The notes under the pieces were generated by a model. It was not told the DNA's origin. It did no database searches and saw nothing but the letters and a program-made list of their open reading frames with translations. The translations under genes and the position numbers were made by a program. Shown here piece by piece: positions 1 to 64,000 of a stretch of DNA of 64,000 nt; positions within the stretch are counted from its first letter, which is position 1; each line of letters begins with the position of its first letter. Source of the stretch: an uncultured Bacteroidota bacterium (GTDB taxonomy: Bacteria > Bacteroidota > Bacteroidia > Bacteroidales > UBA12481); assembly GCA_903919925.1 (NCBI GenBank), contig CAIXKO010000904.1, positions 1,625-65,624 on the forward strand, in the 5' to 3' direction.

Positions 1-4
1 TAAG

Positions 5-56
5 GAAAGTCAATGAGATAATTATTTTAATTATTTCATTGACTTTCTTTTATTTA
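5..56 (+). terminator. Rho-independent terminator-like hairpin closing the off-window upstream gene
   Basis: GAAAGTCAATGA (5-16) pairs with TCATTGACTTTC (36-47). Inner arms ATAATTA (18-24) and TAATTAT (28-34) flank a TTT loop. The stem is followed by TTTTATTT (48-55). Confidence 0.6.
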
Positions 57-170
57 TGCACCTTGGCTTGAATCGTTTTTGGTTTGTGTCAACCCCAATT
101 TGTTTCAAAGCAATTGGATAGTAGTTTCAGGATCATGTTTCTTCGTAGATATTAATGAAAACCAATCTTT

Positions 171-1355
171 ATGAAAGAAGTAGTCATCGTATCAGCGGTA
201 AGAACAGCAATTGGCAATTTTGGCGGAGCCTTGGCCGGGATTTCGGCTACAGAGTTGGGAATCATAGCGGCTAAAGAAGCGATCGTCAGAGCAGGCATCA
301 ATCCTTCAGAGATATCAGAAACCATCATTGGAAATATTCTGTCCGCTGGTCTGGGGCAGAACATCAGCCGTCAGATTGCAATAAAATCGGGAATACCAGA
401 TACTTCTCCTGCCATGACGATTAATAAATTATGTGGTTCAGGACTAAGGGCGGTTTCCATGGCGGCTCAGTTTATCATGCTGGGTGATGCCGAAGCCGTA
501 CTTGCGGGAGGTACCGAAAGCATGTCGAATGCGCCGTACTTGTTAATGCAGGGCCGCAATGGTTTCAGAATGGGCCATGGTCAAGTTATGGACAGCATGA
601 TCCTGGATGGGCTCACCGATTCATTCAACGATTACCACATGGGCATCACGGCAGAAAATATTGCCGAAAGGTGGAATATCAGCCGGGAGGATCAGGACAG
701 ATTTGCCTTGGAGAGCCAGCATCGGAGTGAGGCAGCTCAGAAATCAGGACGGTTTGCAGAAGAGATTGTTCCGGTGAGCATTGCCCAGCGAAAAGGAGAT
801 CCCATCATTATAAATACGGACGAATTCCCCAGGCACGGTTTGACCATCGAAAAACTATCGGCGCTGAAACCGGCTTTTAAAAAGGATGGTACGGTGACCG
901 CAGGTAACGCTTCGGGCATTAACGACGGGGCATCGATGCTCATCGTAATGTCGGGTGAGAAAGCCAGGAATTTGGGATTAAAGCCACTGGTTAGAATATT
1001 ATCGTACGGCAATGCAGCTCTCGATCCTGCCATCATGGGATACGGACCGGTAGCTGCAACTCAGGCAGCATTAAAAAGAGCAGGACTAACTGTTGATGAT
1101 ATTGACCTGATTGAGGCCAATGAGGCATTTGCGGCTCAATCCTTAGCGGTTGTCCGCGATCTAAAGCTCGATCCGATGAAAGTAAATGTGAACGGAGGGG
1201 CCATATCATTGGGGCATCCGATTGGCGCTTCAGGAGCCCGGATTCTGACCACCTTGATTTATGAGATGAAACGCCGGGATGCCAACAGGGGCCTGGCTAC
1301 CCTTTGTATTGGCGGTGGACAGGGAACCGCACTTATTATTGAAAACATCAAATAA
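171..1355 (+). CDS. Acetyl-CoA C-acetyltransferase (thiolase II)
   Basis: 394 aa. Thiolase signatures: [11 protein letters not shown] (acyl-Cys), [21 protein letters not shown], and C-terminal [10 protein letters not shown] (second catalytic Cys). Confidence 0.95.
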
Positions 1356-1374
1356 AAACTCAAAATAAATCATC

Positions 1375-2118
1375 ATGAAACAACTTGAAAACAAGGTTGC
1401 AATAATCACCGGCGGTGCAGATGGAATTGGCCGTGCAGGGGCCATCCGTTTTGCTGCCGAAGGGGCAACCGTCATCATTTGGGATATGAATGAAGATAAA
1501 GGCGCTCAAACAGTTGCCGAAATTGCAAATACCGGCGGGAAAGCGTACTTTGTTAAAGTGAATACTGCCTCCTACACCGATGTGGATAAAGCCACCAAAG
1601 ATGCCATTGAGCAGTTTGGCCGGATTGATATCCTGATCAATAATGCCGGTATTACCCGTGATGCATCCATCCGGAAAATGACTCCTGAACAATGGCAGCA
1701 GGTTATCGATGTTAACCTTACCGGCGTGTTCAATTGTGCTAAATGCGTAAGTGCCGGTATGGTCGAAAAAGGGTATGGACGAATTATCAATACCTCGTCA
1801 GTTGTTGCCCTATATGGCAACTTTGGCCAATCGAATTACGTAGCCACTAAAGCGGGAGTTATCGGGTTAACTAAAACCCTTGCCCGTGAATTGGGGCGGA
1901 AAGGCGTTACCGTTAATGCCGTTGCACCTGGCTTTATTGCTACGGACATGGTTAAGAAAATGCCGGAGAACATCCTGAAATCCATGGAAGAAAAAGTTCC
2001 GCTCGGCAGGCTTGGCAAGCCGGAAGAAATAGCATCAGCCTATTTATTTTTGGCCAGCGATGAGGCATCCTACATTAACGGAGCAACAATAAGTGTGGAC
2101 GGAGGAATTACGATATAG
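1375..2118 (+). CDS. Short-chain dehydrogenase/reductase, acetoacetyl-CoA reductase (PhaB)/FabG-like
   Basis: 247 aa. TGGADGIG Rossmann motif, NNAGITRD, and a catalytic S...YxxxK (NYVATKAG). The PGFIATDMV...VPLGRLGKPEEIA tail resembles PhaB/FabG. Confidence 0.9.
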   Translation: MKQLENKVAIITGGADGIGRAGAIRFAAEGATVIIWDMNEDKGAQTVAEIANTGGKAYFVKVNTASYTDVDKATKDAIEQFGRIDILINNAGITRDASIRKMTPEQWQQVIDVNLTGVFNCAKCVSAGMVEKGYGRIINTSSVVALYGNFGQSNYVATKAGVIGLTKTLARELGRKGVTVNAVAPGFIATDMVKKMPENILKSMEEKVPLGRLGKPEEIASAYLFLASDEASYINGATISVDGGITI

Positions 2119-2120
2119 CA

Positions 2121-3695
2121 ATGGCATCAACACAACAAGTCACCGGCGGAGCGATATTGATCGCGATATATGCAGCTGTTATCCTCTTTTTTGTGATTCG
2201 CGGAGCTTTGCGAACCAAAAACATCAGCGATTACGCGGTCGGGAATTTCAATTTTTCCCCTTTATTTGTTGGGCTATCCTTAGCCGCCGCCATGACGAGT
2301 GCGGCCACTTTTGTGATTAACCCGGGGCTGATAGCGGCTTATGGACTGAGCGGGGCGCTATCCTTTGGAATAGTATTCCCTATTGCCTCATTGATTTCAC
2401 TGGTTGTACTAACCAAAAGTTTTCGCAGGCATGGCACCAATGTAAAGGCACTCACCCTGGCCAGCTGGATTGGTACCCGCTATAACAGTAAAGGTTATGC
2501 CTTGTTTATAGGTTTTCTATCGGTTTTGTTAATAACATTTATTGTGCTGATTCTGGTTGCCATTACCAAAGTGATGAGCCAATCATTAAATATCAGCGAA
2601 TCCTGGATGTTATTTTTTGTGGTGGCTTTTGTATTTGGATATATGATGTTCGGAGGAGCCAATTCGATGGTCTATACGAATACGCTTCAGGCAATTGTGA
2701 TGGTAATAGTGGCGGTAATTCTCATTTCATCGGGTTATCCATATTTAAAAGACGGATTATTCGCGTTTTTTGATAAGCTTGCCACGGTCAATCCCGACCT
2801 GGTTAAACCCACGAACCCGGGAAGTCCATTATTCCGGGATTTCTTTGAGATCATATTTGCACAGATTATTGTAGGAGTGGCAGTTGTTTGCCAGCCCCAT
2901 ATTATCACAAAATCATTACTTCTAAAAAAAGAAAGCGATGTTAACCGATATCTGGTATCGGCGGTTATCATTCAGGCTCTTTTCTATTCTGTGGTATTTA
3001 CCGGATTATATGCGCGGTTAACCTTTCCTGATCTTGCTTCCAATGGAAAACCTTTGGGCATCGACGGTATAATACCTGCTTATGTAGTACAGGTTTTTTC
3101 GCAGGGATGGGTAGCAATCGGGATCGGGCTCATCGTTGTGCTGGGTTTAATCAGTGCAGGTTTATCCACTATTGAAGGTTTGATACAAAGTTTGAGTACC
3201 ACCATTACTTCAGATATAATAAAGCCATTAATTAGAAAACAGGCAACAACTGATCGCAACTACATCATGATTAACAGAATTGTGATCTTTGGAATGGCTT
3301 TAGTTTCATTTCTGGCTGCACGTTCGCAATTACTCCACCCCAACCTGAGTGTGGCTATTTTTGCACAAAACGGTGTTTATTCATTTTTTTCAATTGCATT
3401 TGTTCCCATAGTATTTGGTATTTTTCTAAAGAGCACCACACGTAATACCGCCTTAACCGGTTCAATATCTGCTTTATTGGTTTATTTTTTGGTTTATTAT
3501 CTGTTCCCCTGGCTGATACGGACTGCGGGAATTAGTTTAGGATTTTTTGACAAATATTTTATCGGAAAGGTTCAGAACCCGGCTATTGCAGCAGCCACTG
3601 CCATAACAGTTTCCGTATTAATTAGCCTGGTAGTATTTTATTTAAGCAGAAAACCCACACCGGAAAAGGAAAAGCTGACCGGAAATATTGCATAG
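2121..3695 (+). CDS. Sodium:solute symporter (SSS) family permease
   Basis: 524 aa and highly hydrophobic, with about 13 predicted helices by eye and SSS-like layout. Starts 2 nt after the preceding stop. Confidence 0.8.
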   Translation: MASTQQVTGGAILIAIYAAVILFFVIRGALRTKNISDYAVGNFNFSPLFVGLSLAAAMTSAATFVINPGLIAAYGLSGALSFGIVFPIASLISLVVLTKSFRRHGTNVKALTLASWIGTRYNSKGYALFIGFLSVLLITFIVLILVAITKVMSQSLNISESWMLFFVVAFVFGYMMFGGANSMVYTNTLQAIVMVIVAVILISSGYPYLKDGLFAFFDKLATVNPDLVKPTNPGSPLFRDFFEIIFAQIIVGVAVVCQPHIITKSLLLKKESDVNRYLVSAVIIQALFYSVVFTGLYARLTFPDLASNGKPLGIDGIIPAYVVQVFSQGWVAIGIGLIVVLGLISAGLSTIEGLIQSLSTTITSDIIKPLIRKQATTDRNYIMINRIVIFGMALVSFLAARSQLLHPNLSVAIFAQNGVYSFFSIAFVPIVFGIFLKSTTRNTALTGSISALLVYFLVYYLFPWLIRTAGISLGFFDKYFIGKVQNPAIAAATAITVSVLISLVVFYLSRKPTPEKEKLTGNIA

Positions 3696-3697
3696 TT

Positions 3698-5008
3698 ATG
3701 ACAAAAGACGAATTGATTTACCAGGAAAAGCTCATCAGCATTGAGGCGGCCGTTGAGTTAATAAAAAGCGATACGGACATTATTGTAGCACAATGTGCAT
3801 CGGAGCCACAAGGTTGTTTGTCGAAATTTCATCTGGCAAAAGACCGGGTAACCGAAGTAAAAGTATTCTCGGTACTTACATTAAAGCCATACGATTTTTA
3901 CATGATGCCTGAAATGAAAGGGCATTTTGAGTTATGCAGCTGGTTTCATGCCCCTGGATCGCGGGCGGCATTAAAAGCAAAAACAGGAACAGTTACTTAT
4001 GTTCCAAACATGCTACACCGGGCTGCCACTGACCGCCTTAAGGTACGCAAACCTCACCTTTTTTTCGGAACCTGCACCCCACCCGATGAAAAAGGTTTTG
4101 TATCGCTTTCATTAGGAATTACCTATGAGAAAGATATTATTGAAGCGGCAGAAATTGTGGTACTTGAGGTCAACGATCAATTACCAAGGACCCAGGGCGA
4201 TACCCATTTGCATGTAAGTGAAGCAACTTATTTTGTGGAATATTCGCAGGCACCACCTACCTTGCCTGCTCCTCAGCCCGATGAAGTTGCTTTGAGAATC
4301 GGCCGGCATATTGCGGATTTAGTGGAAGACGGATCCACCATTCAATTAGGAATCGGTGAGATTCCGAATGCAGCAGCGATGTCGTTACAAAACAAAAAGG
4401 ACCTCGGGGTGCATACTGAAATGATGGTTGACAGCATGATGGAGTTGTATCAAATGGGAGTGATCACCAACAAAAAAAAGGCAATTCATAAAGGTAAATT
4501 CATCTGCACTTTCGCAATGGGGAGTGAGAAATTGTACCAATGGCTCGATAATAATCCATCGATTGAATTTTTACGTGGCAGGTATGTAAACGATCCATGC
4601 GTGATGAAGCAGAATAGCCGGATGGTATCGATCAACACCTGCATCATGGTTGACTTTACCGGGCAGGTTTCAAGTGAATCCATTGGTATTGAGCAGTATT
4701 CAGGTACTGGCGGGCAAACTGATACGGCTGTAGGGGCCATTGAGGGAACTGATGGATTGGGTAAATCCATCATTGCCTGCAGGGCCACTGCCCGCGGAGG
4801 GGCCATATCAACCATTGTCCCAACTTTGCCTGAAGGAAGTGCGGTAACGCTGCATCGCAGTTATACTGATTATGTGGTAACCGAATTCGGCAGCGTACGG
4901 CTGACCGGACGAACCGTACGAGAGCGCACAAAAGCATTGATTTCCATTGCTCACCCGGATTTCAGGGAAGGTCTGACCCTTAAAGCAATTGAACTTGGCT
5001 ATTTATAG
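3698..5008 (+). CDS. Acetyl-CoA hydrolase/transferase family protein (4-hydroxybutyrate / butyryl-CoA:acetate CoA-transferase-like)
   Basis: 436 aa. LGIGEIPNAA, the GGQTD region and overall length are typical of the Cat/AbfT family. Starts 2 nt after the permease stop. Confidence 0.85.
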   Translation: MTKDELIYQEKLISIEAAVELIKSDTDIIVAQCASEPQGCLSKFHLAKDRVTEVKVFSVLTLKPYDFYMMPEMKGHFELCSWFHAPGSRAALKAKTGTVTYVPNMLHRAATDRLKVRKPHLFFGTCTPPDEKGFVSLSLGITYEKDIIEAAEIVVLEVNDQLPRTQGDTHLHVSEATYFVEYSQAPPTLPAPQPDEVALRIGRHIADLVEDGSTIQLGIGEIPNAAAMSLQNKKDLGVHTEMMVDSMMELYQMGVITNKKKAIHKGKFICTFAMGSEKLYQWLDNNPSIEFLRGRYVNDPCVMKQNSRMVSINTCIMVDFTGQVSSESIGIEQYSGTGGQTDTAVGAIEGTDGLGKSIIACRATARGGAISTIVPTLPEGSAVTLHRSYTDYVVTEFGSVRLTGRTVRERTKALISIAHPDFREGLTLKAIELGYL

Positions 5009-5046
5009 TGAAGTAAAAGACAAAGGCTAACACACAATATCTCAAA

Positions 5047-6054
5047 ATGATCCCTCTAAAGATTCTTGGCACCGGTTTATACGTACCCGGAACGGCCATC
5101 TCCAACTCAGAGTTAAAAAGTTTGACAGGGCTCGATTTCAATTCAGAGAAGCTGGAATCCAAACCCGGCATTTTCAACCGGCATATTGCGCACCTGCGTG
5201 GGATTCCTGAGACTACGGCTGATTTTGCCACTAAAGCCGCTTTGAGCGCCATTGGTGTTGCCGGAATTTCAGGGGATGATATTGGGTTATTTGTGGTAGG
5301 CACCGATACGCCCGAATATATTTCTCCCTCCACCTCCATTATTGTTCAGGGAAGAATACAAAAGCAGGAAACCTGGGCTTCAACATTTGATGTATCAGCA
5401 TCTTGTGCTAGTTTTACCATTGCTTTTGATACGGCAGCGCGGATCATGGCAACGGATTCATCCATTCAGTTTGCAGTTATTATCGGTGTTTACAATATGC
5501 CTGCCTACATCAGGCCCGACGATTCATTTGGGTACTCCATATTTGCAGACGGCGCCGGTGCGGTGGTAATCGGCAGAACAAGGGAAACCACATCAGGATA
5601 CATTGGGAGCCAACTACTTACCGATGGCACTCAATATGACTACATTGGCGTATACGCCGGTGGCACCAAAATGCCGGTCACCCAGGATGTTCTGGATAAC
5701 AAAAAGCAAGGGCTCCTGAGTTTACAGCCGTTGCCAGGCGATCGGAATGTAAGGCTATGGCCAAAGGTGGTAAACAAACTATTGACAAAATATGGTCTGA
5801 GTATCGGCGATGTCGACCACTTCATATTCACACAGATTAACCGGTCGGTCATTGCGGAGGTAATGGAAATTATTGGAGCTCCGATAACCAAAACCACTAC
5901 CATTATGGATAAATATGGGTATACCGGTTCAGGTTGTGTACCAATGGCATTCCATCACGCGGTAAACGGAGGTACGATCAGGCGCGGCGATCGTGTTCTT
6001 TTCATGGCATCCGGTGCAGGACTGGCAGTAGGAAGCAACCTGTTTATTTATTAA
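5047..6054 (+). CDS. KAS III (FabH)-like thiolase-fold protein; Cys retained, His/Asn positions substituted
   Basis: 335 aa. ILGTGLYVP N-terminus and FDVSASCASF (Cys120, codon 5404-5406). By-eye alignment to E. coli FabH puts FTQIN where HQAN sits and GYTGSG where GNTSAA sits. Confidence 0.85.
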   Translation: MIPLKILGTGLYVPGTAISNSELKSLTGLDFNSEKLESKPGIFNRHIAHLRGIPETTADFATKAALSAIGVAGISGDDIGLFVVGTDTPEYISPSTSIIVQGRIQKQETWASTFDVSASCASFTIAFDTAARIMATDSSIQFAVIIGVYNMPAYIRPDDSFGYSIFADGAGAVVIGRTRETTSGYIGSQLLTDGTQYDYIGVYAGGTKMPVTQDVLDNKKQGLLSLQPLPGDRNVRLWPKVVNKLLTKYGLSIGDVDHFIFTQINRSVIAEVMEIIGAPITKTTTIMDKYGYTGSGCVPMAFHHAVNGGTIRRGDRVLFMASGAGLAVGSNLFIY

Positions 6055-6068
6055 TTTCTCATCAATTT

Positions 6069-7121
6069 ATGTCAAACGTCAGCGAACATAATTTTCATGC
6101 AGGCATTTTAGGTACAGGCATTTATATCCCTGAGCACCGGATGACTGCAGCACAAATATCGACAGCCACAAAAGGTTTATGGAGCGAGGAAGCCATTATA
6201 AACAAATTGGGAATTGTTGAAAAATCGATTCCCGGACCGGAAGATGGCACGCAGGAAATGGGTGCCCTTGCAGCCTTGGATTGCCTGAGAAACACGAATA
6301 CCGCTGCCTCAGAAATCGACCTAATCCTCAGCATTGGTGAGGAATGGAAAGAATTCCCCTTAACGACTACAGGTATTTACATTCAAGAGCGTATTGGTGC
6401 TGTAAATGCCTGGGCAATAGATATTCAGCAGAGATGCTGCACCACCGTTGCCGCCCTCAAAATTGCGAAGGACATGATGTTTGCCGATCCGGATATCAAC
6501 ATGGTTCTCATTGCAGGGGGGTACCGGAACGGTGATTTCCTGGATTACACCAATGGCTCTGTTTCATTTATGTATAACCTGGCGGCCGGTGCCGGGGCAA
6601 TTTTGTTGAAAAAGAATCTTGGCTACAACGAACTTCTTGGATCACATATGATTACAGATGGAACTATGGCCCGGGATGTTGGAGTTGAAATCGGAGGAAC
6701 CGAAAAACCGGTTACCTGCGGAAATGTTTCGGAAGCATACTCTTCATTGAGAGTATTTGATGAAAAACATATGAAGGACCGTCTCAATGAAGTTTCCATG
6801 AAGAATTGGATGACTTGCATAGATCAGGCTTTTATCAAATCCGGGGTCAACAAATCAGAGTTGAATTTCCTTGCCTCATTACATTTTAAGAGGTCGGCAT
6901 ATTCTGGATTACTCGCTACTCTCGGATTAGTCCCGGATCAAACTATTTACCTGGAAAATTATGGTCATATCGGGCAGATCGATCAGATTCTATCCCTGCA
7001 TCTGGCGAATCAGATGGGGAAATTAACGGAGGGAAGCATTGTTTCGATGATTGCATCGGGAATTGGCTATGCCTGGGGTGCGAATGTTATCCGTTGGGGA
7101 AAACATAAGGTCCAGTCCTAA
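6069..7121 (+). CDS. Second KAS III (FabH)-like thiolase-fold protein with an apparent Cys/His/His set
   Basis: 350 aa from the ATG at 6069 (MSNVSEH...). The track ORF start at 5934 overlaps the previous gene. ILGTGIYIP, IDIQQRCCTT, SLHFKRS and NYGHIGQ are present. Confidence 0.8.
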   Translation: MSNVSEHNFHAGILGTGIYIPEHRMTAAQISTATKGLWSEEAIINKLGIVEKSIPGPEDGTQEMGALAALDCLRNTNTAASEIDLILSIGEEWKEFPLTTTGIYIQERIGAVNAWAIDIQQRCCTTVAALKIAKDMMFADPDINMVLIAGGYRNGDFLDYTNGSVSFMYNLAAGAGAILLKKNLGYNELLGSHMITDGTMARDVGVEIGGTEKPVTCGNVSEAYSSLRVFDEKHMKDRLNEVSMKNWMTCIDQAFIKSGVNKSELNFLASLHFKRSAYSGLLATLGLVPDQTIYLENYGHIGQIDQILSLHLANQMGKLTEGSIVSMIASGIGYAWGANVIRWGKHKVQS

Positions 7122-7282
7122 TCGAATATAATTAATTATCTATCTATCAACACTATTACTTAAATCAAAGAAACAAAACAATCTTAAGTCAACCCAGTAT
7201 AATATTCAATCTCTGCTTAACTTTTTGCTCAAATAAATACTTTTAAAGCACTAAAATATAATCATTTAATCAAAACAATAAC

Positions 7283-8113
7283 ATGAAAAACAGAGTATTC
7301 TTTTTCTTGACCATCGTGATGGCCGGTCTTATTGGGATTTCTTCTTGTGTAAAAGATGAAAACCTGGCACCAACCATCAAGTCAGCAGTTGTTTCAACCG
7401 ACAACAAAACCATTTTGGTTACCTTTTCTGAGGCAGTGTATGCCAAAGCCGACATGACCGGCGCAATTGATGCCACTACCCTTTCAGTAACTGCACCTGA
7501 AGCATTAAAGTTCACTTACACAGTTACCCACACAGCAGGCAGTTTGACTGCAACGGTTAATCTGGTTATCACCTCGATCATTCAGGGTACTGAAAAGTTC
7601 ACCGTCAAGCCAGCCACTGCTACAGCCATTTATGACAATGAAGGATTAGCCATGCTGGTAACGGCAGCAATCGATTCCAACACAGCAGCAAAAGATCTGG
7701 GAATTATTGGGAAATGGCTGTCTGAAGGAGCCAACGTAGCTCCATTATTGGTTACATACTTCAAAGTATTAAAGGTGGAAGCTGAGTTTAAAACCGATTT
7801 TACCTACAAAGTTAACCAGTTTAATATTGGCAATACCACCACTACTCCTGACCTGGTATTTACCGGCACCTTTGCAATTGCAAAATCAGCAGTAGGGAAT
7901 ATCTGGACTATCACGTGTACTCAGGAAATGCCTTACGCAGCAACCGCATCAGGTATTTTTGAAATTAAAACCAGTCCTGAGCTCTTATGGTACGAAGTTG
8001 TTCAAACATCAGGCACACAAAATGTTCCACCAACGCCTGCAGCTGGTTTCGGCAGTTCAAATGGCGGCACCTTGGGCGTGTTGAATGTTCAAAAATTTGC
8101 ACGTGTAATTTAG
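7283..8113 (+). CDS. Lipoprotein of unknown function
   Basis: 276 aa. Signal peptide plus lipobox (LIGISSC). Thr/Ala-rich, beta-rich sequence. Confidence 0.7.
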   Translation: MKNRVFFFLTIVMAGLIGISSCVKDENLAPTIKSAVVSTDNKTILVTFSEAVYAKADMTGAIDATTLSVTAPEALKFTYTVTHTAGSLTATVNLVITSIIQGTEKFTVKPATATAIYDNEGLAMLVTAAIDSNTAAKDLGIIGKWLSEGANVAPLLVTYFKVLKVEAEFKTDFTYKVNQFNIGNTTTTPDLVFTGTFAIAKSAVGNIWTITCTQEMPYAATASGIFEIKTSPELLWYEVVQTSGTQNVPPTPAAGFGSSNGGTLGVLNVQKFARVI

Positions 8114-8133
8114 GCGGTCCAAAATTGTGATCC

Positions 8134-9747
8134 ATGTATAAGATTACCATCGTTTTTCTGGCATCATTATTTGCAATTCTCTATCAATTGCCTGCTCAGA
8201 CTGCGCCTGAAAAACCGGCAGCTGAAGCTAATAAATTCAATTTGTTCAGCAATGACATGCCTTATAATGCGAAGGCAAATAAGGAGTTTCAGTTCCTCGC
8301 TTTTTTCATCAATCAGGGAGTAAACTCGAACATGTTTCCAAAAGCCAGTTTGTTTAACGGGCAACTGGTGGGAAGGCTTTTCGGGCCAAACTCTTCAACC
8401 ACTTCTGATAGCCTTAAGTCTAACTATTTTGAGCAGCGTATTATCCCATTTTTCATTTATCAGCCAAAATTGTTTAATGGGAAGGCAATTTTAAGAACAT
8501 CGCTGGAAATTGATTGGACCTGGGGGGATCAGGCTTATGGAATGAGTGGCAACAAGGGAAGCGCAATCAATGCGGATGAAGTGAATATTCAAACGCAGAA
8601 CATTGAATTAGAATTAATTCCCGCAAAAAACTTTGCAATCAATCTTGGACTGCAAAGATTGTTTGATACTCCATATAACCCTTACCGCACCATGTTCGAT
8701 AAAATGGCCAGCACCGGTTACCGACTGGCTTATTGGGGCACTGATGCGGTTGGAATTTCTGCCAGGTATGATGGTGATTACCAAAAGATTAAAGCTGGCT
8801 ATTATCTTCTGTATGAAAACAATACTGAAGGCGATGATGATGTTTTTTTAACAGAGTTGGTGTATCAGCGCAAACTGAGTTTGAAATGGAATGCCGGGGC
8901 GTCCATATATTATGTGCGTGACCGTGGCAAAGGGCAAGGGGGAGTATCGGTTTTTGGTGAAGGTTTAGCAAGCACACTGGCTGCCTACAATGGCGCCTAC
9001 GTGTTCAACATGCAGAAAGATTATAAGGCAGATGTAGCATGGATGGGCGCAACTTTCAGCCGCAATCCCGATTTTATGCTTGATCCGTTGCAGTTGACCG
9101 GTTTTTTCAATTACAATCTCGGCAACGTAGTATCCAGGGTTGGCGATGCTTATCAAAAAACCGCCGGAATAGCCGGATTTGCCACAAATATCAGAGCCGC
9201 TTATCGATATGGCCGCACCCTGAATGATTACGTTTCGGCAGATTTCATATATGCATCGGGTGATCAGAATGGCATTATCGATAAAAAATACACTGGGGTC
9301 ATTACCGGAAATACCTGGGGAATGCCAGCCAATATTTTTATCGGGACCGGTGGGTACCTGCTGTTTCCGCATGCAAATGTAGTGAACCGCTTTACCCCGG
9401 TAATTTCCGATATTTCCAATATGGGCTATGGATTGATGGGAGGCACTATAAATTTAGCCTATGATTTTATCCCGAACAGGCTGAACGCCAAAGCTGGAAC
9501 AGCAATGGCATACAGTCCCGTCAAACCTCAGGGAGGCGGCAGGATGCTTGGCACGGAAATCAATGGCGCCTTATCTTACAATATCGGTCCATACATGAGT
9601 ATTGAGATGCATGCCGCCTATTTATGGCTGGGCAATTTTTTCGACAGCCAGGATGATTCTCATGGTTCCTCGATAAACGGATATTCCGCAACACGGCCCG
9701 TTAATCCGTACACTGTATTTGTGGTTTATAAATGGCTAATGTTCTGA
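8134..9747 (+). CDS. Putative outer-membrane beta-barrel protein (porin-like)
   Basis: 537 aa. Signal peptide (LYQLPAQTA), alternating aromatic/Gly-rich beta-strand pattern, and a C-terminal ...YKWLMF ending in Phe, as in OMPs. Confidence 0.65.
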   Translation: MYKITIVFLASLFAILYQLPAQTAPEKPAAEANKFNLFSNDMPYNAKANKEFQFLAFFINQGVNSNMFPKASLFNGQLVGRLFGPNSSTTSDSLKSNYFEQRIIPFFIYQPKLFNGKAILRTSLEIDWTWGDQAYGMSGNKGSAINADEVNIQTQNIELELIPAKNFAINLGLQRLFDTPYNPYRTMFDKMASTGYRLAYWGTDAVGISARYDGDYQKIKAGYYLLYENNTEGDDDVFLTELVYQRKLSLKWNAGASIYYVRDRGKGQGGVSVFGEGLASTLAAYNGAYVFNMQKDYKADVAWMGATFSRNPDFMLDPLQLTGFFNYNLGNVVSRVGDAYQKTAGIAGFATNIRAAYRYGRTLNDYVSADFIYASGDQNGIIDKKYTGVITGNTWGMPANIFIGTGGYLLFPHANVVNRFTPVISDISNMGYGLMGGTINLAYDFIPNRLNAKAGTAMAYSPVKPQGGGRMLGTEINGALSYNIGPYMSIEMHAAYLWLGNFFDSQDDSHGSSINGYSATRPVNPYTVFVVYKWLMF

Positions 9748-9788
9748 TAATTCATTTAATAATTACTGAAATGGAAACTATGATAAAA

Positions 9789-10730
9789 ATGAAGATCAGA
9801 TTATTGATACCATTTATATTCTTGCTTTTTACCGCTTGCACACCCTATCAGAACCTTCCCAAAATCAGCAAGATGAGTGAGTTAAAATACGATTTCCCTG
9901 TGCATTATGCCGAATTAAGCAAAGGGATCAAGCTTGCCTATATTGATGAAGGGAAAGGGGCTGAAACGATCATTATGATACATGGGTTGGGCAGTTATTT
10001 ACCGGCATGGAAAAAAAACATTGGTGAACTGAGCAAGCATTTCCGGGTTATCGCGGTTGACCTTCCCGGATATGGTAAATCATCGAAGGCTCCTCACAGC
10101 GGGTTAATGTCATTTTATGCAGGTGTTATTGCCGATTTGATCACTAATTTGAAATTAGGTCCGGTTAATCTTGCGGGCCATTCCATGGGAGGGCAAATCT
10201 CACTGGTTCTGGCGCTGGAAAAACCCGGATTGGTTAAGAGGCTGATACTGGTAGATCCGGCAGGTTTTGAAGCCTTTCATGCCGGCCAAAAAAACTGGTT
10301 TAAGGATGTTATGACCCCGAATCTGGTTCGATTGACCACTGTTGACGCCATTGAAACCAATCTGGCAAGCAATTTTTACCGCATGCCAGTTGATGCCAGG
10401 TTTATGATTGAAGACCGGATAGCGATGCGCGATGCCGATGATTTCGAAGCTTATTGTTTGGCAGTTGCCCGCTCAGTGCACGGCATGGTAGAGGAAGCAG
10501 TTCTCGATAAGCTCCCGGAAATCAGGATACCCACGTTGATATTTTTTGGTGAAAACGATATGCTGATACCAAACCGGTACCTTAATCCCGGCTTTACCCG
10601 TAAAATCGCTGAAACCGGTGCAGGCTTGATCAAAGGCAGTAAGCTGGTGATGGTTCCCAAATGCGGGCATTTTATGATGTTTGAGAAACCGGAAGTGTTT
10701 AACTCAGGCGTTTTGGACTTCATTAGGTAG
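9789..10730 (+). CDS. Alpha/beta-hydrolase-fold lipoprotein (esterase/lipase-like)
   Basis: Preferred start MKIRLLIPFIFLLFTAC (lipobox) at 9789; the track start 9732 overlaps the OMP gene. HGLGS oxyanion region, GHSMGG nucleophile elbow and a late GH (CGHFMM). Confidence 0.8.
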   Translation: MKIRLLIPFIFLLFTACTPYQNLPKISKMSELKYDFPVHYAELSKGIKLAYIDEGKGAETIIMIHGLGSYLPAWKKNIGELSKHFRVIAVDLPGYGKSSKAPHSGLMSFYAGVIADLITNLKLGPVNLAGHSMGGQISLVLALEKPGLVKRLILVDPAGFEAFHAGQKNWFKDVMTPNLVRLTTVDAIETNLASNFYRMPVDARFMIEDRIAMRDADDFEAYCLAVARSVHGMVEEAVLDKLPEIRIPTLIFFGENDMLIPNRYLNPGFTRKIAETGAGLIKGSKLVMVPKCGHFMMFEKPEVFNSGVLDFIR

Positions 10731-10755
10731 CATCAACCAAATAGCAAAAAGATGG

Positions 10756-10792
10756 AGATGGGAGCTCAAATGAATGGCTCCCATCTTTTTTT
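10756..10792 (+). terminator. Rho-independent terminator after the hydrolase gene
   Basis: AGATGGGAGC (10756-10765) pairs with GCTCCCATCT (10777-10786) across an 11-nt loop. It runs into a T tract through 10792. Confidence 0.8.
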
Positions 10793-10820
10793 GCCGTATT
10801 TTCAACCCAAAATCCGATTT

Positions 10821-12254
10821 ATGAGGTTGAAACTTGCCACATTCAGCGATTTTGCCAATCAGCTTTATCCGCACGAAGCCGATTATCTGGCAAGCATCCA
10901 AAATTTCAGTAAAGGAATTAACAGCCAGATAATCAATACTATCAAATTCAATAGTCATAATCCTCAGAAGCCCAGGATATTTGATCCTACCATTGATAAG
11001 CGCACCTATTCTTATGTTAAAAGCTGGATTGTTCAATCGTTGGACAAGGCGGATGTGGACAAATTCTTTGAGTGGCTAGCCTATACAGAAAAACAAGTAA
11101 TACTCGATTCCATAACACCAGACGAGGAGAAAGAAATTCTGTCATTCATAAAAACCATTGGTCCATCGCAGTATTTTTTTCTTCGTTTTTATGAACTGCT
11201 TCAGTATTTCAGGGATTATCTGCTGATCAGACTCAGAAACCGGATATACAAACCTGTTAATGATTACTTACAAAAGCATGAAGCTGCCTATCATCATGGT
11301 ATGGCGATTAATATTCAGTTGAACCAGGCAGCGGAAGAAATCATCAGACAGCATGAAACACTTGATGCAGAACCAATTCACTACAGCGATTTCTTAAAAA
11401 CCACTTTCAGCAATCCCAATTTGGATGGCTATACCCGATATCGCGCAGCGGTAAGGCTCACCTTCCTTTATTACAATTATCGTGAATTTGAAAACCTTAG
11501 GGTGGTATATGATGAGTTAGACACGCTGTTTAAAACAGATGTCTTTTATTCAAAACGTATACTCGCAAATTACTACTCAAATAGGGCAATGATGCACAGC
11601 AAACTCAATGAATTAGGGCTAGCTGAGCAATACGGGCACCTTTCGATCCGGCAAAAAAACAGCGATTATTTGTTTTACCTGGCCAATCTTTGCGGGGTAT
11701 TGCTGCGAAGCGGTAAATATGAGAAGGCCCTTAAACTCATGAGTTCATCGATTCCGGAATTAAAGAAAACCAGCAGTTTTTATAATAAAATCGGATTTGC
11801 CAGTTTTTACACCCGAACGTTGGTGTTTAATAAAATGGCGAAAAACGCCGTCAGTTACGCAAGCACATTCCTGGATGCCTATAAAAAGGAGATTTTCGAA
11901 ACCCGCTGGCATCTTTTTTTCTCTGCCTACCTGCAGGCACTGCTGAACGCTGAAAACTACAGCCGGCTTTTATCGGTTGCCAAGAGGTACAATCTTTTGG
12001 CTCTGGAGAAAAAAATCATTGATAAAACGGTTTACATGCCTTTGCTTCTTTGGTATAATGAGGTGGCACTATACATGGAAGGCCAGCAGAGCAAAGAGAA
12101 ACTGGTGGAAACTATTTTGTCATCAGCCCGGATGTTGCTCCAGAATAAATACAAAGCCGGAAGAATTTATGAATTACTGGAGAATCTATCAGATTCCATT
12201 CCTTCAGAGGTTGCAGTTATCCGTCAAAAACTTTGTGAGGTTCAGAACAATTAG
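10821..12254 (+). CDS. Hypothetical all-helical (TPR-like) protein
   Basis: 477 aa from the ATG at 10821 (MRLKLATF...). The longer track ORF from 10752 would include the terminator hairpin. No signal peptide and no catalytic motif recognised. Confidence 0.6.
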   Translation: MRLKLATFSDFANQLYPHEADYLASIQNFSKGINSQIINTIKFNSHNPQKPRIFDPTIDKRTYSYVKSWIVQSLDKADVDKFFEWLAYTEKQVILDSITPDEEKEILSFIKTIGPSQYFFLRFYELLQYFRDYLLIRLRNRIYKPVNDYLQKHEAAYHHGMAINIQLNQAAEEIIRQHETLDAEPIHYSDFLKTTFSNPNLDGYTRYRAAVRLTFLYYNYREFENLRVVYDELDTLFKTDVFYSKRILANYYSNRAMMHSKLNELGLAEQYGHLSIRQKNSDYLFYLANLCGVLLRSGKYEKALKLMSSSIPELKKTSSFYNKIGFASFYTRTLVFNKMAKNAVSYASTFLDAYKKEIFETRWHLFFSAYLQALLNAENYSRLLSVAKRYNLLALEKKIIDKTVYMPLLLWYNEVALYMEGQQSKEKLVETILSSARMLLQNKYKAGRIYELLENLSDSIPSEVAVIRQKLCEVQNN

Positions 12255-12273
12255 GATTAAAACGATCGTAAAT

Positions 12274-13083
12274 TCAGACGGCGGAGTCTTTTGGGATGGT
12301 AAAAATAAAGGTACTTCCTTTCCCTTCTTCACTCTCCACCCAAATCTGTCCATTATGTTGTTCAACAAAATCCTTGCAGATAATCAGTCCCAGGCCAGTG
12401 CTGGGTTCACCATCGGTTCCTGGCCTGCCGGTTTGTCCCGATATCTTAAACAACTGATCCACCAGCTCTTTTTTCATGCCGATGCCTGTGTCACGAACTC
12501 TTATTTCAATCAAATCTCCTTCCCGTTTCCTGGCTGACACATCTACATTACCTCCTTTTTGAGTGAATTTTACCGCGTTTAGCACCAGGTTACGTAGAAC
12601 AGTCTCAAACATTCGCTTATCAGCAAACACCTCGAGATAATCCGGAATCGTTATTTCCATTTCTATATTCTTGCTGTGTGCAGAATCCCTGGTTAACTGA
12701 AGGCATTCCATAACCTGAGTTGCCAAATTGAAAGTCACTGGGTTATAGCTGAACATTCCCCTTTGCATACTTGCCCAGTCCAACAAATTATCCAATAACC
12801 CATAAAGGCTTGTAGCTGAATTATTCAGCAACCTAGCCATTTTTTCAAGCCTCTCGGGCGGCAGAGTTTTTGCATCCTCGGCCATCAAACCGGTAAGGCC
12901 CATAAACGACGTAATCGGACTCCGCAAGTCATGCGCAATAATGGAAAAGAACTTGTCCTTTTCTGCAATAAATCCAGATAGTTCTTCATTCTTCGCTTTT
13001 AGAGCCGCAAAGTAGTTACCTGACATTTTGAAATATTTATATATTCCCACAATTCCTAATACCAAAATCATCAGGTGTGCCAA
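12274..13083 (-). CDS. Sensor histidine kinase, catalytic fragment (HisKA + HATPase_c); downstream part of a frameshifted gene
   Basis: H-box FSIIAHDLRSPIT, N-box LNAVKFT, G1 VRDTGIGM and G2 GLGLIICK. This frame stays open upstream of the nominal TTG start to at least 13170. Confidence 0.85.
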   Translation of the reverse strand: MAHLMILVLGIVGIYKYFKMSGNYFAALKAKNEELSGFIAEKDKFFSIIAHDLRSPITSFMGLTGLMAEDAKTLPPERLEKMARLLNNSATSLYGLLDNLLDWASMQRGMFSYNPVTFNLATQVMECLQLTRDSAHSKNIEMEITIPDYLEVFADKRMFETVLRNLVLNAVKFTQKGGNVDVSARKREGDLIEIRVRDTGIGMKKELVDQLFKISGQTGRPGTDGEPSTGLGLIICKDFVEQHNGQIWVESEEGKGSTFIFTIPKDSAV

Positions 13084-13145
13084 TGAAAGATAAAAAATCT
13101 GACTTCTGTTTGATGCCGAATAAATGGATGATGGAAATGAAATGC

Positions 13146-13706
13146 TTATTCCACCCGGATATCTCCTACTTTATAACTTTGTATTGCATGGCATTTTAAG
13201 CAACTTTCTTCGGTTATAAGCGGGGCCATATAACGATATAGTGATGAGGAATCATTTTCCACCAGTTCCAGAAATTCTTGTTCCTTATTTTCGAAGGCCA
13301 AAAGAGCTTTTCTCTCCCAATCATCGGGTTTGTTTTCCGGACGGATAGGTTTCAGGCTCGTTATATGAAATTGAAGGTCATTTTTTGATTTATTAATTTC
13401 AGCGATTTGCCTGGTCATAAAGGACGGATTGACTTTGGTAAGTTTCATGCCGTTAATAGTTTCAATGTCCCTTAATGGATCATTTAAGTAAGAATTTGGC
13501 TGGGTTAATGAATCTATTGGTACATAAACACCCCCATGTAAAGAATTCCAATTTCTGGTAATCACAATTTCATCAAAAAACGCTTTGGCTTTGTTCCCAA
13601 CCAACTTTAAGGTGTGGGATTCAACTATATAATGGTTCCAGGCGAGCGACAAAGCAATAACCAGTATCCAAAGGGATGAAATAATTATTAGATGCTTTGT
13701 GTTCAT
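13146..13706 (-). CDS. DUF3365-like heme-c sensor domain protein; upstream part of a frameshifted sensor kinase
   Basis: 186 aa. N-terminal TM helix and a CXXCH motif (CLKCH). Ends ...VGDIRVE*, right where the kinase frame reads PGGISISFP. Confidence 0.75.
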   Translation of the reverse strand: MNTKHLIIISSLWILVIALSLAWNHYIVESHTLKLVGNKAKAFFDEIVITRNWNSLHGGVYVPIDSLTQPNSYLNDPLRDIETINGMKLTKVNPSFMTRQIAEINKSKNDLQFHITSLKPIRPENKPDDWERKALLAFENKEQEFLELVENDSSSLYRYMAPLITEESCLKCHAIQSYKVGDIRVE

Positions 13707-13744
13707 AAATCTTCTTTAAGCAAGATTATTAAAATTTCTTTTCA

Positions 13745-15067
13745 TTATCGGGCTATCTGAATCTTAACTCTTTTATTTTTTATCTTTTCATCCGAAATAT
13801 TGAGTAAAAGGTCATCTATCCTATCTCTTTTAACTGCGGCATAAGAAAGGTTATCATTTACATCGATTAAACCCAATTCATCTTTTTGCAATTTTCCGGT
13901 TTTCATAAAAAACCCTGCGATATCCATTTTATTTATTTTATCCTTTTTACCGGCCCCGATATAAACGGTTATCCAGGGAGGATTTCCAGGTGGATCAAAT
14001 TCGGGATTAATAGTAAACACATCCGGAACCTGAGAAATATAATCTGGAAGTACCTCATCTGCTGATACAATAATAAATGTTGTTCCGGTAGCATTCATTC
14101 GGGCAGTGCGACCATTACGGTGAATAAATGCATCGCCTTTTGATGGAAGATGGTAATGAATAATATTTTTAATTTCCGGAATATCGAGACCCCTGGAAGC
14201 CAGGTCGGTGCTGATTAGGAAGTTATTGCTGCCATTACGGAAGCGGATTAAAGCACTTTCGCGATCGGGCTGCTCCAATCCGCCATGGAAGTATTCATTG
14301 ATTACCGATTTACTGCTCAGGAATTGGCTAACCCGCTCAACCGATTCTTTATGGTTACAAAAGATCAATGTTGATCCGCTGCCCAAATTACCGATCAACT
14401 TATATAGTGTCAGCAATTTATCGCGATCTTCGGAAACAACCATTTTAACCGAAAGATGATCAATTTTATCCTGATCGATTGAAAAATTGAGTTTTGACAC
14501 CGTTCTTAATCCAACAAAGTCAGGAATATCGATGGATTGAGTGGCTGAGGTCAGGATGCGTTTTCTTACTGATTTGATTTTGCGGATAATAAATGACATT
14601 TCTTTTTCAAAGCCAAACTCCAAAGATTTATCAAATTCATCTAAAACCAGATTATAAATGGAATCGATATCAAAATTCTCCCTGTCGATATGATCGGCAA
14701 TACGGCCAGGAGTTCCAATCAGGACTGCTGGGGGCTCGGACAGGTTCTTTTTTTCAATGCTCATAGAATGACCGCCATAGCAGCAATTCACCTTGAATCC
14801 AGTGCCTAGTGTCCGGAAAACCTGTTCAATTTGCAGGGCAAGTTCACGTGAGGGAGCCAATATCAAAGTCTGCACTTTATTCAGGTCCGGATCCAATTTA
14901 CGGACCAGGGGAATCAGGAAGGCCAGGGTTTTGCCCGATCCGGTTGGAGCAACCAGTACCACATCGCCTCTTTCCTCAATAGCCTTAATGGAAGCCAATT
15001 GCATTTCATTCAGCTGTTCAATCTTTAAGTTGGCGAGCAGCTTGCTGATGGTGATTTCGTTTTGCAT
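13745..15067 (-). CDS. DEAD-box family ATP-dependent RNA helicase with a DbpA-like C-terminal RNA-binding domain
   Basis: Start MQNEITIS at 15067. Motif I APTGSGKT, motif II DEFD (14630-14641), SAT, HRNGRTAR. The C-terminal KMDIAGFF...YAAV region resembles a DbpA RBD. Confidence 0.85.
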   Translation of the reverse strand: MQNEITISKLLANLKIEQLNEMQLASIKAIEERGDVVLVAPTGSGKTLAFLIPLVRKLDPDLNKVQTLILAPSRELALQIEQVFRTLGTGFKVNCCYGGHSMSIEKKNLSEPPAVLIGTPGRIADHIDRENFDIDSIYNLVLDEFDKSLEFGFEKEMSFIIRKIKSVRKRILTSATQSIDIPDFVGLRTVSKLNFSIDQDKIDHLSVKMVVSEDRDKLLTLYKLIGNLGSGSTLIFCNHKESVERVSQFLSSKSVINEYFHGGLEQPDRESALIRFRNGSNNFLISTDLASRGLDIPEIKNIIHYHLPSKGDAFIHRNGRTARMNATGTTFIIVSADEVLPDYISQVPDVFTINPEFDPPGNPPWITVYIGAGKKDKINKMDIAGFFMKTGKLQKDELGLIDVNDNLSYAAVKRDRIDDLLLNISDEKIKNKRVKIQIAR

Positions 15068-15112
15068 TCCGCAAAGGTAACGCAATGAGGTGAATTTAAT
15101 TACTTACAATGG

Positions 15113-17497
15113 TTAATGGCTCTTATCAGGCATAAGCGCCTCAAAACTACAACGAAGAGAGTAGCCCAGGTTATCCGTTAAAACCAATGAGTGCTTACCG
15201 GGTTGCGGCTGAACGGTCATTTTGTGTATCACAGAGGTCACCCCGAGGTACTCTTCATCGAGATACCAGAATAGTTTTGAAGACGGATCGCGGTGGGTAG
15301 CCTCAAAAATCACACTCCCCCGGGCGGAATCTCTTTCAAGTGGCACGTACAGCTTATCACCCGGATGGGGATAGATCAGGTCGAAAGGCAACTCGGCATC
15401 TGAAGGTTCGCACCCTGGCATCCACGGTGGAAGTGTTTGATAGAATGGATTTTTTGCCCGATAATACCTGGCCATTGCGGGTGGAAGAACAAACCGTGAC
15501 GAGGTGTTTATCCGGGAAACAGGGTAGCATTTACTGTTCACCCTGTACCGGCCGGATTCATCCAGATTTACCGGTACATGATAGGGGCAAACCCGGGTCT
15601 CCATGCATTGGGCCGGAGCCCAAATGGTATCCGGATCACCACAATACCTCGATGCCCTCATTCCGGATTGCTTGCATACCGGCACCGCGGTTAACTCCTC
15701 CCAGGGAACTTGAAACCAACCACCATGCGGCAAAACTCCAAACAGATCAAACATCACAGGAGCTGCCACCTGGTAACCGGTAAGCCCTGTGCGTCCCTCG
15801 CCATCAGCATTTCCAACCCACACGCCAACCAGAAAATCACGGGTCAACCCTACCGCCCAGGCATCGCGAAAACCAAAACTTGTTCCGGTTTTATAGGCTA
15901 TCGGGGAGGCCGACATATAAGATTCCCAGCCAGCCTCCGATTCAGGCCGTTTTACGTTACGCATGGCATCAAAAGCAAGATAAACAGAGGCCAGACTCAA
16001 TAGGTGCTGCTGCTTTCGGGGAGGCTCTGCCATTTTGCCTTCCAATTCAATATTCAATTCACCAATCGCATAATCGGGAACGTTACGGTGCGTTTCGGAT
16101 TCAATCAGCGTTCGGGCCCAGCCGCTGTAAATTCTGCAAATATCCCATAGAGTGATCTCGGCACCTCCTAAAATAAGGGACAACCCATAATGACTGGAAG
16201 AAAACGTTAAAGTTGGCATCCTTAGTTCTTTCAGTGTATTATAAAACCGGTCGAGTCCAAAATCGCGCAACATCAAAACCGCTGGTATGTTCAGTGAGCG
16301 AATGAGTGCCTCTTTTGCCGGCACTGCTCCATCGTATTCCAGACTGAAATTTTTTGGAGTAAAGCTCTGGATAGTTACGGGAATATCCGGCACCAGTGTG
16401 TTTGGCAAAATTTCTCCTGCATTAATCAGTGATGCATATAAGATAGGTTTCAGCAGACTACCGCTGCTTCTGGGCTGCCTGATAACATCAACCATCGGAC
16501 TGTTCCCGGGTGAATCGCCACCGGTATTACCAATGTATGCCAGAACCTGGCCGGTGGGATTATTCAAAATGATAACAGCCATATTATGTATTTGATTACC
16601 GCTCAGCCTTGCAGAATGTGTGTTCATGATTCTTTGCGCAGCCTCCTGATATCTTGGATCGATAGTGCTCCTGATGACATTTCCATGACGCGTTCCGGCC
16701 ATCCATTCAGTAAAATGACCGGCAATATCGGGTAATGGAAAAGGTTTGGCAGGAAGATCTTCCGCTATGGAAAGTTCATAATTCATGCTATCGATCCGAC
16801 CTCTTTTCAAAAGAATGGCCAGCAACCGATTACGCTTTTGGCGGAGGGCCTCACGGTTTCGGCCAGGGTAAATAAGTGAAGGAGCGTTTGGCAATACGGC
16901 CAGAGTAGCTGATTCAGCCCAGGAAAGATTGGAAGGACTTCGGCCAAAATAGCGCCACGATGCTGCTTCCAGTCCAACCACGTTACTACCAAATGGAGCA
17001 TGGGAACTATATAGCCTGATTATATTATCTTTTGATTCAGAACTTTCCAGCCTTACTGCCATAACCATTTCAATCGATTTTTGCCAAAGATTCCGTGGTT
17101 TAGCCCCTCTGGCCAAACGTATCACCTGCATGGAGATAGTTGATCCACCGCTTACAATTTTATGATTTCTGATATTCTGTCTGATTGCCCGACCCATAGC
17201 AAGCGGATTTATTCCAGGATGCTTCCGGAAATGCCGGTCCTCAAATTCAGTGATGCAAGTTTCAAATTTCACAGGAACACTATCGACTGAGGCAAACCGC
17301 CATTGACCGTCATCAGCAATCCGGGCACCAATGAGGTTTCCGCAACGATCATAGACTACCGTACTGGTAGGGGAATCAAACAATGGATTGGGCAGGATAA
17401 GCAGAAAACCACCTCCCACCACCAACAATACGGACACGATCAACCAATTGCGGAGCCGTACTTTTTTTATCCAGGAAACTATCCTGTACGGCTTCAT
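15113..17497 (-). CDS. pbpC: Penicillin-binding protein 1C (glycosyltransferase + transpeptidase-like + C-terminal domain)
   Basis: GT51 motifs (EDRHFRKHPGINP, GGSTISMQ) and an SxxK-type SGSLLKP. The ATG at 17497 overlaps the upstream stop as ATGA. The track start 17515 is a GTG. Confidence 0.9.
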   Translation of the reverse strand: MKPYRIVSWIKKVRLRNWLIVSVLLVVGGGFLLILPNPLFDSPTSTVVYDRCGNLIGARIADDGQWRFASVDSVPVKFETCITEFEDRHFRKHPGINPLAMGRAIRQNIRNHKIVSGGSTISMQVIRLARGAKPRNLWQKSIEMVMAVRLESSESKDNIIRLYSSHAPFGSNVVGLEAASWRYFGRSPSNLSWAESATLAVLPNAPSLIYPGRNREALRQKRNRLLAILLKRGRIDSMNYELSIAEDLPAKPFPLPDIAGHFTEWMAGTRHGNVIRSTIDPRYQEAAQRIMNTHSARLSGNQIHNMAVIILNNPTGQVLAYIGNTGGDSPGNSPMVDVIRQPRSSGSLLKPILYASLINAGEILPNTLVPDIPVTIQSFTPKNFSLEYDGAVPAKEALIRSLNIPAVLMLRDFGLDRFYNTLKELRMPTLTFSSSHYGLSLILGGAEITLWDICRIYSGWARTLIESETHRNVPDYAIGELNIELEGKMAEPPRKQQHLLSLASVYLAFDAMRNVKRPESEAGWESYMSASPIAYKTGTSFGFRDAWAVGLTRDFLVGVWVGNADGEGRTGLTGYQVAAPVMFDLFGVLPHGGWFQVPWEELTAVPVCKQSGMRASRYCGDPDTIWAPAQCMETRVCPYHVPVNLDESGRYRVNSKCYPVSRINTSSRFVLPPAMARYYRAKNPFYQTLPPWMPGCEPSDAELPFDLIYPHPGDKLYVPLERDSARGSVIFEATHRDPSSKLFWYLDEEYLGVTSVIHKMTVQPQPGKHSLVLTDNLGYSLRCSFEALMPDKSH

Positions 17498-20400
17498 TTG
17501 AACACCTGCACCCACTGACCTTTAATTACAGCAGAAACTTTCCGGTCATACATATCGCCGCACTGGAGGGCAGGTAGGTAGAACTGACCTGTGTAGGCAG
17601 CATTCAGCATTACCTCATAAGTAACAGACTGACCCTGGGAAAGAGCAAAAAATGTAAAAACACGATCGTCACGTACGTCGCGGTATTCATAAGGGCTTTC
17701 CACTACAAAACTCTCCTGGTCAGTAATCCGGTAATTGACAATTTCCCAGCCTGAAGGAAAAATCTGGCTGAGGGCCATCGTTGCATAATTGCCATAAGTA
17801 CCTGGATTTGTAATCGTTACCTTAGCTTTCAAATCGGTTCCCTGCTTCAATTGCGATACATTCAACAGATTGTTACGTAAATCAAGATACTGTATTGACG
17901 CCCTGAGGTTGAGTGAGTTATCTTCCTCCTGCCCCATGGAAGGCTGCCCAATAGAGGTAACGGTTACATACAGTTTATCTTTACCCGTATTCACTACCCT
18001 AACATTTCCCTTGTCGCCCGTTGATGGCAAGCTAATTCGGTGAACTGCTTTTTTTGAATCGATTTCTGTTTTCTCTGATCCGCTAAAAAGGGTAAAATGC
18101 AGATTGCCCGGATTTTTCCTTTTGCCGGCGAACTCAGCAATAGCATACAAACAATAAGCCGCCGTTTGAGTACTGATCTCGCCTTCCCGGAGGTCTTTTG
18201 CAATTTTCCCAACCAGGTCAAATGCAGCCTCCTCGCGGCCCATAAGATTTAAGGCATTCAGAACGATTGCTTCATCGCGCAAGCTGGAACCGTAAGTACT
18301 TCCGGGAGATGAATAACGATTAACAGGAGCTGAGGCTAAATTCCGAATCAGTTTTTCAGCCACCTGGCAGCGGCCAATCAGGCAATATGCTGAAGCCAGC
18401 ATCCATGTGGCAGTGTAATCAGGGATAGGGCGCTCTACCATCCGGTTCATCGCGCTCAGGTTTGGCTGGCCGCCCAGGGCCAAAGCAAATAACCGGTATG
18501 CCTGCTGCAATGGAAAGTCGGTTTGAAACTCTCCTGTACCAGCAGGATCAGATGAGACTTTTGACTGATAGCCAACCAATTTCTTTTTAAAACCGGACGG
18601 CAACAGGTAGCCCTTTTGCTCGGCTAATAATAAGAAATGCATGGCATAAGTGGTTCCCCAATAAGATGTTGTTCTGCCACCCGGCCAAAAAGCCAGACTA
18701 CCATCGGGTAATTGGAATTTTGTGAGTGATAGTATGGCTGCCGCAACATTCTTTTCCACCTTTTGCTGCTCCAGTCCAGGCATCTCAGCCAGCTGGTCCA
18801 GATAAAGCTGAGAAAAGGCAGCTGATGTTGTTTGTTCCACACAGCCGTAAGGATACTGAATCAGGTAACCAATATGCTTTTCAAGATCGAATGATGGGAG
18901 AGTAGCTACTTCGATAAAGCTTTGGACAGATCCGGTGGCACCATCAAAAACCGGAGCCAGCTTTTCTTCCTTGCCAGGCTCGACCACCGATCGTGATAAG
19001 CGGGAAATGGTTGGATTCGGATTTTGAACATCCAGTTCAATTTCATGAAAAGCGGTCTCTTGTCCAGAAACAACATCGATCCTGATTTTAGCAACTCCCG
19101 GCTTGTCAGTTGCTTTCACACTAAAAGCAGTCATTACCTCGCCAATTTTGGAGATTGCCAAAGTATTCCGCGAGGGTCCGGCCAGTTCCAGTGATCCTTT
19201 AACGGTAATACTCACTTCGGCGCTGGTTATCTTATTATCGAGAGTAAAAATACTAACCGGCACATCAACCAGTTCCCCGAAACTAAGCTTGCGCGGCATA
19301 GTAGCCAACACCATCAGTGGTTTTTTAACAGGTGCAGCTGCTTCGGCAGAGCCCCAGGCTTTACTGTTTCCGGCAACCACCATTGCACGCACTGAACCCA
19401 CGTAATTCGGCATCTTTAAAGTATGCTTGTTCACTCCTCCTTTTTTCAGGTCGAAAGGGCCGATAAAAGTAATGACAGGTTTAAAACGGTTGGCTTTCTG
19501 ATCAGAGGGATTAACCAGGCCACCATCGCCGCCGATGGCCAGAACACTCTCGAGTCTGCCACCGTAAGCCCCTAGAACATCACTGAAATTATCCCAGGTT
19601 TTTACGCCAAGGGCTTCCTTCCGGTTAAAGAAGTTCCAGGGATCGGGAGTCTTAAACCGGGTGAGGTTGAGCAAACCTTCATCCACCACGGCCAGGGTAT
19701 AGGTCATGGCTTTGCCGTTTTGCTCCGATACTTCCAATCCATAATCCTGCTCGGGCCGGATTTCAGCCGGCAGCCTGATTTTCGGAGCCAACCGGCTTTC
19801 CGGATCTTCCACCATCAGCGGGATTACCCCATACAACCTGATTGGCAGATCGTTGGAACTATTAGCATGCGGTTGTATTAATGTCAGGTAAACATATACG
19901 TTTGGGGTCATATCCGGGGTGATATCCAGACTGAGCCTGGTTTCGCCTTTATTAGCTTCCACCCATCGGGTTTCCAGAACTCGTGTCCCCGATTCAATGG
20001 TTAACAAAGCCCTGGAGTTCTCCATTCCCGGAAAAGTGATCTGTGCTTTTTCACCTGGATGGTAAACTTTTTTATCTGCCGAAAAGCTCAGAATTGCAGC
20101 ACCCGACGGGTCTGCCCTGCCGCTTCGGTCGGCCGATGAAGGCCAGTCAATATAAATAATTTGCCCCGTGCTATGCCCTTTTTCCGGATCGGAAACAATA
20201 ATCAGGTAACGTCCCCAATCGGGATAATCGACCTTAAAATTAAAGCTTCCCTTTCCATTTAGTGCACTAAAAGAAGTTTCCTGAACCATAAATTCATCTT
20301 TTCGTCCGATATAGGAAGCCAAATTCTCATCTGAAGCTCCCCACCACCACCTCCATTCAATTTTGTAAACTCTGGCTATCAACTGATTAGCCTTAGTTGG

Positions 20401-23031
20401 CATGCCTTCAGGGTTTACTACTACCACTTCTACCGGGATATTCTTTCCGGTTTCCAAAAACTGGCGCGATTCCGTAATTCCATTGACTGATATTCCAACA
20501 TACCGGTCGAAAGGAGAAAAGGGAACAGAAATCATATCGGCACTGAAATCACCACCCTGCTCAAAAACGCGGCTATTGAAAATCGCGTTCAACATACCCG
20601 GGGAATCTCCGGTTGAAGTGAAATCTACCGGAAAGCTGACATAGCCATCGGCATCTAAAGATCCATCGAAAGCCGTTTCCTCATAAGAGTTAAACACCTT
20701 GGACGGATCCTCAAAAACATAATCGGCGTAACCGTTAAAAACGTTGGGTCTTTTGGTGAACCGCACTTTGACCTCGGCCCGGAGATTTCCGGCTGAGGCA
20801 CCATGAAGCCAGGCAGATCGAAACATAGCTTTCTGCCCCGGCTTTCCGGAAAGTAAAGGACTATTGGTAAAATCGATATTGATCTTCAACCTGTTGGGTT
20901 TAATCATTTCTACTTTTACCTGTTTCTCAAAACGTGTACCTCCCACCTGAATTACTGCCAGCCAATTTCCGGTAGCATCATCAGGGTTGGTAGGTGTTGC
21001 AAAACAATAAAATCCATTTTTACCCAAAGTTTTAACTTGTTTTGAAACCTGCTGACTCTTTGAATTATATAGTTCGAAAATTACCGGCTGATCATCCGGA
21101 AGTAGCCTATCCTTGTCAGATAAAATGAAGGACATGAAAAGTGTATCGCCTGGCCTCCAAACATCCCTTTCACCATAAAGAAAACCCTTGATGCCTTTTT
21201 TTACTTCATCGCCGGAAACGTCAAAACTACTGGCCGACAAAGAAGAACCGTCGTCAACCCTCAGAAATCCTGTTTGATCCCCCACTGATGCTTCAGCTAA
21301 ATAAGGCACCCCATCCGGCGTAATCTCGGCAATTCCATCACTATTGGAAGTCCCGGAGCCCAATAACTGCTGCTGAAAATTATATAGTTTTACCTCTGCG
21401 CCTGCCATTGGTTTGGCCGTTAACAGGTTTGTAACCACAGTCGTGAATTTTCGCTGGTCATAAGATTTAACTACGATCCCCAGATTGGTAGCCAGGATAT
21501 TTTTGCTGACAAAGCGCTCCGGATTATAATAAGAAACATCACATGGATTATCCCGCTTTTCCCAATCATATCCCTCTGGGAAGTAATCCTCATAATAGTA
21601 ACCATCAGAATCCCAACTGGAAAGATAAGCTTCATCAAAAGTTTCCAGAAGGAAATAAGACGAGATATCGGCAGGGGGAGCATCGGAACAATTACATAAA
21701 GCAAAAGGCAGACGGAACTTAATGTCAACTTTATAAAGTGCCTTGGGATCTCTTTTAACCAATGGAGTCAGGTCGATAGAAAATACATTCCACTGTTGAA
21801 GGTCGATTTCAGGGTTAAGGTCAAGCCGGAGCGTTTTACGGTACACCGGACGGCCAACATTCTTAAGATAGTCGGATGAGTTAAGTGTATTAAACTGAAA
21901 GAATTGTGGCAAAGTGTTGGCATATATTTTATAAACAATTATATCCACCGCTCTTAAGCTAACTGCTCGAAATGGTAGAAACAATCCTTTTGAATCAGGC
22001 ATCAGGCTTCCTTTTCCAATAAACTCCACTTTGGGTGAGAGTGCTTCCATGGTAAGCATAAAAGTTGCTTCTGACTTAAGAACATTCCCCTTAATGCTTC
22101 GTATCCCACTTACAATTCGCAGTTGCTGTTCCCCTGTCATCCGCACTTTTGGGTAGGCAAAAACCGAGTTATTCACTCTTGAGATCCGCAGTTCCTGATT
22201 CTCACCGAGGTTGATGAGACCTTGTAAGGATTGGAAGGGATCAACCGGATCTGAGAAATCAATCCGTACGAACTGTTCCTCACCCTGTTCAACCTTGGCG
22301 CCCAGGACCTTGAATTCGTTTTTTCCCGGAACCTCGATATCAAAACTGCCAGATTCCTTTAATTTCAACGAGCTTCCATCCCATTTCAAGGTCAGGGAAT
22401 AGGATTGATCTAATCGGAGCAAGCTATCGATGCGAAACTGGAAAGTAGTTCCGTTGACCTGCTCTAATCGGACCGGAACCGGGTTTTGTGAACCGGTTAT
22501 TGCAAAAATCCTAACAAAATCATCGGGGTTCATTCGATCGGAGCACAATATTCTGCCCTCATATTTCAGCATATTATCCTGATCATATGCTCCATAAATC
22601 ATACTTCCCTTTGATACAGAAAAATTTAGTGCAACCACTTCAAATTGAAAAGAATACAAACCGGATTTAACCTTTTCTCCTAATATGGGTAACAAGTTGA
22701 ATTCAGCACTAAACCGGGTTCCGTTTTTCAATGGTTTATCGGGTCTGAATTCAACAATACTGTTTGCGATCAGAAATGTTTTTCCCTTTATCGAGGGCGA
22801 AAAATTGAATAGCTGCTCTTTGATTTCCTCGCCTGAGCGATATCCTTCAACCGGATTGACCAGCATAACCTGAATAAAATCCCCTGATCCAATCATTCCC
22901 GAGGTATTCCCCTGGATATAAGCAGAAAAAGCTTTAGTTGACCCGACTTTGCTATTGTCAGCTTTTTTCCCGCAGCTGGCAACCAATAATAGCAGGAGTA
23001 CTAAAATGGATGAACCTTTAAAGATTTTCAT
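17494..23031 (-). CDS. Alpha-2-macroglobulin family lipoprotein (YfhM-like)
   Basis: 1845 aa. Lipoprotein signal (LLVASCGKK), repeated MG-like beta domains, and an intact thioester motif YPYGCVEQ. Classic pairing with pbpC. Confidence 0.92.
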   Translation of the reverse strand: MKIFKGSSILVLLLLLVASCGKKADNSKVGSTKAFSAYIQGNTSGMIGSGDFIQVMLVNPVEGYRSGEEIKEQLFNFSPSIKGKTFLIANSIVEFRPDKPLKNGTRFSAEFNLLPILGEKVKSGLYSFQFEVVALNFSVSKGSMIYGAYDQDNMLKYEGRILCSDRMNPDDFVRIFAITGSQNPVPVRLEQVNGTTFQFRIDSLLRLDQSYSLTLKWDGSSLKLKESGSFDIEVPGKNEFKVLGAKVEQGEEQFVRIDFSDPVDPFQSLQGLINLGENQELRISRVNNSVFAYPKVRMTGEQQLRIVSGIRSIKGNVLKSEATFMLTMEALSPKVEFIGKGSLMPDSKGLFLPFRAVSLRAVDIIVYKIYANTLPQFFQFNTLNSSDYLKNVGRPVYRKTLRLDLNPEIDLQQWNVFSIDLTPLVKRDPKALYKVDIKFRLPFALCNCSDAPPADISSYFLLETFDEAYLSSWDSDGYYYEDYFPEGYDWEKRDNPCDVSYYNPERFVSKNILATNLGIVVKSYDQRKFTTVVTNLLTAKPMAGAEVKLYNFQQQLLGSGTSNSDGIAEITPDGVPYLAEASVGDQTGFLRVDDGSSLSASSFDVSGDEVKKGIKGFLYGERDVWRPGDTLFMSFILSDKDRLLPDDQPVIFELYNSKSQQVSKQVKTLGKNGFYCFATPTNPDDATGNWLAVIQVGGTRFEKQVKVEMIKPNRLKINIDFTNSPLLSGKPGQKAMFRSAWLHGASAGNLRAEVKVRFTKRPNVFNGYADYVFEDPSKVFNSYEETAFDGSLDADGYVSFPVDFTSTGDSPGMLNAIFNSRVFEQGGDFSADMISVPFSPFDRYVGISVNGITESRQFLETGKNIPVEVVVVNPEGMPTKANQLIARVYKIEWRWWWGASDENLASYIGRKDEFMVQETSFSALNGKGSFNFKVDYPDWGRYLIIVSDPEKGHSTGQIIYIDWPSSADRSGRADPSGAAILSFSADKKVYHPGEKAQITFPGMENSRALLTIESGTRVLETRWVEANKGETRLSLDITPDMTPNVYVYLTLIQPHANSSNDLPIRLYGVIPLMVEDPESRLAPKIRLPAEIRPEQDYGLEVSEQNGKAMTYTLAVVDEGLLNLTRFKTPDPWNFFNRKEALGVKTWDNFSDVLGAYGGRLESVLAIGGDGGLVNPSDQKANRFKPVITFIGPFDLKKGGVNKHTLKMPNYVGSVRAMVVAGNSKAWGSAEAAAPVKKPLMVLATMPRKLSFGELVDVPVSIFTLDNKITSAEVSITVKGSLELAGPSRNTLAISKIGEVMTAFSVKATDKPGVAKIRIDVVSGQETAFHEIELDVQNPNPTISRLSRSVVEPGKEEKLAPVFDGATGSVQSFIEVATLPSFDLEKHIGYLIQYPYGCVEQTTSAAFSQLYLDQLAEMPGLEQQKVEKNVAAAILSLTKFQLPDGSLAFWPGGRTTSYWGTTYAMHFLLLAEQKGYLLPSGFKKKLVGYQSKVSSDPAGTGEFQTDFPLQQAYRLFALALGGQPNLSAMNRMVERPIPDYTATWMLASAYCLIGRCQVAEKLIRNLASAPVNRYSSPGSTYGSSLRDEAIVLNALNLMGREEAAFDLVGKIAKDLREGEISTQTAAYCLYAIAEFAGKRKNPGNLHFTLFSGSEKTEIDSKKAVHRISLPSTGDKGNVRVVNTGKDKLYVTVTSIGQPSMGQEEDNSLNLRASIQYLDLRNNLLNVSQLKQGTDLKAKVTITNPGTYGNYATMALSQIFPSGWEIVNYRITDQESFVVESPYEYRDVRDDRVFTFFALSQGQSVTYEVMLNAAYTGQFYLPALQCGDMYDRKVSAVIKGQWVQVFK

Positions 23032-23264
23032 GGTATGATGTTTTGCGATAACAAAATGAGCACAATTTAAGATACAAGATAGAAAAAACTATACAATTAC
23101 TGTTTCATAAAAAATGAGGCTCCAATGTCGCCGGGAAGTCATGGTTACCCTTTTTGTTCATGAAGGCACTTATAATTGATCAAAACCAATCCGGGAAGCT
23201 TCGCAAATTTAATAAAGTAAAAGTTGGTTAGAATGCGTAACTTCGCATAATATAAAAGATTACA

Positions 23265-23650
23265 ATGTATTTAGCCCCATTGAATTACGATCGGTACTTC
23301 AAAAAAGTTTTTTCTGATACCAGGATCGCCAAACGGTTTTTAGAGGATTTTTTTGATATTGAAATAGACGAACTGGAACTTCTATCGTAAAAGCATAAAA
23401 TTACAGATGACGCCTCGGCTGTTGAATTTGACTTCAGGTGCAAAATCAAGGATAACTTTGTTATTATCGATATGCAGCAATGGTTCAAAACTGATATCGT
23501 CAAGAGGTTTTACATGTACCATGCGATGAACGTGGTTTTGCAACTGGAGAAAATGCCAGGCAAAAGCATCGGTTTGGATGAAAACAAAAACACGGAATCA
23601 TTTGAACAGCAGTCGTTCTCCTCATTCACGGTGGTGGATAGGAAGAATAT
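23265..23650 (+). pseudogene. PD-(D/E)XK nuclease-family transposase-like remnant (in-frame stop, 3' truncated)
   Basis: MYLAPLNYDRYFKKVFSD...LELLS-TAA(23388-23390)-KHKITDDASAVEFDFRC...VIIDMQQWFK...RFYMYHA is read in one frame. The reading frame runs into the convergent gene ending at 23650. Confidence 0.65.
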
Positions 23651-25503
23651 TAACCCATTGCCGAAACCGGCTGCTTATGGCCTGTTTTGTGTGATTTCAG
23701 GACCGGCGATGGTACAGCTTCATGAATCATGCATTTTGCAACCACTTCAGCAAAATCCATAACCGGGATTTCGGAAACCGGAGCCAATGATTTCTTGCAC
23801 AGTGGACAGGCGGTGATCAGAATATCCGGGTGATTAATTGATAGCTCGCTCACTACTCCACGGGCAACAGCCCGCCGGGTGGCCAAATTCAGTCCTGGTG
23901 CCCCCAGGCTGCCCCCGCAGCAAAGTCCTTCGATTTTGGGTGTAACGTCAACCTGGTACAGCTCTGATATTAACTCCCTTGGTTCCCTGATAACACCCGT
24001 TCCACGGCCCAGCTCACAAGGTTCATGATAGGATGCCGCAAGCTCTTTCTTGTCCACTTTGATCCTGCCCCACTCCATGAGTTCCAAAATATATTGGGTA
24101 TGATGCAAAACCTTGATACCAGGTAGTGTATAATCCTCTTTAAACATCCGATAACAAATTGGACAGGAAGTTACCAGCAACTCTGCCCCTGAAGCGAGGA
24201 AATCTGCATGAAGCTGCTCTTTTATCCTGGCAGCTCCTGCTGACTGCCCGGCCAGTTTTAACGGTCTTCCACAACAGGCACCACCTTCGGAGTCATAAAA
24301 TTGCCACGATGAACCGGCTTGATTAAATATCAGTGTCATTGAGCGGATAATCGTCGGAGTAAGATGCGTCATGCAGCCAGCAAAATACAGAATCCGGCGC
24401 GATTGCCCGTTTCGTCCGAAATGGCCATAAGTATTTGCTTTTGAACCTAATGCAATATCGGAACGATTGATTTGTCTTAATGGCATTAACTCCAATCCAA
24501 CCGGACAAACCTTTTCACATCGCCCACATTGCAAACAGTCCCATTGAACCGCAGAAGGTTCATGGTGCCTGATCGACTTGATAAAGTAGTTACTTTGAAT
24601 CGGTCGTCCGGGCAATGTATCTGTCAGCTGGCAAGGATCTATACAAACTCCGCACGCCGAACAGGAATGTACCGACAAATCAGTATATCCTGGTGAAGAT
24701 TTGGACACCCTGATTCCATATTTTCGCAGGAATATCAGTACGGCTTCAGAAGGAATATGGGCATAACGGGTAAACGGAAGGCAAAAAAAGAAAAGCATCA
24801 ATACCAGCGAATAGAACCACCAGAATGGTAGTACAAGTGGCTCTGGATTTATTACTAAAGAGAGAATGTGTCCGAAAGTTCCGGTAAGAAAACTACCTGT
24901 GCCGTTCGCTCCGCAGGTAGCGCTTTCCGCAAGCAGGCGAATAGGGAAAATAAGCCATAAGGCAGTTAATGCAATCCGATCAACCGGACGCTGTTTGGTT
25001 GTATGCTTTAAACCTAACCAGGTTGAACGGAACCTCTTTATGATAGCCAACCCCAGTCCGCTCAGGACTATCAGTAAAAAGAAATCCATCCAGAAAGCAA
25101 AACCAGGCATATAAACCGATTTCGGAAAAGTTGGGCCCGGATCGAAAAAACGCCAAAACACAGAAACATAAATCGGTTTAAACAATCGTCCTGAATAATA
25201 GACTGACTCAATATTGCCTACTAAAATCAACATAAACCAACCAAATGCCAGGCTGGCATGCATGTATCCCAACCGTATATCGACTCCGAAAATTCTTTTA
25301 TGCAAAAGTGATTCCCTGATCACTTCACCAAGCGCTTTCCAAGTTTTGCCGGAAAAGATACTGCTGTTTAAAAGCTCCTTATCATCCTTTGAAAGACCTT
25401 CTATCCAGCGGATAATTTTATACAAAAAGAATATCCCGGTAAAGGAAAACCCAATAGTAAAAAGCAGAACAAAAGGATCAAAGGGATGGAATACCTTCTG
25501 CAT
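23650..25503 (-). CDS. Fusion protein: N-terminal polytopic membrane domain + 2x[4Fe-4S] + two CCG domains (HdrE/DsrM-like + HdrD/DsrK-like)
   Basis: 617 aa. About 6 hydrophobic helices in the first ~265 aa, with conserved-looking His (LLHKR, YMHAS, FGHIL, YAHIP). Then CSACGVCIDPC and CLQCGRCEKVCP. CCG motifs are ACCGRP...SCPIC and LCCGGS...ACPLC. Confidence 0.8.
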   Translation of the reverse strand: MQKVFHPFDPFVLLFTIGFSFTGIFFLYKIIRWIEGLSKDDKELLNSSIFSGKTWKALGEVIRESLLHKRIFGVDIRLGYMHASLAFGWFMLILVGNIESVYYSGRLFKPIYVSVFWRFFDPGPTFPKSVYMPGFAFWMDFFLLIVLSGLGLAIIKRFRSTWLGLKHTTKQRPVDRIALTALWLIFPIRLLAESATCGANGTGSFLTGTFGHILSLVINPEPLVLPFWWFYSLVLMLFFFCLPFTRYAHIPSEAVLIFLRKYGIRVSKSSPGYTDLSVHSCSACGVCIDPCQLTDTLPGRPIQSNYFIKSIRHHEPSAVQWDCLQCGRCEKVCPVGLELMPLRQINRSDIALGSKANTYGHFGRNGQSRRILYFAGCMTHLTPTIIRSMTLIFNQAGSSWQFYDSEGGACCGRPLKLAGQSAGAARIKEQLHADFLASGAELLVTSCPICYRMFKEDYTLPGIKVLHHTQYILELMEWGRIKVDKKELAASYHEPCELGRGTGVIREPRELISELYQVDVTPKIEGLCCGGSLGAPGLNLATRRAVARGVVSELSINHPDILITACPLCKKSLAPVSEIPVMDFAEVVAKCMIHEAVPSPVLKSHKTGHKQPVSAMG

Positions 25504-25828
25504 GGGGTTTAAGTTTTTGCATGATCAAAATGGAAAGGTACCTGGTAGGTATTCCGCGAGGACAAACAAGCTGACATTTTCCGCAGAGAAAACAGGATTG
25601 TTGAGCTTGATAATTATCAGCCCCTGAGGAGGATGCCCGTAAATGGTAATAAAAATCGCGAAGGTTAATACCGGCTGGGCAGGTGGCAGAGCATGATCCG
25701 CAATTCAGACAAGCGCTCCAGGCACTGACCAATCCTGCAAGATCATCAAAAAAGGAGGTATCAGCGTGATCCAAATCCAGTTGGCGTCCAGCCTGGATGG
25801 TAAATCCAAAATTCTTTTTACCGGTCAT
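25478..25828 (-). CDS. Small 2x[4Fe-4S] ferredoxin-like protein (HdrC-like)
   Basis: 116 aa. CLNCGSCSATCP and CFLCGKCQLVCPRGIP. Its 3' end overlaps the next gene by 26 nt. Confidence 0.75.
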   Translation of the reverse strand: MTGKKNFGFTIQAGRQLDLDHADTSFFDDLAGLVSAWSACLNCGSCSATCPAGINLRDFYYHLRASSSGADNYQAQQSCFLCGKCQLVCPRGIPTRYLSILIMQKLKPHAEGIPSL

Positions 25829-25834
25829 TTCTGG

Positions 25835-26869
25835 TCATCTGTTTTTTAAATATTGCCACGCTTCCATAGCTGCTGATCGGCCTGAGGCACTAGCCTCGGG
25901 GATACTCATTGGACCACAACAGGCTCCAGCCGTGAAAACACCGGCTTGCCCAGCTAAACGGCTGCCTGAAAATGTTTTGGCCATCTGGAAAAAGCCGGTA
26001 TCCAAATCAGTAACCTGGTGATTATCAACTTGAATTTGAGAGCACGCTGGTACCATGCCCACCAACAGCACCAGCCAGTCAACTGTTAATTTTAAAGGCC
26101 TTGACATGAGGGTATCTTCAGCCTTAAGAAGTATTTTATTTTGCTGATTTTCTGATGCTTCCGAAACCCTACCCCGAATAAACCGAACTTTATGCTTTTC
26201 CTGGGCCTCCCGATAGAGTTCCTCGTAACCAGTGCCGAAAGCACGAATATCAATGTAAAAATTTACGACTTTGCATTGCGGAAAAAGTTCCTTGATTTCA
26301 ATAGCCTGCTTGATTCCTGTGATGCAACATAAACGGCTGCAATAATTGATACCAACCTGCTGATCACGTGAGCCCACACAATGAACGAAAGCTATTGAGG
26401 AAGGATCGGCGCCATCGATCCGCAAATCAAGAGAATTGTTTTTAAGAATCCGTTCCAAATCGGGCGAAGTAACAACCCGTTTATAGATGCCATAACCAAA
26501 CTCTTCTTTGATCCGGGCATCAAAAAAATCGAAACCATTTGCTATAATGACAGAATCTGCAACCCCCACTTGCTCTGTACCAGAAAACAATGAAAATTGT
26601 TGATTATCTTTTTCTATCCGGGCAATTTCAATTCCAAAATGTTTTTTAACAGGATTCGTTCCGGTGGTTCCGATAAAATCTTCCAGTATCGAAGCTGCTG
26701 ACTCCCTACCTGGAAATAGTTGATGATAGTTATTTAATTTTCCGCCTGCTCCGTTTTCTTTATCGTACCAGTCAACTTCAATTCCAAGAGCAGCAGCAGC
26801 CACCGCAGCAGAAATTCCTGCCGGGCCAGCTCCAATCACGGCAATCCGTTGGTGGTTATCGTTTAACAT
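25835..26869 (-). CDS. Short HdrA-like FAD-dependent oxidoreductase
   Basis: 344 aa. VIGAGPAGISAA dinucleotide fold and the HdrA signature CVGSRDQQVGINYCSRLCC. It lacks the ferredoxin domains of long HdrA. Confidence 0.85.
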   Translation of the reverse strand: MLNDNHQRIAVIGAGPAGISAAVAAAALGIEVDWYDKENGAGGKLNNYHQLFPGRESAASILEDFIGTTGTNPVKKHFGIEIARIEKDNQQFSLFSGTEQVGVADSVIIANGFDFFDARIKEEFGYGIYKRVVTSPDLERILKNNSLDLRIDGADPSSIAFVHCVGSRDQQVGINYCSRLCCITGIKQAIEIKELFPQCKVVNFYIDIRAFGTGYEELYREAQEKHKVRFIRGRVSEASENQQNKILLKAEDTLMSRPLKLTVDWLVLLVGMVPACSQIQVDNHQVTDLDTGFFQMAKTFSGSRLAGQAGVFTAGACCGPMSIPEASASGRSAAMEAWQYLKNR

Positions 26870-27915
26870 ACATGTTGGTTAATCATTTCAGGATCACCAA
26901 TTAAAACTCCCTGTTTATCGGCATACTTCAATTCCGGATTGTAATCAATTCCGATTTTGTCCAGCAAAGCCTCTACTGGCACCTGATGCGTTTGCAATCC
27001 AATTTCCCATGGGTCATAACCCATTACAATTCCTGCCAGTTCCTCATGGGTAACCACCGGAATTTTAGAATCATCAGCTCCGTAAGTTGCCCCTTCGGTT
27101 TCTTCCAGTGTGTATTGCCAGCGATCCAGAAACATGGCGCAGCCAGGGCAATTGGCAACAATCAGATCGGGCTGGTAAGGCTGCATGGATTCCAGTTTGA
27201 TTTTGGACTGTGAAATAGAGTAACCGCGATTGGCCTGAACGAGGTAATTCCGGAATCCGAACCCGCAGCAATGCCGTCTTTCCGGATAATCAACCGTTAA
27301 TCCACCCCATGCGGTAATCAAGCCGGCCAGAACCTGCGGAAACTCTGACCCTCCGACACCTCGTTCCGGAAAAGTTTTTGCGTAATGGCAGCCAATATGA
27401 TCAACCACACGGAGTGGCTCACCTGTTTCTTTGTTTACCAATTTGTAACGTGCAATTCCGGCGATCTCATTGCGGTATTTGTATAAAATATCGGATGCAT
27501 GAACCATATTGGCAGGCTCGGTAAATACTCTGCCGGTTGCCTCTGCCAGGTATCCGGCAATCTTTTCTTTCAGCTCTGGCTGGTGCTTCCACAAATCAAT
27601 TATCTCAGAGTAAAGGCCAAAGGAAGTAACGCAGGAGGCCACCATATTTTGGTATGATTTCTCCTTCATCAGGGCAAATTGCCTCGCCACAACAGTCATG
27701 GTAGTCTCCAGAGGAACTATATCGGTGTGATAACCGATACCAGTGCAGGTAGTATGATCGGCATCCTCAAAAACATTTTTTCCAAGTTTATTGCGAAGGA
27801 TATCAATAAAAATATTTTCAGCTCCGGGGAAGAAATTTTGCCTGATACAACTCCTCACATAGAAGTAGTTATCATCTGCAATATCCTTTTGGTAATCTTT
27901 CCAGTATTTTTTCAC
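26863..27915 (-). CDS. HdrB-like protein with CCG domains
   Basis: 350 aa. GCHYAK...HCCGFGF...NCPGC. The GTG start overlaps the upstream TGA (GTGA). Confidence 0.8.
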   Translation of the reverse strand: MKKYWKDYQKDIADDNYFYVRSCIRQNFFPGAENIFIDILRNKLGKNVFEDADHTTCTGIGYHTDIVPLETTMTVVARQFALMKEKSYQNMVASCVTSFGLYSEIIDLWKHQPELKEKIAGYLAEATGRVFTEPANMVHASDILYKYRNEIAGIARYKLVNKETGEPLRVVDHIGCHYAKTFPERGVGGSEFPQVLAGLITAWGGLTVDYPERRHCCGFGFRNYLVQANRGYSISQSKIKLESMQPYQPDLIVANCPGCAMFLDRWQYTLEETEGATYGADDSKIPVVTHEELAGIVMGYDPWEIGLQTHQVPVEALLDKIGIDYNPELKYADKQGVLIGDPEMINQHVC

Positions 27916-28544
27916 AATTTATTATGCTTTTCAGATTCCGTTTCAATAGTATTCCAAAGATCTTTGCAGCCTGAGACTTCAAATATGCGATCGAGTTCAT
28001 CGAGAGCCTGGGTGCTGATTCTGCGCAATAATCCAGGACCGGCCTTATCATATCCCTGGTCAAAACGACCGTATACCTGATTGGCGTTACCCGACATCCA
28101 GGCCCAAACCGGACCTTGCTCCGGATGAGTAACCGGATCTACCCGTGTAGGGTGAATGCAATAGCCCGTTTCCAGAATATTATGCCCGATGGCACGTTTA
28201 ATAGCCAGCTGCTGACGGCCAAGAGTGGAGTTTACAAAAAGCCCGGTACGGATGGATACGGCTCGTAGAATCTGAATAAGCGCACCCGGAACATTTCCCC
28301 TGGGGCATCGGGGCTTGCAACTCATGCACTGCCCGCAATACCAAATAAGATCGGAGCTAAGCATTTCGGTTAACGTCCCCTCATCAGCTTCCTTAACCAG
28401 GTTCATGATCACTCGGGGATCATAATTATAATACCCTGAAGCAGGGCAAATTGCAGTGCAAACACCACAATTCATACACGACCGGCAAGCCTCCTCATAA
28501 CGGGGATCTGCAAGAATTTGTTGGTTAATAAGTGCTTTGTTCAT
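27912..28544 (-). CDS. HdrC-like 2x[4Fe-4S] protein
   Basis: 210 aa. CMNCGVCTAICP and CGQCMSCKPRCPRGNVP. Confidence 0.8.
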   Translation of the reverse strand: MNKALINQQILADPRYEEACRSCMNCGVCTAICPASGYYNYDPRVIMNLVKEADEGTLTEMLSSDLIWYCGQCMSCKPRCPRGNVPGALIQILRAVSIRTGLFVNSTLGRQQLAIKRAIGHNILETGYCIHPTRVDPVTHPEQGPVWAWMSGNANQVYGRFDQGYDKAGPGLLRRISTQALDELDRIFEVSGCKDLWNTIETESEKHNKL

Positions 28545-28551
28545 CAGATAA

Positions 28552-28559
28552 CAAAGCTA
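28552..28559 (-). promoter_or_regulatory. Candidate Bacteroidota -7 promoter element (TAnnTTTG) for the Hdr-like operon
   Basis: The minus strand reads TAGCTTTG, only 7 nt before the ATG at 28544. That implies a very short or absent leader if it is used. Confidence 0.3.
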
Positions 28560-28624
28560 CGGATCTAACTTTGCATCTGATAGAGAAGGAATACTGAATC
28601 CGCTGGGTATAAATACGTACCGGG

Positions 28625-29266
28625 TTATAGCTCCACCAGCTTCTCCTTAATCGCGTAAACCACGAGGCTGGCGGTATTGCGGCAACCGGTTTTTAAAAGG
28701 ATATTTGCTCGATGGCTGTCAACGGTTCGCTTACTAAGGCACAGTGAATCTGCTATTTCCTGTGTAGACATCCCTTTACAAATCAATAATATAATCTCCT
28801 TTTCACGGTCCGACAAAGGGGAATCAGGAGTTGTTTCCTCAGGTGAATTTTTCAGAGAATTGACCAAATTCATCAATAGTTCACGGGAAAAGTAATTGCC
28901 ACCCTCCATAACCGTTTCAAGGGCTAGTTTAACTTCACTGAAATCGGAGTTTTTCAAAAGAAATCCCTTTACACCGGCATCAACCATTTTAAAATAATAA
29001 TCCTGTTCCCCAAACATACTCAGTGTAATTATCTTTAAATCAGGATATTTAAGCAAAGCAAGCCTGGCAGCCTCTATACCATCCATTTCCGGCATTGCTA
29101 TGTCGAGCATAACAATATCGGGTTTACTTTGGTCGAGTATAGCTAAAAACTCTAAGCCGTTAGAAGCCTCGCCTGACACCTCAAATTTGTTTAAAGTATC
29201 GATCAGCACCCGCAGTCCCTTCCTGAAAAGCTTGTGATCATCCACCAAAAACACTTTATTTTTCAT
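28625..29266 (-). CDS. LuxR/NarL-family response regulator
   Basis: 213 aa. Receiver domain (VDDH..., DIVMLDIAMPEMDG, LSMFGE) plus a LuxR HTH (LSDREKEIILLICKGMSTQEIADSL). ATGA overlap with the kinase gene. Confidence 0.92.
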   Translation of the reverse strand: MKNKVFLVDDHKLFRKGLRVLIDTLNKFEVSGEASNGLEFLAILDQSKPDIVMLDIAMPEMDGIEAARLALLKYPDLKIITLSMFGEQDYYFKMVDAGVKGFLLKNSDFSEVKLALETVMEGGNYFSRELLMNLVNSLKNSPEETTPDSPLSDREKEIILLICKGMSTQEIADSLCLSKRTVDSHRANILLKTGCRNTASLVVYAIKEKLVEL

Positions 29267-30222
29267 AACTTCTTGATTGCTTTTACTTTAATAAACACCC
29301 TGATACCTAATCCAGGTTTTGATTCGACCACTAAATCACCCTTCAGCGATTTTATTCTGGATTGAATGTTAGTCAATCCAGATCCATCCCTGTCTTGTTC
29401 TTTCATTGTACGCTCAGCTTCGAAACCAATACCATTATCCTGATATTCAATGATCAGCTCGCCATTTTCATATCGGAGTACCAGGCTGGCCTTTGTTGCC
29501 TGAGAGTGCTGGATTGTATTATGAATCAGCTCACTGGTAACACGATAAATGACTACCTCAATGCTCTCATCAAATCGTTCGTTTTTAAGAGCAGTTTGAA
29601 AATCGATTTCCAACTGGCCGGTTTGCACAATTTTGTGGACATAATTGGCCAAAGCCCTGATTAGTCCAAAATTAGCCAGTACATGAGGGCTGAGATGGTC
29701 CGAAATATCTTTCAGGCTGCGGATGGCTTCGTCTACGGTTTCAGTGGCATTGCGAATAATGATCAGGCTTTGCTGATCGCGGGCAAGGTGCTCAAGAGTA
29801 GAAACCGACATTTTAACTGCGCTAAGAAGCGGGCCCATTCCATCGTGCAAATCTTTGGCGATGCGGGTGCGCTCAGCCTCTTCGGTTTGAATAATCGCGG
29901 ATAAAAAGCGTCGTTCAGTTTTTCGCCTTTCAATTTCCGCCTTTTTCATGTAGATGAATATCTGCTGGATAAGATATACCCCGGTGGCAAAAAACACAGA
30001 GGTAATCACACCCATCCAAATGTACAATTCCCTGAAATAATCAGGCTTAAAATTGCTGATAAACGGAAGAAACTCCATAAATCGCAGGATAACCATCAGC
30101 AGAAAGCCAACGGTAATGAGTATCCAGGAAAGGGCATATTTGGTTACGCTAAACAATCTTAGCGCGATTCCGGCTGCTATCAATTGAAGAATAATAGACA
30201 GGGCGAGGAGAATCTTAAGCAT
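29263..30222 (-). CDS. Sensor histidine kinase, HisKA_3 (NarX/DesK-like), membrane-embedded input
   Basis: 319 aa. Four N-terminal TM helices with almost no extracytoplasmic loop. H-box IAKDLHDGMGP; ATPase motifs YQDNGIGF and GSGLTNIQSR. Confidence 0.9.
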   Translation of the reverse strand: MLKILLALSIILQLIAAGIALRLFSVTKYALSWILITVGFLLMVILRFMEFLPFISNFKPDYFRELYIWMGVITSVFFATGVYLIQQIFIYMKKAEIERRKTERRFLSAIIQTEEAERTRIAKDLHDGMGPLLSAVKMSVSTLEHLARDQQSLIIIRNATETVDEAIRSLKDISDHLSPHVLANFGLIRALANYVHKIVQTGQLEIDFQTALKNERFDESIEVVIYRVTSELIHNTIQHSQATKASLVLRYENGELIIEYQDNGIGFEAERTMKEQDRDGSGLTNIQSRIKSLKGDLVVESKPGLGIRVFIKVKAIKKL

Positions 30223-30242
30223 GGCTTACAGGTTTAGCGGTG

Positions 30243-30250
30243 CAAAGGTA
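30243..30250 (-). promoter_or_regulatory. Candidate -7 promoter element (TAnnTTTG) for the kinase/regulator genes
   Basis: The minus strand reads TACCTTTG, 20 nt upstream of the ATG at 30222. Confidence 0.4.
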
Positions 30251-30322
30251 GTCAGAATCATGTTTATCAAAACCAAATAAAACAAACCCTCTGGTATTTC
30301 TTCTATCTTTAGGCCGAATTCG

Positions 30323-30330
30323 TAACTTTG
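30323..30330 (+). promoter_or_regulatory. Candidate -7 promoter element (TAnnTTTG) for the PKD/FISUMP lipoprotein gene
   Basis: TAACTTTG, 17 nt upstream of the ATG at 30348. Confidence 0.4.
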
Positions 30331-30347
30331 CCTAAACTGAATTTGAA

Positions 30348-31538
30348 ATGAAACGGAATTCCCTGCTTTTATACTGCCTGTCAGCCTGTGTTTGTCTCTT
30401 GATGTGGCAATCCTGCAAAAAGGAAAATCAACCTCCTGTTGCACAGTTTACTATAGACCCTGCAACTGGAAATGACCAAACGATTTTCACGATGGATGCT
30501 GCAGCAACCACTGATCCGGACGATAATGCAGAAACTCTGCTGGTTAGCTGGGATTGGGAAGGCGATGGTATTTTTGACAGTCAGTATGGAACCCGTAAAA
30601 AGGGTGATCATAAATATCCTAAAGCCGGCACTTATCAGGTTACGTTGGTTGCAAAAGATCCCCGCGGGCTAACCGATACATTAAGATTACCGCTAATAGT
30701 AAGCAGTTCGAATCTCCCCCCCGAGGCACCATTTGATCCACAGCCGGCTGATGGAGCGGTGACGCTCTCTGTAAACCCCTGGATGAAATGGGGAAGCAGC
30801 GATCCCGATGGTGACCCCTTGTTTTTTACCTGTTACTTTGGCAAAACAAATCCTCCGGCACAATTTATTGCCAGTCAAATGTTTGGAACATTCAGCCCGG
30901 GGAAACTTGATTATGGCACTAAATATTTCTGGAAAATTAAAGCCCGGGATACCAAGGGTAACATCACTGAGGGCCCTGTTTGGAGCTTCTCTACTTACGA
31001 TCTTCATTTTCAAACCATAACTGATTCGCGCGATGGACAAACCTATCAGGCTATTCAAATGGGCCAGGCCTGGTGGATGGCTGAGAATCTGCGATACGAT
31101 GCCGGTGCAGGCAGTTATTGTTATGAGGATAATTCAGCCCGCTGCACGGTTTATGGAAAGCTCTACACATGGGAAGCAGCAATGAAATCCTGTCCTCAGG
31201 GTTGGCACCTGCCATCACTCAAGGAATTTGAAACCATGATCAATTCGGCTGGAGGTCCGGAAATTGCTGGTGGCAAGCTCAAGGATTACGAAAAGCTGAT
31301 CTGGAGGGACGTCAACGTTGGTGCTACCAATGAATTAGGATTTTCTGCACTGCCTGCCGGTCGCCGATATGATTCAGGATTGTTTGCAGGCAATGGCTAT
31401 TTTGCGCAATTCTTTTCATCAACCGAGTACAACCGAAACGAGGCTTACAGTATGACTATCGGTTATGATTATGCCAACACCTTCATTTACAACTACAAGA
31501 AGGCTTATGCTATTTCAGTGCGGTGCGTAAAAAATTAG
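30348..31538 (+). CDS. Lipoprotein with PKD domain, FN3-like domain and C-terminal FISUMP (Fibrobacter succinogenes major paralogous) domain
   Basis: 396 aa. Lipobox MWQSC; PKD (WDWEGDG...YPKAGTYQVTL). FISUMP hallmarks: DSRDGQTYQAIQMG.QAWWMAENL, YGKLYTW, CPQGWHLPS, and a VRCVKN ending. Confidence 0.85.
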   Translation: MKRNSLLLYCLSACVCLLMWQSCKKENQPPVAQFTIDPATGNDQTIFTMDAAATTDPDDNAETLLVSWDWEGDGIFDSQYGTRKKGDHKYPKAGTYQVTLVAKDPRGLTDTLRLPLIVSSSNLPPEAPFDPQPADGAVTLSVNPWMKWGSSDPDGDPLFFTCYFGKTNPPAQFIASQMFGTFSPGKLDYGTKYFWKIKARDTKGNITEGPVWSFSTYDLHFQTITDSRDGQTYQAIQMGQAWWMAENLRYDAGAGSYCYEDNSARCTVYGKLYTWEAAMKSCPQGWHLPSLKEFETMINSAGGPEIAGGKLKDYEKLIWRDVNVGATNELGFSALPAGRRYDSGLFAGNGYFAQFFSSTEYNRNEAYSMTIGYDYANTFIYNYKKAYAISVRCVKN

Positions 31539-31540
31539 CA

Positions 31541-33280
31541 CTAATCTTCTGACATTTCTTTCATCATTTCGCGATATTTTGAAAATACCCGGGCCCGGCT
31601 AATGCAGCCAACATATTTACCCTGATCTAAAACCACCAGGATATATTTCCCGGAGGCTTGAATTTTCTGAGCCACCTGCTCAACAGAATCGCTCACTTCA
31701 ACAAGGTATTCCGGCGTATACATAAGATCGCTGCACAGAGTTGTTTGATACTGATCTGTTTTGAACATTACCGGTCGCAATCGCTCCATAATAATTAACC
31801 CCATAAATAACCCCGATGAATCCAGCACCGGAAACACATTACGGGTAGATTGTGCCACTACCTGAACTAAATCACCAAGAGTTTGATCCGGAGAAACCGG
31901 CTGAATGTCATGCTCAATCAATCCCCTGATATTCATTCGGGTCAAAGCTGCCTTATCTTTATTGTGTGTTATCAGTTCCCCACGGCTTGCCAAACGACTG
32001 GTATAAACCGAATGTGGTTCAACCAGATGGGCAGTCAGATAGGATATAGCAACCGTCAGCATCAAGGGTATTATCAGCAGGTAACCACCCGTAATCTCAG
32101 CAATAAGAAACATTGCGGTCAGAGGAGAACGCATGACTCCCGACATCACACCAGCCATGCCTACCAGGGTAAAATGGATTTCCGATACATTGATCATCCC
32201 GATATTATTCAGCAACCGAGCCAGGAAAAAGCCACTTAATCCACCCAGAAAAAGGCTCGGAGCAAACACCCCACCCACGCCACCTGCACCGGTGGTTACT
32301 CCCGTTGCGATTGCTTTAACCAGGATAATCCCAAGAATTACTCCCGGAAAAATCCAGGGGTCGTTTATCTGATTAAACCACAAGCTATTGACTAAAAGCT
32401 CTCCGGAATTCCCCATCAGCAGGCTATGCAACGCAAGGTAACCTTCGCCATAAAGAGGAGGAAACAGAACGATAAGTAAAGCAAGTATAGCACCACCGGT
32501 CAGCCATCTGATCCACACGGAGGATATGGCCTCCATCTTTTCTTCCACAAACCGGAGTACCTGTGTAAAATATACTGATACCACCCCGGTAAAAACTCCC
32601 AGAATCAGAAATGCCGGCAATTCAGACACGGTAAAAATGTCGGTCAAAGAATAAGAAAACAAAGCTGCATCGCCCATCAGGAGCCAGGCTACAGAAGTTG
32701 CCGTAACTGCTGAAATCATCAGGGGAAGGAGCGATGCCATCGTCAAATCGAGCATCAGCACTTCAATAGCAAAAAGTACTCCGGCAATGGGTGCCTTAAA
32801 TATTCCGGCTACTGCCCCGGTGGCTCCGCATGCAACCAGCAAAGTCACCGATTTGTAATTTAAGTGAAATCGTTGCCCCATCCATGATCCTACTGCTGAA
32901 CCAGTTAACACAATTGGTGCTTCCAATCCAACAGATCCTCCAAAACCAACAGTTAAAGTACTGGCCACCATGGAAGTATGCATGTGATGGTGCTTGAGTA
33001 AACTGTTTTTTTTGCTGATAGCATATAATATCTTACTGATTCCATGAGAGATAGAATCTTTTACCAGATATTTCACATATAATACCGTCAGCAATAAACC
33101 GGCAATCGGATATAATAGAAACAACCAGTTTGCCTGAGATTCCCGGAAACCGCTGGTCAGAAATATATTAGTGTAGTAAACCGCATTTTTGAGAATCACG
33201 GCAGCCAAACCGCTGATGGATCCAATAGCGAATGCCAGAATAAAAATAAATTGCCGGCTTTGCTTTAATCCTCGCTCCAT
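31541..33280 (-). CDS. ClC-family chloride channel/antiporter with C-terminal CBS pair
   Basis: 579 aa. GFGGSVGLEAP, GIFKAPIAG and GGVFAPSLFLGG, with a CBS-like C-terminus. Confidence 0.9.
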   Translation of the reverse strand: MERGLKQSRQFIFILAFAIGSISGLAAVILKNAVYYTNIFLTSGFRESQANWLFLLYPIAGLLLTVLYVKYLVKDSISHGISKILYAISKKNSLLKHHHMHTSMVASTLTVGFGGSVGLEAPIVLTGSAVGSWMGQRFHLNYKSVTLLVACGATGAVAGIFKAPIAGVLFAIEVLMLDLTMASLLPLMISAVTATSVAWLLMGDAALFSYSLTDIFTVSELPAFLILGVFTGVVSVYFTQVLRFVEEKMEAISSVWIRWLTGGAILALLIVLFPPLYGEGYLALHSLLMGNSGELLVNSLWFNQINDPWIFPGVILGIILVKAIATGVTTGAGGVGGVFAPSLFLGGLSGFFLARLLNNIGMINVSEIHFTLVGMAGVMSGVMRSPLTAMFLIAEITGGYLLIIPLMLTVAISYLTAHLVEPHSVYTSRLASRGELITHNKDKAALTRMNIRGLIEHDIQPVSPDQTLGDLVQVVAQSTRNVFPVLDSSGLFMGLIIMERLRPVMFKTDQYQTTLCSDLMYTPEYLVEVSDSVEQVAQKIQASGKYILVVLDQGKYVGCISRARVFSKYREMMKEMSED

Positions 33281-35055
33281 TTCTTTAAAAGCTGCCGGTA
33301 GGAAGTAAACAAACGAGCCCTGGAAATAAAGCCAACATATTGGTTTTTTGACAGGACCGGAATATTAAAATCGCTGGACTGATGAAACTTATGGGCAACA
33401 TCTTCCATGCTTTCTCCCGGTGCAATGGTAACAGGAGATTTGGCCATCAGATTGCGGATAAAAACTTTATCGTAAAACTCCGGTTTAAACATAATATCAC
33501 GCACATGATCCATATTTAGCACGCCGTAATAATTATTTTCATCGTCCACCACAGGGTAAAGATTCCTCCGCGATATGGCGATCACTTTTACCAGGTCCCC
33601 TAGCGTGGCATCGAGTTTTACAGGGGTAAAATTGGTTTCAATCAACTTATCGACTTTCATCAGCGAAAGGACAATTTTATCTTTATCCTGAGTAAAAAGT
33701 TGTTTCCGTCGTGCCAGTTGGATATGATAAAAAGAGAGTGGCTGAAAATACCGGATGGTTAAAAACGAAACACCGGCGGTGATCATCAATGGAAGAATAA
33801 GATTGTAAGCCAAAGTAATTTCTGCCATCAAAAAGATTCCGGTAAGAGGTGCATGCAATACCCCTGCAATCATCCCCGACATTCCAACCAACGCAAACAA
33901 TACCAGAGAGATATCAGATTCAAAGAAATAATTATAGACCGATCCGAACAACAATCCGGCGGCCATTCCGGTAAACAGGCTGGGGGCAATAATTCCCCCG
34001 ATACCACCTGCTCCAAGGGTAAGAGCGGTTGCTACAACCTGCATCAGAATCAGAAGGGCCAATATTAAAATGGTGGCACCAGGTTCTCCGGAAAAAGTAT
34101 AATAGCCTGATTTGTCAAAAATAAAGCCCAGATCGCCATGCAAGGCCCTGTTGATGGAATCATAGCCCTCCCCATACAGGCTGGGAAACAAAAAGATAAC
34201 CACACCCAGTAATCCTGCAGCCACAAACCAACGGGTCCAATTAGAGCGGATGTTTTTAAAAAGATCATCAACCCCAACAATAACTTTGGTAAAATAAAGC
34301 GATACCAAACCGGTGAAAACTCCAAGCAAAATAAAGAGCGGAACATGTTTCAGCTGAAATATCTCGGTAATTTTCATTGCAATGAGCACATCCTGCTTAA
34401 GAAACAGGTAAGAAGTTAAGGTTCCGGTAATTGAAGCCAGGAGCAAAGGCATCAATGACGAGAGAGTAAGATCGAGCATCAGCACTTCGATAGTAAAGAT
34501 AATGGCTGCAATTGGAGCCTTAAAAAGCGCTGCCAGTGCACCGGTCACTGCACATCCGATAAGCAGGATGATTTGCCGGTAATTAAGATGAAGCAATTGG
34601 CCCAGATTAGATCCAATGGCGCCACCGGTTAAAACGGCAGGCCCCTCCAAACCTACTGATCCACCGAAGCCAACAGTTAAGGTACTGGTTAAGGCGGAGG
34701 AAAAAATATGGTGTGGTTTAATGGCACCTTTAGTTCCTGAAATCGCATGGAGTATAACAGGGATTCCCAAACCGACCCTGACTTTCAGTACGTTATGAAC
34801 CAAAAACACCACCAGGGCAATACCAACAGCCGGATATACAAAAAACCAATAATTATGCATCTCTGACGAAAACCCATGAGTAAGAAAAGTGCGGATCAGG
34901 TAAACAGCATTCTTCATTAAAACAGCAGATAGACCCGATAACAGACCAACAATTAATGAAACAGCCAGAAAAAAATTCCGGTTCGAAATATTCCGGATTC
35001 TCCATCTCAAGAATCTGACCAGCAGATTGTACCTTTTCTTTCTTTTTAAACTCAT
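33265..35055 (-). CDS. ClC-family chloride channel/antiporter with C-terminal CBS pair (tandem paralog)
   Basis: 596 aa. GFGGSVGLEGP, LFKAPIAA, GGIIAPSLFTG. Overlaps the downstream paralog by 16 nt. Confidence 0.9.
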   Translation of the reverse strand: MSLKRKKRYNLLVRFLRWRIRNISNRNFFLAVSLIVGLLSGLSAVLMKNAVYLIRTFLTHGFSSEMHNYWFFVYPAVGIALVVFLVHNVLKVRVGLGIPVILHAISGTKGAIKPHHIFSSALTSTLTVGFGGSVGLEGPAVLTGGAIGSNLGQLLHLNYRQIILLIGCAVTGALAALFKAPIAAIIFTIEVLMLDLTLSSLMPLLLASITGTLTSYLFLKQDVLIAMKITEIFQLKHVPLFILLGVFTGLVSLYFTKVIVGVDDLFKNIRSNWTRWFVAAGLLGVVIFLFPSLYGEGYDSINRALHGDLGFIFDKSGYYTFSGEPGATILILALLILMQVVATALTLGAGGIGGIIAPSLFTGMAAGLLFGSVYNYFFESDISLVLFALVGMSGMIAGVLHAPLTGIFLMAEITLAYNLILPLMITAGVSFLTIRYFQPLSFYHIQLARRKQLFTQDKDKIVLSLMKVDKLIETNFTPVKLDATLGDLVKVIAISRRNLYPVVDDENNYYGVLNMDHVRDIMFKPEFYDKVFIRNLMAKSPVTIAPGESMEDVAHKFHQSSDFNIPVLSKNQYVGFISRARLFTSYRQLLKKWSED

Positions 35056-35154
35056 GTTCCGATCACGAAAGGGTTGCGTTAACCGATGTGAATATAGGCT
35101 AATTCATCGGGAATCCTTACCTTTACCCACTAAAATAATTCGTAATTCATTGTC

Positions 35155-36432
35155 ATGAAAAGAGATACTGCAATTTTCGACCTCATCATCAAGGAACAGG
35201 AACGGCAGAGGAATGGAATTGAACTGATCGCATCAGAGAATTTCGTAAGCTCACAGGTATTGGAAGCCATGGGCTCAGTGCTAACTAACAAATATGCTGA
35301 AGGATATCCGGGGCACCGCTATTATGGAGGGTGTGAAGTGGTTGATGAAACCGAGCAGCTGGCTATCGACAGACTAAAACAGCTGTATGATGCTGAATAT
35401 GCAAATGTTCAACCTCATTCCGGTGCTCAGGCCAACATGGCTGTATTCCTCACCGTACTTAAACCGGGTGACACCTTTATGGGGCTGGATCTCTCACATG
35501 GTGGTCATCTATCACATGGATCACCGGTAAATAGTTCAGGTATACTATATCGACAGGTATCCTATGGTGTTAAAGAAGAAACCGGACGGGTTGATTATGA
35601 GATGATGGAGGAAGTTGCGCTCCGTGAAAAGCCGAAAATGATTATTGCAGGTGCATCAGCCTACTCCCGTGAATGGGATTACGAGCGAATGCGAGCTATT
35701 GCCGACGAAGTTGGTGCCATTTTGATGGTTGATATGGCTCATCCTGCGGGATTGATTGCAGCAGGCTTGCTAAACAATCCGGTAAAATATGCCCACATTG
35801 TTACATCAACCACTCACAAAACCTTGAGGGGCCCAAGGGGAGGTATTATCATGGTGGGTAAAGATTTCGAAAATCCATGGGGGATTGCCACAAAAAAAGG
35901 TGAAATCCGCAAAATATCGTCACTGATTGACTCAGCTGTTTTTCCGGGTGTTCAGGGTGGTCCGCTGGAACACATTATTGCTGCCAAGGCTGTTTCTTTT
36001 GGAGAGGCTTTGAGCCCTGAATTCAAAACCTATCAACAGCAGGTTAAGAAAAATGCCGCCGTAATGGCCGAATCCTTTATGAACAAAGGCTACAAAGTGA
36101 TATCGGGTGGAACCGATAACCACAGCATGCTGATTGACCTGCGCACCAAGGCACCCGATATCACTGGAAAGCAGGTTGAAAATGCTTTAGTCAGGGCCGA
36201 TATAACTGTCAACAAAAATATGGTCCCGTTCGATTCACGCTCCCCATTTCAAACTTCCGGACTACGGGTTGGAACCCCGGCCATCACAACTCGCGGCCTG
36301 ACTGAAGAGCACATGGAACCAATTGTTGAACTGATCGACCGGATAATCACCGACATCAGCAATGAGAACCTAATCATGAAAACCAAAACCGAAGTTAACC
36401 GGATGATGGGCGGATTGCCCATGTTTGCGTAA
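35155..36432 (+). CDS. glyA: Serine hydroxymethyltransferase
   Basis: 425 aa. [19 protein letters not shown], and [14 protein letters not shown] (PLP Lys). Confidence 0.97.
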
Positions 36433-36460
36433 TAACTCAAATCAATTACAACCGCTGATT

Positions 36461-39235
36461 ATGAAAATTAAAAAATTGATTCTGGCTTCAGGAATAGTTG
36501 CTTTGAGCGCTGCCAGCATCTTATTAATGACCCGTCATTCCAGTTCTGACTCGCGTAAGGATTACGAAAAATTCCTGGTTTCTGAATATCAGGGATTGCC
36601 TGGCGGAGAGGCATCAGACAGCAAAGAATCCGGCAAAAAAGAAACCGACCGGCCAGACCGGGCTGCTTTTTCAGAATACATAAAAACCCTGGATCCAGCT
36701 ATCAAAGCGGTACCTGGTGAGCGCATACTTGCCGCCAACCGGGCAACGGACGCTTTAGCCGGCCTCAAATCCATGATGTCGCCACTCACCTGGACAGCCC
36801 ATCCCACCAACATGGGAGGACGCACCCGCACTTTGATGTTTGACCCTAATGATGCCAACGGTACCAAACTTTGGGCAGGGTCAGTAACCGGTGGACTATG
36901 GTACAACAACGATCCTTCTGCGGGCGAGGACTGGGCCCCAGTCGATGATTTTTGGTCAAACCTCTCGATCAGCTGCATGACCTATGATCCCAACAATAAG
37001 AAAACTTTCTATATCGGAACCGGTGAAAGCCAGACTGCCCTGATCATTTATCGTGAATCCTCGGGCCGCGGTACCGGCATTATGCGGTCAACCGATGGAG
37101 GGCAAACCTGGACACCGATGCCTTCAACCCAGAACTGGCCCTATATAACTGATATTCTGGTTAGAAACGAAGCCGGTAACAGTGTTATCTATGCTGGCGT
37201 GGTTTCTGGTGTTTACAAAGGTACCGCCCACCAGGCAGCCCCAACAAACGGACTTTACCGGTCAACTGACGGTGGTAATTCCTGGACACAAGTGCTTCCG
37301 AATATTCCGGGCAAGAATTATTCGTATGCCCCATCCGATATTGAAACTAACGCTGACGGATCAAAAATATTTATCGGAACCACCTATGGGGTGAATACGG
37401 ATGTCACTGATAACGACCGATCAGGTGCAGCCTGCATACTAACCTCTTCTGACGGGTTATCCTGGTCCGTAAATAATACTTATCAGCAAAGGATATTGGC
37501 CGAATCTACCAACAAATTTCCGGGAAGAGTGATGCTTTGTAAAGCTCCATCGAACCCTGATATTGTTTTTGCCATTGTTGCTTCAGGATATGTGAGGTCC
37601 GACACATTTATCGGTTACGGCTGCCAGTTCCTCCTGAAAACCACTGACAAAGGAGCTTCCTGGACCGAACTGAATTTCCCCGGTGGATTTGCATCCCTGG
37701 CCTGGCATGCTTTTGTGATCAACGTGAGTCCATTGAATCCCAACATTATATGGGTTGGCGGTTTGGATACCTGGAGAACAACCAATGGAGGTACGATCTG
37801 GACAAAACTATCCGATTGGTCGGAAATGTATGGCAATGGTGCAGATGATTACGTGCATGCCGATATTCATGTTTTCACCTTCCGGCCAGGGTCTGATACG
37901 GAGCTTTATATTGGCACCGATGGTGGAGTTTTTAGTACCCGGACAGCCAGCGCACCTGATGCAGGCATGAAATTCTTTGAGGTGGCTAACAATTACAGCA
38001 CGCTGCAGTATTATTCCTGCGCCATGCATCCCGATGCCGGAGCCATTCATTTTATGGGTGGACTGCAGGATAACGGGTCGATGTTTTACAGAAAAGGAAA
38101 TACCCCAACTTTCCGTGATATGGTTTCAGGCGGCGATGGCGCCCTTTGTTTTATCGACCAAAATGAGCCATCTATTCAGATATCAACTCATTACTATAAT
38201 AACATCTATCTCTATTCAGGCAATAAAGAAAGCGATCCGCAAAGCTCGGGAACAAAATATATTGGCACCGGCACTTTTGTGAGTCCAATGGATTATGACT
38301 GGAAAAACAATATTTTGTTTGCCAATGGCGGAAATGAACAGCTCCAATTTCTGAACACCTTTCATGTTTTAAACGTTTCTGCAGGCGGAATCACCGGCTC
38401 AAATACCGGCAAAACACTTGCAACCCACTCCCAGGTACCTTATTCTAATCTCAAATGGTCAGAATGGTCTCCTGCCAACCAATCCAATGTATTTATCGGA
38501 ACCCAGGCGGGTAAAATTTTCAGATATGCCGATGCATCACATACCGGCACACTTACGGAGATTACCCCGGCTGATTTCCCTACGGCTAATATCTCCAGCA
38601 TTGACATTGCCGGATCGGAAGACACCTTACTGGTTACCTTTTCCAATTACGGTGTACCTTCCGTATGGCTCTCCACAAATAAAGGCGCCAATTGGAAAAA
38701 TGTGGAAAGCAACCTTCCCGATATGCCCATCAGGTGGGGTATTTTCCATCCGAAATCAGGCAAACAAGTTATGCTTGCAACCGAAACCGGCATTTGGACC
38801 ACCGATAATATCCTGGCACAGAATGTTATCTGGAGTCCAGACAATAAAGGCTTGGCAAATGTTCGGATTGATATGCTGAAATTCCGCAAATCCGATAATA
38901 CGGTTCTGGCTGCAACCCACGGAAGAGGTTTGTTTACCACCATCTGGCAACCGGTTTATACCAACAGCACAAATGATGTACCGGTTATTTCACAGGAAGT
39001 TCAGGTTTTTCCGAATCCATCGGATGGCCGTTTTGAAGTCAAATTGAACAACCCGGAGAACTCCAGCCTGACCCTGATGGATATGAGCGGAAGAGTTATT
39101 TTATCGAAGACTATCAATAAACAATCGGGCACCAGGACTGATGCTTTTGATCTTTCAAAAGAACCGAAAGGGATCTACCTGATCAACATTCGTTCTGAAG
39201 GATCAAATGTCACTCAACGCATTGTGGTGAAATAA
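36461..39235 (+). CDS. Secreted BNR/Asp-box beta-propeller repeat protein with T9SS C-terminal sorting domain
   Basis: Start MKIKKLIL at 36461 (the track TTG start at 36425 overlaps glyA). Multiple SxDxGxxW boxes (RSTDGGQTW, RSTDGGNSW, KTTDKGASW, LSTNKGANW). C-terminus VFPNPSDGRFEV...GIYLINI...QRIVVK. Confidence 0.85.
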   Translation: MKIKKLILASGIVALSAASILLMTRHSSSDSRKDYEKFLVSEYQGLPGGEASDSKESGKKETDRPDRAAFSEYIKTLDPAIKAVPGERILAANRATDALAGLKSMMSPLTWTAHPTNMGGRTRTLMFDPNDANGTKLWAGSVTGGLWYNNDPSAGEDWAPVDDFWSNLSISCMTYDPNNKKTFYIGTGESQTALIIYRESSGRGTGIMRSTDGGQTWTPMPSTQNWPYITDILVRNEAGNSVIYAGVVSGVYKGTAHQAAPTNGLYRSTDGGNSWTQVLPNIPGKNYSYAPSDIETNADGSKIFIGTTYGVNTDVTDNDRSGAACILTSSDGLSWSVNNTYQQRILAESTNKFPGRVMLCKAPSNPDIVFAIVASGYVRSDTFIGYGCQFLLKTTDKGASWTELNFPGGFASLAWHAFVINVSPLNPNIIWVGGLDTWRTTNGGTIWTKLSDWSEMYGNGADDYVHADIHVFTFRPGSDTELYIGTDGGVFSTRTASAPDAGMKFFEVANNYSTLQYYSCAMHPDAGAIHFMGGLQDNGSMFYRKGNTPTFRDMVSGGDGALCFIDQNEPSIQISTHYYNNIYLYSGNKESDPQSSGTKYIGTGTFVSPMDYDWKNNILFANGGNEQLQFLNTFHVLNVSAGGITGSNTGKTLATHSQVPYSNLKWSEWSPANQSNVFIGTQAGKIFRYADASHTGTLTEITPADFPTANISSIDIAGSEDTLLVTFSNYGVPSVWLSTNKGANWKNVESNLPDMPIRWGIFHPKSGKQVMLATETGIWTTDNILAQNVIWSPDNKGLANVRIDMLKFRKSDNTVLAATHGRGLFTTIWQPVYTNSTNDVPVISQEVQVFPNPSDGRFEVKLNNPENSSLTLMDMSGRVILSKTINKQSGTRTDAFDLSKEPKGIYLINIRSEGSNVTQRIVVK

Positions 39236-39254
39236 GCCATAATTTAATTAGGTA

Positions 39255-39276
39255 GGGGTTGAAGATTTTCAACCCC
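39255..39276. terminator. Palindromic hairpin, copy 1 (bidirectional terminator-like element between convergent genes)
   Basis: GGGGTTGAA-GATT-TTCAACCCC, a 9-bp stem with a 4-nt loop. Confidence 0.6.
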
Positions 39277-39299
39277 ACTAGTTACAGCCAAATGCAAAA

Positions 39300-39320
39300 G
39301 GGTTGAAGATTTTCAACCCC
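39300..39320. terminator. Palindromic hairpin, copy 2 (near-identical repeat of copy 1)
   Basis: GGGTTGAA-GATT-TTCAACCC(C), ending 5 nt before the tonB-like stop codon. Confidence 0.6.
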
Positions 39321-39325
39321 TACAA

Positions 39326-40282
39326 TTATTGAAATTTGAAATTGTAGGTTATCGTGCCTTCCTGGTAGGCAGGTGCGGTGGCATCTGTAGTTGCAATTTT
39401 ATTAAACCGGGTTGCCATTGCAGCTTTTCGGGCAGCTTCCCAAAGAGTGGAATTGGTCGTTTTTGTTCCAATTGCGCCGGGTGTAGCCATAATGACATCA
39501 CCGTTTTTATTCACCCTGATGGTAACCACCACAATACCGTAATCATTAACTGAATATTCTGGTTTGGCATAATTACCATAAACACTACGACCATCCAGGT
39601 TCAGGGAGATTCCGGCACCCTGTCCTCCGCCGGGATTGTGGTTTTTTGAATCCACTGACCCTGTGGGATCACCTTGATTTCCAGTGGTCTGTGTATTTCC
39701 TTCACCTTGAGTTCCGGTATTGGAGGAATTCCCTCCAAACGATTTTCCGGCAAGCTTCTTCTTGGCATCTATCTGAGCTTGTTGCTGCTCCGCCTTTTTC
39801 CGTTCGGCCTCAATCCTTTGATTCTCCAAGTCTGCCAATCGTTTTTGCTCGGCTTCTACCTTTTGACGTTCAATCTCGGCCTGTCGTTGAAGTTCCCTTT
39901 CCTCTCTCTCGAGCCTCTTTTTTTCATCCAGCTTTTTCTTCTCTGCCAGGTCCTTTTCATTGTCCTGCTTCTTAACCGTTGGAGCAGCTTCATTTTCCTG
40001 GGTCAACAGATCGGGGGCGGATTCCTTCACTTTTTCCTTAACTGGCTTGGTTTTTATCGGAGGAGCCACTACACGGGCCGGGGGCTCAGGCTGATTGAAA
40101 TCCTGTTGCTGGGGTTCCATGTCGCCCATACCCGCCATATCGGTACCAAAATTAATGGTAATTCCTTCTGCATCTGGCAATTTTGGACTGCCATATAACC
40201 TTAGCACAAGGAGTAAGGCAATAATAGTTGCATGAAAAAATGCAGTTGCAATCAATCCACGGTATTTGGATACTTCATCCAT
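39326..40282 (-). CDS. TonB/TolA-like energy transducer
   Basis: 318 aa. N-terminal TM helix, Pro-rich segment, long K/E/Q-rich coiled-coil-like spacer, and a TonB-C-like end (VVVTIRVNKNGDV...). Sits directly downstream of exbB-exbD. Confidence 0.8.
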   Translation of the reverse strand: MDEVSKYRGLIATAFFHATIIALLLVLRLYGSPKLPDAEGITINFGTDMAGMGDMEPQQQDFNQPEPPARVVAPPIKTKPVKEKVKESAPDLLTQENEAAPTVKKQDNEKDLAEKKKLDEKKRLEREERELQRQAEIERQKVEAEQKRLADLENQRIEAERKKAEQQQAQIDAKKKLAGKSFGGNSSNTGTQGEGNTQTTGNQGDPTGSVDSKNHNPGGGQGAGISLNLDGRSVYGNYAKPEYSVNDYGIVVVTIRVNKNGDVIMATPGAIGTKTTNSTLWEAARKAAMATRFNKIATTDATAPAYQEGTITYNFKFQ

Positions 40283-40286
40283 TCGG

Positions 40287-40685
40287 TTACTTGGCTACGG
40301 TGGCTAAAATTAATTTGTACTTATTATTCTTTGCAATGTTCATTACTTTCACTGCTTCCTCAATCGGAACAGTCCGATCGGTATGCAGGCTGATCACTCT
40401 TTCCTCCTCGGGTACCCCATCGAATTTTACCCGCAGGGCCGCTTCAAGCTGGTCAAATTGAATGGGTGATTTTTCCAGCACAAACTGAAGATCCTTGGTG
40501 ATGGAAACCGTCGTTATCGGTTTCTCGGATACCTGACCATCACTGCGGGGAAGCAAAAGTTTCAATGCGTTCGGACTGATCATAGTGGTGCTGATCATGA
40601 AGAAAAGCAGCAGCAGGAATACGATATCAGTCATGGAGGCCATGCTGAATTCAGGGGATATCTTATTTCTAGTTTTTATTGCCAT
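40287..40685 (-). CDS. exbD: Biopolymer transporter ExbD/TolR
   Basis: 132 aa. MTDIVFLLLLFFM TM helix and typical ExbD length and layout. Confidence 0.9.
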   Translation of the reverse strand: MAIKTRNKISPEFSMASMTDIVFLLLLFFMISTTMISPNALKLLLPRSDGQVSEKPITTVSITKDLQFVLEKSPIQFDQLEAALRVKFDGVPEEERVISLHTDRTVPIEEAVKVMNIAKNNKYKLILATVAK

Positions 40686-40706
40686 TAGTTCTGATTTTTG
40701 AATTGC

Positions 40707-41396
40707 CTACTTAGCCGGTTCATTCAGCAGATCCATGAATTCTGATGACCGCGTTTCGAGAACAAAAACCACCGTTTCGATTTTTGAAACCAGGATATTA
40801 TAGAAAAAGAAAGCGGGAATACCAACCAGCAATCCGGCGGCTGTGGTTACCATAGCGGTATAAATCCCATTTGAGAGAATCCCGATATCGATAGTACTAC
40901 CGGCCATCGACATATCATAAAAAGCACGGATCATACCTAATACAGTACCCAGGAAACCTAACATCGGGGCAGCACCTGCAGCAGCTCCCAGGGAGGCCAA
41001 TCCCCTTTCCAGCTTATATATTTCTAGCCTTCCAACATTTTCGATCGCGGCATTTACATCGGCCATTGGCCTGCCAATACGCGAAATCCCAACCTCGATC
41101 ATACGCGAAACAGGTGTATTGGTGGACTGAGCCAAACGGATGGCTGCTTCAATCTTACCATCATGAATAAATTCCCTAACCCGATTCATAAAGCTCTGAT
41201 CCTCAATACTCGCCTTCCGTATAGCGAAATACCTTTCTACAAAAACATATACAGCCAAAACGGATAAAATGAAGATTGGAATCATGATCCAACCCCCTTT
41301 TAAGGTAAGATCCCATACTGACAAACTTGGATTAACCGTTTTAACGGCAGTACCGGCGGCTTGAAAACCTGTTTGAAAAATTAGCGTCAAACTCAT
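40707..41396 (-). CDS. exbB: MotA/TolQ/ExbB proton-channel protein
   Basis: 229 aa. Three TM helices; the GAAPMLGFLGTVLGMI motif region is typical of ExbB/TolQ. Confidence 0.9.
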   Translation of the reverse strand: MSLTLIFQTGFQAAGTAVKTVNPSLSVWDLTLKGGWIMIPIFILSVLAVYVFVERYFAIRKASIEDQSFMNRVREFIHDGKIEAAIRLAQSTNTPVSRMIEVGISRIGRPMADVNAAIENVGRLEIYKLERGLASLGAAAGAAPMLGFLGTVLGMIRAFYDMSMAGSTIDIGILSNGIYTAMVTTAAGLLVGIPAFFFYNILVSKIETVVFVLETRSSEFMDLLNEPAK

Positions 41397-41490
41397 GTTT
41401 TTTTGAAATTAATTAACCCAATAAAGGTATAGTGAAAACGAACTAACTGACCTGTTTAGTATAACCGGTTTTCAGACGAGTTGTTAACGC

Positions 41491-44400
41491 CTATTTCCGG
41501 AAAATTTTATCCCTGTATTTCCGGGCCAGATCACCAAAAGTATCGAACTCTTCCCGATAAAAAAGTCCAACTCCTTGTGTATAAGGAGCATATTCATATA
41601 ACAAATGATCGTTGGCTCGAGTGAAAGCTTTGACCCTAACTTTTCCGGACGGTTTAATTTTATATTCAACTTCAACATCTCCAACCAGTTGACTCGTATT
41701 TGCGGTGGTTGGCCGAACATCCACGTTTCCGTTCACATTAATTGTCATTCTGTTTTTAAGCAACTGTTTAGAGAGCGCAACCTCCACTTCATCACTGGTA
41801 AGCTGATCGCCCGGCCGGTAATTAAACCCGACATCAAAATCCTTGCTGATCTGAGAAAGCCAGTAATTCAGCTGATTGGATAAAACCTCCGTGGTTGTTG
41901 AGATACCGGCATTCTCATATCCCCTGGCAGTACCGCTGCCAGTACCCTGCAAAGGGGTAAAACGATTGAGGATCAGCAGTGATATTACCTGCTTGTTGAG
42001 TTCCTCTTTGGTGAGATTTTGAAGTTGCGTGCGGGCAAGATCGTTGCTGGTTGGGGGAAGTACGATGTTAAAATCAAAATTAGGGGTCTCCAGATAACCT
42101 GTCATCACCAGATGGCACTCCACCGGTATACGCTGGGTGAGATCAGGATTGGATTCATCCTGCAACAAATCATACAACGAGGCTTTGGTACGATATACCG
42201 CATCGATATCCAACTGGGCATTAGCCACATCACCGGTCCATTTCAGTGTGGCTCCCGGCTCAATCTGCAATCTCTTAACCGGCATATTCTGAAGGGTAAA
42301 CTGATAATCGCCTTGCTCAATAGTGTAATCACCCGTGATGGTCCAAGCTGAAGTTGGAGGTATAAAAACCCTCAGGTTACCACTACCACTGGCATGAATA
42401 ACATCTCCAACTTTGGAGTCGAAAATTAATTGCACCTCCGCTTCCGGAGTAATCTCCAGATCAATGTTTACGGTTATTCCGTAAATATTTACCTCATAGC
42501 CCTTCCGGTTTTCATCCGAAAAATCGAGCAGGTCAACTTCAACATCATCCTTTGGTCTTTCCACATAAGTAATGAAGTCCATTTTGGCAGCCTCATCGGT
42601 GGTATAAACCGGTATAAAGAATTTGGTATTTGCACTGGTTTTGGCTGAAACATCAATTGTCATGCTTTCCAGTGGCCCTTTGATGGTACCTACCCCCGTG
42701 GCATAAGCGCGCCCCCAGTACCCTTCATTCCGGGATTCCACTTCATTGAGCAAAACAAAATTTGTAAAATCCACTTCAAAATCAAGGCTGAGGTTTTCAA
42801 ATTTTTGATGCCTGATTGCGCCGGTAACATGCCCAATATGACCCTCATCGTCCAACATTTTCATATCGGTGACGGTAAACGCATCCGGAGTTATCACTAC
42901 ATTATGAGTAAAAGAAAAGCGAGTATTCAGGTAATCGATTATAAATGAAGCCTTTTGCATCAAAATATTTCCATTTAGCAAAGGGTCCTTTCTGGTGCCC
43001 CTGATGCTGACGTTACCTGTTGCCAATCCTTTCACATCCTGAAGGTCATCATTAACAAACGGGTTGGCGATATCCATCCTGAGCTTGTCTACGGTCAAAT
43101 CAAAATTGAGGCTGTCGGTTACCGGATTATACTGGCCGGTCAGCTGAAGGGTCTTTATTGATCCGCGCTTAATTTGCACTTCCATCATCAGGGGTTCGCC
43201 GGTTCCGGCACTCCGGCTGGATAAGGTTGTCAGGCCCATGGGCTGCCCATTGATCGACAGGCTGTCGATTCTGATCTCGGTCAGAAACATTGCCTTATTC
43301 CTCATATCGAAAAACCGTGCATCACCAGTCATTAATCCTCTCAGCCTGAAATCTTTAGAACCGATTAAACGACTAAGATTATCGAGGTTGACATTATTAA
43401 AACCAACAAACAAAGTATCGGCAGGATTAAGAGAAATTGAACCGTTAAGCCCTAGATTTTCAATATTATGACTAATCAAAAAATGATCAACTTCAATACT
43501 GTTCTTGTCGGCAATGATCTGAAAAGGGTTAATTCTCCACACGCTATCATTAAAAACGATGTCGGCGGTTGGAAATTTGAAATTACCGCGTAGCCCGCCA
43601 CTACTGGTTTGGGACATTAATCCATTGCAAACAATTTTCCCGTTTGTTCTGGTGATTTCATTGCTGCTCCATTTCAAGATGGTGGTCATTTGGTTCTGCG
43701 TCAAAGAAGCACCCAGGTTTACTTTTTCAAAGACCGTGTTTTTATCGAGTTGAATCTTGTCCAACCCTCCGGAGAGAATAAGGGAATCGCCTTTGGATTG
43801 AATCAGGACATCAAGTCCGGTAAATTGCCCACCACCTAAAGCAAACTGTGGTGAAATCCCTTCTATCGAGATCGTTTGATCGACGGCATGATAAGAACCA
43901 CTAATCCGCGAATTATCCTTGCATTGAAAACCTGGCAACAGCACCCTGGTAACCGGATTTGAATTTTTTATCTGGACATTGAAAGCGAAATCGTTTAAAT
44001 GGTCGGACCTGATTGGCTTTGTTTTAGTCAGGACCGGAATAAAGCGTGCGATCAGAGATTGCACCTGGGCAGTAAAGTCATCAAAATGAACATTTCCAAT
44101 CACCCTGGCGTCAATATAGTCGGAAGAAAGCATCATTTTTCTCCGTCCGGATTCCTCAACGGATGAAATAACCAGATTATTGACCGGTAAAGAACCTCTG
44201 CTGTTGGTATATACGGAGTTGGTAACCGTGAGTTCTCCATTCAAATCATCAATGGCATCGCCGGCAAAATTTCCGTGGATATCCACTTTTAAATTAGCGA
44301 TAGAATCTGTTTTAACCAGATTCAAAGCATGAAGATCAGCTTTTTCCAAGAGTAGCTTAAAGTCAAGAACCGGCTTCTTCGGGGCAAAATCAAAGCTTCC

Positions 44401-45921
44401 TGCAAGATTGAGATTTACATTTGGATCATTAAGACTAAGAGATCCGTCAAACCTGCTTTCGCTGGCGGCACCCTTGATACTTAAAAACCGGAAGGTATAT
44501 CCATTAAAATCAAACCTTCCGATATCGCCAACCAAAAGTGCATTTACCGCTGAATCTCCATCCCATAAACCATCGACATACAAATTGAAATCAATTGCAG
44601 TAACTCCGGAGGTATCCTTAATCCATTGATCTGGATTAAACCCGGATGCAGAAACTGATCCTTTGAAGTTGTAACCTTTATTGGTCAGATTACGGTTAAC
44701 GCGAAGGTTTGTGGCGATTTCGTTTTGTGCAACTTTCCAATCTCCGGTGGTAATGAAATCCTCAAAGGTTCCCGTAAAAACTCCTCTATAATCAACCGTG
44801 CCTAAATCCCTTATTGCATCCGGAACAACTAATTTAAATCCTGGGATCTGCCCTGACAAAACCTCTTTTACCAGGTTGGGCAGATGAAGGACCAGCGACC
44901 TTGTTTTCAAGTCGAAAAATGCGTCTTTCAGTTGACCCGGATATTGGTAAACCAGATCGCCGCTATAGGATATCAGGTCCTGCCAACTGATGCTGGCATT
45001 GAGTAATCTTGCATTATCGGGAGAGCCGGTGAAATGGCCCGAAATCTCCAAAGGGGTGGTCAACCCGGTGTTTATACCTGCCAGAATGGAAAGATCGATC
45101 GGACTCAGATAAGTATTTTCACCCAAAACAATATCGAACATCGGCTTATGTGAACTTGCAGATTGATTCATGATATTAATTGCCACCGCATTTTCCGACT
45201 CAATTCTGCTATTCCCGGAGAGCAGCATCAGGTGATCGGTTTTTATACCAGTTGAGTCAATCACCACACCTGCGGTAAACCGGTTCAACACAAAGCCGCT
45301 CTGCTCATTGAATGAAAGCAAGTCGATGCCCACCTTTGCGGATGCCCCCTGCATTTCAAAATCTTTCAGAGCCACCTCAACATTGTTCAGCAAAATATTA
45401 TCCCAGTTCACTGATCCTGGTTTAAAGATACTTCCGAACCTCCTGTACTGAACCTTTCCTTTACTGATAACCAACTGGTTGGCTGTAATTGAAACAGGTT
45501 TTCCGGGGCCGGTACTATCCTTTGAGGCAAGAGATTCAAGCAACGCTTCGAAATTCATCTGGCCCGATGGCAGTTGCCGCAATTGGATTAGCGGGCTCTC
45601 CATTACAACCCGGCCCAGGTTAAGGCGATTCTTATCCAGGTCGAAATTATGAACCGAAACGTGGATGGAGGGAGTAAAAAACAGGGTATCATTAATGGGA
45701 TCCAGGATCATTAAATCATTGAATTCGATGCTCCCCGGCCACCGGATCAAAACCTTGCCAACAGTAAGCTTTCCTTCATATTTCTTTTCCATCTGCCCCA
45801 GAAAACGGTTGACCATCCAGGTTTGCACACCCCGCATACGCAAAGTTAAAAGCAGTGCGATCAGCAGAAGCACAAGCATCAGGAAACCAAATAATGTCCG
45901 TTTTACAGCTTTCGTAGGCAA
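41491..45921 (-). CDS. tamB: Translocation and assembly module protein TamB-like (DUF490 C-terminus)
   Basis: 1476 aa. N-terminal TM anchor, very long beta-rich body, and a C-terminal ...VRVKAFTRANDHLLYEYAPYTQGVGLFYREEF. The first in-frame start is TTG at 45921; the next ATG (45879) would cut into the anchor helix. Confidence 0.85.
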   Translation of the reverse strand: MPTKAVKRTLFGFLMLVLLLIALLLTLRMRGVQTWMVNRFLGQMEKKYEGKLTVGKVLIRWPGSIEFNDLMILDPINDTLFFTPSIHVSVHNFDLDKNRLNLGRVVMESPLIQLRQLPSGQMNFEALLESLASKDSTGPGKPVSITANQLVISKGKVQYRRFGSIFKPGSVNWDNILLNNVEVALKDFEMQGASAKVGIDLLSFNEQSGFVLNRFTAGVVIDSTGIKTDHLMLLSGNSRIESENAVAINIMNQSASSHKPMFDIVLGENTYLSPIDLSILAGINTGLTTPLEISGHFTGSPDNARLLNASISWQDLISYSGDLVYQYPGQLKDAFFDLKTRSLVLHLPNLVKEVLSGQIPGFKLVVPDAIRDLGTVDYRGVFTGTFEDFITTGDWKVAQNEIATNLRVNRNLTNKGYNFKGSVSASGFNPDQWIKDTSGVTAIDFNLYVDGLWDGDSAVNALLVGDIGRFDFNGYTFRFLSIKGAASESRFDGSLSLNDPNVNLNLAGSFDFAPKKPVLDFKLLLEKADLHALNLVKTDSIANLKVDIHGNFAGDAIDDLNGELTVTNSVYTNSRGSLPVNNLVISSVEESGRRKMMLSSDYIDARVIGNVHFDDFTAQVQSLIARFIPVLTKTKPIRSDHLNDFAFNVQIKNSNPVTRVLLPGFQCKDNSRISGSYHAVDQTISIEGISPQFALGGGQFTGLDVLIQSKGDSLILSGGLDKIQLDKNTVFEKVNLGASLTQNQMTTILKWSSNEITRTNGKIVCNGLMSQTSSGGLRGNFKFPTADIVFNDSVWRINPFQIIADKNSIEVDHFLISHNIENLGLNGSISLNPADTLFVGFNNVNLDNLSRLIGSKDFRLRGLMTGDARFFDMRNKAMFLTEIRIDSLSINGQPMGLTTLSSRSAGTGEPLMMEVQIKRGSIKTLQLTGQYNPVTDSLNFDLTVDKLRMDIANPFVNDDLQDVKGLATGNVSIRGTRKDPLLNGNILMQKASFIIDYLNTRFSFTHNVVITPDAFTVTDMKMLDDEGHIGHVTGAIRHQKFENLSLDFEVDFTNFVLLNEVESRNEGYWGRAYATGVGTIKGPLESMTIDVSAKTSANTKFFIPVYTTDEAAKMDFITYVERPKDDVEVDLLDFSDENRKGYEVNIYGITVNIDLEITPEAEVQLIFDSKVGDVIHASGSGNLRVFIPPTSAWTITGDYTIEQGDYQFTLQNMPVKRLQIEPGATLKWTGDVANAQLDIDAVYRTKASLYDLLQDESNPDLTQRIPVECHLVMTGYLETPNFDFNIVLPPTSNDLARTQLQNLTKEELNKQVISLLILNRFTPLQGTGSGTARGYENAGISTTTEVLSNQLNYWLSQISKDFDVGFNYRPGDQLTSDEVEVALSKQLLKNRMTINVNGNVDVRPTTANTSQLVGDVEVEYKIKPSGKVRVKAFTRANDHLLYEYAPYTQGVGLFYREEFDTFGDLARKYRDKIFRK

Positions 45922-45936
45922 GGAAGTAATCTTTAG

Positions 45937-45944
45937 TATTTTTG
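45937..45944 (+). promoter_or_regulatory. Candidate -7 promoter element (TAnnTTTG) for tsaD
   Basis: TATTTTTG, 54 nt upstream of the ATG at 45999. Confidence 0.35.
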
Positions 45945-45998
45945 ATCCGAAAAAATCATTCCAAATTTATAAAAAAACGGTCGGGATCGGCAGATAAT

Positions 45999-47051
45999 AT
46001 GAGCATAACCATTTTAGGCATAGAATCTTCTTGCGATGATACCTCAGCAGCAGTGGTACGGGACGGGCTACTTTTATCCAATCGCATTGCTAATCAAGAT
46101 GTTCATCGCACTTTTGGGGGTGTTGTGCCCGAGTTGGCATCGCGTGCTCATCAGCAAAATATCATCCCGGTAGTTGACCTTGCCATGAAAGAAGCAGGAG
46201 TTCTACCAACCGAAATCAATGCTGTGGCCTTCACGCAGGGTCCCGGGTTAATGGGCTCGCTCCTGGTTGGAGCCTCGTTTGCCAAAGGGTTTTCCCTTGC
46301 CCGGAAGATCCCGATTATCGCGGTTAACCATTTGCAGGGACACGTTCTGGCACTGTTTATTCAGCGCCCTTCAAGCGTTTTTCCACCCTCAGCAGCTCTC
46401 ACCCAGCCGGGATCTCAAAGCAACCAACCTGCATTCCCTTTCCTATGCCTGCTGGTATCAGGAGGCCATTCCCAGATTCTAATTGTCCGCAATTATCTGG
46501 AGATGGAAATTATCGGCCAAACAATTGATGATGCTGCAGGTGAAGCCTTTGATAAATGCGGCAAAGTGATTGGGCTGCCCTACCCCGCCGGTCCGGTTAT
46601 CGATCGCCTGGCAAAAGAGGGTGATCCACTTGCATTTACTTTTAGCCGGCCGCGGATTTCCGATCTGAATTATAGTTTCAGCGGATTAAAAACATCTTTT
46701 CTGTATTTTTTGAGGGACCAGCTCCGTGATGATCCGGACTTTATCCGGAAAAATCTAAATAGCTTATGTGCTTCCCTGCAATATACGATTGTTGAAATTT
46801 TATTGAATAAACTGCGCCAGGCATCCAAACTAACCGGTATCAAAGAGATTGGCCTGGCCGGCGGCGTTTCAGCCAATTCCGCTTTAAAAGCCGCCGTTCT
46901 TGCTGAAGCAGAAAAACGCCGCTGGAATGTTTTTATCCCCGCGCTGGCCTACACCATGGACAACGCCGCAATGATAGCCACAACAGGCTATTACAAATAT
47001 CTCAAAGGCGAATTTGCTGGCCAGGATGTTGTACCGCTCGCCAGAATGTAA
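45999..47051 (+). CDS. tsaD: tRNA N6-adenosine threonylcarbamoyltransferase
   Basis: Start MSITILGIESSCDDTSAAV at 45999. Also VSGGHSQ, GEAFDK and GLAGGVSAN. Confidence 0.95.
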   Translation: MSITILGIESSCDDTSAAVVRDGLLLSNRIANQDVHRTFGGVVPELASRAHQQNIIPVVDLAMKEAGVLPTEINAVAFTQGPGLMGSLLVGASFAKGFSLARKIPIIAVNHLQGHVLALFIQRPSSVFPPSAALTQPGSQSNQPAFPFLCLLVSGGHSQILIVRNYLEMEIIGQTIDDAAGEAFDKCGKVIGLPYPAGPVIDRLAKEGDPLAFTFSRPRISDLNYSFSGLKTSFLYFLRDQLRDDPDFIRKNLNSLCASLQYTIVEILLNKLRQASKLTGIKEIGLAGGVSANSALKAAVLAEAEKRRWNVFIPALAYTMDNAAMIATTGYYKYLKGEFAGQDVVPLARM

Positions 47052-47054
47052 CCC

Positions 47055-47117
47055 CTCTTCTCCTTCTTCACGTTCTTTACGCTCTTCTCGCTCTTCTCGC
47101 TCTTCACGCTCTTTACG
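47055..47117. repeat. Seven tandem 9-nt units (YTCTTYNCG-like), polypyrimidine on the + strand, filling the tsaD/47118 intergenic space
   Basis: Units: ctcttctcc, ttcttcacg, ttctttacg, ctcttctcg, ctcttctcg, ctcttcacg, ctctttacg. Confidence 0.9.
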
Positions 47118-48395
47118 CTACAACTGATACCGGTACAACCTCACATAATACGGATATTTCTTTTCCGGATATAAAAAATATACCGCATTGCCAAAAACCG
47201 TAATCCCATACATATCAGGATATTCAGGTAGATTTACCGGTTGTGAAACTTTACCGGTTTGGGTATGCAGAGGAAATAAGGTCCAGGTGGTTTTTTTATG
47301 TTCCAGTAAATACAAACCCCGGCCAACCGGATCAGCCTGAGCAGCAATATTTTTATACCGTACTCCCCCATCGATCCCACCCAAAATAACATCACGGCAG
47401 TAATTAAAAGGAACTGCCCTTTTAAACTTTCCGTTTGGTCCATAGGAAAGGAGCGAATCTTTGTAGAGATTGATCACAAACAGGGTATCTTTCCAGGAGA
47501 AGACAGGCACCTTTATTGGATTTTCCATAATGGCACTCACTTTAGTGCCTGATTTAACCGGGTATTTTCCATAAAAACTTGTCCACATGGAGCCCACTTT
47601 TTGTTCCAGCTTCCGGTCCAGTCTGCCGGGCTGATCCTCCACTATAGTTAAGAGTTGCGGGCCCGGCATATCCTCTGAACGATAATACACACGGGCCAGT
47701 TGCTCATATAAATCGATATCAGAATAAACCAGTTTTTCAGCAAACCTTGCACAGATCGGATCCATGATCCTGAAGAAATCGGTCCGCTCAACCGACCAGG
47801 GCAGTAAAATATTCCTGCCTTCCGCATACAATTGATAAACAGAATCTCTCAAAACCAGGTGGACACTGCCAAACACATCACGATATAACGATTCTGCGCC
47901 TTTTACCGGCACCGATGTTATCGTATCGCCAAACCAATTGGCCAGCCACAATTTTCCCTTGCTTCCCTGATTATTGGTATAACCCAGTAACCATAGATTT
48001 TCATTATCAAAGGCAAAATCCTGAATAGAGAAATCCTCCCGTTCAGTGAGTATTCTTAATCGTTTTGCCGTTATCTGAACCTCACCGATTTCACCAACCA
48101 GTTCATCCAGTTCAATAACCAACTCACTTTTAGGGGCATAGTTCAATACAATTTCGGTGCTTCCGTAAGAAATATGGCTAACTTTTATTACGACCGGAAA
48201 ATCGGGAATTTTCAATGAAAAACGTCCTTCATCCATGGAATAAGCACCCGTGCCATCAGGTAAAACCAGGTTGGCGGCAACAACAGGCTGCCTGGTTTTC
48301 TTATCGATTACGGTCCCTTTGATCACTGCTTCCTGCCCCATAGCGGAACCCATGAGGCAGGCAGTCAGGAACCCAACCAGGAAAAACATTTTCAT
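47118..48395 (-). CDS. Hypothetical secreted protein with N-terminal CarboxypepD_reg-like domain
   Basis: 425 aa. Signal peptide, then VIKGTVIDKKTRQPVVAANLVL, typical of the carboxypeptidase-regulatory-like fold. The rest is unassigned. Confidence 0.65.
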   Translation of the reverse strand: MKMFFLVGFLTACLMGSAMGQEAVIKGTVIDKKTRQPVVAANLVLPDGTGAYSMDEGRFSLKIPDFPVVIKVSHISYGSTEIVLNYAPKSELVIELDELVGEIGEVQITAKRLRILTEREDFSIQDFAFDNENLWLLGYTNNQGSKGKLWLANWFGDTITSVPVKGAESLYRDVFGSVHLVLRDSVYQLYAEGRNILLPWSVERTDFFRIMDPICARFAEKLVYSDIDLYEQLARVYYRSEDMPGPQLLTIVEDQPGRLDRKLEQKVGSMWTSFYGKYPVKSGTKVSAIMENPIKVPVFSWKDTLFVINLYKDSLLSYGPNGKFKRAVPFNYCRDVILGGIDGGVRYKNIAAQADPVGRGLYLLEHKKTTWTLFPLHTQTGKVSQPVNLPEYPDMYGITVFGNAVYFLYPEKKYPYYVRLYRYQL

Positions 48396-48455
48396 TGAAC
48401 AAACTTATTGATTAAATATCTTATGTACAACACATTAAAGATATCGCATTTACAG

Positions 48456-51254
48456 TTATTGCAGGATCAGACGCGATTGATACCATTTACCTTGTGAGGT
48501 GATCTTTACGAGGTAAGTGCCTTTGGGTTGCTTTGACAAATCATAAGACTTTTGCCAGGTACCCTGTGTATTCGTGATTTTTTCATTGAGTACTACTTTG
48601 CCGGCAACATCGAGAATCAAAAGAGTAGCCTCGTCAGGATTTTCAAATTTAACTTGGAATCGTCCGTCGGAAGGATTTGGGAATACCAGATCCTCCTTTG
48701 CAGCAACCGATTCCTCCGGAACACTGTTTGTAAATGATGGTTCCCATTTGGCAGTAAACATTCCTCTTCCGTGTGTAGCAGCCAGAACCGTATTATCGGA
48801 ATTTCTGAATTTGAGCATATCTACTCTAACATTAGCCATCCCTTTAACATCAGGGGTCCAGATCACATTCCGGGCAAAAATATTCTCGGTTGTCCACACA
48901 CCGATTTCAGTTGCCAACATAACCTGCATAGGATTTTTAGGGTTAAAGATCCCCCATCTTACCGGCATATCGGGAAGATTTGCCTCCACATTTTTCCAGT
49001 TTTGTCCTCCATCAGTGGTTACAAAAACCGATGGCACGCCGTAGTTTGAGTAGGTCAATAAAAGGGTGTCTTCTGTTTGACCGATATCGATACTACTGAT
49101 ATAGGCAACCGGAAGTTGATCAGAGGTCATATCAGTGAGTTCACCGGCCACCATAGCTTCGGAAAGCTTGTACAACCTCCCGGCTTCCGTACCGATGTAT
49201 ATGGTGCTGGCAAATTCCCCTGAATTGATAAACCATTTAATGGCAGAATAAGGGACCGGTGAATTGGTGGGAAGTTTTAAGAGCGGGTTGGATGGGATAG
49301 GCAACAATCCCTCATCCGATACCCTTATTACGCGCAGTGTATTGGCGTTTTGGCCAGCAAATCCGCAGCCGTTGGCATATAAGAAATTATATTTCCAGTC
49401 ATAATCCATCGGGTTACAGAAAGTACCATTCTTATAATCCACTGCTGCCACATTTCTTGCATTCTGGAGATTTGGAAAGCTAAAAAGATAAACCCAGGTA
49501 TAATAAACCGTACTGATGAGCAACTCGGGTTCATCTTCATCAACGAAACAATAGAATCCATCGCCTCCTGAAACATTCCCGGAAATCGGCTGTCCATCGA
49601 ATTCGGTATCCAGATAGGATCCATTATCCTGCAAACCGCCGAGATAAAGATTGCGGCCGGCTTCCGGGTGAATCGCTCCGTAATAATATTGTAAAGTGCT
49701 GTATGAGCGATTCCTGCCCTCAAATACAGGAGATTCACCGTTGGTTTGAGCAGTATAAAACAAACCTCCATCGGTCGAAACCAAAAGTTCAGATGGATTC
49801 TCCGGCCGGAATTCAATCCGATGAACATCGGCATGCACGAATTTTTGCTGCGTTTCCACTGTTACCGGTGCCCAGTACGACATTTTCTGCCAATTGGCGC
49901 CGCTGTTCTGAGTTCTCCAAACATCCAGTCCCCCCATCCACAAAGTATTGGCATCACGCGGATCAACCGAAATTGTCATGGCATGCCAGGCTAGGTTAGC
50001 CAGTGTCCTGGTACCGGCATCCAATGGTGATGGCGACGGGATTTCGCTCCAGGTTGCTCCTTTATCAATGGATTTCAACAGGTACCGATCGGTATAAATC
50101 ACAAAATTATTATCTCCAATAAGTCCTCCCGCGATAATGGCATACATAACATTTGGGTTCGACGGGGCATTGGCAAGCATTACCCTGCCCGGATAGGAAT
50201 AAGGAAAGCCATTACGTTCCCATACCTGTCCACTGGTTAGCTTATCGTAGTAATCATCCATCACCGTCCAGTTGGTTCCATTATCGGAGTAAAGAATAGA
50301 GGCTGCTCCCAACCTATCCTCGCCATGATAGGTGGTTCCCACAAATATTCTGGATCCATCAGCGGACACCTCAATGTCTGAAGGTGCAAACGGACGGGAT
50401 CCTCCGGCAATCATGGGCAGAACCTGGCTCCATGATTCGCCTCCGTTAACTGAGCGGTACAAACCATCGGTTGGGCCACTTTCATGGAGTTTGCCTCTGT
50501 AAATACCTGAAACCACACCCGCATAAATAACACTTTGTCCGTTTTCATTCCGCACCACGATATCGGTAACGTAAGCCCAGTCTTTAGTTGAAGCCATCAG
50601 GTTCCATGTTTTTCCTGCATCGGTTGAACGCATGATCCCTACACCCCGGGTTGACGACTCGCGGTAAATCATGAGAGCGGTTTGGCTTTCACCGGTTCCC
50701 ACATACCAGGTATTGGTATTCAGGGGATCCGATGCCATGCAGGCCACTGCCAAACCCGGCCAAAAATCATCGACCGGATACCATTCTGCATTACCGTAAG
50801 CATCATCATTGTACCACAATCCGCCGGTAACCGATCCTGCCCAAACCTTCTTATGCTGTGGATCGGTGGGATCGTTAAATATAGTACGGGTTCGTCCTCC
50901 GATATTGTTGATCCGATTGGTCCAGGTGAGTTTTGAACTGCCCGATTTTAACGATTGCATAGATCGGGTTTCATCATAAGCCATGGTTAACCTTCCTTGC
51001 GGTATGGCACCGGTTTTCGGATCCATGGTTTTAATGTAATCAGTGTACGCCGCGATATCAGGGCGGTCCATACCTGCCTCTTCCTCAGCATCTTTGCCAG
51101 ATTCCTTTTCTTCGGGTATTGACTTTGCGGATTGGAGCAATCGCTTTTCATATTCGGAACGGGGGTCCGGTGTGGTTGAAAAAGAACCTACAAAAATAAT
51201 CACAGCCACCGGCAACAATATCAGGCCGGAAAACCAAAGTTTACGGTTTTTCAT
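48456..51254 (-). CDS. Secreted BNR/Asp-box beta-propeller repeat protein with T9SS C-terminal sorting domain (paralog of 36461-39235)
   Basis: 932 aa and colinear with the other copy. Example: SNYGVPSVFVTTDGGQNWKNVEANLPDMPVRWGIFNPK versus SNYGVPSVWLSTNKGANWKNVESNLPDMPIRWGIFHPK. C-terminus VFPNPSDGRFQV...GTYLVKI. Confidence 0.85.
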   Translation of the reverse strand: MKNRKLWFSGLILLPVAVIIFVGSFSTTPDPRSEYEKRLLQSAKSIPEEKESGKDAEEEAGMDRPDIAAYTDYIKTMDPKTGAIPQGRLTMAYDETRSMQSLKSGSSKLTWTNRINNIGGRTRTIFNDPTDPQHKKVWAGSVTGGLWYNDDAYGNAEWYPVDDFWPGLAVACMASDPLNTNTWYVGTGESQTALMIYRESSTRGVGIMRSTDAGKTWNLMASTKDWAYVTDIVVRNENGQSVIYAGVVSGIYRGKLHESGPTDGLYRSVNGGESWSQVLPMIAGGSRPFAPSDIEVSADGSRIFVGTTYHGEDRLGAASILYSDNGTNWTVMDDYYDKLTSGQVWERNGFPYSYPGRVMLANAPSNPNVMYAIIAGGLIGDNNFVIYTDRYLLKSIDKGATWSEIPSPSPLDAGTRTLANLAWHAMTISVDPRDANTLWMGGLDVWRTQNSGANWQKMSYWAPVTVETQQKFVHADVHRIEFRPENPSELLVSTDGGLFYTAQTNGESPVFEGRNRSYSTLQYYYGAIHPEAGRNLYLGGLQDNGSYLDTEFDGQPISGNVSGGDGFYCFVDEDEPELLISTVYYTWVYLFSFPNLQNARNVAAVDYKNGTFCNPMDYDWKYNFLYANGCGFAGQNANTLRVIRVSDEGLLPIPSNPLLKLPTNSPVPYSAIKWFINSGEFASTIYIGTEAGRLYKLSEAMVAGELTDMTSDQLPVAYISSIDIGQTEDTLLLTYSNYGVPSVFVTTDGGQNWKNVEANLPDMPVRWGIFNPKNPMQVMLATEIGVWTTENIFARNVIWTPDVKGMANVRVDMLKFRNSDNTVLAATHGRGMFTAKWEPSFTNSVPEESVAAKEDLVFPNPSDGRFQVKFENPDEATLLILDVAGKVVLNEKITNTQGTWQKSYDLSKQPKGTYLVKITSQGKWYQSRLILQ

Positions 51255-51459
51255 AATACATTAATTTTAAGTAATTAACCTGCAACAACATAACTCAACT
51301 AACTAATTGGTTAGCTCATACAGGTCGGGTTGCTCTGATTAATTATGCGCAGGCGGGCACATAATTAACGAGCAATAAAAATAGGGGGATAAAAACCGTA
51401 ATGCCCTACCAATTGTAGGCGCAAACATACCGTTGGTCAATCAGGATGTAGGGGCGACC

Positions 51460-52032
51460 CTAAACGATCCCGCTGAATCCCATAAATGCCATAGCCAATA
51501 TACCGGCCATGATCAATGAGATCGGAAATCCTTTCATGCCTTTGGGAACACCCTGCAAGTCGAGCCTTTCACGCAAGCCGGCAAAAATGATGATGGCAAG
51601 CCCAAACCCAAGCGCGTTTGCTGCGGTAAAAACAATTCCCTGGATCAGGTTATAATTGTTTTGAATGGTTAAAATAGCGATACCCAAAACAGCACAATTC
51701 GTGGTTATAAGAGGAAGGAAAATCCCAAGAGCCTGGTAAAGACCGGGAGATATCTTTTTCAGAATCGTTTCTACCATCTGAACGAGTGCGGCGATCACCA
51801 GAATAAACACAATAGTTTGCATGAATCCGATATGGAAAGGATCGAGCACGTATTTCTGCAGTAAAAAGGTGACAATGGTTGCCAGCACCATAACAAACGT
51901 AACAGCAGCCGACATACCAGCGGCGGTTCCTACCTTGTTTGATACCCCAAGAAACGGACAGATACCGAGAAATTTGGCCAGCACAATATTGTTTACCAGT
52001 ATCGCGCTGATGAATATGATAATGTATTGCAT
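51460..52032 (-). CDS. rnfA: Rnf electron transport complex subunit A
   Basis: 190 aa polytopic protein. NNIVLAKFLGICPFLGVS is typical of RnfA/NqrE. Confidence 0.93.
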   Translation of the reverse strand: MQYIIIFISAILVNNIVLAKFLGICPFLGVSNKVGTAAGMSAAVTFVMVLATIVTFLLQKYVLDPFHIGFMQTIVFILVIAALVQMVETILKKISPGLYQALGIFLPLITTNCAVLGIAILTIQNNYNLIQGIVFTAANALGFGLAIIIFAGLRERLDLQGVPKGMKGFPISLIMAGILAMAFMGFSGIV

Positions 52033-52049
52033 GACTATCTGGGTTTTGT

Positions 52050-52640
52050 TTATTTATTGCCTTTCAGCCTGTTAATAAATGCGATCAGGTATCCGAGTGC
52101 AATAAATGCTCCCGGAGAGAGAATAAAGACCAGTATGGTACTGGCATCGTCGCTCACAAAACGGATGTCAAAAATTGATCCGTTACCGAGCATTTCCCTG
52201 ATAGCTCCAAGGGTAGTGAGTGCCAGGGTAAAGCCGATCCCCATGCCTAATCCGTCAAGTATAGAGGCAATAACCGTGTTTTTTTGGGCAAAGGCCTCGG
52301 CACGCGCCAGGATTATGCAGTTCACCACAATCAGCGGAACAAAAACGCCAAGTGCCTTATACAGAGAGGGAACAAAAGCCTCCATAGTCATTTGAACAAT
52401 CGTTACAAAAGAGGCAATCACCACTACAAAAATCGGAATCCTGACTTTATTTGGAACCAGATTTTTAATCAGTGAAATAACCAGATTCGACATGGTCAGC
52501 ACAAATGTGGTGGCCACACCCATACCCATTCCATTGATAGCCGATGTTGATACGGCCAGAACGGGACACATTCCGATCAGAAGAACCAACGTTGGATTCT
52601 CCCGCACGATGCCATTGGTAAAATGCTTTAGATTGCTCAT
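52050..52640 (-). CDS. rnfE: Rnf electron transport complex subunit E
   Basis: Start MSNLKHFTNGI at 52640 (ATGA overlap with rnfG). ENPTLVLLIGMCPVLAVS is typical of RnfE/NqrD. Confidence 0.9.
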   Translation of the reverse strand: MSNLKHFTNGIVRENPTLVLLIGMCPVLAVSTSAINGMGMGVATTFVLTMSNLVISLIKNLVPNKVRIPIFVVVIASFVTIVQMTMEAFVPSLYKALGVFVPLIVVNCIILARAEAFAQKNTVIASILDGLGMGIGFTLALTTLGAIREMLGNGSIFDIRFVSDDASTILVFILSPGAFIALGYLIAFINRLKGNK

Positions 52641-53209
52641 TTCTGTCCTCCTTTTTGATAAGCATTGAATGCTCTCATTATTGCATCGCAAAACGCACGT
52701 GAGCTGATCGTTGCCGCGGTGATAGCATCAATCTCCCCTCCGTCTTTTTTAACTTTGATTTTATTGGTCCCGGGATTTTTACCGACAAACTGATTCTTGA
52801 ATTTCGCCTCCATCATTTTTGTACCCAGTCCCGGAGTTTCCCTGTGCTCCAAAACCGAAGTATTCACCAGCGTACCATCTGGTTTGATCCCAACCATCAT
52901 GGTGAATGATCCGCTGAAAGCGATATTCGTTTTAGTATTGATGGCTGTTCCCACTAGTTTTCCATCCATTTTAGCCGGAAAACATTCCAAGTCGCCCAGG
53001 TCCGACGGTAAGGTATACATTTCATCGCCCGGGTTATTATTGAATTCAGGCACCACTTTCTGAATGGCTTCGAGCTTGGCTTTTGCCTTGGATTCTGCAA
53101 TCGGACCTTCGGTAATTTTGTTCATGTACCCCAGCAGGCCCGATGCTACAGCGCACACGCCCAACAGCGAGAGCACCATGGTTTTCAGATTTGACTCGAG
53201 TTTAGCCAT
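52637..53209 (-). CDS. rnfG: Rnf electron transport complex subunit G (FMN-binding)
   Basis: 190 aa. N-terminal anchor, ETPGLG, and the IDAITAATISSRA flavinylation motif region. Confidence 0.9.
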   Translation of the reverse strand: MAKLESNLKTMVLSLLGVCAVASGLLGYMNKITEGPIAESKAKAKLEAIQKVVPEFNNNPGDEMYTLPSDLGDLECFPAKMDGKLVGTAINTKTNIAFSGSFTMMVGIKPDGTLVNTSVLEHRETPGLGTKMMEAKFKNQFVGKNPGTNKIKVKKDGGEIDAITAATISSRAFCDAIMRAFNAYQKGGQK

Positions 53210-54209
53210 TTTTCAATTCCTCCCCAAACCGTTTGGGTTTAACATATTTATCGATCAGCGGTACAAAGGCATTCATAATCAGAATGGCAAACGATACTCC
53301 TTCCGGGTAGGAGCCAAATATCCTGATCAGGCAGGTAATCAATCCGATTCCAACCCCAAAAACAATCTGGCCCACCGGAGTCATAGGTGAAGTAACCATA
53401 TCGGTAGCCATAAAAATGGCACCCAGCATAATTCCCCCGGTCATCAGGTGAAACAGGGGATCTGCATATTTACCTGGATCAATTAACCAAAGGATACCGG
53501 TAAACAACACTACGGTTGCGAGAATTGAGCCAGGTATGTGCCAGGTAATCACTTTCTTAATCAGCAAAAACAATCCACCGATCAACAAGGCCAACACCGA
53601 TATCTCTCCCAAAGATCCGCCCATGTTTCCTAAAAACATTTGGGCATAACCCGGAACCTCCTTCATCAGATCGGCTAAAGGCTGACCGTTTTTAATACCT
53701 TCTTTGATGATAGCCAAAGGAGTAGCACCGGTTGCAGCATCGAGATAGGCAAAACGTGATTCTATAGCTTTTGGCCAGCTGGTCATTTGCACCGGAAAGG
53801 AAATCAGCAGAAATACCCTGCCCACTAATGCCGGATTAAACGGATTCTTTCCCAGGCCACCAAATGACATCTTAGCAACTCCAATCGCTACCAGGCTACC
53901 GATAATAATCATCCATACAGGCAGATTGCTTGGGACATTGAATGCCAGCAGCACTCCGGTAATAGCAGCCGATCCATCCCACAGCGTATTGTCAGCTTTA
54001 AACAAGAACCTGTTGATCAGGTATTCAAAAGCCATGCAGGAAATCACTGCGATCCCGGTGACCACCAGTGCTCCCAGTCCAAAAAACAATATTGAAACCG
54101 CAAATGCCGGTATCAAGGCGATCAGCACGCGGTACATAATTTTTTGCACCGACTCACCACCGGACTCATGCGGCGAATGCGATACGGTTAACAAGTTATT
54201 TGCACTCAT
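53202..54209 (-). CDS. rnfD: Rnf electron transport complex subunit D
   Basis: 335 aa polytopic protein. SPHESG N-terminus, NPALVGRVFL, and TGATPL typical of RnfD/NqrB. Confidence 0.92.
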   Translation of the reverse strand: MSANNLLTVSHSPHESGGESVQKIMYRVLIALIPAFAVSILFFGLGALVVTGIAVISCMAFEYLINRFLFKADNTLWDGSAAITGVLLAFNVPSNLPVWMIIIGSLVAIGVAKMSFGGLGKNPFNPALVGRVFLLISFPVQMTSWPKAIESRFAYLDAATGATPLAIIKEGIKNGQPLADLMKEVPGYAQMFLGNMGGSLGEISVLALLIGGLFLLIKKVITWHIPGSILATVVLFTGILWLIDPGKYADPLFHLMTGGIMLGAIFMATDMVTSPMTPVGQIVFGVGIGLITCLIRIFGSYPEGVSFAILIMNAFVPLIDKYVKPKRFGEELKNG

Positions 54210-55533
54210 TTACCCGGGATTTGATTATTCGGTTTACACTGTTTTTTCCTAATCGTATATAATCGAGCAATGGCCTGCCCGATGGGCAGATATAGCTGCA
54301 CGAACCGCATTCCATACACTCGGTCACTTTTCCCTGTTCCAGCTCTTCCCAGCGCTTGGCTTCGCCCATACTCATTAAATAATATGGTTCCATCCCCATA
54401 GGACACACTGAGTTGCATCTTGAGCACCGGATGCAGTTCATCACTTTGCGGCGGGCAGATTCTTCTGCCGGCATCAGCACAATACCCGAAGTTCCCTTGG
54501 TTACCGGAACATCCAGCAGTGGAAGCGCCTTACCCATCATCGGTCCTCCATTCACTACCTTACCGGTATCCTCCGGCATTCCCCCGGCGGCTTCAATCAG
54601 TTCCGAAACCGGTGTGCCTATCCTAACCAGGTAATTCGCGGACCGTGGCATAGATTTCCCGGTAACCGTGACCACGCGCTCAATCAACGGCTTATTCTTT
54701 GTAATCGCCTCATATACTGCGAACGCCGTTCCAACATTGTGTACCACCGCTCCAACATCAATCGGCAATTTACCCGATGGAACCTCCCTTCCGGTGATCG
54801 CTTTAATCAACTGTTTTTCACCTCCTTGTGGATACTTTACCTCTAAAACCTCGACCCTGATGCCAGGATATTTAGCGCAATGCATGGTAAGGTGGCTAAT
54901 CGCATCAGGTTTGTTGCTTTCTATTCCGATTATGGCCTGATTAACCTCCAAAGCCTTCATCAGCAACTGAGTACCAATTAAAATTTCATCGGCCTTTTCC
55001 AGCATCAGCCGATGATCCGACGTAAGGTAAGGTTCACACTCTACCCCATTAATAATCAATATTTCAGCTTTTTTACCTTGCGGTACCGATATTTTCACAT
55101 GCGATGGGAACGTAGCGCCACCAAGCCCTACAACGCCCATTTGGCTAACTCTTGCCACAATTTCACCGGGGGTGAGATCGGGCAAAATTTTCAAATCCGC
55201 TGATTGATCAATGGTATCCAGCCATTCATCTCCCTGTACTTCAATAAAAATTGCCTGCCGGGTATAGCCTGATGAATCAGGTGCCGGTTCAATTTTTTTC
55301 ACCGTACCCGAAACCGGAGAATGAATATTTGCCGATACAAATCCGGTGCTTTTGGCAATCAGCTGCCCGGTTTTTACTGTATCGCCTTTAGCGACCACCG
55401 GCTCAGCAGGAGCGCCCAAATGCTGCGAAAGGTGAATACAAACAAATTTCGGCAAAGGCAAAACCTCAATCGCCGATACATTGGCCTTTTTATTGTCAGG
55501 TGGATGAACTCCCCCTTTTGGAAAGGTTTTCAA
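54196..55533 (-). CDS. rnfC: Rnf electron transport complex subunit C
   Basis: 445 aa. GGVHPP N-terminus, GLGGATFP, CIRCSRCNSVCP and CMECGSCSYICP. Confidence 0.93.
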   Translation of the reverse strand: MKTFPKGGVHPPDNKKANVSAIEVLPLPKFVCIHLSQHLGAPAEPVVAKGDTVKTGQLIAKSTGFVSANIHSPVSGTVKKIEPAPDSSGYTRQAIFIEVQGDEWLDTIDQSADLKILPDLTPGEIVARVSQMGVVGLGGATFPSHVKISVPQGKKAEILIINGVECEPYLTSDHRLMLEKADEILIGTQLLMKALEVNQAIIGIESNKPDAISHLTMHCAKYPGIRVEVLEVKYPQGGEKQLIKAITGREVPSGKLPIDVGAVVHNVGTAFAVYEAITKNKPLIERVVTVTGKSMPRSANYLVRIGTPVSELIEAAGGMPEDTGKVVNGGPMMGKALPLLDVPVTKGTSGIVLMPAEESARRKVMNCIRCSRCNSVCPMGMEPYYLMSMGEAKRWEELEQGKVTECMECGSCSYICPSGRPLLDYIRLGKNSVNRIIKSRVNECK

Positions 55534-55552
55534 TTAAGAATCCTCCTTAATA

Positions 55553-56419
55553 TTAGTTTACTTGAATTTCTGATAAAACGAGCTCCGCTTCTTTCACTTT
55601 GCGAACAGGAAAATTGATTTCCAGAATCGAATCCGTTGGACAAGAAGGAATGCACTTGCGGCATAATGTGCATTTTACCGGATCGATGTAAGCGAGAAAA
55701 TTATTGATTGTAATAGCCTCAAATTCGCATACTTTCACACAAGCTTTGCAACCAATACAAGACACTGAACAGGCTTTTTTTGCTGTTGCTCCCTTGTCCT
55801 GATTCATACAGGAAACAAATATCTTACGATCCTTTTTAAACTTCTTTCTCAGCTCAATAATGTTTTTGGGACATGCTTTCACACAGGCGCCGCATGAAGT
55901 GCATTTTTCATCAACCACCTCAGGCAGCAATGTAACCGGGTTAATATGAATTGCATCAAAGGTGCAGACCACTGCACAGTCGCCTAAACCCAGGCATCCG
56001 TACGAGCAGGCAGTATCTCCGGAAAACAGTCCCGAAGCAATCTCGCAAGTGGCAACCCCATCATAGTGGGTGGTGCGGGCACGATGATCCGGACTCCCTG
56101 AGCATCGGATCACAGCTACCTCAGGATCTTTGGCCACCGCAGCTTTCCCAAGCGAAAGTGCAACCTTAGCCATACCATCGTTTCCTCCAACCGGGCAAAA
56201 AAGAACATCCAGGGTTTCGGCAGTTACACAGTTTTCAGCAAACCCGCGGCATCCCGGGTAACCACATCCACCGCAATTGGCTCCAGGCAAAACAGCTTCC
56301 ACCTCATCAATCCTGGGGTCCTCGAATACCTGAAATTTCTGGGCAATTAAATAAAGGATAAACCCCGAAAAACTTCCGATAACACTTAAACTGATGATCG
56401 TTATGACAACCGTGTTCAT
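55553..56419 (-). CDS. rnfB: Rnf electron transport complex subunit B (polyferredoxin)
   Basis: Start MNTVVITIISL at 56419. NCGGCGYPGC plus several CxxCxxCxxxCP clusters. Confidence 0.9.
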   Translation of the reverse strand: MNTVVITIISLSVIGSFSGFILYLIAQKFQVFEDPRIDEVEAVLPGANCGGCGYPGCRGFAENCVTAETLDVLFCPVGGNDGMAKVALSLGKAAVAKDPEVAVIRCSGSPDHRARTTHYDGVATCEIASGLFSGDTACSYGCLGLGDCAVVCTFDAIHINPVTLLPEVVDEKCTSCGACVKACPKNIIELRKKFKKDRKIFVSCMNQDKGATAKKACSVSCIGCKACVKVCEFEAITINNFLAYIDPVKCTLCRKCIPSCPTDSILEINFPVRKVKEAELVLSEIQVN

Positions 56420-56429
56420 ATAAATTGAT

Positions 56430-56852
56430 TTATTCGGTTTTTTGCAATCTGAATTCGATAGATCTGGTGATCCTTTTCCTGAACAGGTAAACAATGAGGT
56501 AATAGGGAATTAATGAACCCATCCCAATCAGGGCCGACATGCCATCGCGCCCGGTAATTCCGTAACCGGCAAATATTACAGTAAGAAGAATGATGAGTGG
56601 CAAACCATAACCGTACCAAACAGCTTTAAACCCCTGGCTTTGATCAAGAACCACTTGAACATAATCGCCTTCCGTTAATCCGGGCAAGGTGGTTGGAACA
56701 TCAACAAACTTCTCTTCTGAATTGGAAATGGAACAAACTCCTTTGGCATGGCATGCAGAACAAGCTGATTGAGCAACAAATCGAACCCTGGCATTTGCCC
56801 CGCTAATCTTTTCTACAATTCCCTCATGAGCCACTGTTGCTCTGCTCTCCAT
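56430..56852 (-). CDS. rseC: RseC/MucC-family (SoxR-reducing system) membrane protein
   Basis: 140 aa from MESRATVAHEG at 56852. CSACHAKGVC, then two TM helices. This is the usual position ahead of rnfB. Confidence 0.8.
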   Translation of the reverse strand: MESRATVAHEGIVEKISGANARVRFVAQSACSACHAKGVCSISNSEEKFVDVPTTLPGLTEGDYVQVVLDQSQGFKAVWYGYGLPLIILLTVIFAGYGITGRDGMSALIGMGSLIPYYLIVYLFRKRITRSIEFRLQKTE

Positions 56853-56874
56853 CAACTTTGTGAATTTAAAAACA

Positions 56875-56882
56875 CAAAAGTA
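56875..56882 (-). promoter_or_regulatory. Candidate -7 promoter element (TAnnTTTG) for the rseC-rnf operon
   Basis: The minus strand reads TACTTTTG, 22 nt upstream of the ATG at 56852. Confidence 0.4.
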
Positions 56883-56935
56883 TCGAGCCAAAATCTTATA
56901 AATGTTGCCTTTTGTCAGGTTTTTTAAAATTAGTC

Positions 56936-56943
56936 TACTTTTG
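56936..56943 (+). promoter_or_regulatory. Candidate -7 promoter element (TAnnTTTG) for the M16 peptidase genes
   Basis: TACTTTTG, 18 nt upstream of the ATG at 56962. Confidence 0.4.
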
Positions 56944-56961
56944 AGGTCACTAAAAATAAAA

Positions 56962-58206
56962 ATGGAATACACTAAACATTGCCTGAGTAACGGACTCCGG
57001 ATTCTGGTTAACAGCGATTACAGTTCGCCGATGGTGGCCATCAACATTCTGTACGATATTGGTGCCCGCGATGAAGACCCCAACCTAACTGGATTCGCCC
57101 ACCTTTTTGAGCATCTGATGTTTGGAGGGTCAGTCAATATCCCCGATTACGATTCTCCGTTACAGTTGGCCGGTGGTGACAACAATGCATTTACCAATAA
57201 TGATTATACTGATTATCATCTGACCCTTCCTTTTCAGAATATCGAAACCGGTTTTTGGCTGGAATCGGATCGGATGAATGAACTTGCCTTCTCACAGGAA
57301 AGCCTGGATGTTCAGCGAAAGGTGGTGATTGAAGAGTATCGGCAAAGATATCTGGGCCAGCCGTATGGTGATTCATGGTTATATTTGAAACCACTTGCTT
57401 ATAAGGTACATCCATATTTATGGCCCACTATTGGCAAAGAAATCCGGCATATTGAAGAGGCCCGGCTGCAGGATGTCAAAAATTTCTTCTTCAGCCATTA
57501 TGCACCTAATAATGCAATCCTTACTCTTTCAGGTTCTATCAAACCCGATGAAGCTTTCAGAATGGCAGAAAACTGGTTTGGCCCGATTTCTCCACGCGAT
57601 ATTAAAGTGCGCAACATTACACCTGAACCCATTCAAACGGAGTACCGGCTCCTGGAGATTGAACGGCCGGTACCGAGTCCGGCGGTTTACCTGGCCTGGC
57701 ATACCGGAGATCGGTTTAGCCGGGAGTATTATGTAACCGATTTGCTTTCCGATATTTTTTCCAATGGGATGTCGGCCCGCCTGTTTCTTCGCTTAGTAAA
57801 GGATCAAAAGCTGTTCAGCGATATTGATGCCTACATTACCGGCGATCGCGATCCGGGCTTATTCGTGATCAGCGGGCGACTGGCAAACGGTATTACACCA
57901 GAGGCCGGAATCAGAGCCATTCAGGAGGAAATCAACCGTATTATCGATGGACCCATTGAGGAACGGGAACTGAATAAAGTCAAGAACAGGGCTGAATCAC
58001 AGTTTTTGTTCAGTAATATGAATGTTCAAAACCGGGCTATGAATATGGCCCATTTTGAATGGCTGGGAGATGCTGCCATGATGGACAGGGAATTAGATTT
58101 GCTGCGTTCAGTATCTATTGCCGAAATCAGGGAAACCGCACAAAAAGTGTTTCGCCAAACAAATTGTTCTTGCTTGATTTACCGCTTAAACGGGGAGAAA
58201 ATATGA
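56962..58206 (+). CDS. M16 (pitrilysin) family zinc peptidase, active subunit
   Basis: Start MEYTKHCLSNGL at 56962. HxxEH zinc motif (GFAHLFEHLMFGGS). Confidence 0.9.
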   Translation: MEYTKHCLSNGLRILVNSDYSSPMVAINILYDIGARDEDPNLTGFAHLFEHLMFGGSVNIPDYDSPLQLAGGDNNAFTNNDYTDYHLTLPFQNIETGFWLESDRMNELAFSQESLDVQRKVVIEEYRQRYLGQPYGDSWLYLKPLAYKVHPYLWPTIGKEIRHIEEARLQDVKNFFFSHYAPNNAILTLSGSIKPDEAFRMAENWFGPISPRDIKVRNITPEPIQTEYRLLEIERPVPSPAVYLAWHTGDRFSREYYVTDLLSDIFSNGMSARLFLRLVKDQKLFSDIDAYITGDRDPGLFVISGRLANGITPEAGIRAIQEEINRIIDGPIEERELNKVKNRAESQFLFSNMNVQNRAMNMAHFEWLGDAAMMDRELDLLRSVSIAEIRETAQKVFRQTNCSCLIYRLNGEKI

Positions 58207-59504
58207 TGGACAGAATAACCATGCCGGCAATAAAAACAGTAACCCACCTTAACCTTGCTCAACCTGAAAAAGTATTGCTATCCAATGGAATACCCGTGGT
58301 CATTCTGCCTGCAGGATCAGAGCCCGTGTGCCGTATTGATCTGGTTTTTGAGGCAGGAAGTCGTTACCAGGATAGTATTTTTCAGTCATCTCTAACCAAT
58401 CAGATGATTCCTGAAGGTACTGCCAACCTTACCGGTGGAATGATAGCTGAGGAGTTTGAGTTTTATGGAAGCTACTTTAATATTTCAGCCGATCGCGATG
58501 AGGCTGATATCACCATTCACAGTCTGGAAAAGCACCTCGAACCGGTATTAAGATTAATGAGCCAGGTGCTCATTCATCCTGCCTTTCCCGAGGATGAACT
58601 CAGCATTATCAAAGCCAACCGTATTGAATCAATGAAGGTGGATGACCAGCGGGTGGAGAGCCTGGCGCGCAAGCAATTCAACAAACTGATATTCGGTGAA
58701 AAACATCCGTACGGTGTGGTTGGAGAGATATCCGATATCGGTCCGGTAACCCCGGGTATCCTCCGGGAGTTTCATAACCGGTTTTATGACCAGGCGCACT
58801 GCCGGATCATGATCACCGGACCCCATCCCGATCAATATCTGCAACTGGTTGAGCGCTTTTTTGGAGAAAACTGGCCGGTAAACAAACCCGGGAATAATAT
58901 GGCCACACCAGTATTGCCGCCATTCGGAATCACAACGCAAAATCGTTGCACAATCTCCCGTCCTGATGCCGTTCAAACGGCAATCCGAATAGGTAAACCG
59001 CTGTTTAGCAGGTTGCATCCGGATTTTATGGGCCTTTCCATCGTCAATACCATTCTTGGTGGATACTTTGGTTCCCGGCTGATGACAAATATCCGAGAAG
59101 AAAAAGGTTTCACCTATGGAATAAATTCTCATCTGGTTTCACTCAAAGATTCCGGATACTTTGTTATAGGATCAACTGTTGGCGCTGAAGTATGGGAGGA
59201 AACCGTAGCCGAATGCAACAAAGAAATGAGCCGCTTATGTAACGATAAAGTTGGGGCGGATGAACTGGAATTAGTCAGAAATTATCTGACCGGTCAGGTA
59301 CAGCGTTCGGTTGATGGCCCATTTCAGATGGCCGATCAATTGAGAGGCTTGTGGATCCATCATTTCGATTTGAATTATCTGACCAGGTTCATGGTTTTAA
59401 TTAATACAATTACTCCGGACGATATCAGGAATCTGGCCATAAAATATCTGGATCACACAAATATGATTGTGGTTGCCACGGGACCCCTGAAAAGTTCAGA
59501 TTGA
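58203..59504 (+). CDS. M16 family peptidase-like protein lacking the HxxEH motif (probable non-catalytic partner)
   Basis: Start MMDRITMP at 58203 (ATGA overlap with the upstream stop). M16 fold features are present, but I found no HxxEH. Confidence 0.85.
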   Translation: MMDRITMPAIKTVTHLNLAQPEKVLLSNGIPVVILPAGSEPVCRIDLVFEAGSRYQDSIFQSSLTNQMIPEGTANLTGGMIAEEFEFYGSYFNISADRDEADITIHSLEKHLEPVLRLMSQVLIHPAFPEDELSIIKANRIESMKVDDQRVESLARKQFNKLIFGEKHPYGVVGEISDIGPVTPGILREFHNRFYDQAHCRIMITGPHPDQYLQLVERFFGENWPVNKPGNNMATPVLPPFGITTQNRCTISRPDAVQTAIRIGKPLFSRLHPDFMGLSIVNTILGGYFGSRLMTNIREEKGFTYGINSHLVSLKDSGYFVIGSTVGAEVWEETVAECNKEMSRLCNDKVGADELELVRNYLTGQVQRSVDGPFQMADQLRGLWIHHFDLNYLTRFMVLINTITPDDIRNLAIKYLDHTNMIVVATGPLKSSD

Positions 59505-59536
59505 TTTTGTAAATTCACGGTGGAATCGAAAGGAAC

Positions 59537-61756
59537 ATGTTTGAACTAACCGCAGAAGAGAAATCCAAAGTACAGGAAGCCTTTGACGACTTGATGAACG
59601 GTCTGCCAAAGAATATGATCAAAACCGACAGGGAGGTCATTAAAAAGGCGTATCTATTTGCCAGCAAAGCACATGGAACTGAAAAAAGAAAATCTGGCGA
59701 GCCTTACATTCTGCATCCGATTGCCGTTGCCAAGATTGTATCGGAAGAAATCGGACTAAGAACCAGGAGCATCGCCAGCGCACTTTTACATGATGTTGTG
59801 GAGGATACCGAATATACGCTCGAGGATATCGAAAAAGAATTTGGGCAGCAAATTCGTGATATTGTCGATGGATTAACCAAAATCACCGTAGTGATCGAAG
59901 GTGATTCTTCACTTCAGGCATCTACTTTCCGGAAATTGCTGCTTACCCTTGTGGATGATGTCAGGGTTATTCTGATCAAACTGGCTGACCGGTTGCATAA
60001 TATGAGAACGTTGCAGGCGCTGACCAGGAAAAAGCAAATCAAAATAGCCAGTGAAACGCTATATTTATTTGCCCCGCTTGCCCACAGGCTCGGTTTGTAT
60101 ACCATAAAAACGGAGCTGGAAGATCTTAGCCTGAAACATAAAAACCCGGATGTTTATATCGATCTGGCTAATAAAATCAGCCATTCTGAGAAAATTTCCA
60201 GCCACTTCATCAATAAATTCATTGAACCCATCTCGGCAAAGCTGGAAGAGGAAAAATTCAATGTCGAAATCTTTGGAAGGCCCAAATCGATTTATTCGGT
60301 ATGGCGCAAAATGCAGGAGAAAAACGTGCCTTTCGAACAGATTTATGATATTCTCGCCGTTCGAATTGTTTTTAAGCCTAAACCTCGGATACCAGAAATT
60401 ACTCAGTGCTGGCATATTTATTCCACCATCACTCAGCTTTACAAAGCCAAAACCGATCGCCTGCGTGATTGGGTAAGCCGCCCAAAAGCAAACGGTTATG
60501 AGGCGCTTCATGCAACTTTCATGGGTCCTCACGGCAAATGGATCGAGGTCCAGATCCGGTCGGAACGCATGAACGATATTGCTGAACATGGCTTTGCGGC
60601 CCATTGGAAGTATAAAACCGGGGATTCAAAAGAGGGCGAACTGGACCGGTGGCTCAAAGGGGTTTCCGATATGCTGAAAAACCAGGAAACCGGTGATATC
60701 GAGTTTTTGGAAGATTTTAAGCTTAACCTGTTTGATGCAGAGATGGTTACCTTTACTCCAAAGGGTAAAGAAATCATTCTGCCAAAAAATTCTTCTGCGC
60801 TCGACTTTGCTTATGAAATTCACACCGCCATCGGAAAAAAAGCAATCGGGGCCAAGGTTAACCACAAACTGGTTCCCCTTTCTACCCGCTTGAATACGGG
60901 GGATCAGGTTGAGATTCTGACGTCCGATATCCAAAGCCCTCAACTGGAGCAACTTGAATTTGTAAAAACTGCCAAGGCAAAATCAAGCATCAAGGATTCA
61001 TTTAAGGAGCAGCGCAGAAAAGAGATTTTTCACGGACAGAAAACCATTGAAGAGCAACTCAAACTGCTAAATTACAGGCCACAAGCCAGCGTATTCCGGA
61101 AACTTTTCGATGAATTTCAGGTAAACAGCAAGGACGATCTTTATCAGATTCTCGGCCGGGATCCTGTATCACTCGAGCAAATTAAAAAGATTCTCCGCAA
61201 ACGTTCAAAAAGCAAGACGGTTCGTTTCTGGGATCTGCAGTTTTTTACTTCCAAGAAAAACGATCAACCGACCATCAACACCGGGTCCAACAGCAGTTTG
61301 GTTATTCAGGGAAACCCGGAAGAAAACGAATTCAGGCTGGCAAAATGCTGTGAACCTATTCCCGGTGATGCGGTTATTGGTTATCGCAATGATGAATTAT
61401 CAGAAATTCTGATCCATAAAACCACCTGTCCGATAGCAAGTAAGCTCATGACGAGCCAGGGCGATCATATAGTTGCGGCAAAATGGACATCGCATAAGGT
61501 GATGGCATTTTTGGCCCGGATATACATGACGGGAATCGACCGGCTGGGTTTGGCCAATGATATCACCAATATCATCTCAAAAGAACTAAGTGTTAATATC
61601 CGATCCATGAACCTGGATTCTCACGATGGAATTTTTGAGGCACATTTCGATCTATATGTACATAATACAGAAGACATTAACAATCTGATTCTGAATCTCA
61701 GTAAGGTAAAGAGTGTTGATTCTGTTAAAAGAATTGAAAAAATAGAAGACACCTAA
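59537..61756 (+). CDS. spoT: Bifunctional (p)ppGpp synthetase/hydrolase (RelA/SpoT homolog)
   Basis: 739 aa. HD domain (HPIAVA...LLHDVVEDT), synthetase domain (RPKSIYSVWRKM, DILAVRIV, GYEALH), then TGS and C-terminal ACT-like regions. Confidence 0.95.
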   Translation: MFELTAEEKSKVQEAFDDLMNGLPKNMIKTDREVIKKAYLFASKAHGTEKRKSGEPYILHPIAVAKIVSEEIGLRTRSIASALLHDVVEDTEYTLEDIEKEFGQQIRDIVDGLTKITVVIEGDSSLQASTFRKLLLTLVDDVRVILIKLADRLHNMRTLQALTRKKQIKIASETLYLFAPLAHRLGLYTIKTELEDLSLKHKNPDVYIDLANKISHSEKISSHFINKFIEPISAKLEEEKFNVEIFGRPKSIYSVWRKMQEKNVPFEQIYDILAVRIVFKPKPRIPEITQCWHIYSTITQLYKAKTDRLRDWVSRPKANGYEALHATFMGPHGKWIEVQIRSERMNDIAEHGFAAHWKYKTGDSKEGELDRWLKGVSDMLKNQETGDIEFLEDFKLNLFDAEMVTFTPKGKEIILPKNSSALDFAYEIHTAIGKKAIGAKVNHKLVPLSTRLNTGDQVEILTSDIQSPQLEQLEFVKTAKAKSSIKDSFKEQRRKEIFHGQKTIEEQLKLLNYRPQASVFRKLFDEFQVNSKDDLYQILGRDPVSLEQIKKILRKRSKSKTVRFWDLQFFTSKKNDQPTINTGSNSSLVIQGNPEENEFRLAKCCEPIPGDAVIGYRNDELSEILIHKTTCPIASKLMTSQGDHIVAAKWTSHKVMAFLARIYMTGIDRLGLANDITNIISKELSVNIRSMNLDSHDGIFEAHFDLYVHNTEDINNLILNLSKVKSVDSVKRIEKIEDT

Positions 61757-61759
61757 AGG

Positions 61760-62212
61760 ATGAACTGTTCAACTATTCAAACCACAGTGAAAGAAATCTT
61801 TTCGGAATATATCGAACGAAAAGGTCAACGAAAAACACCGGAAAGATTTGCTATTCTGGATGAAGTTTATGCACGGGATGGACATTTTGATGTGGAGGAA
61901 CTTTATATCCACATGAAAAACAATAATTACCGGGTTAGCCGCGCCACACTCTATAACACGATGGAATTATTACTTGATTGCGGGCTGGTTGTCAAGCACC
62001 AATTTGGCAAGAATATTGCCCAGTTTGAGAAGGCGCATGAATGTAAACAACATGATCATGTGATTTGCACAACCTGCGGCAGGGTAGATGAATATTGCGA
62101 TCCAAGGATTCACGAGATTGAAAAAACCGTGTCCACCATTATGAAGTACAACATTAGCCATCACTCCCTCTATTTTTACGGTACCTGCAAAGCGTGTCAA
62201 AAATCGAAGTAG
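61760..62212 (+). CDS. fur: Fur-family transcriptional regulator
   Basis: 150 aa. Winged-helix N-terminus, HDHVICTTCGRV and CKAC zinc motifs. Starts 3 nt after the spoT stop. Confidence 0.88.
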   Translation: MNCSTIQTTVKEIFSEYIERKGQRKTPERFAILDEVYARDGHFDVEELYIHMKNNNYRVSRATLYNTMELLLDCGLVVKHQFGKNIAQFEKAHECKQHDHVICTTCGRVDEYCDPRIHEIEKTVSTIMKYNISHHSLYFYGTCKACQKSK

Positions 62213-62220
62213 AATATTCC

Positions 62221-62228
62221 TATTTTTG
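62221..62228 (+). promoter_or_regulatory. Candidate -7 promoter element (TAnnTTTG) for purA
   Basis: TATTTTTG, 44 nt upstream of the ATG at 62273. Confidence 0.35.
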
Positions 62229-62272
62229 CGGATCAGATTTTCACCTGTTTTTTTTATTTAATACATGTTATA

Positions 62273-63538
62273 ATGAAAGTTGATGTTCTTTTGGGTTTAC
62301 AATGGGGTGACGAGGGTAAAGGAAAACTGGTTGATGCGCTCACCAGGGATTATGATGTTATTGCCCGGTTTCAGGGCGGGCCAAACGCCGGCCACACCCT
62401 CGAATTCAACAATCAGAAACATGTTTTGCATACGATACCGAGTGGAATTTTCCACTCCGACAAGTTAAATCTCATCGGTAACGGGTTAGTGATTGATCCG
62501 GTAGTTTTCAAGAAGGAGGTTGATCGTCTGGCCGGTTTCGGGATGGATATCCGGCATAATTTGTTTATCTCCAAAAAATCGCACCTAATACTTCCCACTC
62601 ACCGTTTGCTGGATGCTGCATCGGAAACAAGCAAGGGGATCGGGAAAATTGGCTCCACTTTAAAAGGTATCGGGCCCACTTATACTGATAAAACCGGACG
62701 TGAAGGCCTTCGGATCGGAGATATTCTGGAGAGCTCGTTTGTGGCAAAATATCAATACCTGAGGGATCTGCATCTCAGCAAGATCAGACAATTCAATTAC
62801 CCATTTGATCTCCAACCACTTGAAGATGAATGGATGGAATCAATTGAATTCCTTCGGTCGTTCCGGTTTGTGAATGGTGAATATCTGGTTAATGAATGGC
62901 TGGAATCAGGAAAACGCATTCTGGCTGAAGGAGCGCAGGGAAGTATGCTCGATATTGATTTCGGCAGTTATCCATTTGTAACCTCATCCAATACCACTTG
63001 CGCAGGAGCCTGCACCGGTCTCGGCATTGCTCCCGGGCGTGTTGGTGATGTAATTGGAATATTCAAAGCTTATTGCACCCGTGTTGGCAGCGGCCCATTC
63101 CCTACCGAATTATTGGAGGAAACGGGTGAGTTGCTTCGTACTACCGGGCGTGAATACGGATCAACCACCGGCCGGCCGCGCAGATGCGGATGGCTCGATA
63201 TGGTGGCCCTTAAATACACAGTTATGCTTAACGGGGTTACCAGCCTGATCATGACCAAAGCAGATGTTCTTAGTGGATTTGATACCCTGAGGGTGGCCAC
63301 AGCCTACAAAATCAATGGAATTATCACCACGGAAATACCTTTCGATACGGAGTCGCCCGTAGAACCTATTTACACTGAACTTCCAGGCTGGAAAGAGGAT
63401 ATCAGCAAAATTCGCGATAAAGAAACCCTTCCGGAGAATCTGAAAGGCTATATCCGCTTCATCGAAAATCATCTTGGTGTACCGGTTACCATGGTATCGG
63501 TGGGACCCGATCGTGAGGCAACGGTAAATATGGGCTAA
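62273..63538 (+). CDS. purA: Adenylosuccinate synthase
   Basis: 421 aa. GLQWGDEGKGK, GPNAGHT, GIGPTY and TTGRPRRCGW. Confidence 0.97.
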   Translation: MKVDVLLGLQWGDEGKGKLVDALTRDYDVIARFQGGPNAGHTLEFNNQKHVLHTIPSGIFHSDKLNLIGNGLVIDPVVFKKEVDRLAGFGMDIRHNLFISKKSHLILPTHRLLDAASETSKGIGKIGSTLKGIGPTYTDKTGREGLRIGDILESSFVAKYQYLRDLHLSKIRQFNYPFDLQPLEDEWMESIEFLRSFRFVNGEYLVNEWLESGKRILAEGAQGSMLDIDFGSYPFVTSSNTTCAGACTGLGIAPGRVGDVIGIFKAYCTRVGSGPFPTELLEETGELLRTTGREYGSTTGRPRRCGWLDMVALKYTVMLNGVTSLIMTKADVLSGFDTLRVATAYKINGIITTEIPFDTESPVEPIYTELPGWKEDISKIRDKETLPENLKGYIRFIENHLGVPVTMVSVGPDREATVNMG

Positions 63539-63554
63539 CAGGGGCTAAAAAAAC

Positions 63555-63606
63555 AAACGCGGATTAACGGGATTTCAAATCATTGAAAACCAGTTAATCC
63601 GCGTTT
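63555..63606. terminator. Long hairpin between convergent purA and pepD (bidirectional terminator-like)
   Basis: AAACGCGGATTAAC (63555-63568) pairs with GTTAATCCGCGTTT (63593-63606). An inner TTTCAA/TTGAAA pair is present, with A-run and T-run flanks. Confidence 0.7.
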
Positions 63607-63613
63607 CATTTTA

Positions 63614-64000
63614 CTATTTCAATGGCGCTTCTTCTAGTATTTTAACTAAAAAGTCCCAGAATTTCTGAACGGTGGCAATGTTAACTTTCTCATCCGGAGA
63701 ATGAGGAAAACGGATAGTAGGTCCAATGGATAGCATATCCCAATTAGGGTAAACCCCGCCCAAAATACCACATTCCAAACCAGCATGTATAGCTTTGATC
63801 TCGGGGATTTTACCATACAAATTCTGATAAACCTCACGGGCCGCTTTCAAAATGGCTGAATCCATGTTTGGTTTCCATCCGGGATATTCCCCGTCGAATA
63901 AAATGTCAGCTCCGGCCAGTGTAAATACCGAAGCAAACATATTCTTCAGATCCTCCCGGGCAGAATCCACTGAGCTACGCAGCAAGCACCTGATGTTTAC
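63614..64000 (-). CDS. pepD: Xaa-His (aminoacyl-histidine) dipeptidase, C-terminal part; the gene continues past the window edge
   Basis: The frame is open to position 64000 (VNIRCLLRSSVDSA...). YPGWKPN, IHAGLECGILG and FPHSPDEKVNI match PepD C-termini. Confidence 0.85.
   Translation of the reverse strand, partial: VNIRCLLRSSVDSAREDLKNMFASVFTLAGADILFDGEYPGWKPNMDSAILKAAREVYQNLYGKIPEIKAIHAGLECGILGGVYPNWDMLSIGPTIRFPHSPDEKVNIATVQKFWDFLVKILEEAPLK

Follow-up and report, generated by a model that had tools for sequence, protein, structure and literature searches.

Two KAS III-fold proteins with non-FabH active sites in a conserved Bacteroidales locus that may serve catabolism of a short hydroxyacyl ester

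What use would a bacterium have for two KAS III-like proteins encoded between a short-chain acyl-CoA module and a set of cell-surface genes? The question is raised by a locus in the window, the whole stretch of 64,000 nucleotides analysed here from an uncultured Bacteroidales bacterium (contig CAIXKO010000904.1). A preliminary description had placed nine same-strand genes between two hairpin terminators. Both terminators and all nine ORFs were confirmed at their places on the + strand, and Pfam, NCBIfam and PDB searches upheld the family given to each gene. A tenth gene, g10, also belongs to the conserved block and is added to the earlier count of nine.

3..56, + strand: upstream terminator, AT-rich hairpin (3-49, 20 pairs) with a T-rich tail, found by hairpin scan
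171..1355, + strand: g1, acetyl-CoA C-acetyltransferase (short-chain thiolase II; Thiolase_N, Thiolase_C)
1375..2118, + strand: g2, classical SDR of FabG/PhaB type (NF004198 FabG, 318.6 bits, cut-off 296)
2121..3695, + strand: g3, sodium:solute symporter (SSS) family permease (PF00474, 123 bits)
3698..5008, + strand: g4, family I CoA-transferase of 4-hydroxybutyrate / butyryl-CoA:acetate type (PF13336, PF02550)
5047..6054, + strand: g5, KasA, KAS III fold; Cys120 is retained, while the FabH His and Asn positions hold Thr262 and Tyr292
6069..7121, + strand: g6, KasB, KAS III-fold protein of NCBIfam NF005308 (PRK06840; 446.7 bits, cut-off 315)
7283..8113, + strand: g7, lipoprotein of no family with the surface-export signal C-V-K-D-E
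8134..9747, + strand: g8, outer-membrane beta-barrel with signal peptide (PF13372 Alginate_exp, 25.0 bits, just under the cut-off of 25.2)
9780..10730, + strand: g9, lipoprotein serine alpha/beta hydrolase with a GHSMGG nucleophile elbow (Abhydrolase_1, 104 bits)
10757..10792, + strand: downstream terminator, GC-rich 9-bp hairpin (stem 10757-10765 / 10777-10785) followed by T7 (10786-10792)
10821..12254, + strand: g10, all-helical TPR-type protein of 477 aa and no family, which travels with the locus

The first six genes are packed as tightly as had been claimed (2-38 nt), with gaps of 19, 2, 2, 38 and 14 nt. An AT-rich gap of 161 nt (7122-7282) follows between g6 and g7, and 20 nt separate g7 from g8. 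The upstream hairpin, which has GTCAAT in both arms, is the terminator of an unrelated upstream gene and the left border of the locus; the genes beyond it are unrelated. The downstream hairpin is the intrinsic terminator of the second unit, and similar hairpins occupy its position in orthologous gaps. Three gene starts needed attention. KasB begins at 6069 rather than at the TTG at 5934. Started at 9732, the hydrolase ORF would overlap the g8 gene, and the conserved N-terminal extension of g9 coincides with the g8 stop region; its start is most likely 9780 or 9789 (MIKMKIR...LFTA/C lipobox). An ORF listed from 10752 reads across the terminator, and the real start of g10 is 10821.

Gene order was identical in 30 of 30 Bacteroidales loci spanning the locus, with protein identities of 55-90%, so the arrangement is far from chance, and this neighbourhood comparison agrees with the proposal that the nine genes form one conserved functional unit. 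At least 30 species of anaerobic Bacteroidales keep the two-operon gene set in this order. KasB exceeds its family cut-off in 11 of the 201 genomes of the order that were sampled, and among these 11 KasA adjoins it wherever a neighbouring match was listed. Patchiness of this kind is typical for accessory nutrient loci. The literature search turned up no paper on the locus, and the gene combination matched no pathway in the literature searched, as the preliminary description had suspected.

How the genes are expressed is suggested by a short box and by promoter-like elements, which lie as follows.

88..95, + strand: GTCAACCC, box 1, 76 nt ahead of the g1 (thiolase) ATG, candidate regulator site at promoter 1
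7188..7195, + strand: GTCAACCC, box 2, 88 nt ahead of the g7 (lipoprotein) ATG, candidate regulator site at internal promoter 2
7239..7246, + strand: TACTTTTA, Bacteroidota -7-like promoter element of the internal promoter
10797..10804, + strand: TATTTTCA, -7-like promoter element of g10 itself

Of 30 orthologous loci, 27 carry GTCAACC(C/T) ahead of the thiolase gene, near -80 or near -170, against a background of 0.077 per 300 nt. The same motif recurs at the same place upstream of the lipoprotein gene in 34 of 38 loci, with GTCGACC in three more. The whole genome has only 10 oriented, intergenic hits, and the box is almost unique to these two units in a 7-Mb genome. Its presence before both genes indicates two transcription units in one regulon, in place of the single terminator-to-terminator operon first proposed; the shared box is an observation that goes beyond that proposal. 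AAATA(C/A)TTTTAACC is conserved across orthologous g6-g7 gaps, and we take the TACTTTTA element to match the TAnnTTTG consensus. Similarly, GTAATTTCA(A/T)CCCAAA is retained about 20 nt before the g10 ATG in most loci. The g10 gene was found in 32 loci, in one of which (L029) it is divergent and upstream of the thiolase gene. The AF2 model of g10 (pLDDT 91) has its best matches among Rap/NprR-type TPR receptors, all with E > 1e-3, and g10 is a candidate ligand-sensing regulator.

The reading that we prefer, held tentatively and at somewhat less than even chances, is that the locus forms a regulon dedicated to breaking down a small ester of a short 3-hydroxy acid taken from outside the cell, with (R)-3-hydroxybutyrate oligomers from PHB as our best guess at its identity. 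The short-chain enzymes favour 3-hydroxybutyrate. The thiolase g1 (NF004206, 572 bits; BktB, 522 bits) is a short-chain enzyme and the sole thiolase of the genome (the only tblastn match). The SDR g2 passes FabG models of an (R)-specific family and scores 277 bits on the acetoacetyl-CoA reductase model TIGR01829, below the cut-off of 302; by type it would be an (R)-3-hydroxyacyl / 3-oxoacyl oxidoreductase. Contig C854 carries another FabG-like gene, with 46% identity to g2. No specific NCBIfam family passed for g3, which from its family would be the inner-membrane importer. The CoA-transferase g4, the only one of its type in the genome (a single match), is closest to 4-hydroxybutyrate enzymes, with 345.6 bits against solved 4-hydroxybutyrate CoA-transferases (PDB 3eh7), and this counts against 3-hydroxybutyrate. 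If g4 is a true 4-hydroxybutyrate CoA-transferase and the hydrolase, like the lactonases that the hydrolases here resemble, opens a lactone, the locus would degrade 4-hydroxybutyrate or gamma-butyrolactone. We consider this very improbable: 4-hydroxybutyryl-CoA dehydratase (HpaB_N family) was found nowhere in the genome or in the related clusters, and neither a thiolase nor a 3-oxoacyl reductase would act directly on a 4-hydroxy acid.

The KAS III pair is harder to place. It falls outside a simple catabolic route, as had been pointed out: plain 3-hydroxybutyrate catabolism needs no KAS III-like enzyme, so the model assigns no proven task to the two best-conserved genes. In the FabH-type mechanism, His and Asn stabilise the malonyl-derived enolate and Cys forms the acyl-enzyme (PMC10054515). 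Alignment with FabH shows that KasA retains the acyl-enzyme Cys without the enolate-stabilising His and Asn, and its Cys, Thr and Tyr do not vary among 30 orthologues. KasB has Cys123, His272 (one residue past the FabH His column), Lys274 and His300 at the Asn position, all invariant in 80 sequences from two phyla. The FabH triad is absent from both KasA (Cys/Thr/Tyr) and KasB (Cys/His/His), and a housekeeping FabH with intact HQAN and GNT is encoded on another contig. The PDB search returned no close solved structure for KasB. KasA belongs to a wider FTQxN / GYTGS family, separate from that of KasB, whose members elsewhere also sit in hydrolase/SDR/importer clusters. Because Firmicutes have KasB on its own and KasA-type proteins are found elsewhere singly or as tandem copies, an obligate heterodimer is not implied. 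KasA and KasB are two FabH-like enzymes of a reaction type not described, and their residues suggest that they probably carry out acyl transfer rather than condensation.

Against transfer, the Cys-His-His and conserved Lys of KasB are also compatible with decarboxylating condensing enzymes of FabB/FabF type. This resemblance is one argument for a second explanation, possible though in our judgement rather unlikely, in which a regulon of the same type serves another small ester, a lactone or a beta-keto/hydroxy acid (for instance an enol-lactone, a 3-hydroxy acid of C5-C6 or an acid derived from a beta-diketone). Real C-C chemistry on CoA esters would then fall to the KAS III-like enzymes, either non-decarboxylative Claisen/retro-Claisen reactions (like OleA, HMG-CoA synthase and thiolase) or decarboxylation of a carboxylated acyl-CoA, with acetoacetyl-CoA as the product for g2 and g1. 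KasB also carries an invariant GEEWKE motif (90-95) whose Glu pair lies 32 residues before the Cys, presumably where HMG-CoA synthase has its catalytic Glu. KasA, however, lacks any second catalytic residue known from condensing enzymes, and the Bacteroidales locus has no carboxylase, ACP, dehydratase or acyl-CoA dehydrogenase.

The envelope genes bear on how a substrate might enter. The lipobox and acidic motif of g7 (C-S/V-K-D-E) are present in 22 orthologues, and a shorter acidic lipoprotein replaces g7 in 16 loci. Its AF2 model (pLDDT 74, weak fold matches) predicts an Ig-like domain and a lipocalin-like barrel, and g7 is a candidate substrate catcher. The barrel g8 is present in 37 loci and has no relative in the PDB search; assignment as a TonB-dependent receptor was rejected, g8 being distantly Alginate_exp-like. 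Acidic residues are absent after the lipid-Cys of g9 in 37 orthologues, so g9 probably faces the periplasm, and the surface esterase first suggested should be moved inward; the surface signal is that of g7. Taken together, the lipoprotein signals would fit a surface binder (g7) and a periplasmic esterase (g9). All the best NCBIfam matches of g9 are below their cut-offs (90.9 bits against 300 on the PHA depolymerase model NF050089). It is not a PhaZ orthologue, being 23-34% identical to the Firmicutes hydrolases, and this counts against PHB, as does the failure to find a convincing secreted PHB depolymerase in the genome. Its best PDB matches, BphD/HsaD-type C-C hydrolases, favour C-C chemistry on another substrate.

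Related clusters point back towards hydroxyacyl esters. Firmicutes and Mycoplasmatota share a core of thiolase, SDR, KasB, CoA-transferase and hydrolases, there with a Liv-type ABC importer, which g3 would replace here, and TetR. A PhaZ-type hydrolase is present in 27 of 40 such loci, one scoring 375 on NF050089 (the intracellular scl-PHA depolymerase model, cut-off 300), and about 10 related loci also carry MaoC ((R)-specific hydratase family) and Bcd-EtfBA, some with acetate kinase. Clusters with an importer, a Bacillus PhaZ-type PHB depolymerase, MaoC-Bcd-Etf or acetate kinase support hydroxyacyl ester catabolism, and (R)-3-hydroxybutyrate oligomers are the most likely imported ester. The commonest hydrolase partner elsewhere is PcaD-like, which would suit lactones as much as linear esters; it scores best on 3-oxoadipate enol-lactonase models (136-143 bits), and KasA-type clusters occur with acyl-CoA ligases, SDR, hydrolases and importers but without a PhaZ-type gene. 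Both facts favour the C-C chemistry alternative, although the hydrolase scores are all far under the family cut-offs, and the PhaZ-type, MaoC and FabG/PhaB-type partners indicate (R)-3-hydroxyacyl units.

Synthesis had been offered as an equal alternative to uptake and oxidation, since a thiolase and a PhaB-like reductase are also the first steps to 3-hydroxybutyryl-CoA. With the KAS III pair they could make a 3-hydroxyacyl-derived lipid, oligoester or polyketide, exported or attached to the surface by the barrel, lipoprotein and acyl-hydrolase/transferase. Secondary metabolism does include KAS III-like pairs, and the barrel bears a faint resemblance to the alginate export family. We find this improbable: the SSS symporter imports, the CoA-transferase is a salvage and catabolic enzyme, surface lipoprotein and periplasmic hydrolase form a nutrient-capture layout, and the locus has no ACP, dehydratase, enoyl reductase, ligase or exporter. 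In the related clusters, which belong to small-genome fermenters, import relies on a binding-protein-dependent ABC system, and acetate kinase and Bcd-Etf lie alongside. With these partners and the PhaZ-type depolymerase there, and no PHA synthase (PhaC) found in this genome, uptake and oxidation of 3-hydroxybutyrate or PHB oligomers fits better, and the earlier interpretation as a whole is partly supported.

Under the preferred reading, catabolism of (R)-3-hydroxybutyrate oligomers, g7 and g8 would carry the compound over the outer membrane, g9 would trim it in the periplasm, and g3 would import the acid or short ester. The CoA-transferase g4 would put it on CoA with acetyl-CoA as donor. KasA and KasB may then pass acyl groups between ester and thioester by way of their conserved Cys, for example turning a dimer-CoA into two 3-hydroxybutyryl-CoA, with no decarboxylative condensation. 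Oxidation of (R)-3-hydroxybutyryl-CoA by g2 and cleavage by g1 would yield two acetyl-CoA and ATP via Pta-Ack; Pta and Ack are encoded elsewhere in the genome.

How does the locus compare with known systems? The likeness to E. coli atoDAEB proposed earlier holds for the logic, with permease, acetyl-CoA-borrowing CoA-transferase and short-chain thiolase encoded together, but not for the families: AtoDA is a two-subunit 3-oxoacid CoA-transferase and AtoE belongs to another transporter family, whereas the transferase here is a single chain of the AbfT family and the permease an SSS symporter. The ato genes also lack the SDR, KAS III-like genes, hydrolase and outer-membrane module. PHB mobilisation and anaerobic 3-hydroxybutyrate fermentation involve Bacillus-type PhaZ, PhaA, PhaB and PhaJ and the Ilyobacter-type fermentation. 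The locus shares a short-chain thiolase, an (R)-type 3-oxoacyl reductase and a serine esterase with PHB mobilisation, and the Firmicutes clusters share a hydrolase passing the PhaZ model and MaoC-type hydratases. Among the differences, g9 fails that model; the polymer would be foreign, given a genome without PHA synthase; and PHB pathways as described have no CoA-transferase, importer, outer-membrane module or two KAS III-like enzymes.

Closest are the TetR / Liv-ABC / KasB clusters of Firmicutes and Mycoplasmatota, which lie on one strand with alpha/beta hydrolases and with identities of 47-52% (thiolase), 50-59% (SDR), 59-66% (KasB) and 44-48% (CoA-transferase). The Bacteroidales locus differs in having an SSS symporter for the ABC importer, a TPR-type protein and GTCAACC box for TetR, a lipoprotein that probably faces the periplasm as its only hydrolase in place of cytoplasmic PhaZ-type and PcaD-like enzymes, and an added surface lipoprotein, barrel and KasA. 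With FabH, both KAS III-like proteins share the fold, both Pfam domains and a nucleophilic Cys in the same column, but His-Asn has become Thr-Tyr in KasA and a shifted His plus His in KasB, and no ACP or fab gene is near. KAS III-like proteins of secondary metabolism include the pairs PqsBC and LstAB/NltAB (beta-lactone pathways) and the O-acyltransferases CerJ, ChlB3/ChlB6 and DpsC. The pairs are likewise encoded by neighbouring KAS III-fold genes whose products differ in their active sites, and the O-acyltransferases have lost the decarboxylation residues and kept the acyl-Cys, as acyl-transferring enzymes do; these systems are, however, biosynthetic, with ACP or anthraniloyl/polyketide substrates, and PqsC, CerJ and ChlB3 score 26-39 bits on the KasB profile, a remote similarity only. 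Bacteroidota polysaccharide utilisation loci differ in their TonB-dependent SusC, SusD and glycoside hydrolase, where our locus has a 537-aa Alginate_exp-like barrel and its target would be an acyl ester, yet the predicted layout is alike: both combine a lipoprotein at the cell surface and a channel in the outer membrane with a hydrolase in the periplasm, an importer in the inner membrane and a regulator encoded locally, under common regulation.

The nine-gene locus at the start of the window is a genuine regulon of two units, conserved and so far undescribed. As the preliminary description had claimed, nine genes on one strand lie between two hairpins, and the first six are tightly packed, with gaps of 19, 2, 2, 38 and 14 nt; an AT-rich gap of 161 nt separates them from three further genes. 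Profile searches, proposed in that description as a check, and PDB searches matched a thiolase, an SDR, an SSS symporter, a CoA-transferase, two KAS III folds (here called KasA and KasB) and a hydrolase.

Features of the locus in the window and family assignments of its genes
3-56: upstream hairpin of 20 bp, AT-rich, with a T-rich tail (hairpin scan)
88-95: GTCAACC(C/T) box ahead of the first unit
171-10730, + strand: nine open reading frames, g1 to g9 (ORF listing)
g1: short-chain thiolase II (NF004206, 572 bits; BktB, 522 bits)
g2: classical SDR (FabG models passed, 318.6 against a cut-off of 296; acetoacetyl-CoA reductase narrowly missed, 277 against 302)
g3: SSS symporter (no specific family passed)
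g4: 4-hydroxybutyrate/butyryl-CoA:acetate CoA-transferase family (345.6 bits to PDB 3eh7)
g5 (KasA) and g6 (KasB): KAS III fold (ACP_syn_III and ACP_syn_III_C domains in both)
7188-7195: GTCAACC(C/T) box between g6 and g7
g7: lipoprotein (no family matched)
g8: Alginate_exp barrel, at threshold (25.0 bits against a cut-off of 25.2)
g9: serine alpha/beta hydrolase (every specific match far under its cut-off)
10757-10792: downstream hairpin of 9 bp, GC-rich, followed by T7 (seen in the sequence)

Corrected coordinates place the start of KasB at 6069, that of the g9 hydrolase probably at 9780 or 9789, and that of a tenth gene, g10, at 10821, outside the terminator. The neighbours upstream of the window, a secreted cupredoxin-like protein and another ORF, are unrelated to the locus, and no RNA family of Rfam matched in window 1-12500.

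A search for KasB relatives with one genome per species found 190, and the best 80 of these 190 loci were kept, 40 of them from Bacteroidales. The neighbourhood comparison that the preliminary description had called for gave a uniform result: the order thiolase, SDR, SSS symporter, CoA-transferase, KasA, KasB, lipoprotein, barrel, hydrolase is kept in all 30 Bacteroidales loci that span the region, and in the remaining 10 of the 40, truncated at contig ends, the genes that are present follow it too. Orthologous proteins are approximately 55 to 90% identical across these loci. In 16 loci the g7 lipoprotein is replaced by a shorter acidic lipoprotein, along with a more divergent barrel and hydrolase. 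Among 201 sampled genomes of the order, KasB exceeds its family cut-off in 11, drawn from several families, and KasA adjoins it wherever a neighbouring match was listed; the locus is therefore accessory and patchily spread within the order.

Alignment of the upstream regions revealed a GTCAACC(C/T) box ahead of the thiolase gene in 27 of 30 loci, approximately 80 nt before the ATG or approximately 170 nt in loci with a longer leader. The same box, whose background rate is 0.077 per 300 nt, occupies the KasB-lipoprotein gap in 34 of 38 loci, approximately 95 nt before the lipoprotein ATG, and three further loci carry GTCGACC instead. Downstream of the box in this gap is a conserved AAATA(C/A)TTTTAACC, which looks like the Bacteroidota -7 promoter element. 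Only ten boxes in the 7-Mb genome are intergenic and face a gene within 250 nt. Two of these are the locus boxes, and the other eight were rejected as further regulon members because the genes behind them are unrelated. The six cytoplasmic genes and the three envelope genes appear, then, to form units with separate promoters and a common, nearly private cis element, and the sharing of the box by both units provides independent support for a common function. The single terminator-bracketed block of the preliminary description keeps its nine genes and both hairpins but reads as two promoter units, with the internal box at 7188-7195.

Several further sequence features surround these boxes. Both arms of the upstream hairpin (window 8-14 and 38-44) contain GTCAAT, and in many orthologous loci a GGTC(C/A)A-type half-box precedes the GTCAACC box of both units by approximately 75-100 nt; together these suggest that the upstream terminator hairpin may also serve the regulator as a distal site. 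Within the first unit's leader (window 96-160) there is a conserved TTGGAT(TC) approximately 25 nt after the box and a conserved GGAATA...GTTTCTTCGT approximately 55 nt after it. An RNA hairpin was considered for this leader and rejected by eye, since the boxes are kept as sequence and not as base pairing. Four more copies of GTCAACCC are found in the window, at 15843, 21253, 45059 and 50648, for a total of 6 against 1.7 expected; these four are absent from the genome-wide list of intergenic, gene-facing copies.

The g10 gene lies downstream of the locus in 31 loci. In L029, one of the compared loci, it is divergent and upstream of the thiolase gene, as would be expected for a gene tied to the locus and not to a position. 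It has a conserved -7-like element of its own, directly after the terminator. The AlphaFold model of g10, a confident one (pLDDT 91), is all-helical, with a TPR solenoid behind an N-terminal helical bundle, and its best PDB matches are Rap/NprR-type peptide receptors at non-significant scores (Foldseek E of 2e-3 at best, TM-score 0.43-0.56). A family search found no DNA-binding family in g10. We infer that g10 is a candidate ligand-sensing regulator.

The layout of the envelope trio is that of nutrient capture without SusC or SusD. Acidic residues after the lipidated Cys are the surface-exposure signal of Bacteroidota, and in g7 and both its variants K-D-E or several acidic residues in a row come after the lipobox Cys. 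The g7 model, of moderate quality (pLDDT 74), combines an Ig-like domain with a C-terminal eight-stranded barrel; its only recurring fold matches are lipocalin-like proteins, which are weak, and nothing close was found among solved structures. The g8 barrel carries a signal peptide and likewise has no relative among solved structures. All g9 orthologues read C-(S)-T-P-Y-K, free of acidic residues; g9 therefore probably faces the periplasm, contrary to the surface esterase first proposed.

Neither KAS III-like protein is a FabH. Both fall short of the curated FabH score (TIGR00747/NF006829, cut-off 249 bits), KasA with 188 and KasB with 99, and the true FabH of this genome is encoded on another contig, C103. 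The Cys-His-Asn triad is altered in each. In KasA the Cys is kept, Thr stands in for the FabH His and Tyr for the Asn, a Cys/Thr/Tyr set that is invariant in 30 orthologues. KasB keeps the Cys, has an invariant His one residue past the FabH His column with an invariant Lys two residues on, and has His at the FabH Asn position; these residues and a GEEWKE motif 28-33 residues ahead of the Cys are unchanged in 80 sequences from two phyla. KasB is a member of NF005308 (PRK06840, "3-oxoacyl-ACP synthase"; 446.7 bits against a cut-off of 315) and KasA, with 126.8, is not. No close solved structure was found for KasB, the best being FabH proteins at approximately 117 bits with the family profile. 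KasA is approximately 26% identical to KasB and approximately 25% to the genome's own FabH, and belongs to a wider family sharing FTQxN and GYTGS motifs.

Heterodimers of the PqsBC/LstAB type pair two unlike subunits of KAS III fold encoded side by side, and KasA and KasB adjoin in 40 loci, with a median gap of 17 nt. A PqsBC-like pair with KasA as the dead partner was considered. This idea is weakened by the strong conservation of KasA-type proteins and by their presence, without KasB, in clusters of a similar kind in other genomes. One such cluster (L095:7691-16695) has two acyl-CoA ligases, two hydrolases, a FabG-like SDR, a Liv importer and two MalT/BTAD-type TPR regulators, and another (L100:6379-15894) has hydrolases, a FabG-like SDR, a Liv importer and TetR. 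A short metagenome contig (L099:327-2319) carries a tandem KasA-type pair, 41% and 48% identical to KasA, both with FTQINRS and GYTGSAC. KasA is no decayed copy, and the occurrence of KasB alone in Firmicutes and of KasA-type proteins alone in L095 and L100 argues that each can work without the other.

In other phyla, KasB (59-71% identical) is found in similar clusters of Acholeplasmataceae, Izemoplasmatales, Erysipelotrichaceae, Christensenellales, Tissierellia and one Bacillaceae genome. The usual order is a divergent TetR, thiolase, SDR, sometimes a hydrolase, KasB, LivHMGF with a binding protein, CoA-transferase and one or two hydrolases; KasA is absent from these Firmicutes/Mycoplasmatota-type clusters. 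MaoC, Bcd and EtfBA are added in approximately 10 loci and acetate kinase in some, and in Youngiibacter KasB adjoins MaoC-Bcd-EtfBA alone. Two cultured Mycoplasmatota strains, WC30 and zrk7, have the Firmicutes-type cluster. Of 40 such non-Bacteroidales loci, 27 contain a Bacillus PhaZ-type hydrolase, and that of the Erysipelotrichaceae cluster passes NF050089, the model for intracellular scl-PHA depolymerases of this type (375 bits against a cut-off of 300). A second, PcaD-like hydrolase type comes after the CoA-transferase. The binding-protein-dependent importer, the fermentation genes and the small genomes all speak for catabolism, and the PhaZ-, MaoC- and FabG/PhaB-type enzymes point to (R)-3-hydroxyacyl units, most simply 3-hydroxybutyrate esters. 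The Bacillaceae cluster (L084:89-9499, Bacillaceae bacterium S4-13-58), with a KasB 69-71% identical to that of the window, opens with an HTH_8 domain that is the tail of a sigma-54-type activator. A Liv importer, a PcaD-like hydrolase and a soluble protein of 276 aa that bears an MCP signalling domain belong to this cluster; no thiolase or SDR is on the contig.

In FabH, the Cys forms the acyl-enzyme with the help of backbone amides, and the His and Asn stabilise the enolate from malonyl-ACP decarboxylation (PMC10054515). From these roles, KasA should still be acylated without performing decarboxylative condensation, and the residues of KasB would allow acyl transfer or some Claisen-type chemistry. 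We favour Cys-dependent acyl transfer between esters and CoA for both proteins because the constant partners are esterases and CoA-activating enzymes, because no ACP or carboxylase is present, and because KasA in the Bacteroidales cytoplasm takes the place of the cytoplasmic hydrolases of Firmicutes. C-C chemistry, as the rival, deserves substantial weight. A bolder proposal joins two parts: KasA and KasB as founders of two catabolic KAS III-fold families, thiol-dependent ester:CoA acyltransferases for the thiolysis of imported oligo-esters, and a Bacteroidales regulon switched by the new TPR-type g10 at GTCAACC boxes. We consider it unlikely that both parts hold together. If true, thiolysis would save the ester-bond energy as acyl-CoA in place of wasting it by hydrolysis.

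There is good support for the general role, in which a small hydroxyacyl ester is taken up and broken down with the use of CoA. Of the earlier proposal of 3-hydroxybutyrate or PHB-oligomer uptake, catabolism is borne out by the importer and fermentation genes of the related clusters, but the substrate, 3-hydroxybutyrate oligomers, is a reasoned guess by analogy. The g9 hydrolase scores 90.9 bits on NF050089, over its N-terminal half only and below the cut-off of 300, and is the best match in the genome (76 bits in a six-frame search). A genome search found neither type of PHA synthase; any polyester must therefore originate in other organisms, and mobilisation of the cell's own PHB was rejected on the absence of PhaC. 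Because a search of the genome gave no convincing secreted PHB depolymerase, only threshold-level esterases such as Bacteroides thetaiotaomicron also gives, and g9 shares no more than 23-34% identity with the hydrolases of Firmicutes, the PHB link for the Bacteroidales version rests on analogy. Fermentation of 4-hydroxybutyrate by AbfT and AbfD was also considered. Its AbfT half is matched by similarity only, and the whole genome gave no match to 4-hydroxybutyryl-CoA dehydratase (HpaB_N family); this route was rejected on the absence of AbfD, the classical partner of an AbfT-type transferase. The sole thiolase of the genome is g1, and g4 is its sole transferase of that family. Phosphotransacetylase and acetate kinase are encoded on a contig of the same genome, and the pathway's acetyl-CoA can thus yield ATP:

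C205:5965-9225: three genes in a row, for phosphotransacetylase (pta), an Hbd-like 3-hydroxyacyl-CoA dehydrogenase inserted in the middle, and acetate kinase (ackA)

Another contig (C202:1-7607) carries on one strand an IcmF-like fused B12 acyl-CoA mutase, an acyl-CoA dehydrogenase, EtfB, EtfA and a membrane Fe-S (CCG-type) oxidoreductase, a row that resembles a membrane-coupled module for oxidising short-chain acyl-CoA.

To our knowledge, almost no genes are known for anaerobic carbon flow from bacterial polyester fragments or similar esters. If the proposed role is true, the locus would explain how widespread anaerobes of sediments, lakes and digesters feed on such compounds, and two large families now labelled "3-oxoacyl-ACP synthase III" in databases would gain a catabolic job; the locus also bears on the anaerobic breakdown of PHA bioplastics. 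It also supplies a candidate regulator/operator pair open to testing. A full-text literature search found no description of the locus, in agreement with the initial view that the gene combination is no described pathway. The likeness to E. coli atoDAEB drawn at that stage holds for the logic but not for the proteins: atoDAEB has a two-subunit AtoDA-type transferase and AtoE, whereas g4 is of the AcetylCoA_hydro/AcetylCoA_hyd_C type and g3 is an SSS symporter, so that two of three protein families differ, the thiolase alone matches, and membership is rejected. A SusC/SusD locus has a TonB-dependent receptor and a SusD-like lipoprotein, whereas here g8 is only an Alginate_exp match at threshold and g7 is familyless. 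Among Bacteroidota the locus offers a clean case of outer-membrane uptake by a module that is not of the Sus kind. The OleABCD/beta-lactone pathway consists of the condensing enzyme OleA, the OleC AMP-ligase, the reductase OleD and the hydrolase OleB; the locus differs in having no AMP-binding gene, an SDR of the classical FabG type and a hydrolase that is an exported lipoprotein. Among described systems, PHB mobilisation and the anaerobic fermentation of 3-hydroxybutyrate come nearest, but both lack the CoA-transferase/KAS III-like core, the outer-membrane module and the candidate regulator of this locus, which is a version, rebuilt in Bacteroidales, of a catabolic cluster that is widespread and uncharacterised.

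Follow-up and report, generated by a model that had tools for sequence, protein, structure and literature searches.

Five coupled genes on the minus strand occupy positions 23650-28544 of the window, by which we mean the whole 64,000-nt stretch of Bacteroidales DNA analysed here. In order they encode an HdrC-like electron-transfer subunit with two [4Fe-4S] clusters (27912..28544, 210 aa), an HdrB-like subunit (26863..27915, 350 aa, GTG start), a short HdrA-like flavoprotein with FAD and one [4Fe-4S] cluster and without ferredoxin domains (25835..26869, 344 aa), a 2x[4Fe-4S] ferredoxin (25478..25828, 116 aa) and a fused membrane protein of EtfD/EMO/HdrDE-type architecture (23650..25503, 617 aa). 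The hdrC and hdrB genes share a GTGA start/stop overlap at 27912-27915, hdrB and hdrA overlap by 7 nt (26863-26869), hdrA is separated from the ferredoxin gene by a 6-nt gap (25829-25834) and the ferredoxin and fused genes overlap by 26 nt (25478-25503). These ORFs and junctions coincide exactly with those given in an earlier note on this DNA; the domains it assigned to the five genes were recovered with Pfam and NCBIfam, and the motifs it quoted (CMNCGVCTAICP, CGQCMSCKPRCPRG, HCVGSRD...YCSRLCC and HCCGFG) are present in the sequence. The long starts chosen there are the right ones, as the shorter public gene calls would cut conserved residues: a 591-aa call would deprive the fused protein of its conserved first helix (F11, F15), and HdrC, at the 187 aa of its public call, would lose Cys23 of its first cluster. 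All five subunits stay below the curated NCBIfam equivalog cut-offs, so that the genes do not fall cleanly into a characterised complex.

The five genes are strictly conserved together. Among related genomes, 76 loci from different Bacteroidales species held sufficient upstream DNA to be informative, and the order C-B-A-ferredoxin-fused gene is identical in every one (76/76). All of these genomes are from Bacteroidales/Bacteroidia. Identity in the fused gene ranges from 42 to 79%, and the DNA on either side of the cluster is unrelated; the ferredoxin gene lies between hdrA and the fused gene in all loci of this set that resolve it. The habitats of the carriers are digesters, rumen, sediments and groundwater. 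They include the culturable Breznakibacter xylanolyticus and Plebeiibacterium sediminum, and complete carrier genomes include OW818688.1, OY787449.1 and OY782882.1 besides that of Breznakibacter. The fused protein has many full-length homologues of about 590-650 aa, matched in at least 581 stretches from genomes of different species, and its ligand residues are invariant in 84 of these homologues, showing that the junction of membrane and HdrD-like parts is not a sequencing error. HdrB is the best conserved subunit (58-67% identity where the fused gene shows 42-46%), as expected for a catalytic subunit, and it is probably here that the catalytic site lies.

The HdrA-like protein has HdrA2 and HdrA as its best NCBIfam families, the match being limited to the thioredoxin-reductase core, and methanogen HdrA aligns with it over this core only (residues 105-337, 39% identity), the N-terminal, inserted and C-terminal ferredoxin domains of the methanogen protein having no counterpart in the alignments. 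It aligns end to end with H. denitrificans sHdrA (6TJR, E 4e-49), and in a neighbour-joining tree it falls inside a short-HdrA clade beside the sHdrA proteins of Aquificaceae and Hyphomicrobium. Residues C164, C177, C181 and C182 are invariant (79/79 homologues). The HdrC-like protein carries a Pfam Fer4_8 domain and has HdrC as its best NCBIfam family (5e-23, under the cut-off); its eight cluster cysteines are kept in 73-74 of 74 homologues, C129 in 73. For the HdrB-like protein Pfam reports the CCG domain and NCBIfam ranks HdrB first (2e-44), and the alignment to methanogen HdrB structures is full-length (E 1e-26). The 'CCG motifs' previously ascribed to this subunit hold for the C-terminal half, where the motif is complete (C176, C216, C217, C256, C259), but the N-terminal half keeps only three of the five cysteines (C23, C57, C95), all three invariant in 74 homologues. 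Compared with methanogenic HdrABC (5ODC, 8RVV, 7BKB), the subunit families are thus homologous, but the Bacteroidales HdrA lacks three Fe-S domains, the N-terminal motif of HdrB is reduced, the system has no hydrogenase or formate dehydrogenase partner and the equivalog cut-offs are missed widely.

A subunit-by-subunit comparison with the genuine Hyphomicrobium sHdr locus bore out the previously noted likeness to the C1-B1-A order of the sulfur-oxidiser clusters. The HdrC-like protein is 34% identical to sHdrC1 (94 bits, against 42 bits for sHdrC2) and the HdrB-like protein 28.5% identical to sHdrB1 over 347 residues (119 bits, against 55 bits for sHdrB2). HdrB also shares derived sHdrB1 motifs (C-T for CC, CxTSFG for CxxC, and CCGFGFR), which are found neither in sHdrB2 nor in methanogen HdrB. 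Because each subunit matches its counterpart best and HdrB has these motifs, the first three genes are, as judged from sequence, an sHdrC1-B1-A-type core, although the identities of the three proteins to the sHdr subunits are low (28-34%). The resemblance to type I sHdr (sHdrAA'B1C1B2C2 + LbpA; Hyphomicrobium denitrificans, Aquifex aeolicus) extends to the order C1-B1-A-...-C2-like-B2-like and the 6TJR architecture of HdrA. Unlike sHdrB1, however, the Bacteroidales HdrB has no N-terminal extension of about 85 residues and keeps the final CxxC, of which sHdrB1 has one cysteine only, and the B2-like CCG pair shares one polypeptide with its own cubane domain and a haem-b membrane anchor. Type II sHdr (shdrC1B1AHB3-etfAB-emo; Sulfobacillus, Chloroflexota, Actinobacteriota, Bacillota) likewise has the C1-B1-A core, a short HdrA and a membrane EMO-type protein, the last comparable with our fused protein by description only; this EMO has been proposed to pass electrons to menaquinone (PMC11094781). 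The Bacteroidales cluster differs in having a 116-aa ferredoxin between hdrA and the membrane gene and in lacking sHdrH, soluble sHdrB3, EtfAB, LbpA and sulfurtransferase genes.

In the window, tblastn with the proteins of the sHdr locus found no LbpA, DsrE3, TusA or sHdrH, and the Pfam scan of ORFs of at least 100 aa found no LbpA, DsrE or TusA, in agreement with the earlier note. Neither the window nor any of the 87 loci inspected (about 18-21 kb of DNA around each cluster) contains genes for sHdrH, soluble C2B2/B3, LbpA, DsrE, TusA or lipoate maturation. Published work describes shdr genes as 'inevitably associated' with lbpA; it treats LbpA, lipoate-maturation genes and the sulfurtransferases DsrE/TusA as constant companions of sHdr, and it defines types I and II by synteny with shdrH, with C2B2 or B3, and with etfAB. 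The system is therefore not a canonical sHdr and, with these companions absent, a sulfane-sulfur substrate is not secured.

The 116-aa protein is a dicluster ferredoxin (Pfam Fer4_8, 5.5e-12) whose eight cysteines are invariant in 69/69 homologues. It occupies the place of sHdrH and C2 in the clusters of sulfur oxidisers, and its similarity to sHdrC1/C2 is that of a generic ferredoxin only; we propose that it acts as a wire between HdrA and the membrane subunit.

The fused protein, in which Pfam finds Fer4 and two CCG stretches, comprises three parts, all encoded on the minus strand. The membrane domain (about aa 1-260, 24724..25503) has five hydrophobic segments (8-31, 78-101, 129-160, 174-195 and 221-250), modelled by AF2 as confident helices, so that the last module is membrane-embedded as had been claimed. 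It is followed by an HdrC-like 2x[4Fe-4S] domain (about aa 275-340, 24484..24681; Fer4_8/Fer4_7 at residues 278-337) with C281, C284, C287, C291, C323, C326, C329 and C333, and by two complete CCG (non-cubane cluster) domains (about aa 366-590, 23734..24408) with ten cysteines. All 18 cluster cysteines and three histidines (H68, H82 and H249) are invariant in 84/84 homologues. The AF2 model as a whole is moderate (pLDDT 70.7), the cubane domain being poorly predicted. Foldseek with this model gave M. smegmatis EtfD (9OJN) as the top match over the whole length (E 4.6e-15), and the CCG part matches the LutA and HdrB folds; phmmer also matches 9OJN, in the last CCG region only, and the overall relationship is remote (17% identity). 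On these sequence and model comparisons the closest solved relative is EtfD/EMO (9OJN, Syntrophus aciditrophicus EMO and their relatives FadF and DgcB), with which the fused protein shares a single polypeptide, five NarI-type TM helices, two cubane clusters, two CCG/non-cubane domains and a His pair for the proximal haem b, H82/H249 standing at the positions of H78/H241 in MsEtfD and H87/H251 in SaEMO. Y231 replaces the distal haem ligand H233 of EMO, and a single proximal haem b is therefore predicted. Each CCG motif of the Bacteroidales protein has its full set of five Cys; the distal cluster, by contrast, is a linear [3Fe-4S] in EtfD and [4Fe-5S] in EMO. The partner also differs: EtfD, a proven ETF:menaquinone oxidoreductase (PMC13083937), and EMO serve ETF, whereas here the partner is an Hdr-like flavoprotein module plus ferredoxin.

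The membrane module had earlier been likened to HdrED or DsrMK. The first likeness stands by model: the predicted fold of Methanosarcina HdrDE resembles that of EMO, and HdrDE pairs a membrane part of cytochrome-b type with HdrD, which bears two cubane clusters and two complete CCG motifs. HdrE and HdrD are, however, separate, act on methanophenazine and CoM-S-S-CoB without HdrA/B/C partners, and AlphaFold3 models of HdrE have a distal twin haem whose ligand is missing in the Bacteroidales protein. DsrMK was rejected as the closest relative, as DsrK scores 53 bits against an NCBIfam cut-off of 400. QmoABC and DsrMK, both of sulfur metabolism, do likewise connect a cytoplasmic HdrA-/HdrD-like module with the menaquinone pool by way of a haem-b membrane subunit. 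QmoC (44 bits, cut-off 300), however, fuses HdrC to HdrE and has no CCG domains, Qmo contains a pair of HdrA paralogues, and no apr or dsr genes lie nearby.

Our preferred reading, to which we give slightly less than an even chance, is that the five products form one membrane-bound Hdr-like complex that oxidises a thiol or (protein-bound) sulfane sulfur at HdrB and delivers the electrons to menaquinone. Its first module would be the sHdrC1-B1-A-type core, with a substrate-facing non-cubane cluster site in HdrB, two cubane clusters in HdrC, and FAD and one [4Fe-4S] in the short HdrA; its second would be the EtfD/EMO/HdrDE-type protein, with two non-cubane clusters, two cubane clusters and one proximal haem b beside a menaquinone site on the cytoplasmic side. 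Electrons would run from HdrB through HdrC and the FAD/[4Fe-4S] of HdrA to the ferredoxin, and from there through the Fe-S chain of the fused subunit and haem b to menaquinone. Such a direct wire to the quinone pool would stand in for the branch through LbpA and NAD+ in type I sHdr and for the step through EtfAB in type II. As only the proximal haem is predicted, no transmembrane redox loop is expected. With menaquinone at -74 mV and thiol/disulfide couples at about -140 to -250 mV, electrons would flow downhill towards the quinone. The quinone-linked thiol/disulfide-type oxidoreductase suggested earlier fits the homology. An sHdr-type core joined to a membrane protein of the menaquinone-reducing kind is a combination kept in many anaerobic Bacteroidales species, and our full-text literature search found no paper describing it.

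The same complex might run in reverse, from menaquinol through haem b, the Fe-S chain, ferredoxin and HdrA to HdrB, as a terminal reductase of anaerobic respiration or fermentation in which a disulfide, trisulfide or other sulfur compound is reduced at HdrB or at the fused protein's own CCG site, as in HdrDE and DsrMK(JOP). We consider this unlikely, though it has points in its favour: the fused protein resembles catalytic HdrD in having two complete CCG motifs, so that by analogy it could hold a second active site instead of acting as a wire, and the carriers, to judge from their habitats and from an Rnf operon also encoded in the window, are anaerobes needing electron sinks. Also on its side, the best-known membrane relatives, HdrDE and DsrMKJOP, run reductively (PMC10861901). 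Against it, ordinary disulfides lie beyond the reducing power of menaquinol (-74 mV), so that a high-potential substrate would be required; the predicted single proximal haem is more like that of menaquinone-reducing EtfD than the dihaem or twin-haem loop of HdrE/EMO; and HdrB carries an sHdrB1-type signature, which links it with the oxidative sHdr enzymes.

Flavin-based bifurcation or confurcation, raised as a possibility in the earlier note, would have the HdrA FAD couple the HdrB substrate, a low-potential ferredoxin and the quinone-linked subunit. In its favour, the operon encodes three redox arms, bifurcation in methanogenic HdrABC takes place at HdrA, whose core is related as described above, and the small ferredoxin could replace the missing inserted domain in trans. 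The idea is nevertheless improbable and the suggestion unsupported, since this HdrA is of the minimal type with FAD and one cluster, lacking the domains that carry bifurcated electrons to ferredoxin in methanogens; its structural counterpart sHdrA reportedly has a stable flavin semiquinone and is said to be non-bifurcating. As the note had stated, no MvhD, hydrogenase or formate dehydrogenase was found among Pfam-scanned window ORFs of at least 100 aa (nor any Etf gene), leaving no low-potential partner nearby, and with menaquinone as acceptor both donor branches would be downhill and coupling needless. We attach an equally small probability to a canonical sHdr-LbpA pathway whose accessory genes (lbpA, lipoate ligase/synthases, dsrE, tusA) lie elsewhere in the genome, with the membrane protein acting as a type II EMO. 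The B1 signatures of the core, the EMO already present in type II clusters and the restriction of our view to the DNA around each cluster would allow it, but the defining lbpA, shdrH, C2B2/B3 and etfAB genes are missing in 87 loci, sulfur oxidation is not known from the carriers, which are fermentative Bacteroidales, and the accessible part of a published sHdr survey of GTDB does not name Bacteroidota among sHdr-bearing phyla. Least probable is that the operon holds two separate enzymes, a soluble HdrCBA-ferredoxin oxidoreductase and an ordinary EtfD/EMO for an ETF of fatty-acid or amino-acid oxidation whose genes lie elsewhere: EtfD, EMO, FadF and DgcB all use ETF and need no Hdr partner, and thiolase, SDR, CoA-transferase and KAS III genes at the window start indicate acyl-CoA metabolism in the organism, but the five genes stay adjacent across 42-100% identity and overlap or abut in the loci examined, including at the ferredoxin/fused junction, no etfAB was found near any locus examined, and the similarity to EtfD is remote.

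Upstream of the operon lie genes for a NarL/LuxR-type response regulator (28625-29266) and a HisKA_3 membrane histidine kinase (29263-30222), both on the minus strand and identified with Pfam and NCBIfam. A homologous two-component pair adjoins the cluster in about 12 of the 76 loci, either upstream or downstream and inverted, which is suggestive of a possible role for the pair in regulating the operon.

The five consecutive Hdr-like genes that the earlier note had described on the minus strand were recovered by ORF listing and by Pfam and NCBIfam searches. They encode an HdrC-like dicluster ferredoxin of 210 aa (27912–28544; top family HdrC, 5e-23), an HdrB-like CCG protein of 350 aa with a GTG start (26863–27915; top family HdrB, 2e-44, 152 bits), a short HdrA-like protein of 344 aa (25835–26869) with a pyridine-nucleotide-disulfide-oxidoreductase fold, whose match to its top families HdrA2 and HdrA covers the thioredoxin-reductase core only, a 2x[4Fe-4S] ferredoxin of 116 aa (25478–25828) and a fused membrane protein of 617 aa (23650–25503) with a dicluster domain at residues 278–337 and two CCG stretches from residue 371. 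The junctions calculated from the ORF coordinates are also as claimed (a GTGA start/stop overlap, a 7-nt overlap, a 6-nt gap and a 26-nt overlap). The note had left open that the genes might belong to a characterised complex; all five subunits fell far below every curated equivalog cut-off, so that none can be assigned to a characterised family by that test. The public gene calls for three homologous Bacteroidales loci (L001–L003) place the start of the fused gene 26 codons too far downstream (591 aa) and that of hdrC 23 codons too far downstream (187 aa), which removes the conserved first TM helix of the fused protein and the first cluster cysteine of HdrC. Since the invariant F11 and F15 of the fused protein and Cys23 of HdrC lie upstream of these shorter starts, the long ORFs are the real genes. 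The 116-aa ferredoxin gene is uncalled in the same records and the database names are generic ('(Fe-S)-binding protein', 'heterodisulfide reductase subunit B', 'FAD-dependent oxidoreductase'); with two of the five genes shortened and generically labelled, the system is invisible to routine annotation. Scanning for sigma-70 promoters and terminators gave counts equal to the shuffled expectation, the sigma-70 model being unsuited to Bacteroidota promoters, and a TAgcTTTG sequence resembling the Bacteroidetes −7 box, spotted by eye only, lies 9 nt upstream of the hdrC start.

The first three genes were compared with a type I sHdr locus of the Hyphomicrobium type (L088), found through sHdrA homologues, in which the order is dsrE3-shdrC1-B1-A-H-C2-B2-orf-lbpA with tusA and soxYZ close by. 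In blastp searches the top match of HdrC was sHdrC1 (34%, 94 bits, as against 42 bits for sHdrC2), that of HdrB was sHdrB1 (28.5% over 347 residues, 119 bits, as against 55 bits for sHdrB2) and HdrA matched sHdrA (32%, 164 bits). From these best matches and the identical gene order a syntenic C1-B1-A core is present, which upholds the suggestion that the C-B-A-...-C2-B2-like order recalls sHdr. Alignment of the HdrB proteins revealed three derived motifs common to Bacteroidales HdrB and sHdrB1 and missing from both sHdrB2 and methanogen HdrB, namely (S/T)-C-T replacing C-C(G), C-x-T-S-F-G replacing CxxC, and CCGFGFR as the second motif. The two differ in that sHdrB1 has an N-terminal extension of ~85 residues that Bacteroidales HdrB lacks, and in the last CxxC, where the Bacteroidales protein has both cysteines and sHdrB1 only one. 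Methanogen HdrB has two complete CCG motifs, whereas in the window protein the C-terminal motif is complete (C176, C216, C217, C256 and C259) and the N-terminal half is reduced to three cysteines (C23, C57 and C95), all invariant. A homologue search with HdrB returned the same Bacteroidales family only and was uninformative on deeper relationships. In HdrC the eight cluster cysteines are kept in 73–74 of 74 homologues, as is C129. HdrA is of the short sHdr form (about 340–350 aa, with FAD and a single [4Fe-4S]): its residues 9–338 align along the full length with Hyphomicrobium denitrificans sHdrA (6TJR; E 4e-49) but methanogen HdrA structures align only to residues 105–337. Methanogen HdrA carries six clusters, whereas the window protein is without the N-terminal, inserted and C-terminal Fe-S domains and has four invariant cysteines (C164, C177, C181 and C182), sufficient for one [4Fe-4S], and no further cluster motifs. 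The methanogenic HdrABC cut-offs were likewise missed (NCBIfam; 81.6 against 350 bits for HdrC, 152 against 450 for HdrB and 219 against 1100 for HdrA2). Many short proteins (~330–360 aa, 36–63% identity) were found when 1.84 billion representative proteins were scanned with HdrA, and in a neighbour-joining tree of the HdrA core these stand apart from the long HdrAs, including the methanogen references. Named members of the inner short-HdrA clade are Bacteroidales or Marinilabiliaceae (Breznakibacter xylanolyticus), while the basal branches beside 6TJR include one cluster named Aquificaceae and one with Deltaproteobacteria or 'bacterium' MAG names. The Bacteroidales-type clade has a bootstrap of 74/100; the short/long split and the grouping with sulfur-oxidiser sHdrA reach only 27/100 in this distance tree, and the deeper grouping is therefore tentative.

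The nearest relatives of the fused protein lie elsewhere. Five hydrophobic segments precede its soluble domains (8–31, 78–101, 129–160, 174–195 and 221–250), and in its AF2 model (mean pLDDT 70.7) confidence is good for the membrane and CCG parts and poor for the cubane domain, so that the last module is membrane-embedded, as had been proposed. Its top Foldseek match, over the whole length, is Mycobacterium smegmatis EtfD (9OJN; E 4.6e-15), followed by LutA and HdrB chains for the CCG part, and 9OJN is also its sole PDB match by phmmer. EtfD and its Syntrophus counterpart EMO, both ETF:(methyl)menaquinone oxidoreductases made of one chain, have a fold equal to that predicted for HdrDE, and the fused protein matches their plan of five NarI-type TM helices, two cubane [4Fe-4S] and two CCG domains. 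Its eight cubane and ten CCG cysteines are invariant in 84/84 homologues, which makes both non-cubane sites complete, and the same 84 share H68, H82 and H249. In MsEtfD the proximal haem b has H78/H241 as its ligands, in the Syntrophus aciditrophicus EMO (SaEMO) H87/H251. H82, at the start of TM2, and H249, at the end of TM5, occupy matching positions, from which we infer that they bind a proximal haem b. The distal twin haem of SaEMO is bound through H233 (H223 in MsEMO); here this histidine is replaced by the invariant Y231, 18 residues before H249, and TM5 has no other invariant His. With the proximal pair kept and the distal ligand replaced, a single haem is expected, together with a quinone site close to the cytoplasmic side such as EtfD has, and consequently no transmembrane redox loop is predicted. 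EtfD and EMO differ in taking electrons from ETF, whereas the conserved neighbours here are hdrCBA and the ferredoxin gene; no etfAB genes were detected among the window ORFs scanned or beside the cluster in the loci inspected. Other families were rejected as homes for these proteins: DsrMK and Qmo (DsrK 53 bits, cut-off 400; QmoC 44 bits, cut-off 300), together with Tmc/Hmc, GlpC, GlcF, LutAB, TfrB and SdhE-type proteins, all scored far below curated cut-offs and below HdrB/HdrC, and no dsr or apr genes occur in the window or the loci.

The boldest reading, to which we give clearly less than an even chance, is that the cluster represents a third, LbpA-independent sHdr-like architecture, in which a C1B1A core is wired via a ferredoxin to an EtfD/EMO-type haem-b subunit for menaquinone-coupled oxidation of a thiol or sulfane sulfur, or the reverse. 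The type I order is paralleled (C1, B1, A, a C2-like ferredoxin, a B2-like CCG pair), and the CCG pair here carries its own cubane domain and a predicted haem-b anchor. On the simplest reading, which is also the likeliest, the five products form a single complex. HdrB would provide the substrate site; electrons would leave it by HdrC for the FAD and cluster of HdrA, enter the Fe-S chain of the fused subunit by way of the 116-aa ferredoxin, whose eight cysteines are invariant, and finally reach menaquinone through haem b. Thiol/disulfide couples lie below menaquinone in potential, so that flow towards the quinone is favoured; the same complex working in reverse, as a reductase, is a rival. In EtfD/EMO the demonstrated path is donation from a flavoprotein to the non-cubane clusters, which by analogy fits the proposed wiring, and the path would mirror the role put forward for EtfAB-EMO in type II sHdr (PMC11094781).

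A second rival is a canonical sHdr pathway whose accessory genes lie at other places in the genome. LbpA, DsrE3, TusA, sHdrH and the 156-aa ORF of the sHdr locus gave no tblastn match in the window at E <= 1, nor at E <= 1e-3 in any of the 87 Bacteroidales loci, and a Pfam scan of ~45 window ORFs of at least 100 aa, picked as likely genes, contained no GCV_H, DsrE, TusA, ETF, hydrogenase, formate dehydrogenase or MvhD. The earlier remark that LbpA and DsrE/TusA genes are missing from the window, and MvhD, hydrogenase and formate dehydrogenase genes from the neighbourhood, thus stands for the ORFs scanned. Nor was a conserved sulfurtransferase-type neighbour family (TusA, DsrE3 or rhodanese) present among the flanking ORFs of 76 loci. 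The only C2/B2-like sequences by blastp against L088 are the 116-aa ferredoxin and domains within the fused protein; the soluble sHdrC2 and sHdrB2 of type I, or sHdrB3 and EtfAB of type II, were not found in the cluster. For comparison, lbpA has been described as 'inevitably associated' with hdr-like genes (PMC6067878), and type I (shdrC1B1AHC2B2) and type II (shdrC1B1AHB3-etfAB-emo) are each defined as one syntenic cluster (PMC11094781). Lipoate-maturation genes and sulfurtransferases likewise belong to the expected company of sHdr. As the core is shared with these types and the remaining components are not, we place the cluster in neither. The B1-type signature might indicate sulfane sulfur or a thiol as substrate and, with LbpA and the sulfurtransferases missing, this assignment stays a guess.

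That the five genes might instead encode two independent enzymes in one operon is a further rival, on which conservation of the cluster bears. Searching with the 617-aa protein gave thousands of matches; the best 120 are mostly full-length (about 590–650 aa), the exceptions being a few fragments from short contigs, and their named sources are Bacteroidales, Bacteroidia or Bacteroidota. These abundant full-length homologues, their alignment and the invariant ligands rule out the sequencing error that the earlier note had considered as a source of the membrane-HdrD fusion, which is genuine. Four loci found by exact protein look-up have the identical five genes in identical order within entirely different flanks, their fused genes being 77%, 67%, 45% and 43% identical to that of the window. 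One scan of a genome-per-species collection yielded at least 581 stretches encoding a relative of the fused protein. The best 80 of these are all Bacteroidales/Bacteroidia, with labels including Rikenellaceae, Salinivirgaceae, Prolixibacteraceae, Marinifilaceae, Saccharicrinis and the cultured Plebeiibacterium sediminum, and come from groundwater, digesters, rumen and faeces, fens, lake sediment and soil. When the five window proteins were used in tblastn, the order HdrC-HdrB-HdrA-Fd-fused was found in 76/76 loci with enough upstream DNA, bearing out the expected co-conservation; the loci without upstream genes are those interrupted by contig ends. HdrB is the best-conserved subunit, at 58–67% identity where the fused gene is at 42–46% and HdrA at 37–48%. 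The tight coupling of the window operon is not universal, as two loci have inserts between hdrA and the ferredoxin gene, an unrelated 417-aa lipoprotein gene with an InlB B-repeat in L058 (6615–7868) and ~900 bp of non-coding DNA in L054 (about 6720–7630), neither of which offers a functional clue. The least supported of the mechanistic options is the bifurcating or confurcating enzyme that the earlier note had named as possible, as the HdrA subunit carries only FAD and one cluster without extra Fe-S domains and its structural counterpart sHdrA reportedly has a stable semiquinone, which also counts against bifurcation.

Bacteroidales dominate many anoxic habitats with what is regarded as a small set of electron-transport systems (Rnf, Nqr, partial complex I, fumarate reductase and cytochrome bd). 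With a conserved, quinone-linked Hdr-like complex of five genes this chain would gain an entry or exit point and, if the third-architecture reading is true, nominally fermentative bacteria an unrecognised respiratory input/output module; should sulfur or thiol chemistry be involved, this would be of consequence in sulfidic guts and sediments. What would be new is the Bacteroidales combination, every part being from known families and recombination of Hdr modules a familiar theme. The full-text literature searched describes sHdr types I and II, EtfD and EMO, and the Bacteroidales arrangement was not found there, an earlier mention elsewhere being possible. The arrangement would extend the modular rewiring of the sHdrB1-type module, whose partner is lipoate/NAD+ in type I, ETF/EMO in type II and in this cluster, it seems, directly a membrane subunit. 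If wired as proposed, it would also mean that EMO-type proteins take electrons from partners other than ETF, and offers a test of whether EMO-like non-cubane clusters can accept them from ferredoxin. The cluster, which occurs widely among anaerobic Bacteroidales from guts, rumen, digesters, sediments and groundwater, is uncharacterised and experimentally accessible through cultured carriers, B. xylanolyticus being among the named short-HdrA proteins; such hosts would allow work on the sHdrB1 reaction in the absence of the LbpA machinery.

Locus inspection covered ~18–21 kb around each homologous cluster, and clustering of all flanking ORFs of the 76 loci gave no conserved accessory family beside it, lineage synteny only. 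purL recurs in the flanks in 30 of the 76, and in 34 (including L006 and L032) an ORF of ~180 aa, lipoprotein-like and without significant Pfam match, lies on the same strand ~200 bp 3' of the fused gene; it is missing from the window, and either lineage synteny or an accessory role may account for it. In the window the operon has beside it a response regulator of NarL type and a HisKA_3 membrane kinase (28625–30222), and a similar pair adjoins it in ~12 loci in variable arrangement, a weak hint at regulation. Beyond these are two tandem paralogous CLC chloride-channel genes with CBS domains (31541–35055, minus strand; 579 and 596 aa), a pair that also adjoins the cluster in the close relatives L004 and L007. 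On the other side, between the fused and macroglobulin genes, lies a stop-interrupted, shortened remnant of a PD-(D/E)XK nuclease-family 'transposase' (23265–23762, plus strand; PDDEXK_2, E 2.4e-5, below the gathering score), whose 3' end overlaps the convergent end of the fused gene. Further along comes a classic A2M-PbpC pair (15113–23031, minus strand), a bacterial alpha-2-macroglobulin of 1845 aa with a PBP1C-type transglycosylase/transpeptidase after it. A block at 171–7121 (plus strand) encodes a thiolase, a KR-type SDR, a sodium:solute symporter, an acetyl-CoA hydrolase/transferase and two KAS III-like proteins; in L004 part of it lies, inverted, at the opposite flank of the Hdr-like operon, showing that the region has been rearranged. 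Two paralogues of ~930 aa (36425–39235, plus strand; 48456–51254, minus strand) with Sortilin/BNR repeats and a type IX secretion C-terminal sorting domain confirm the Bacteroidota origin. Finally, a complete Rnf-type operon (51460–56972, minus strand; two Rnf-Nqr membrane subunits, an FMN_bind subunit, RnfD, RnfC and an RnfB-like polyferredoxin), with an RseC/MucC-family gene ahead, marks the organism as an anaerobe with a ferredoxin:NAD+ ion-pumping metabolism.
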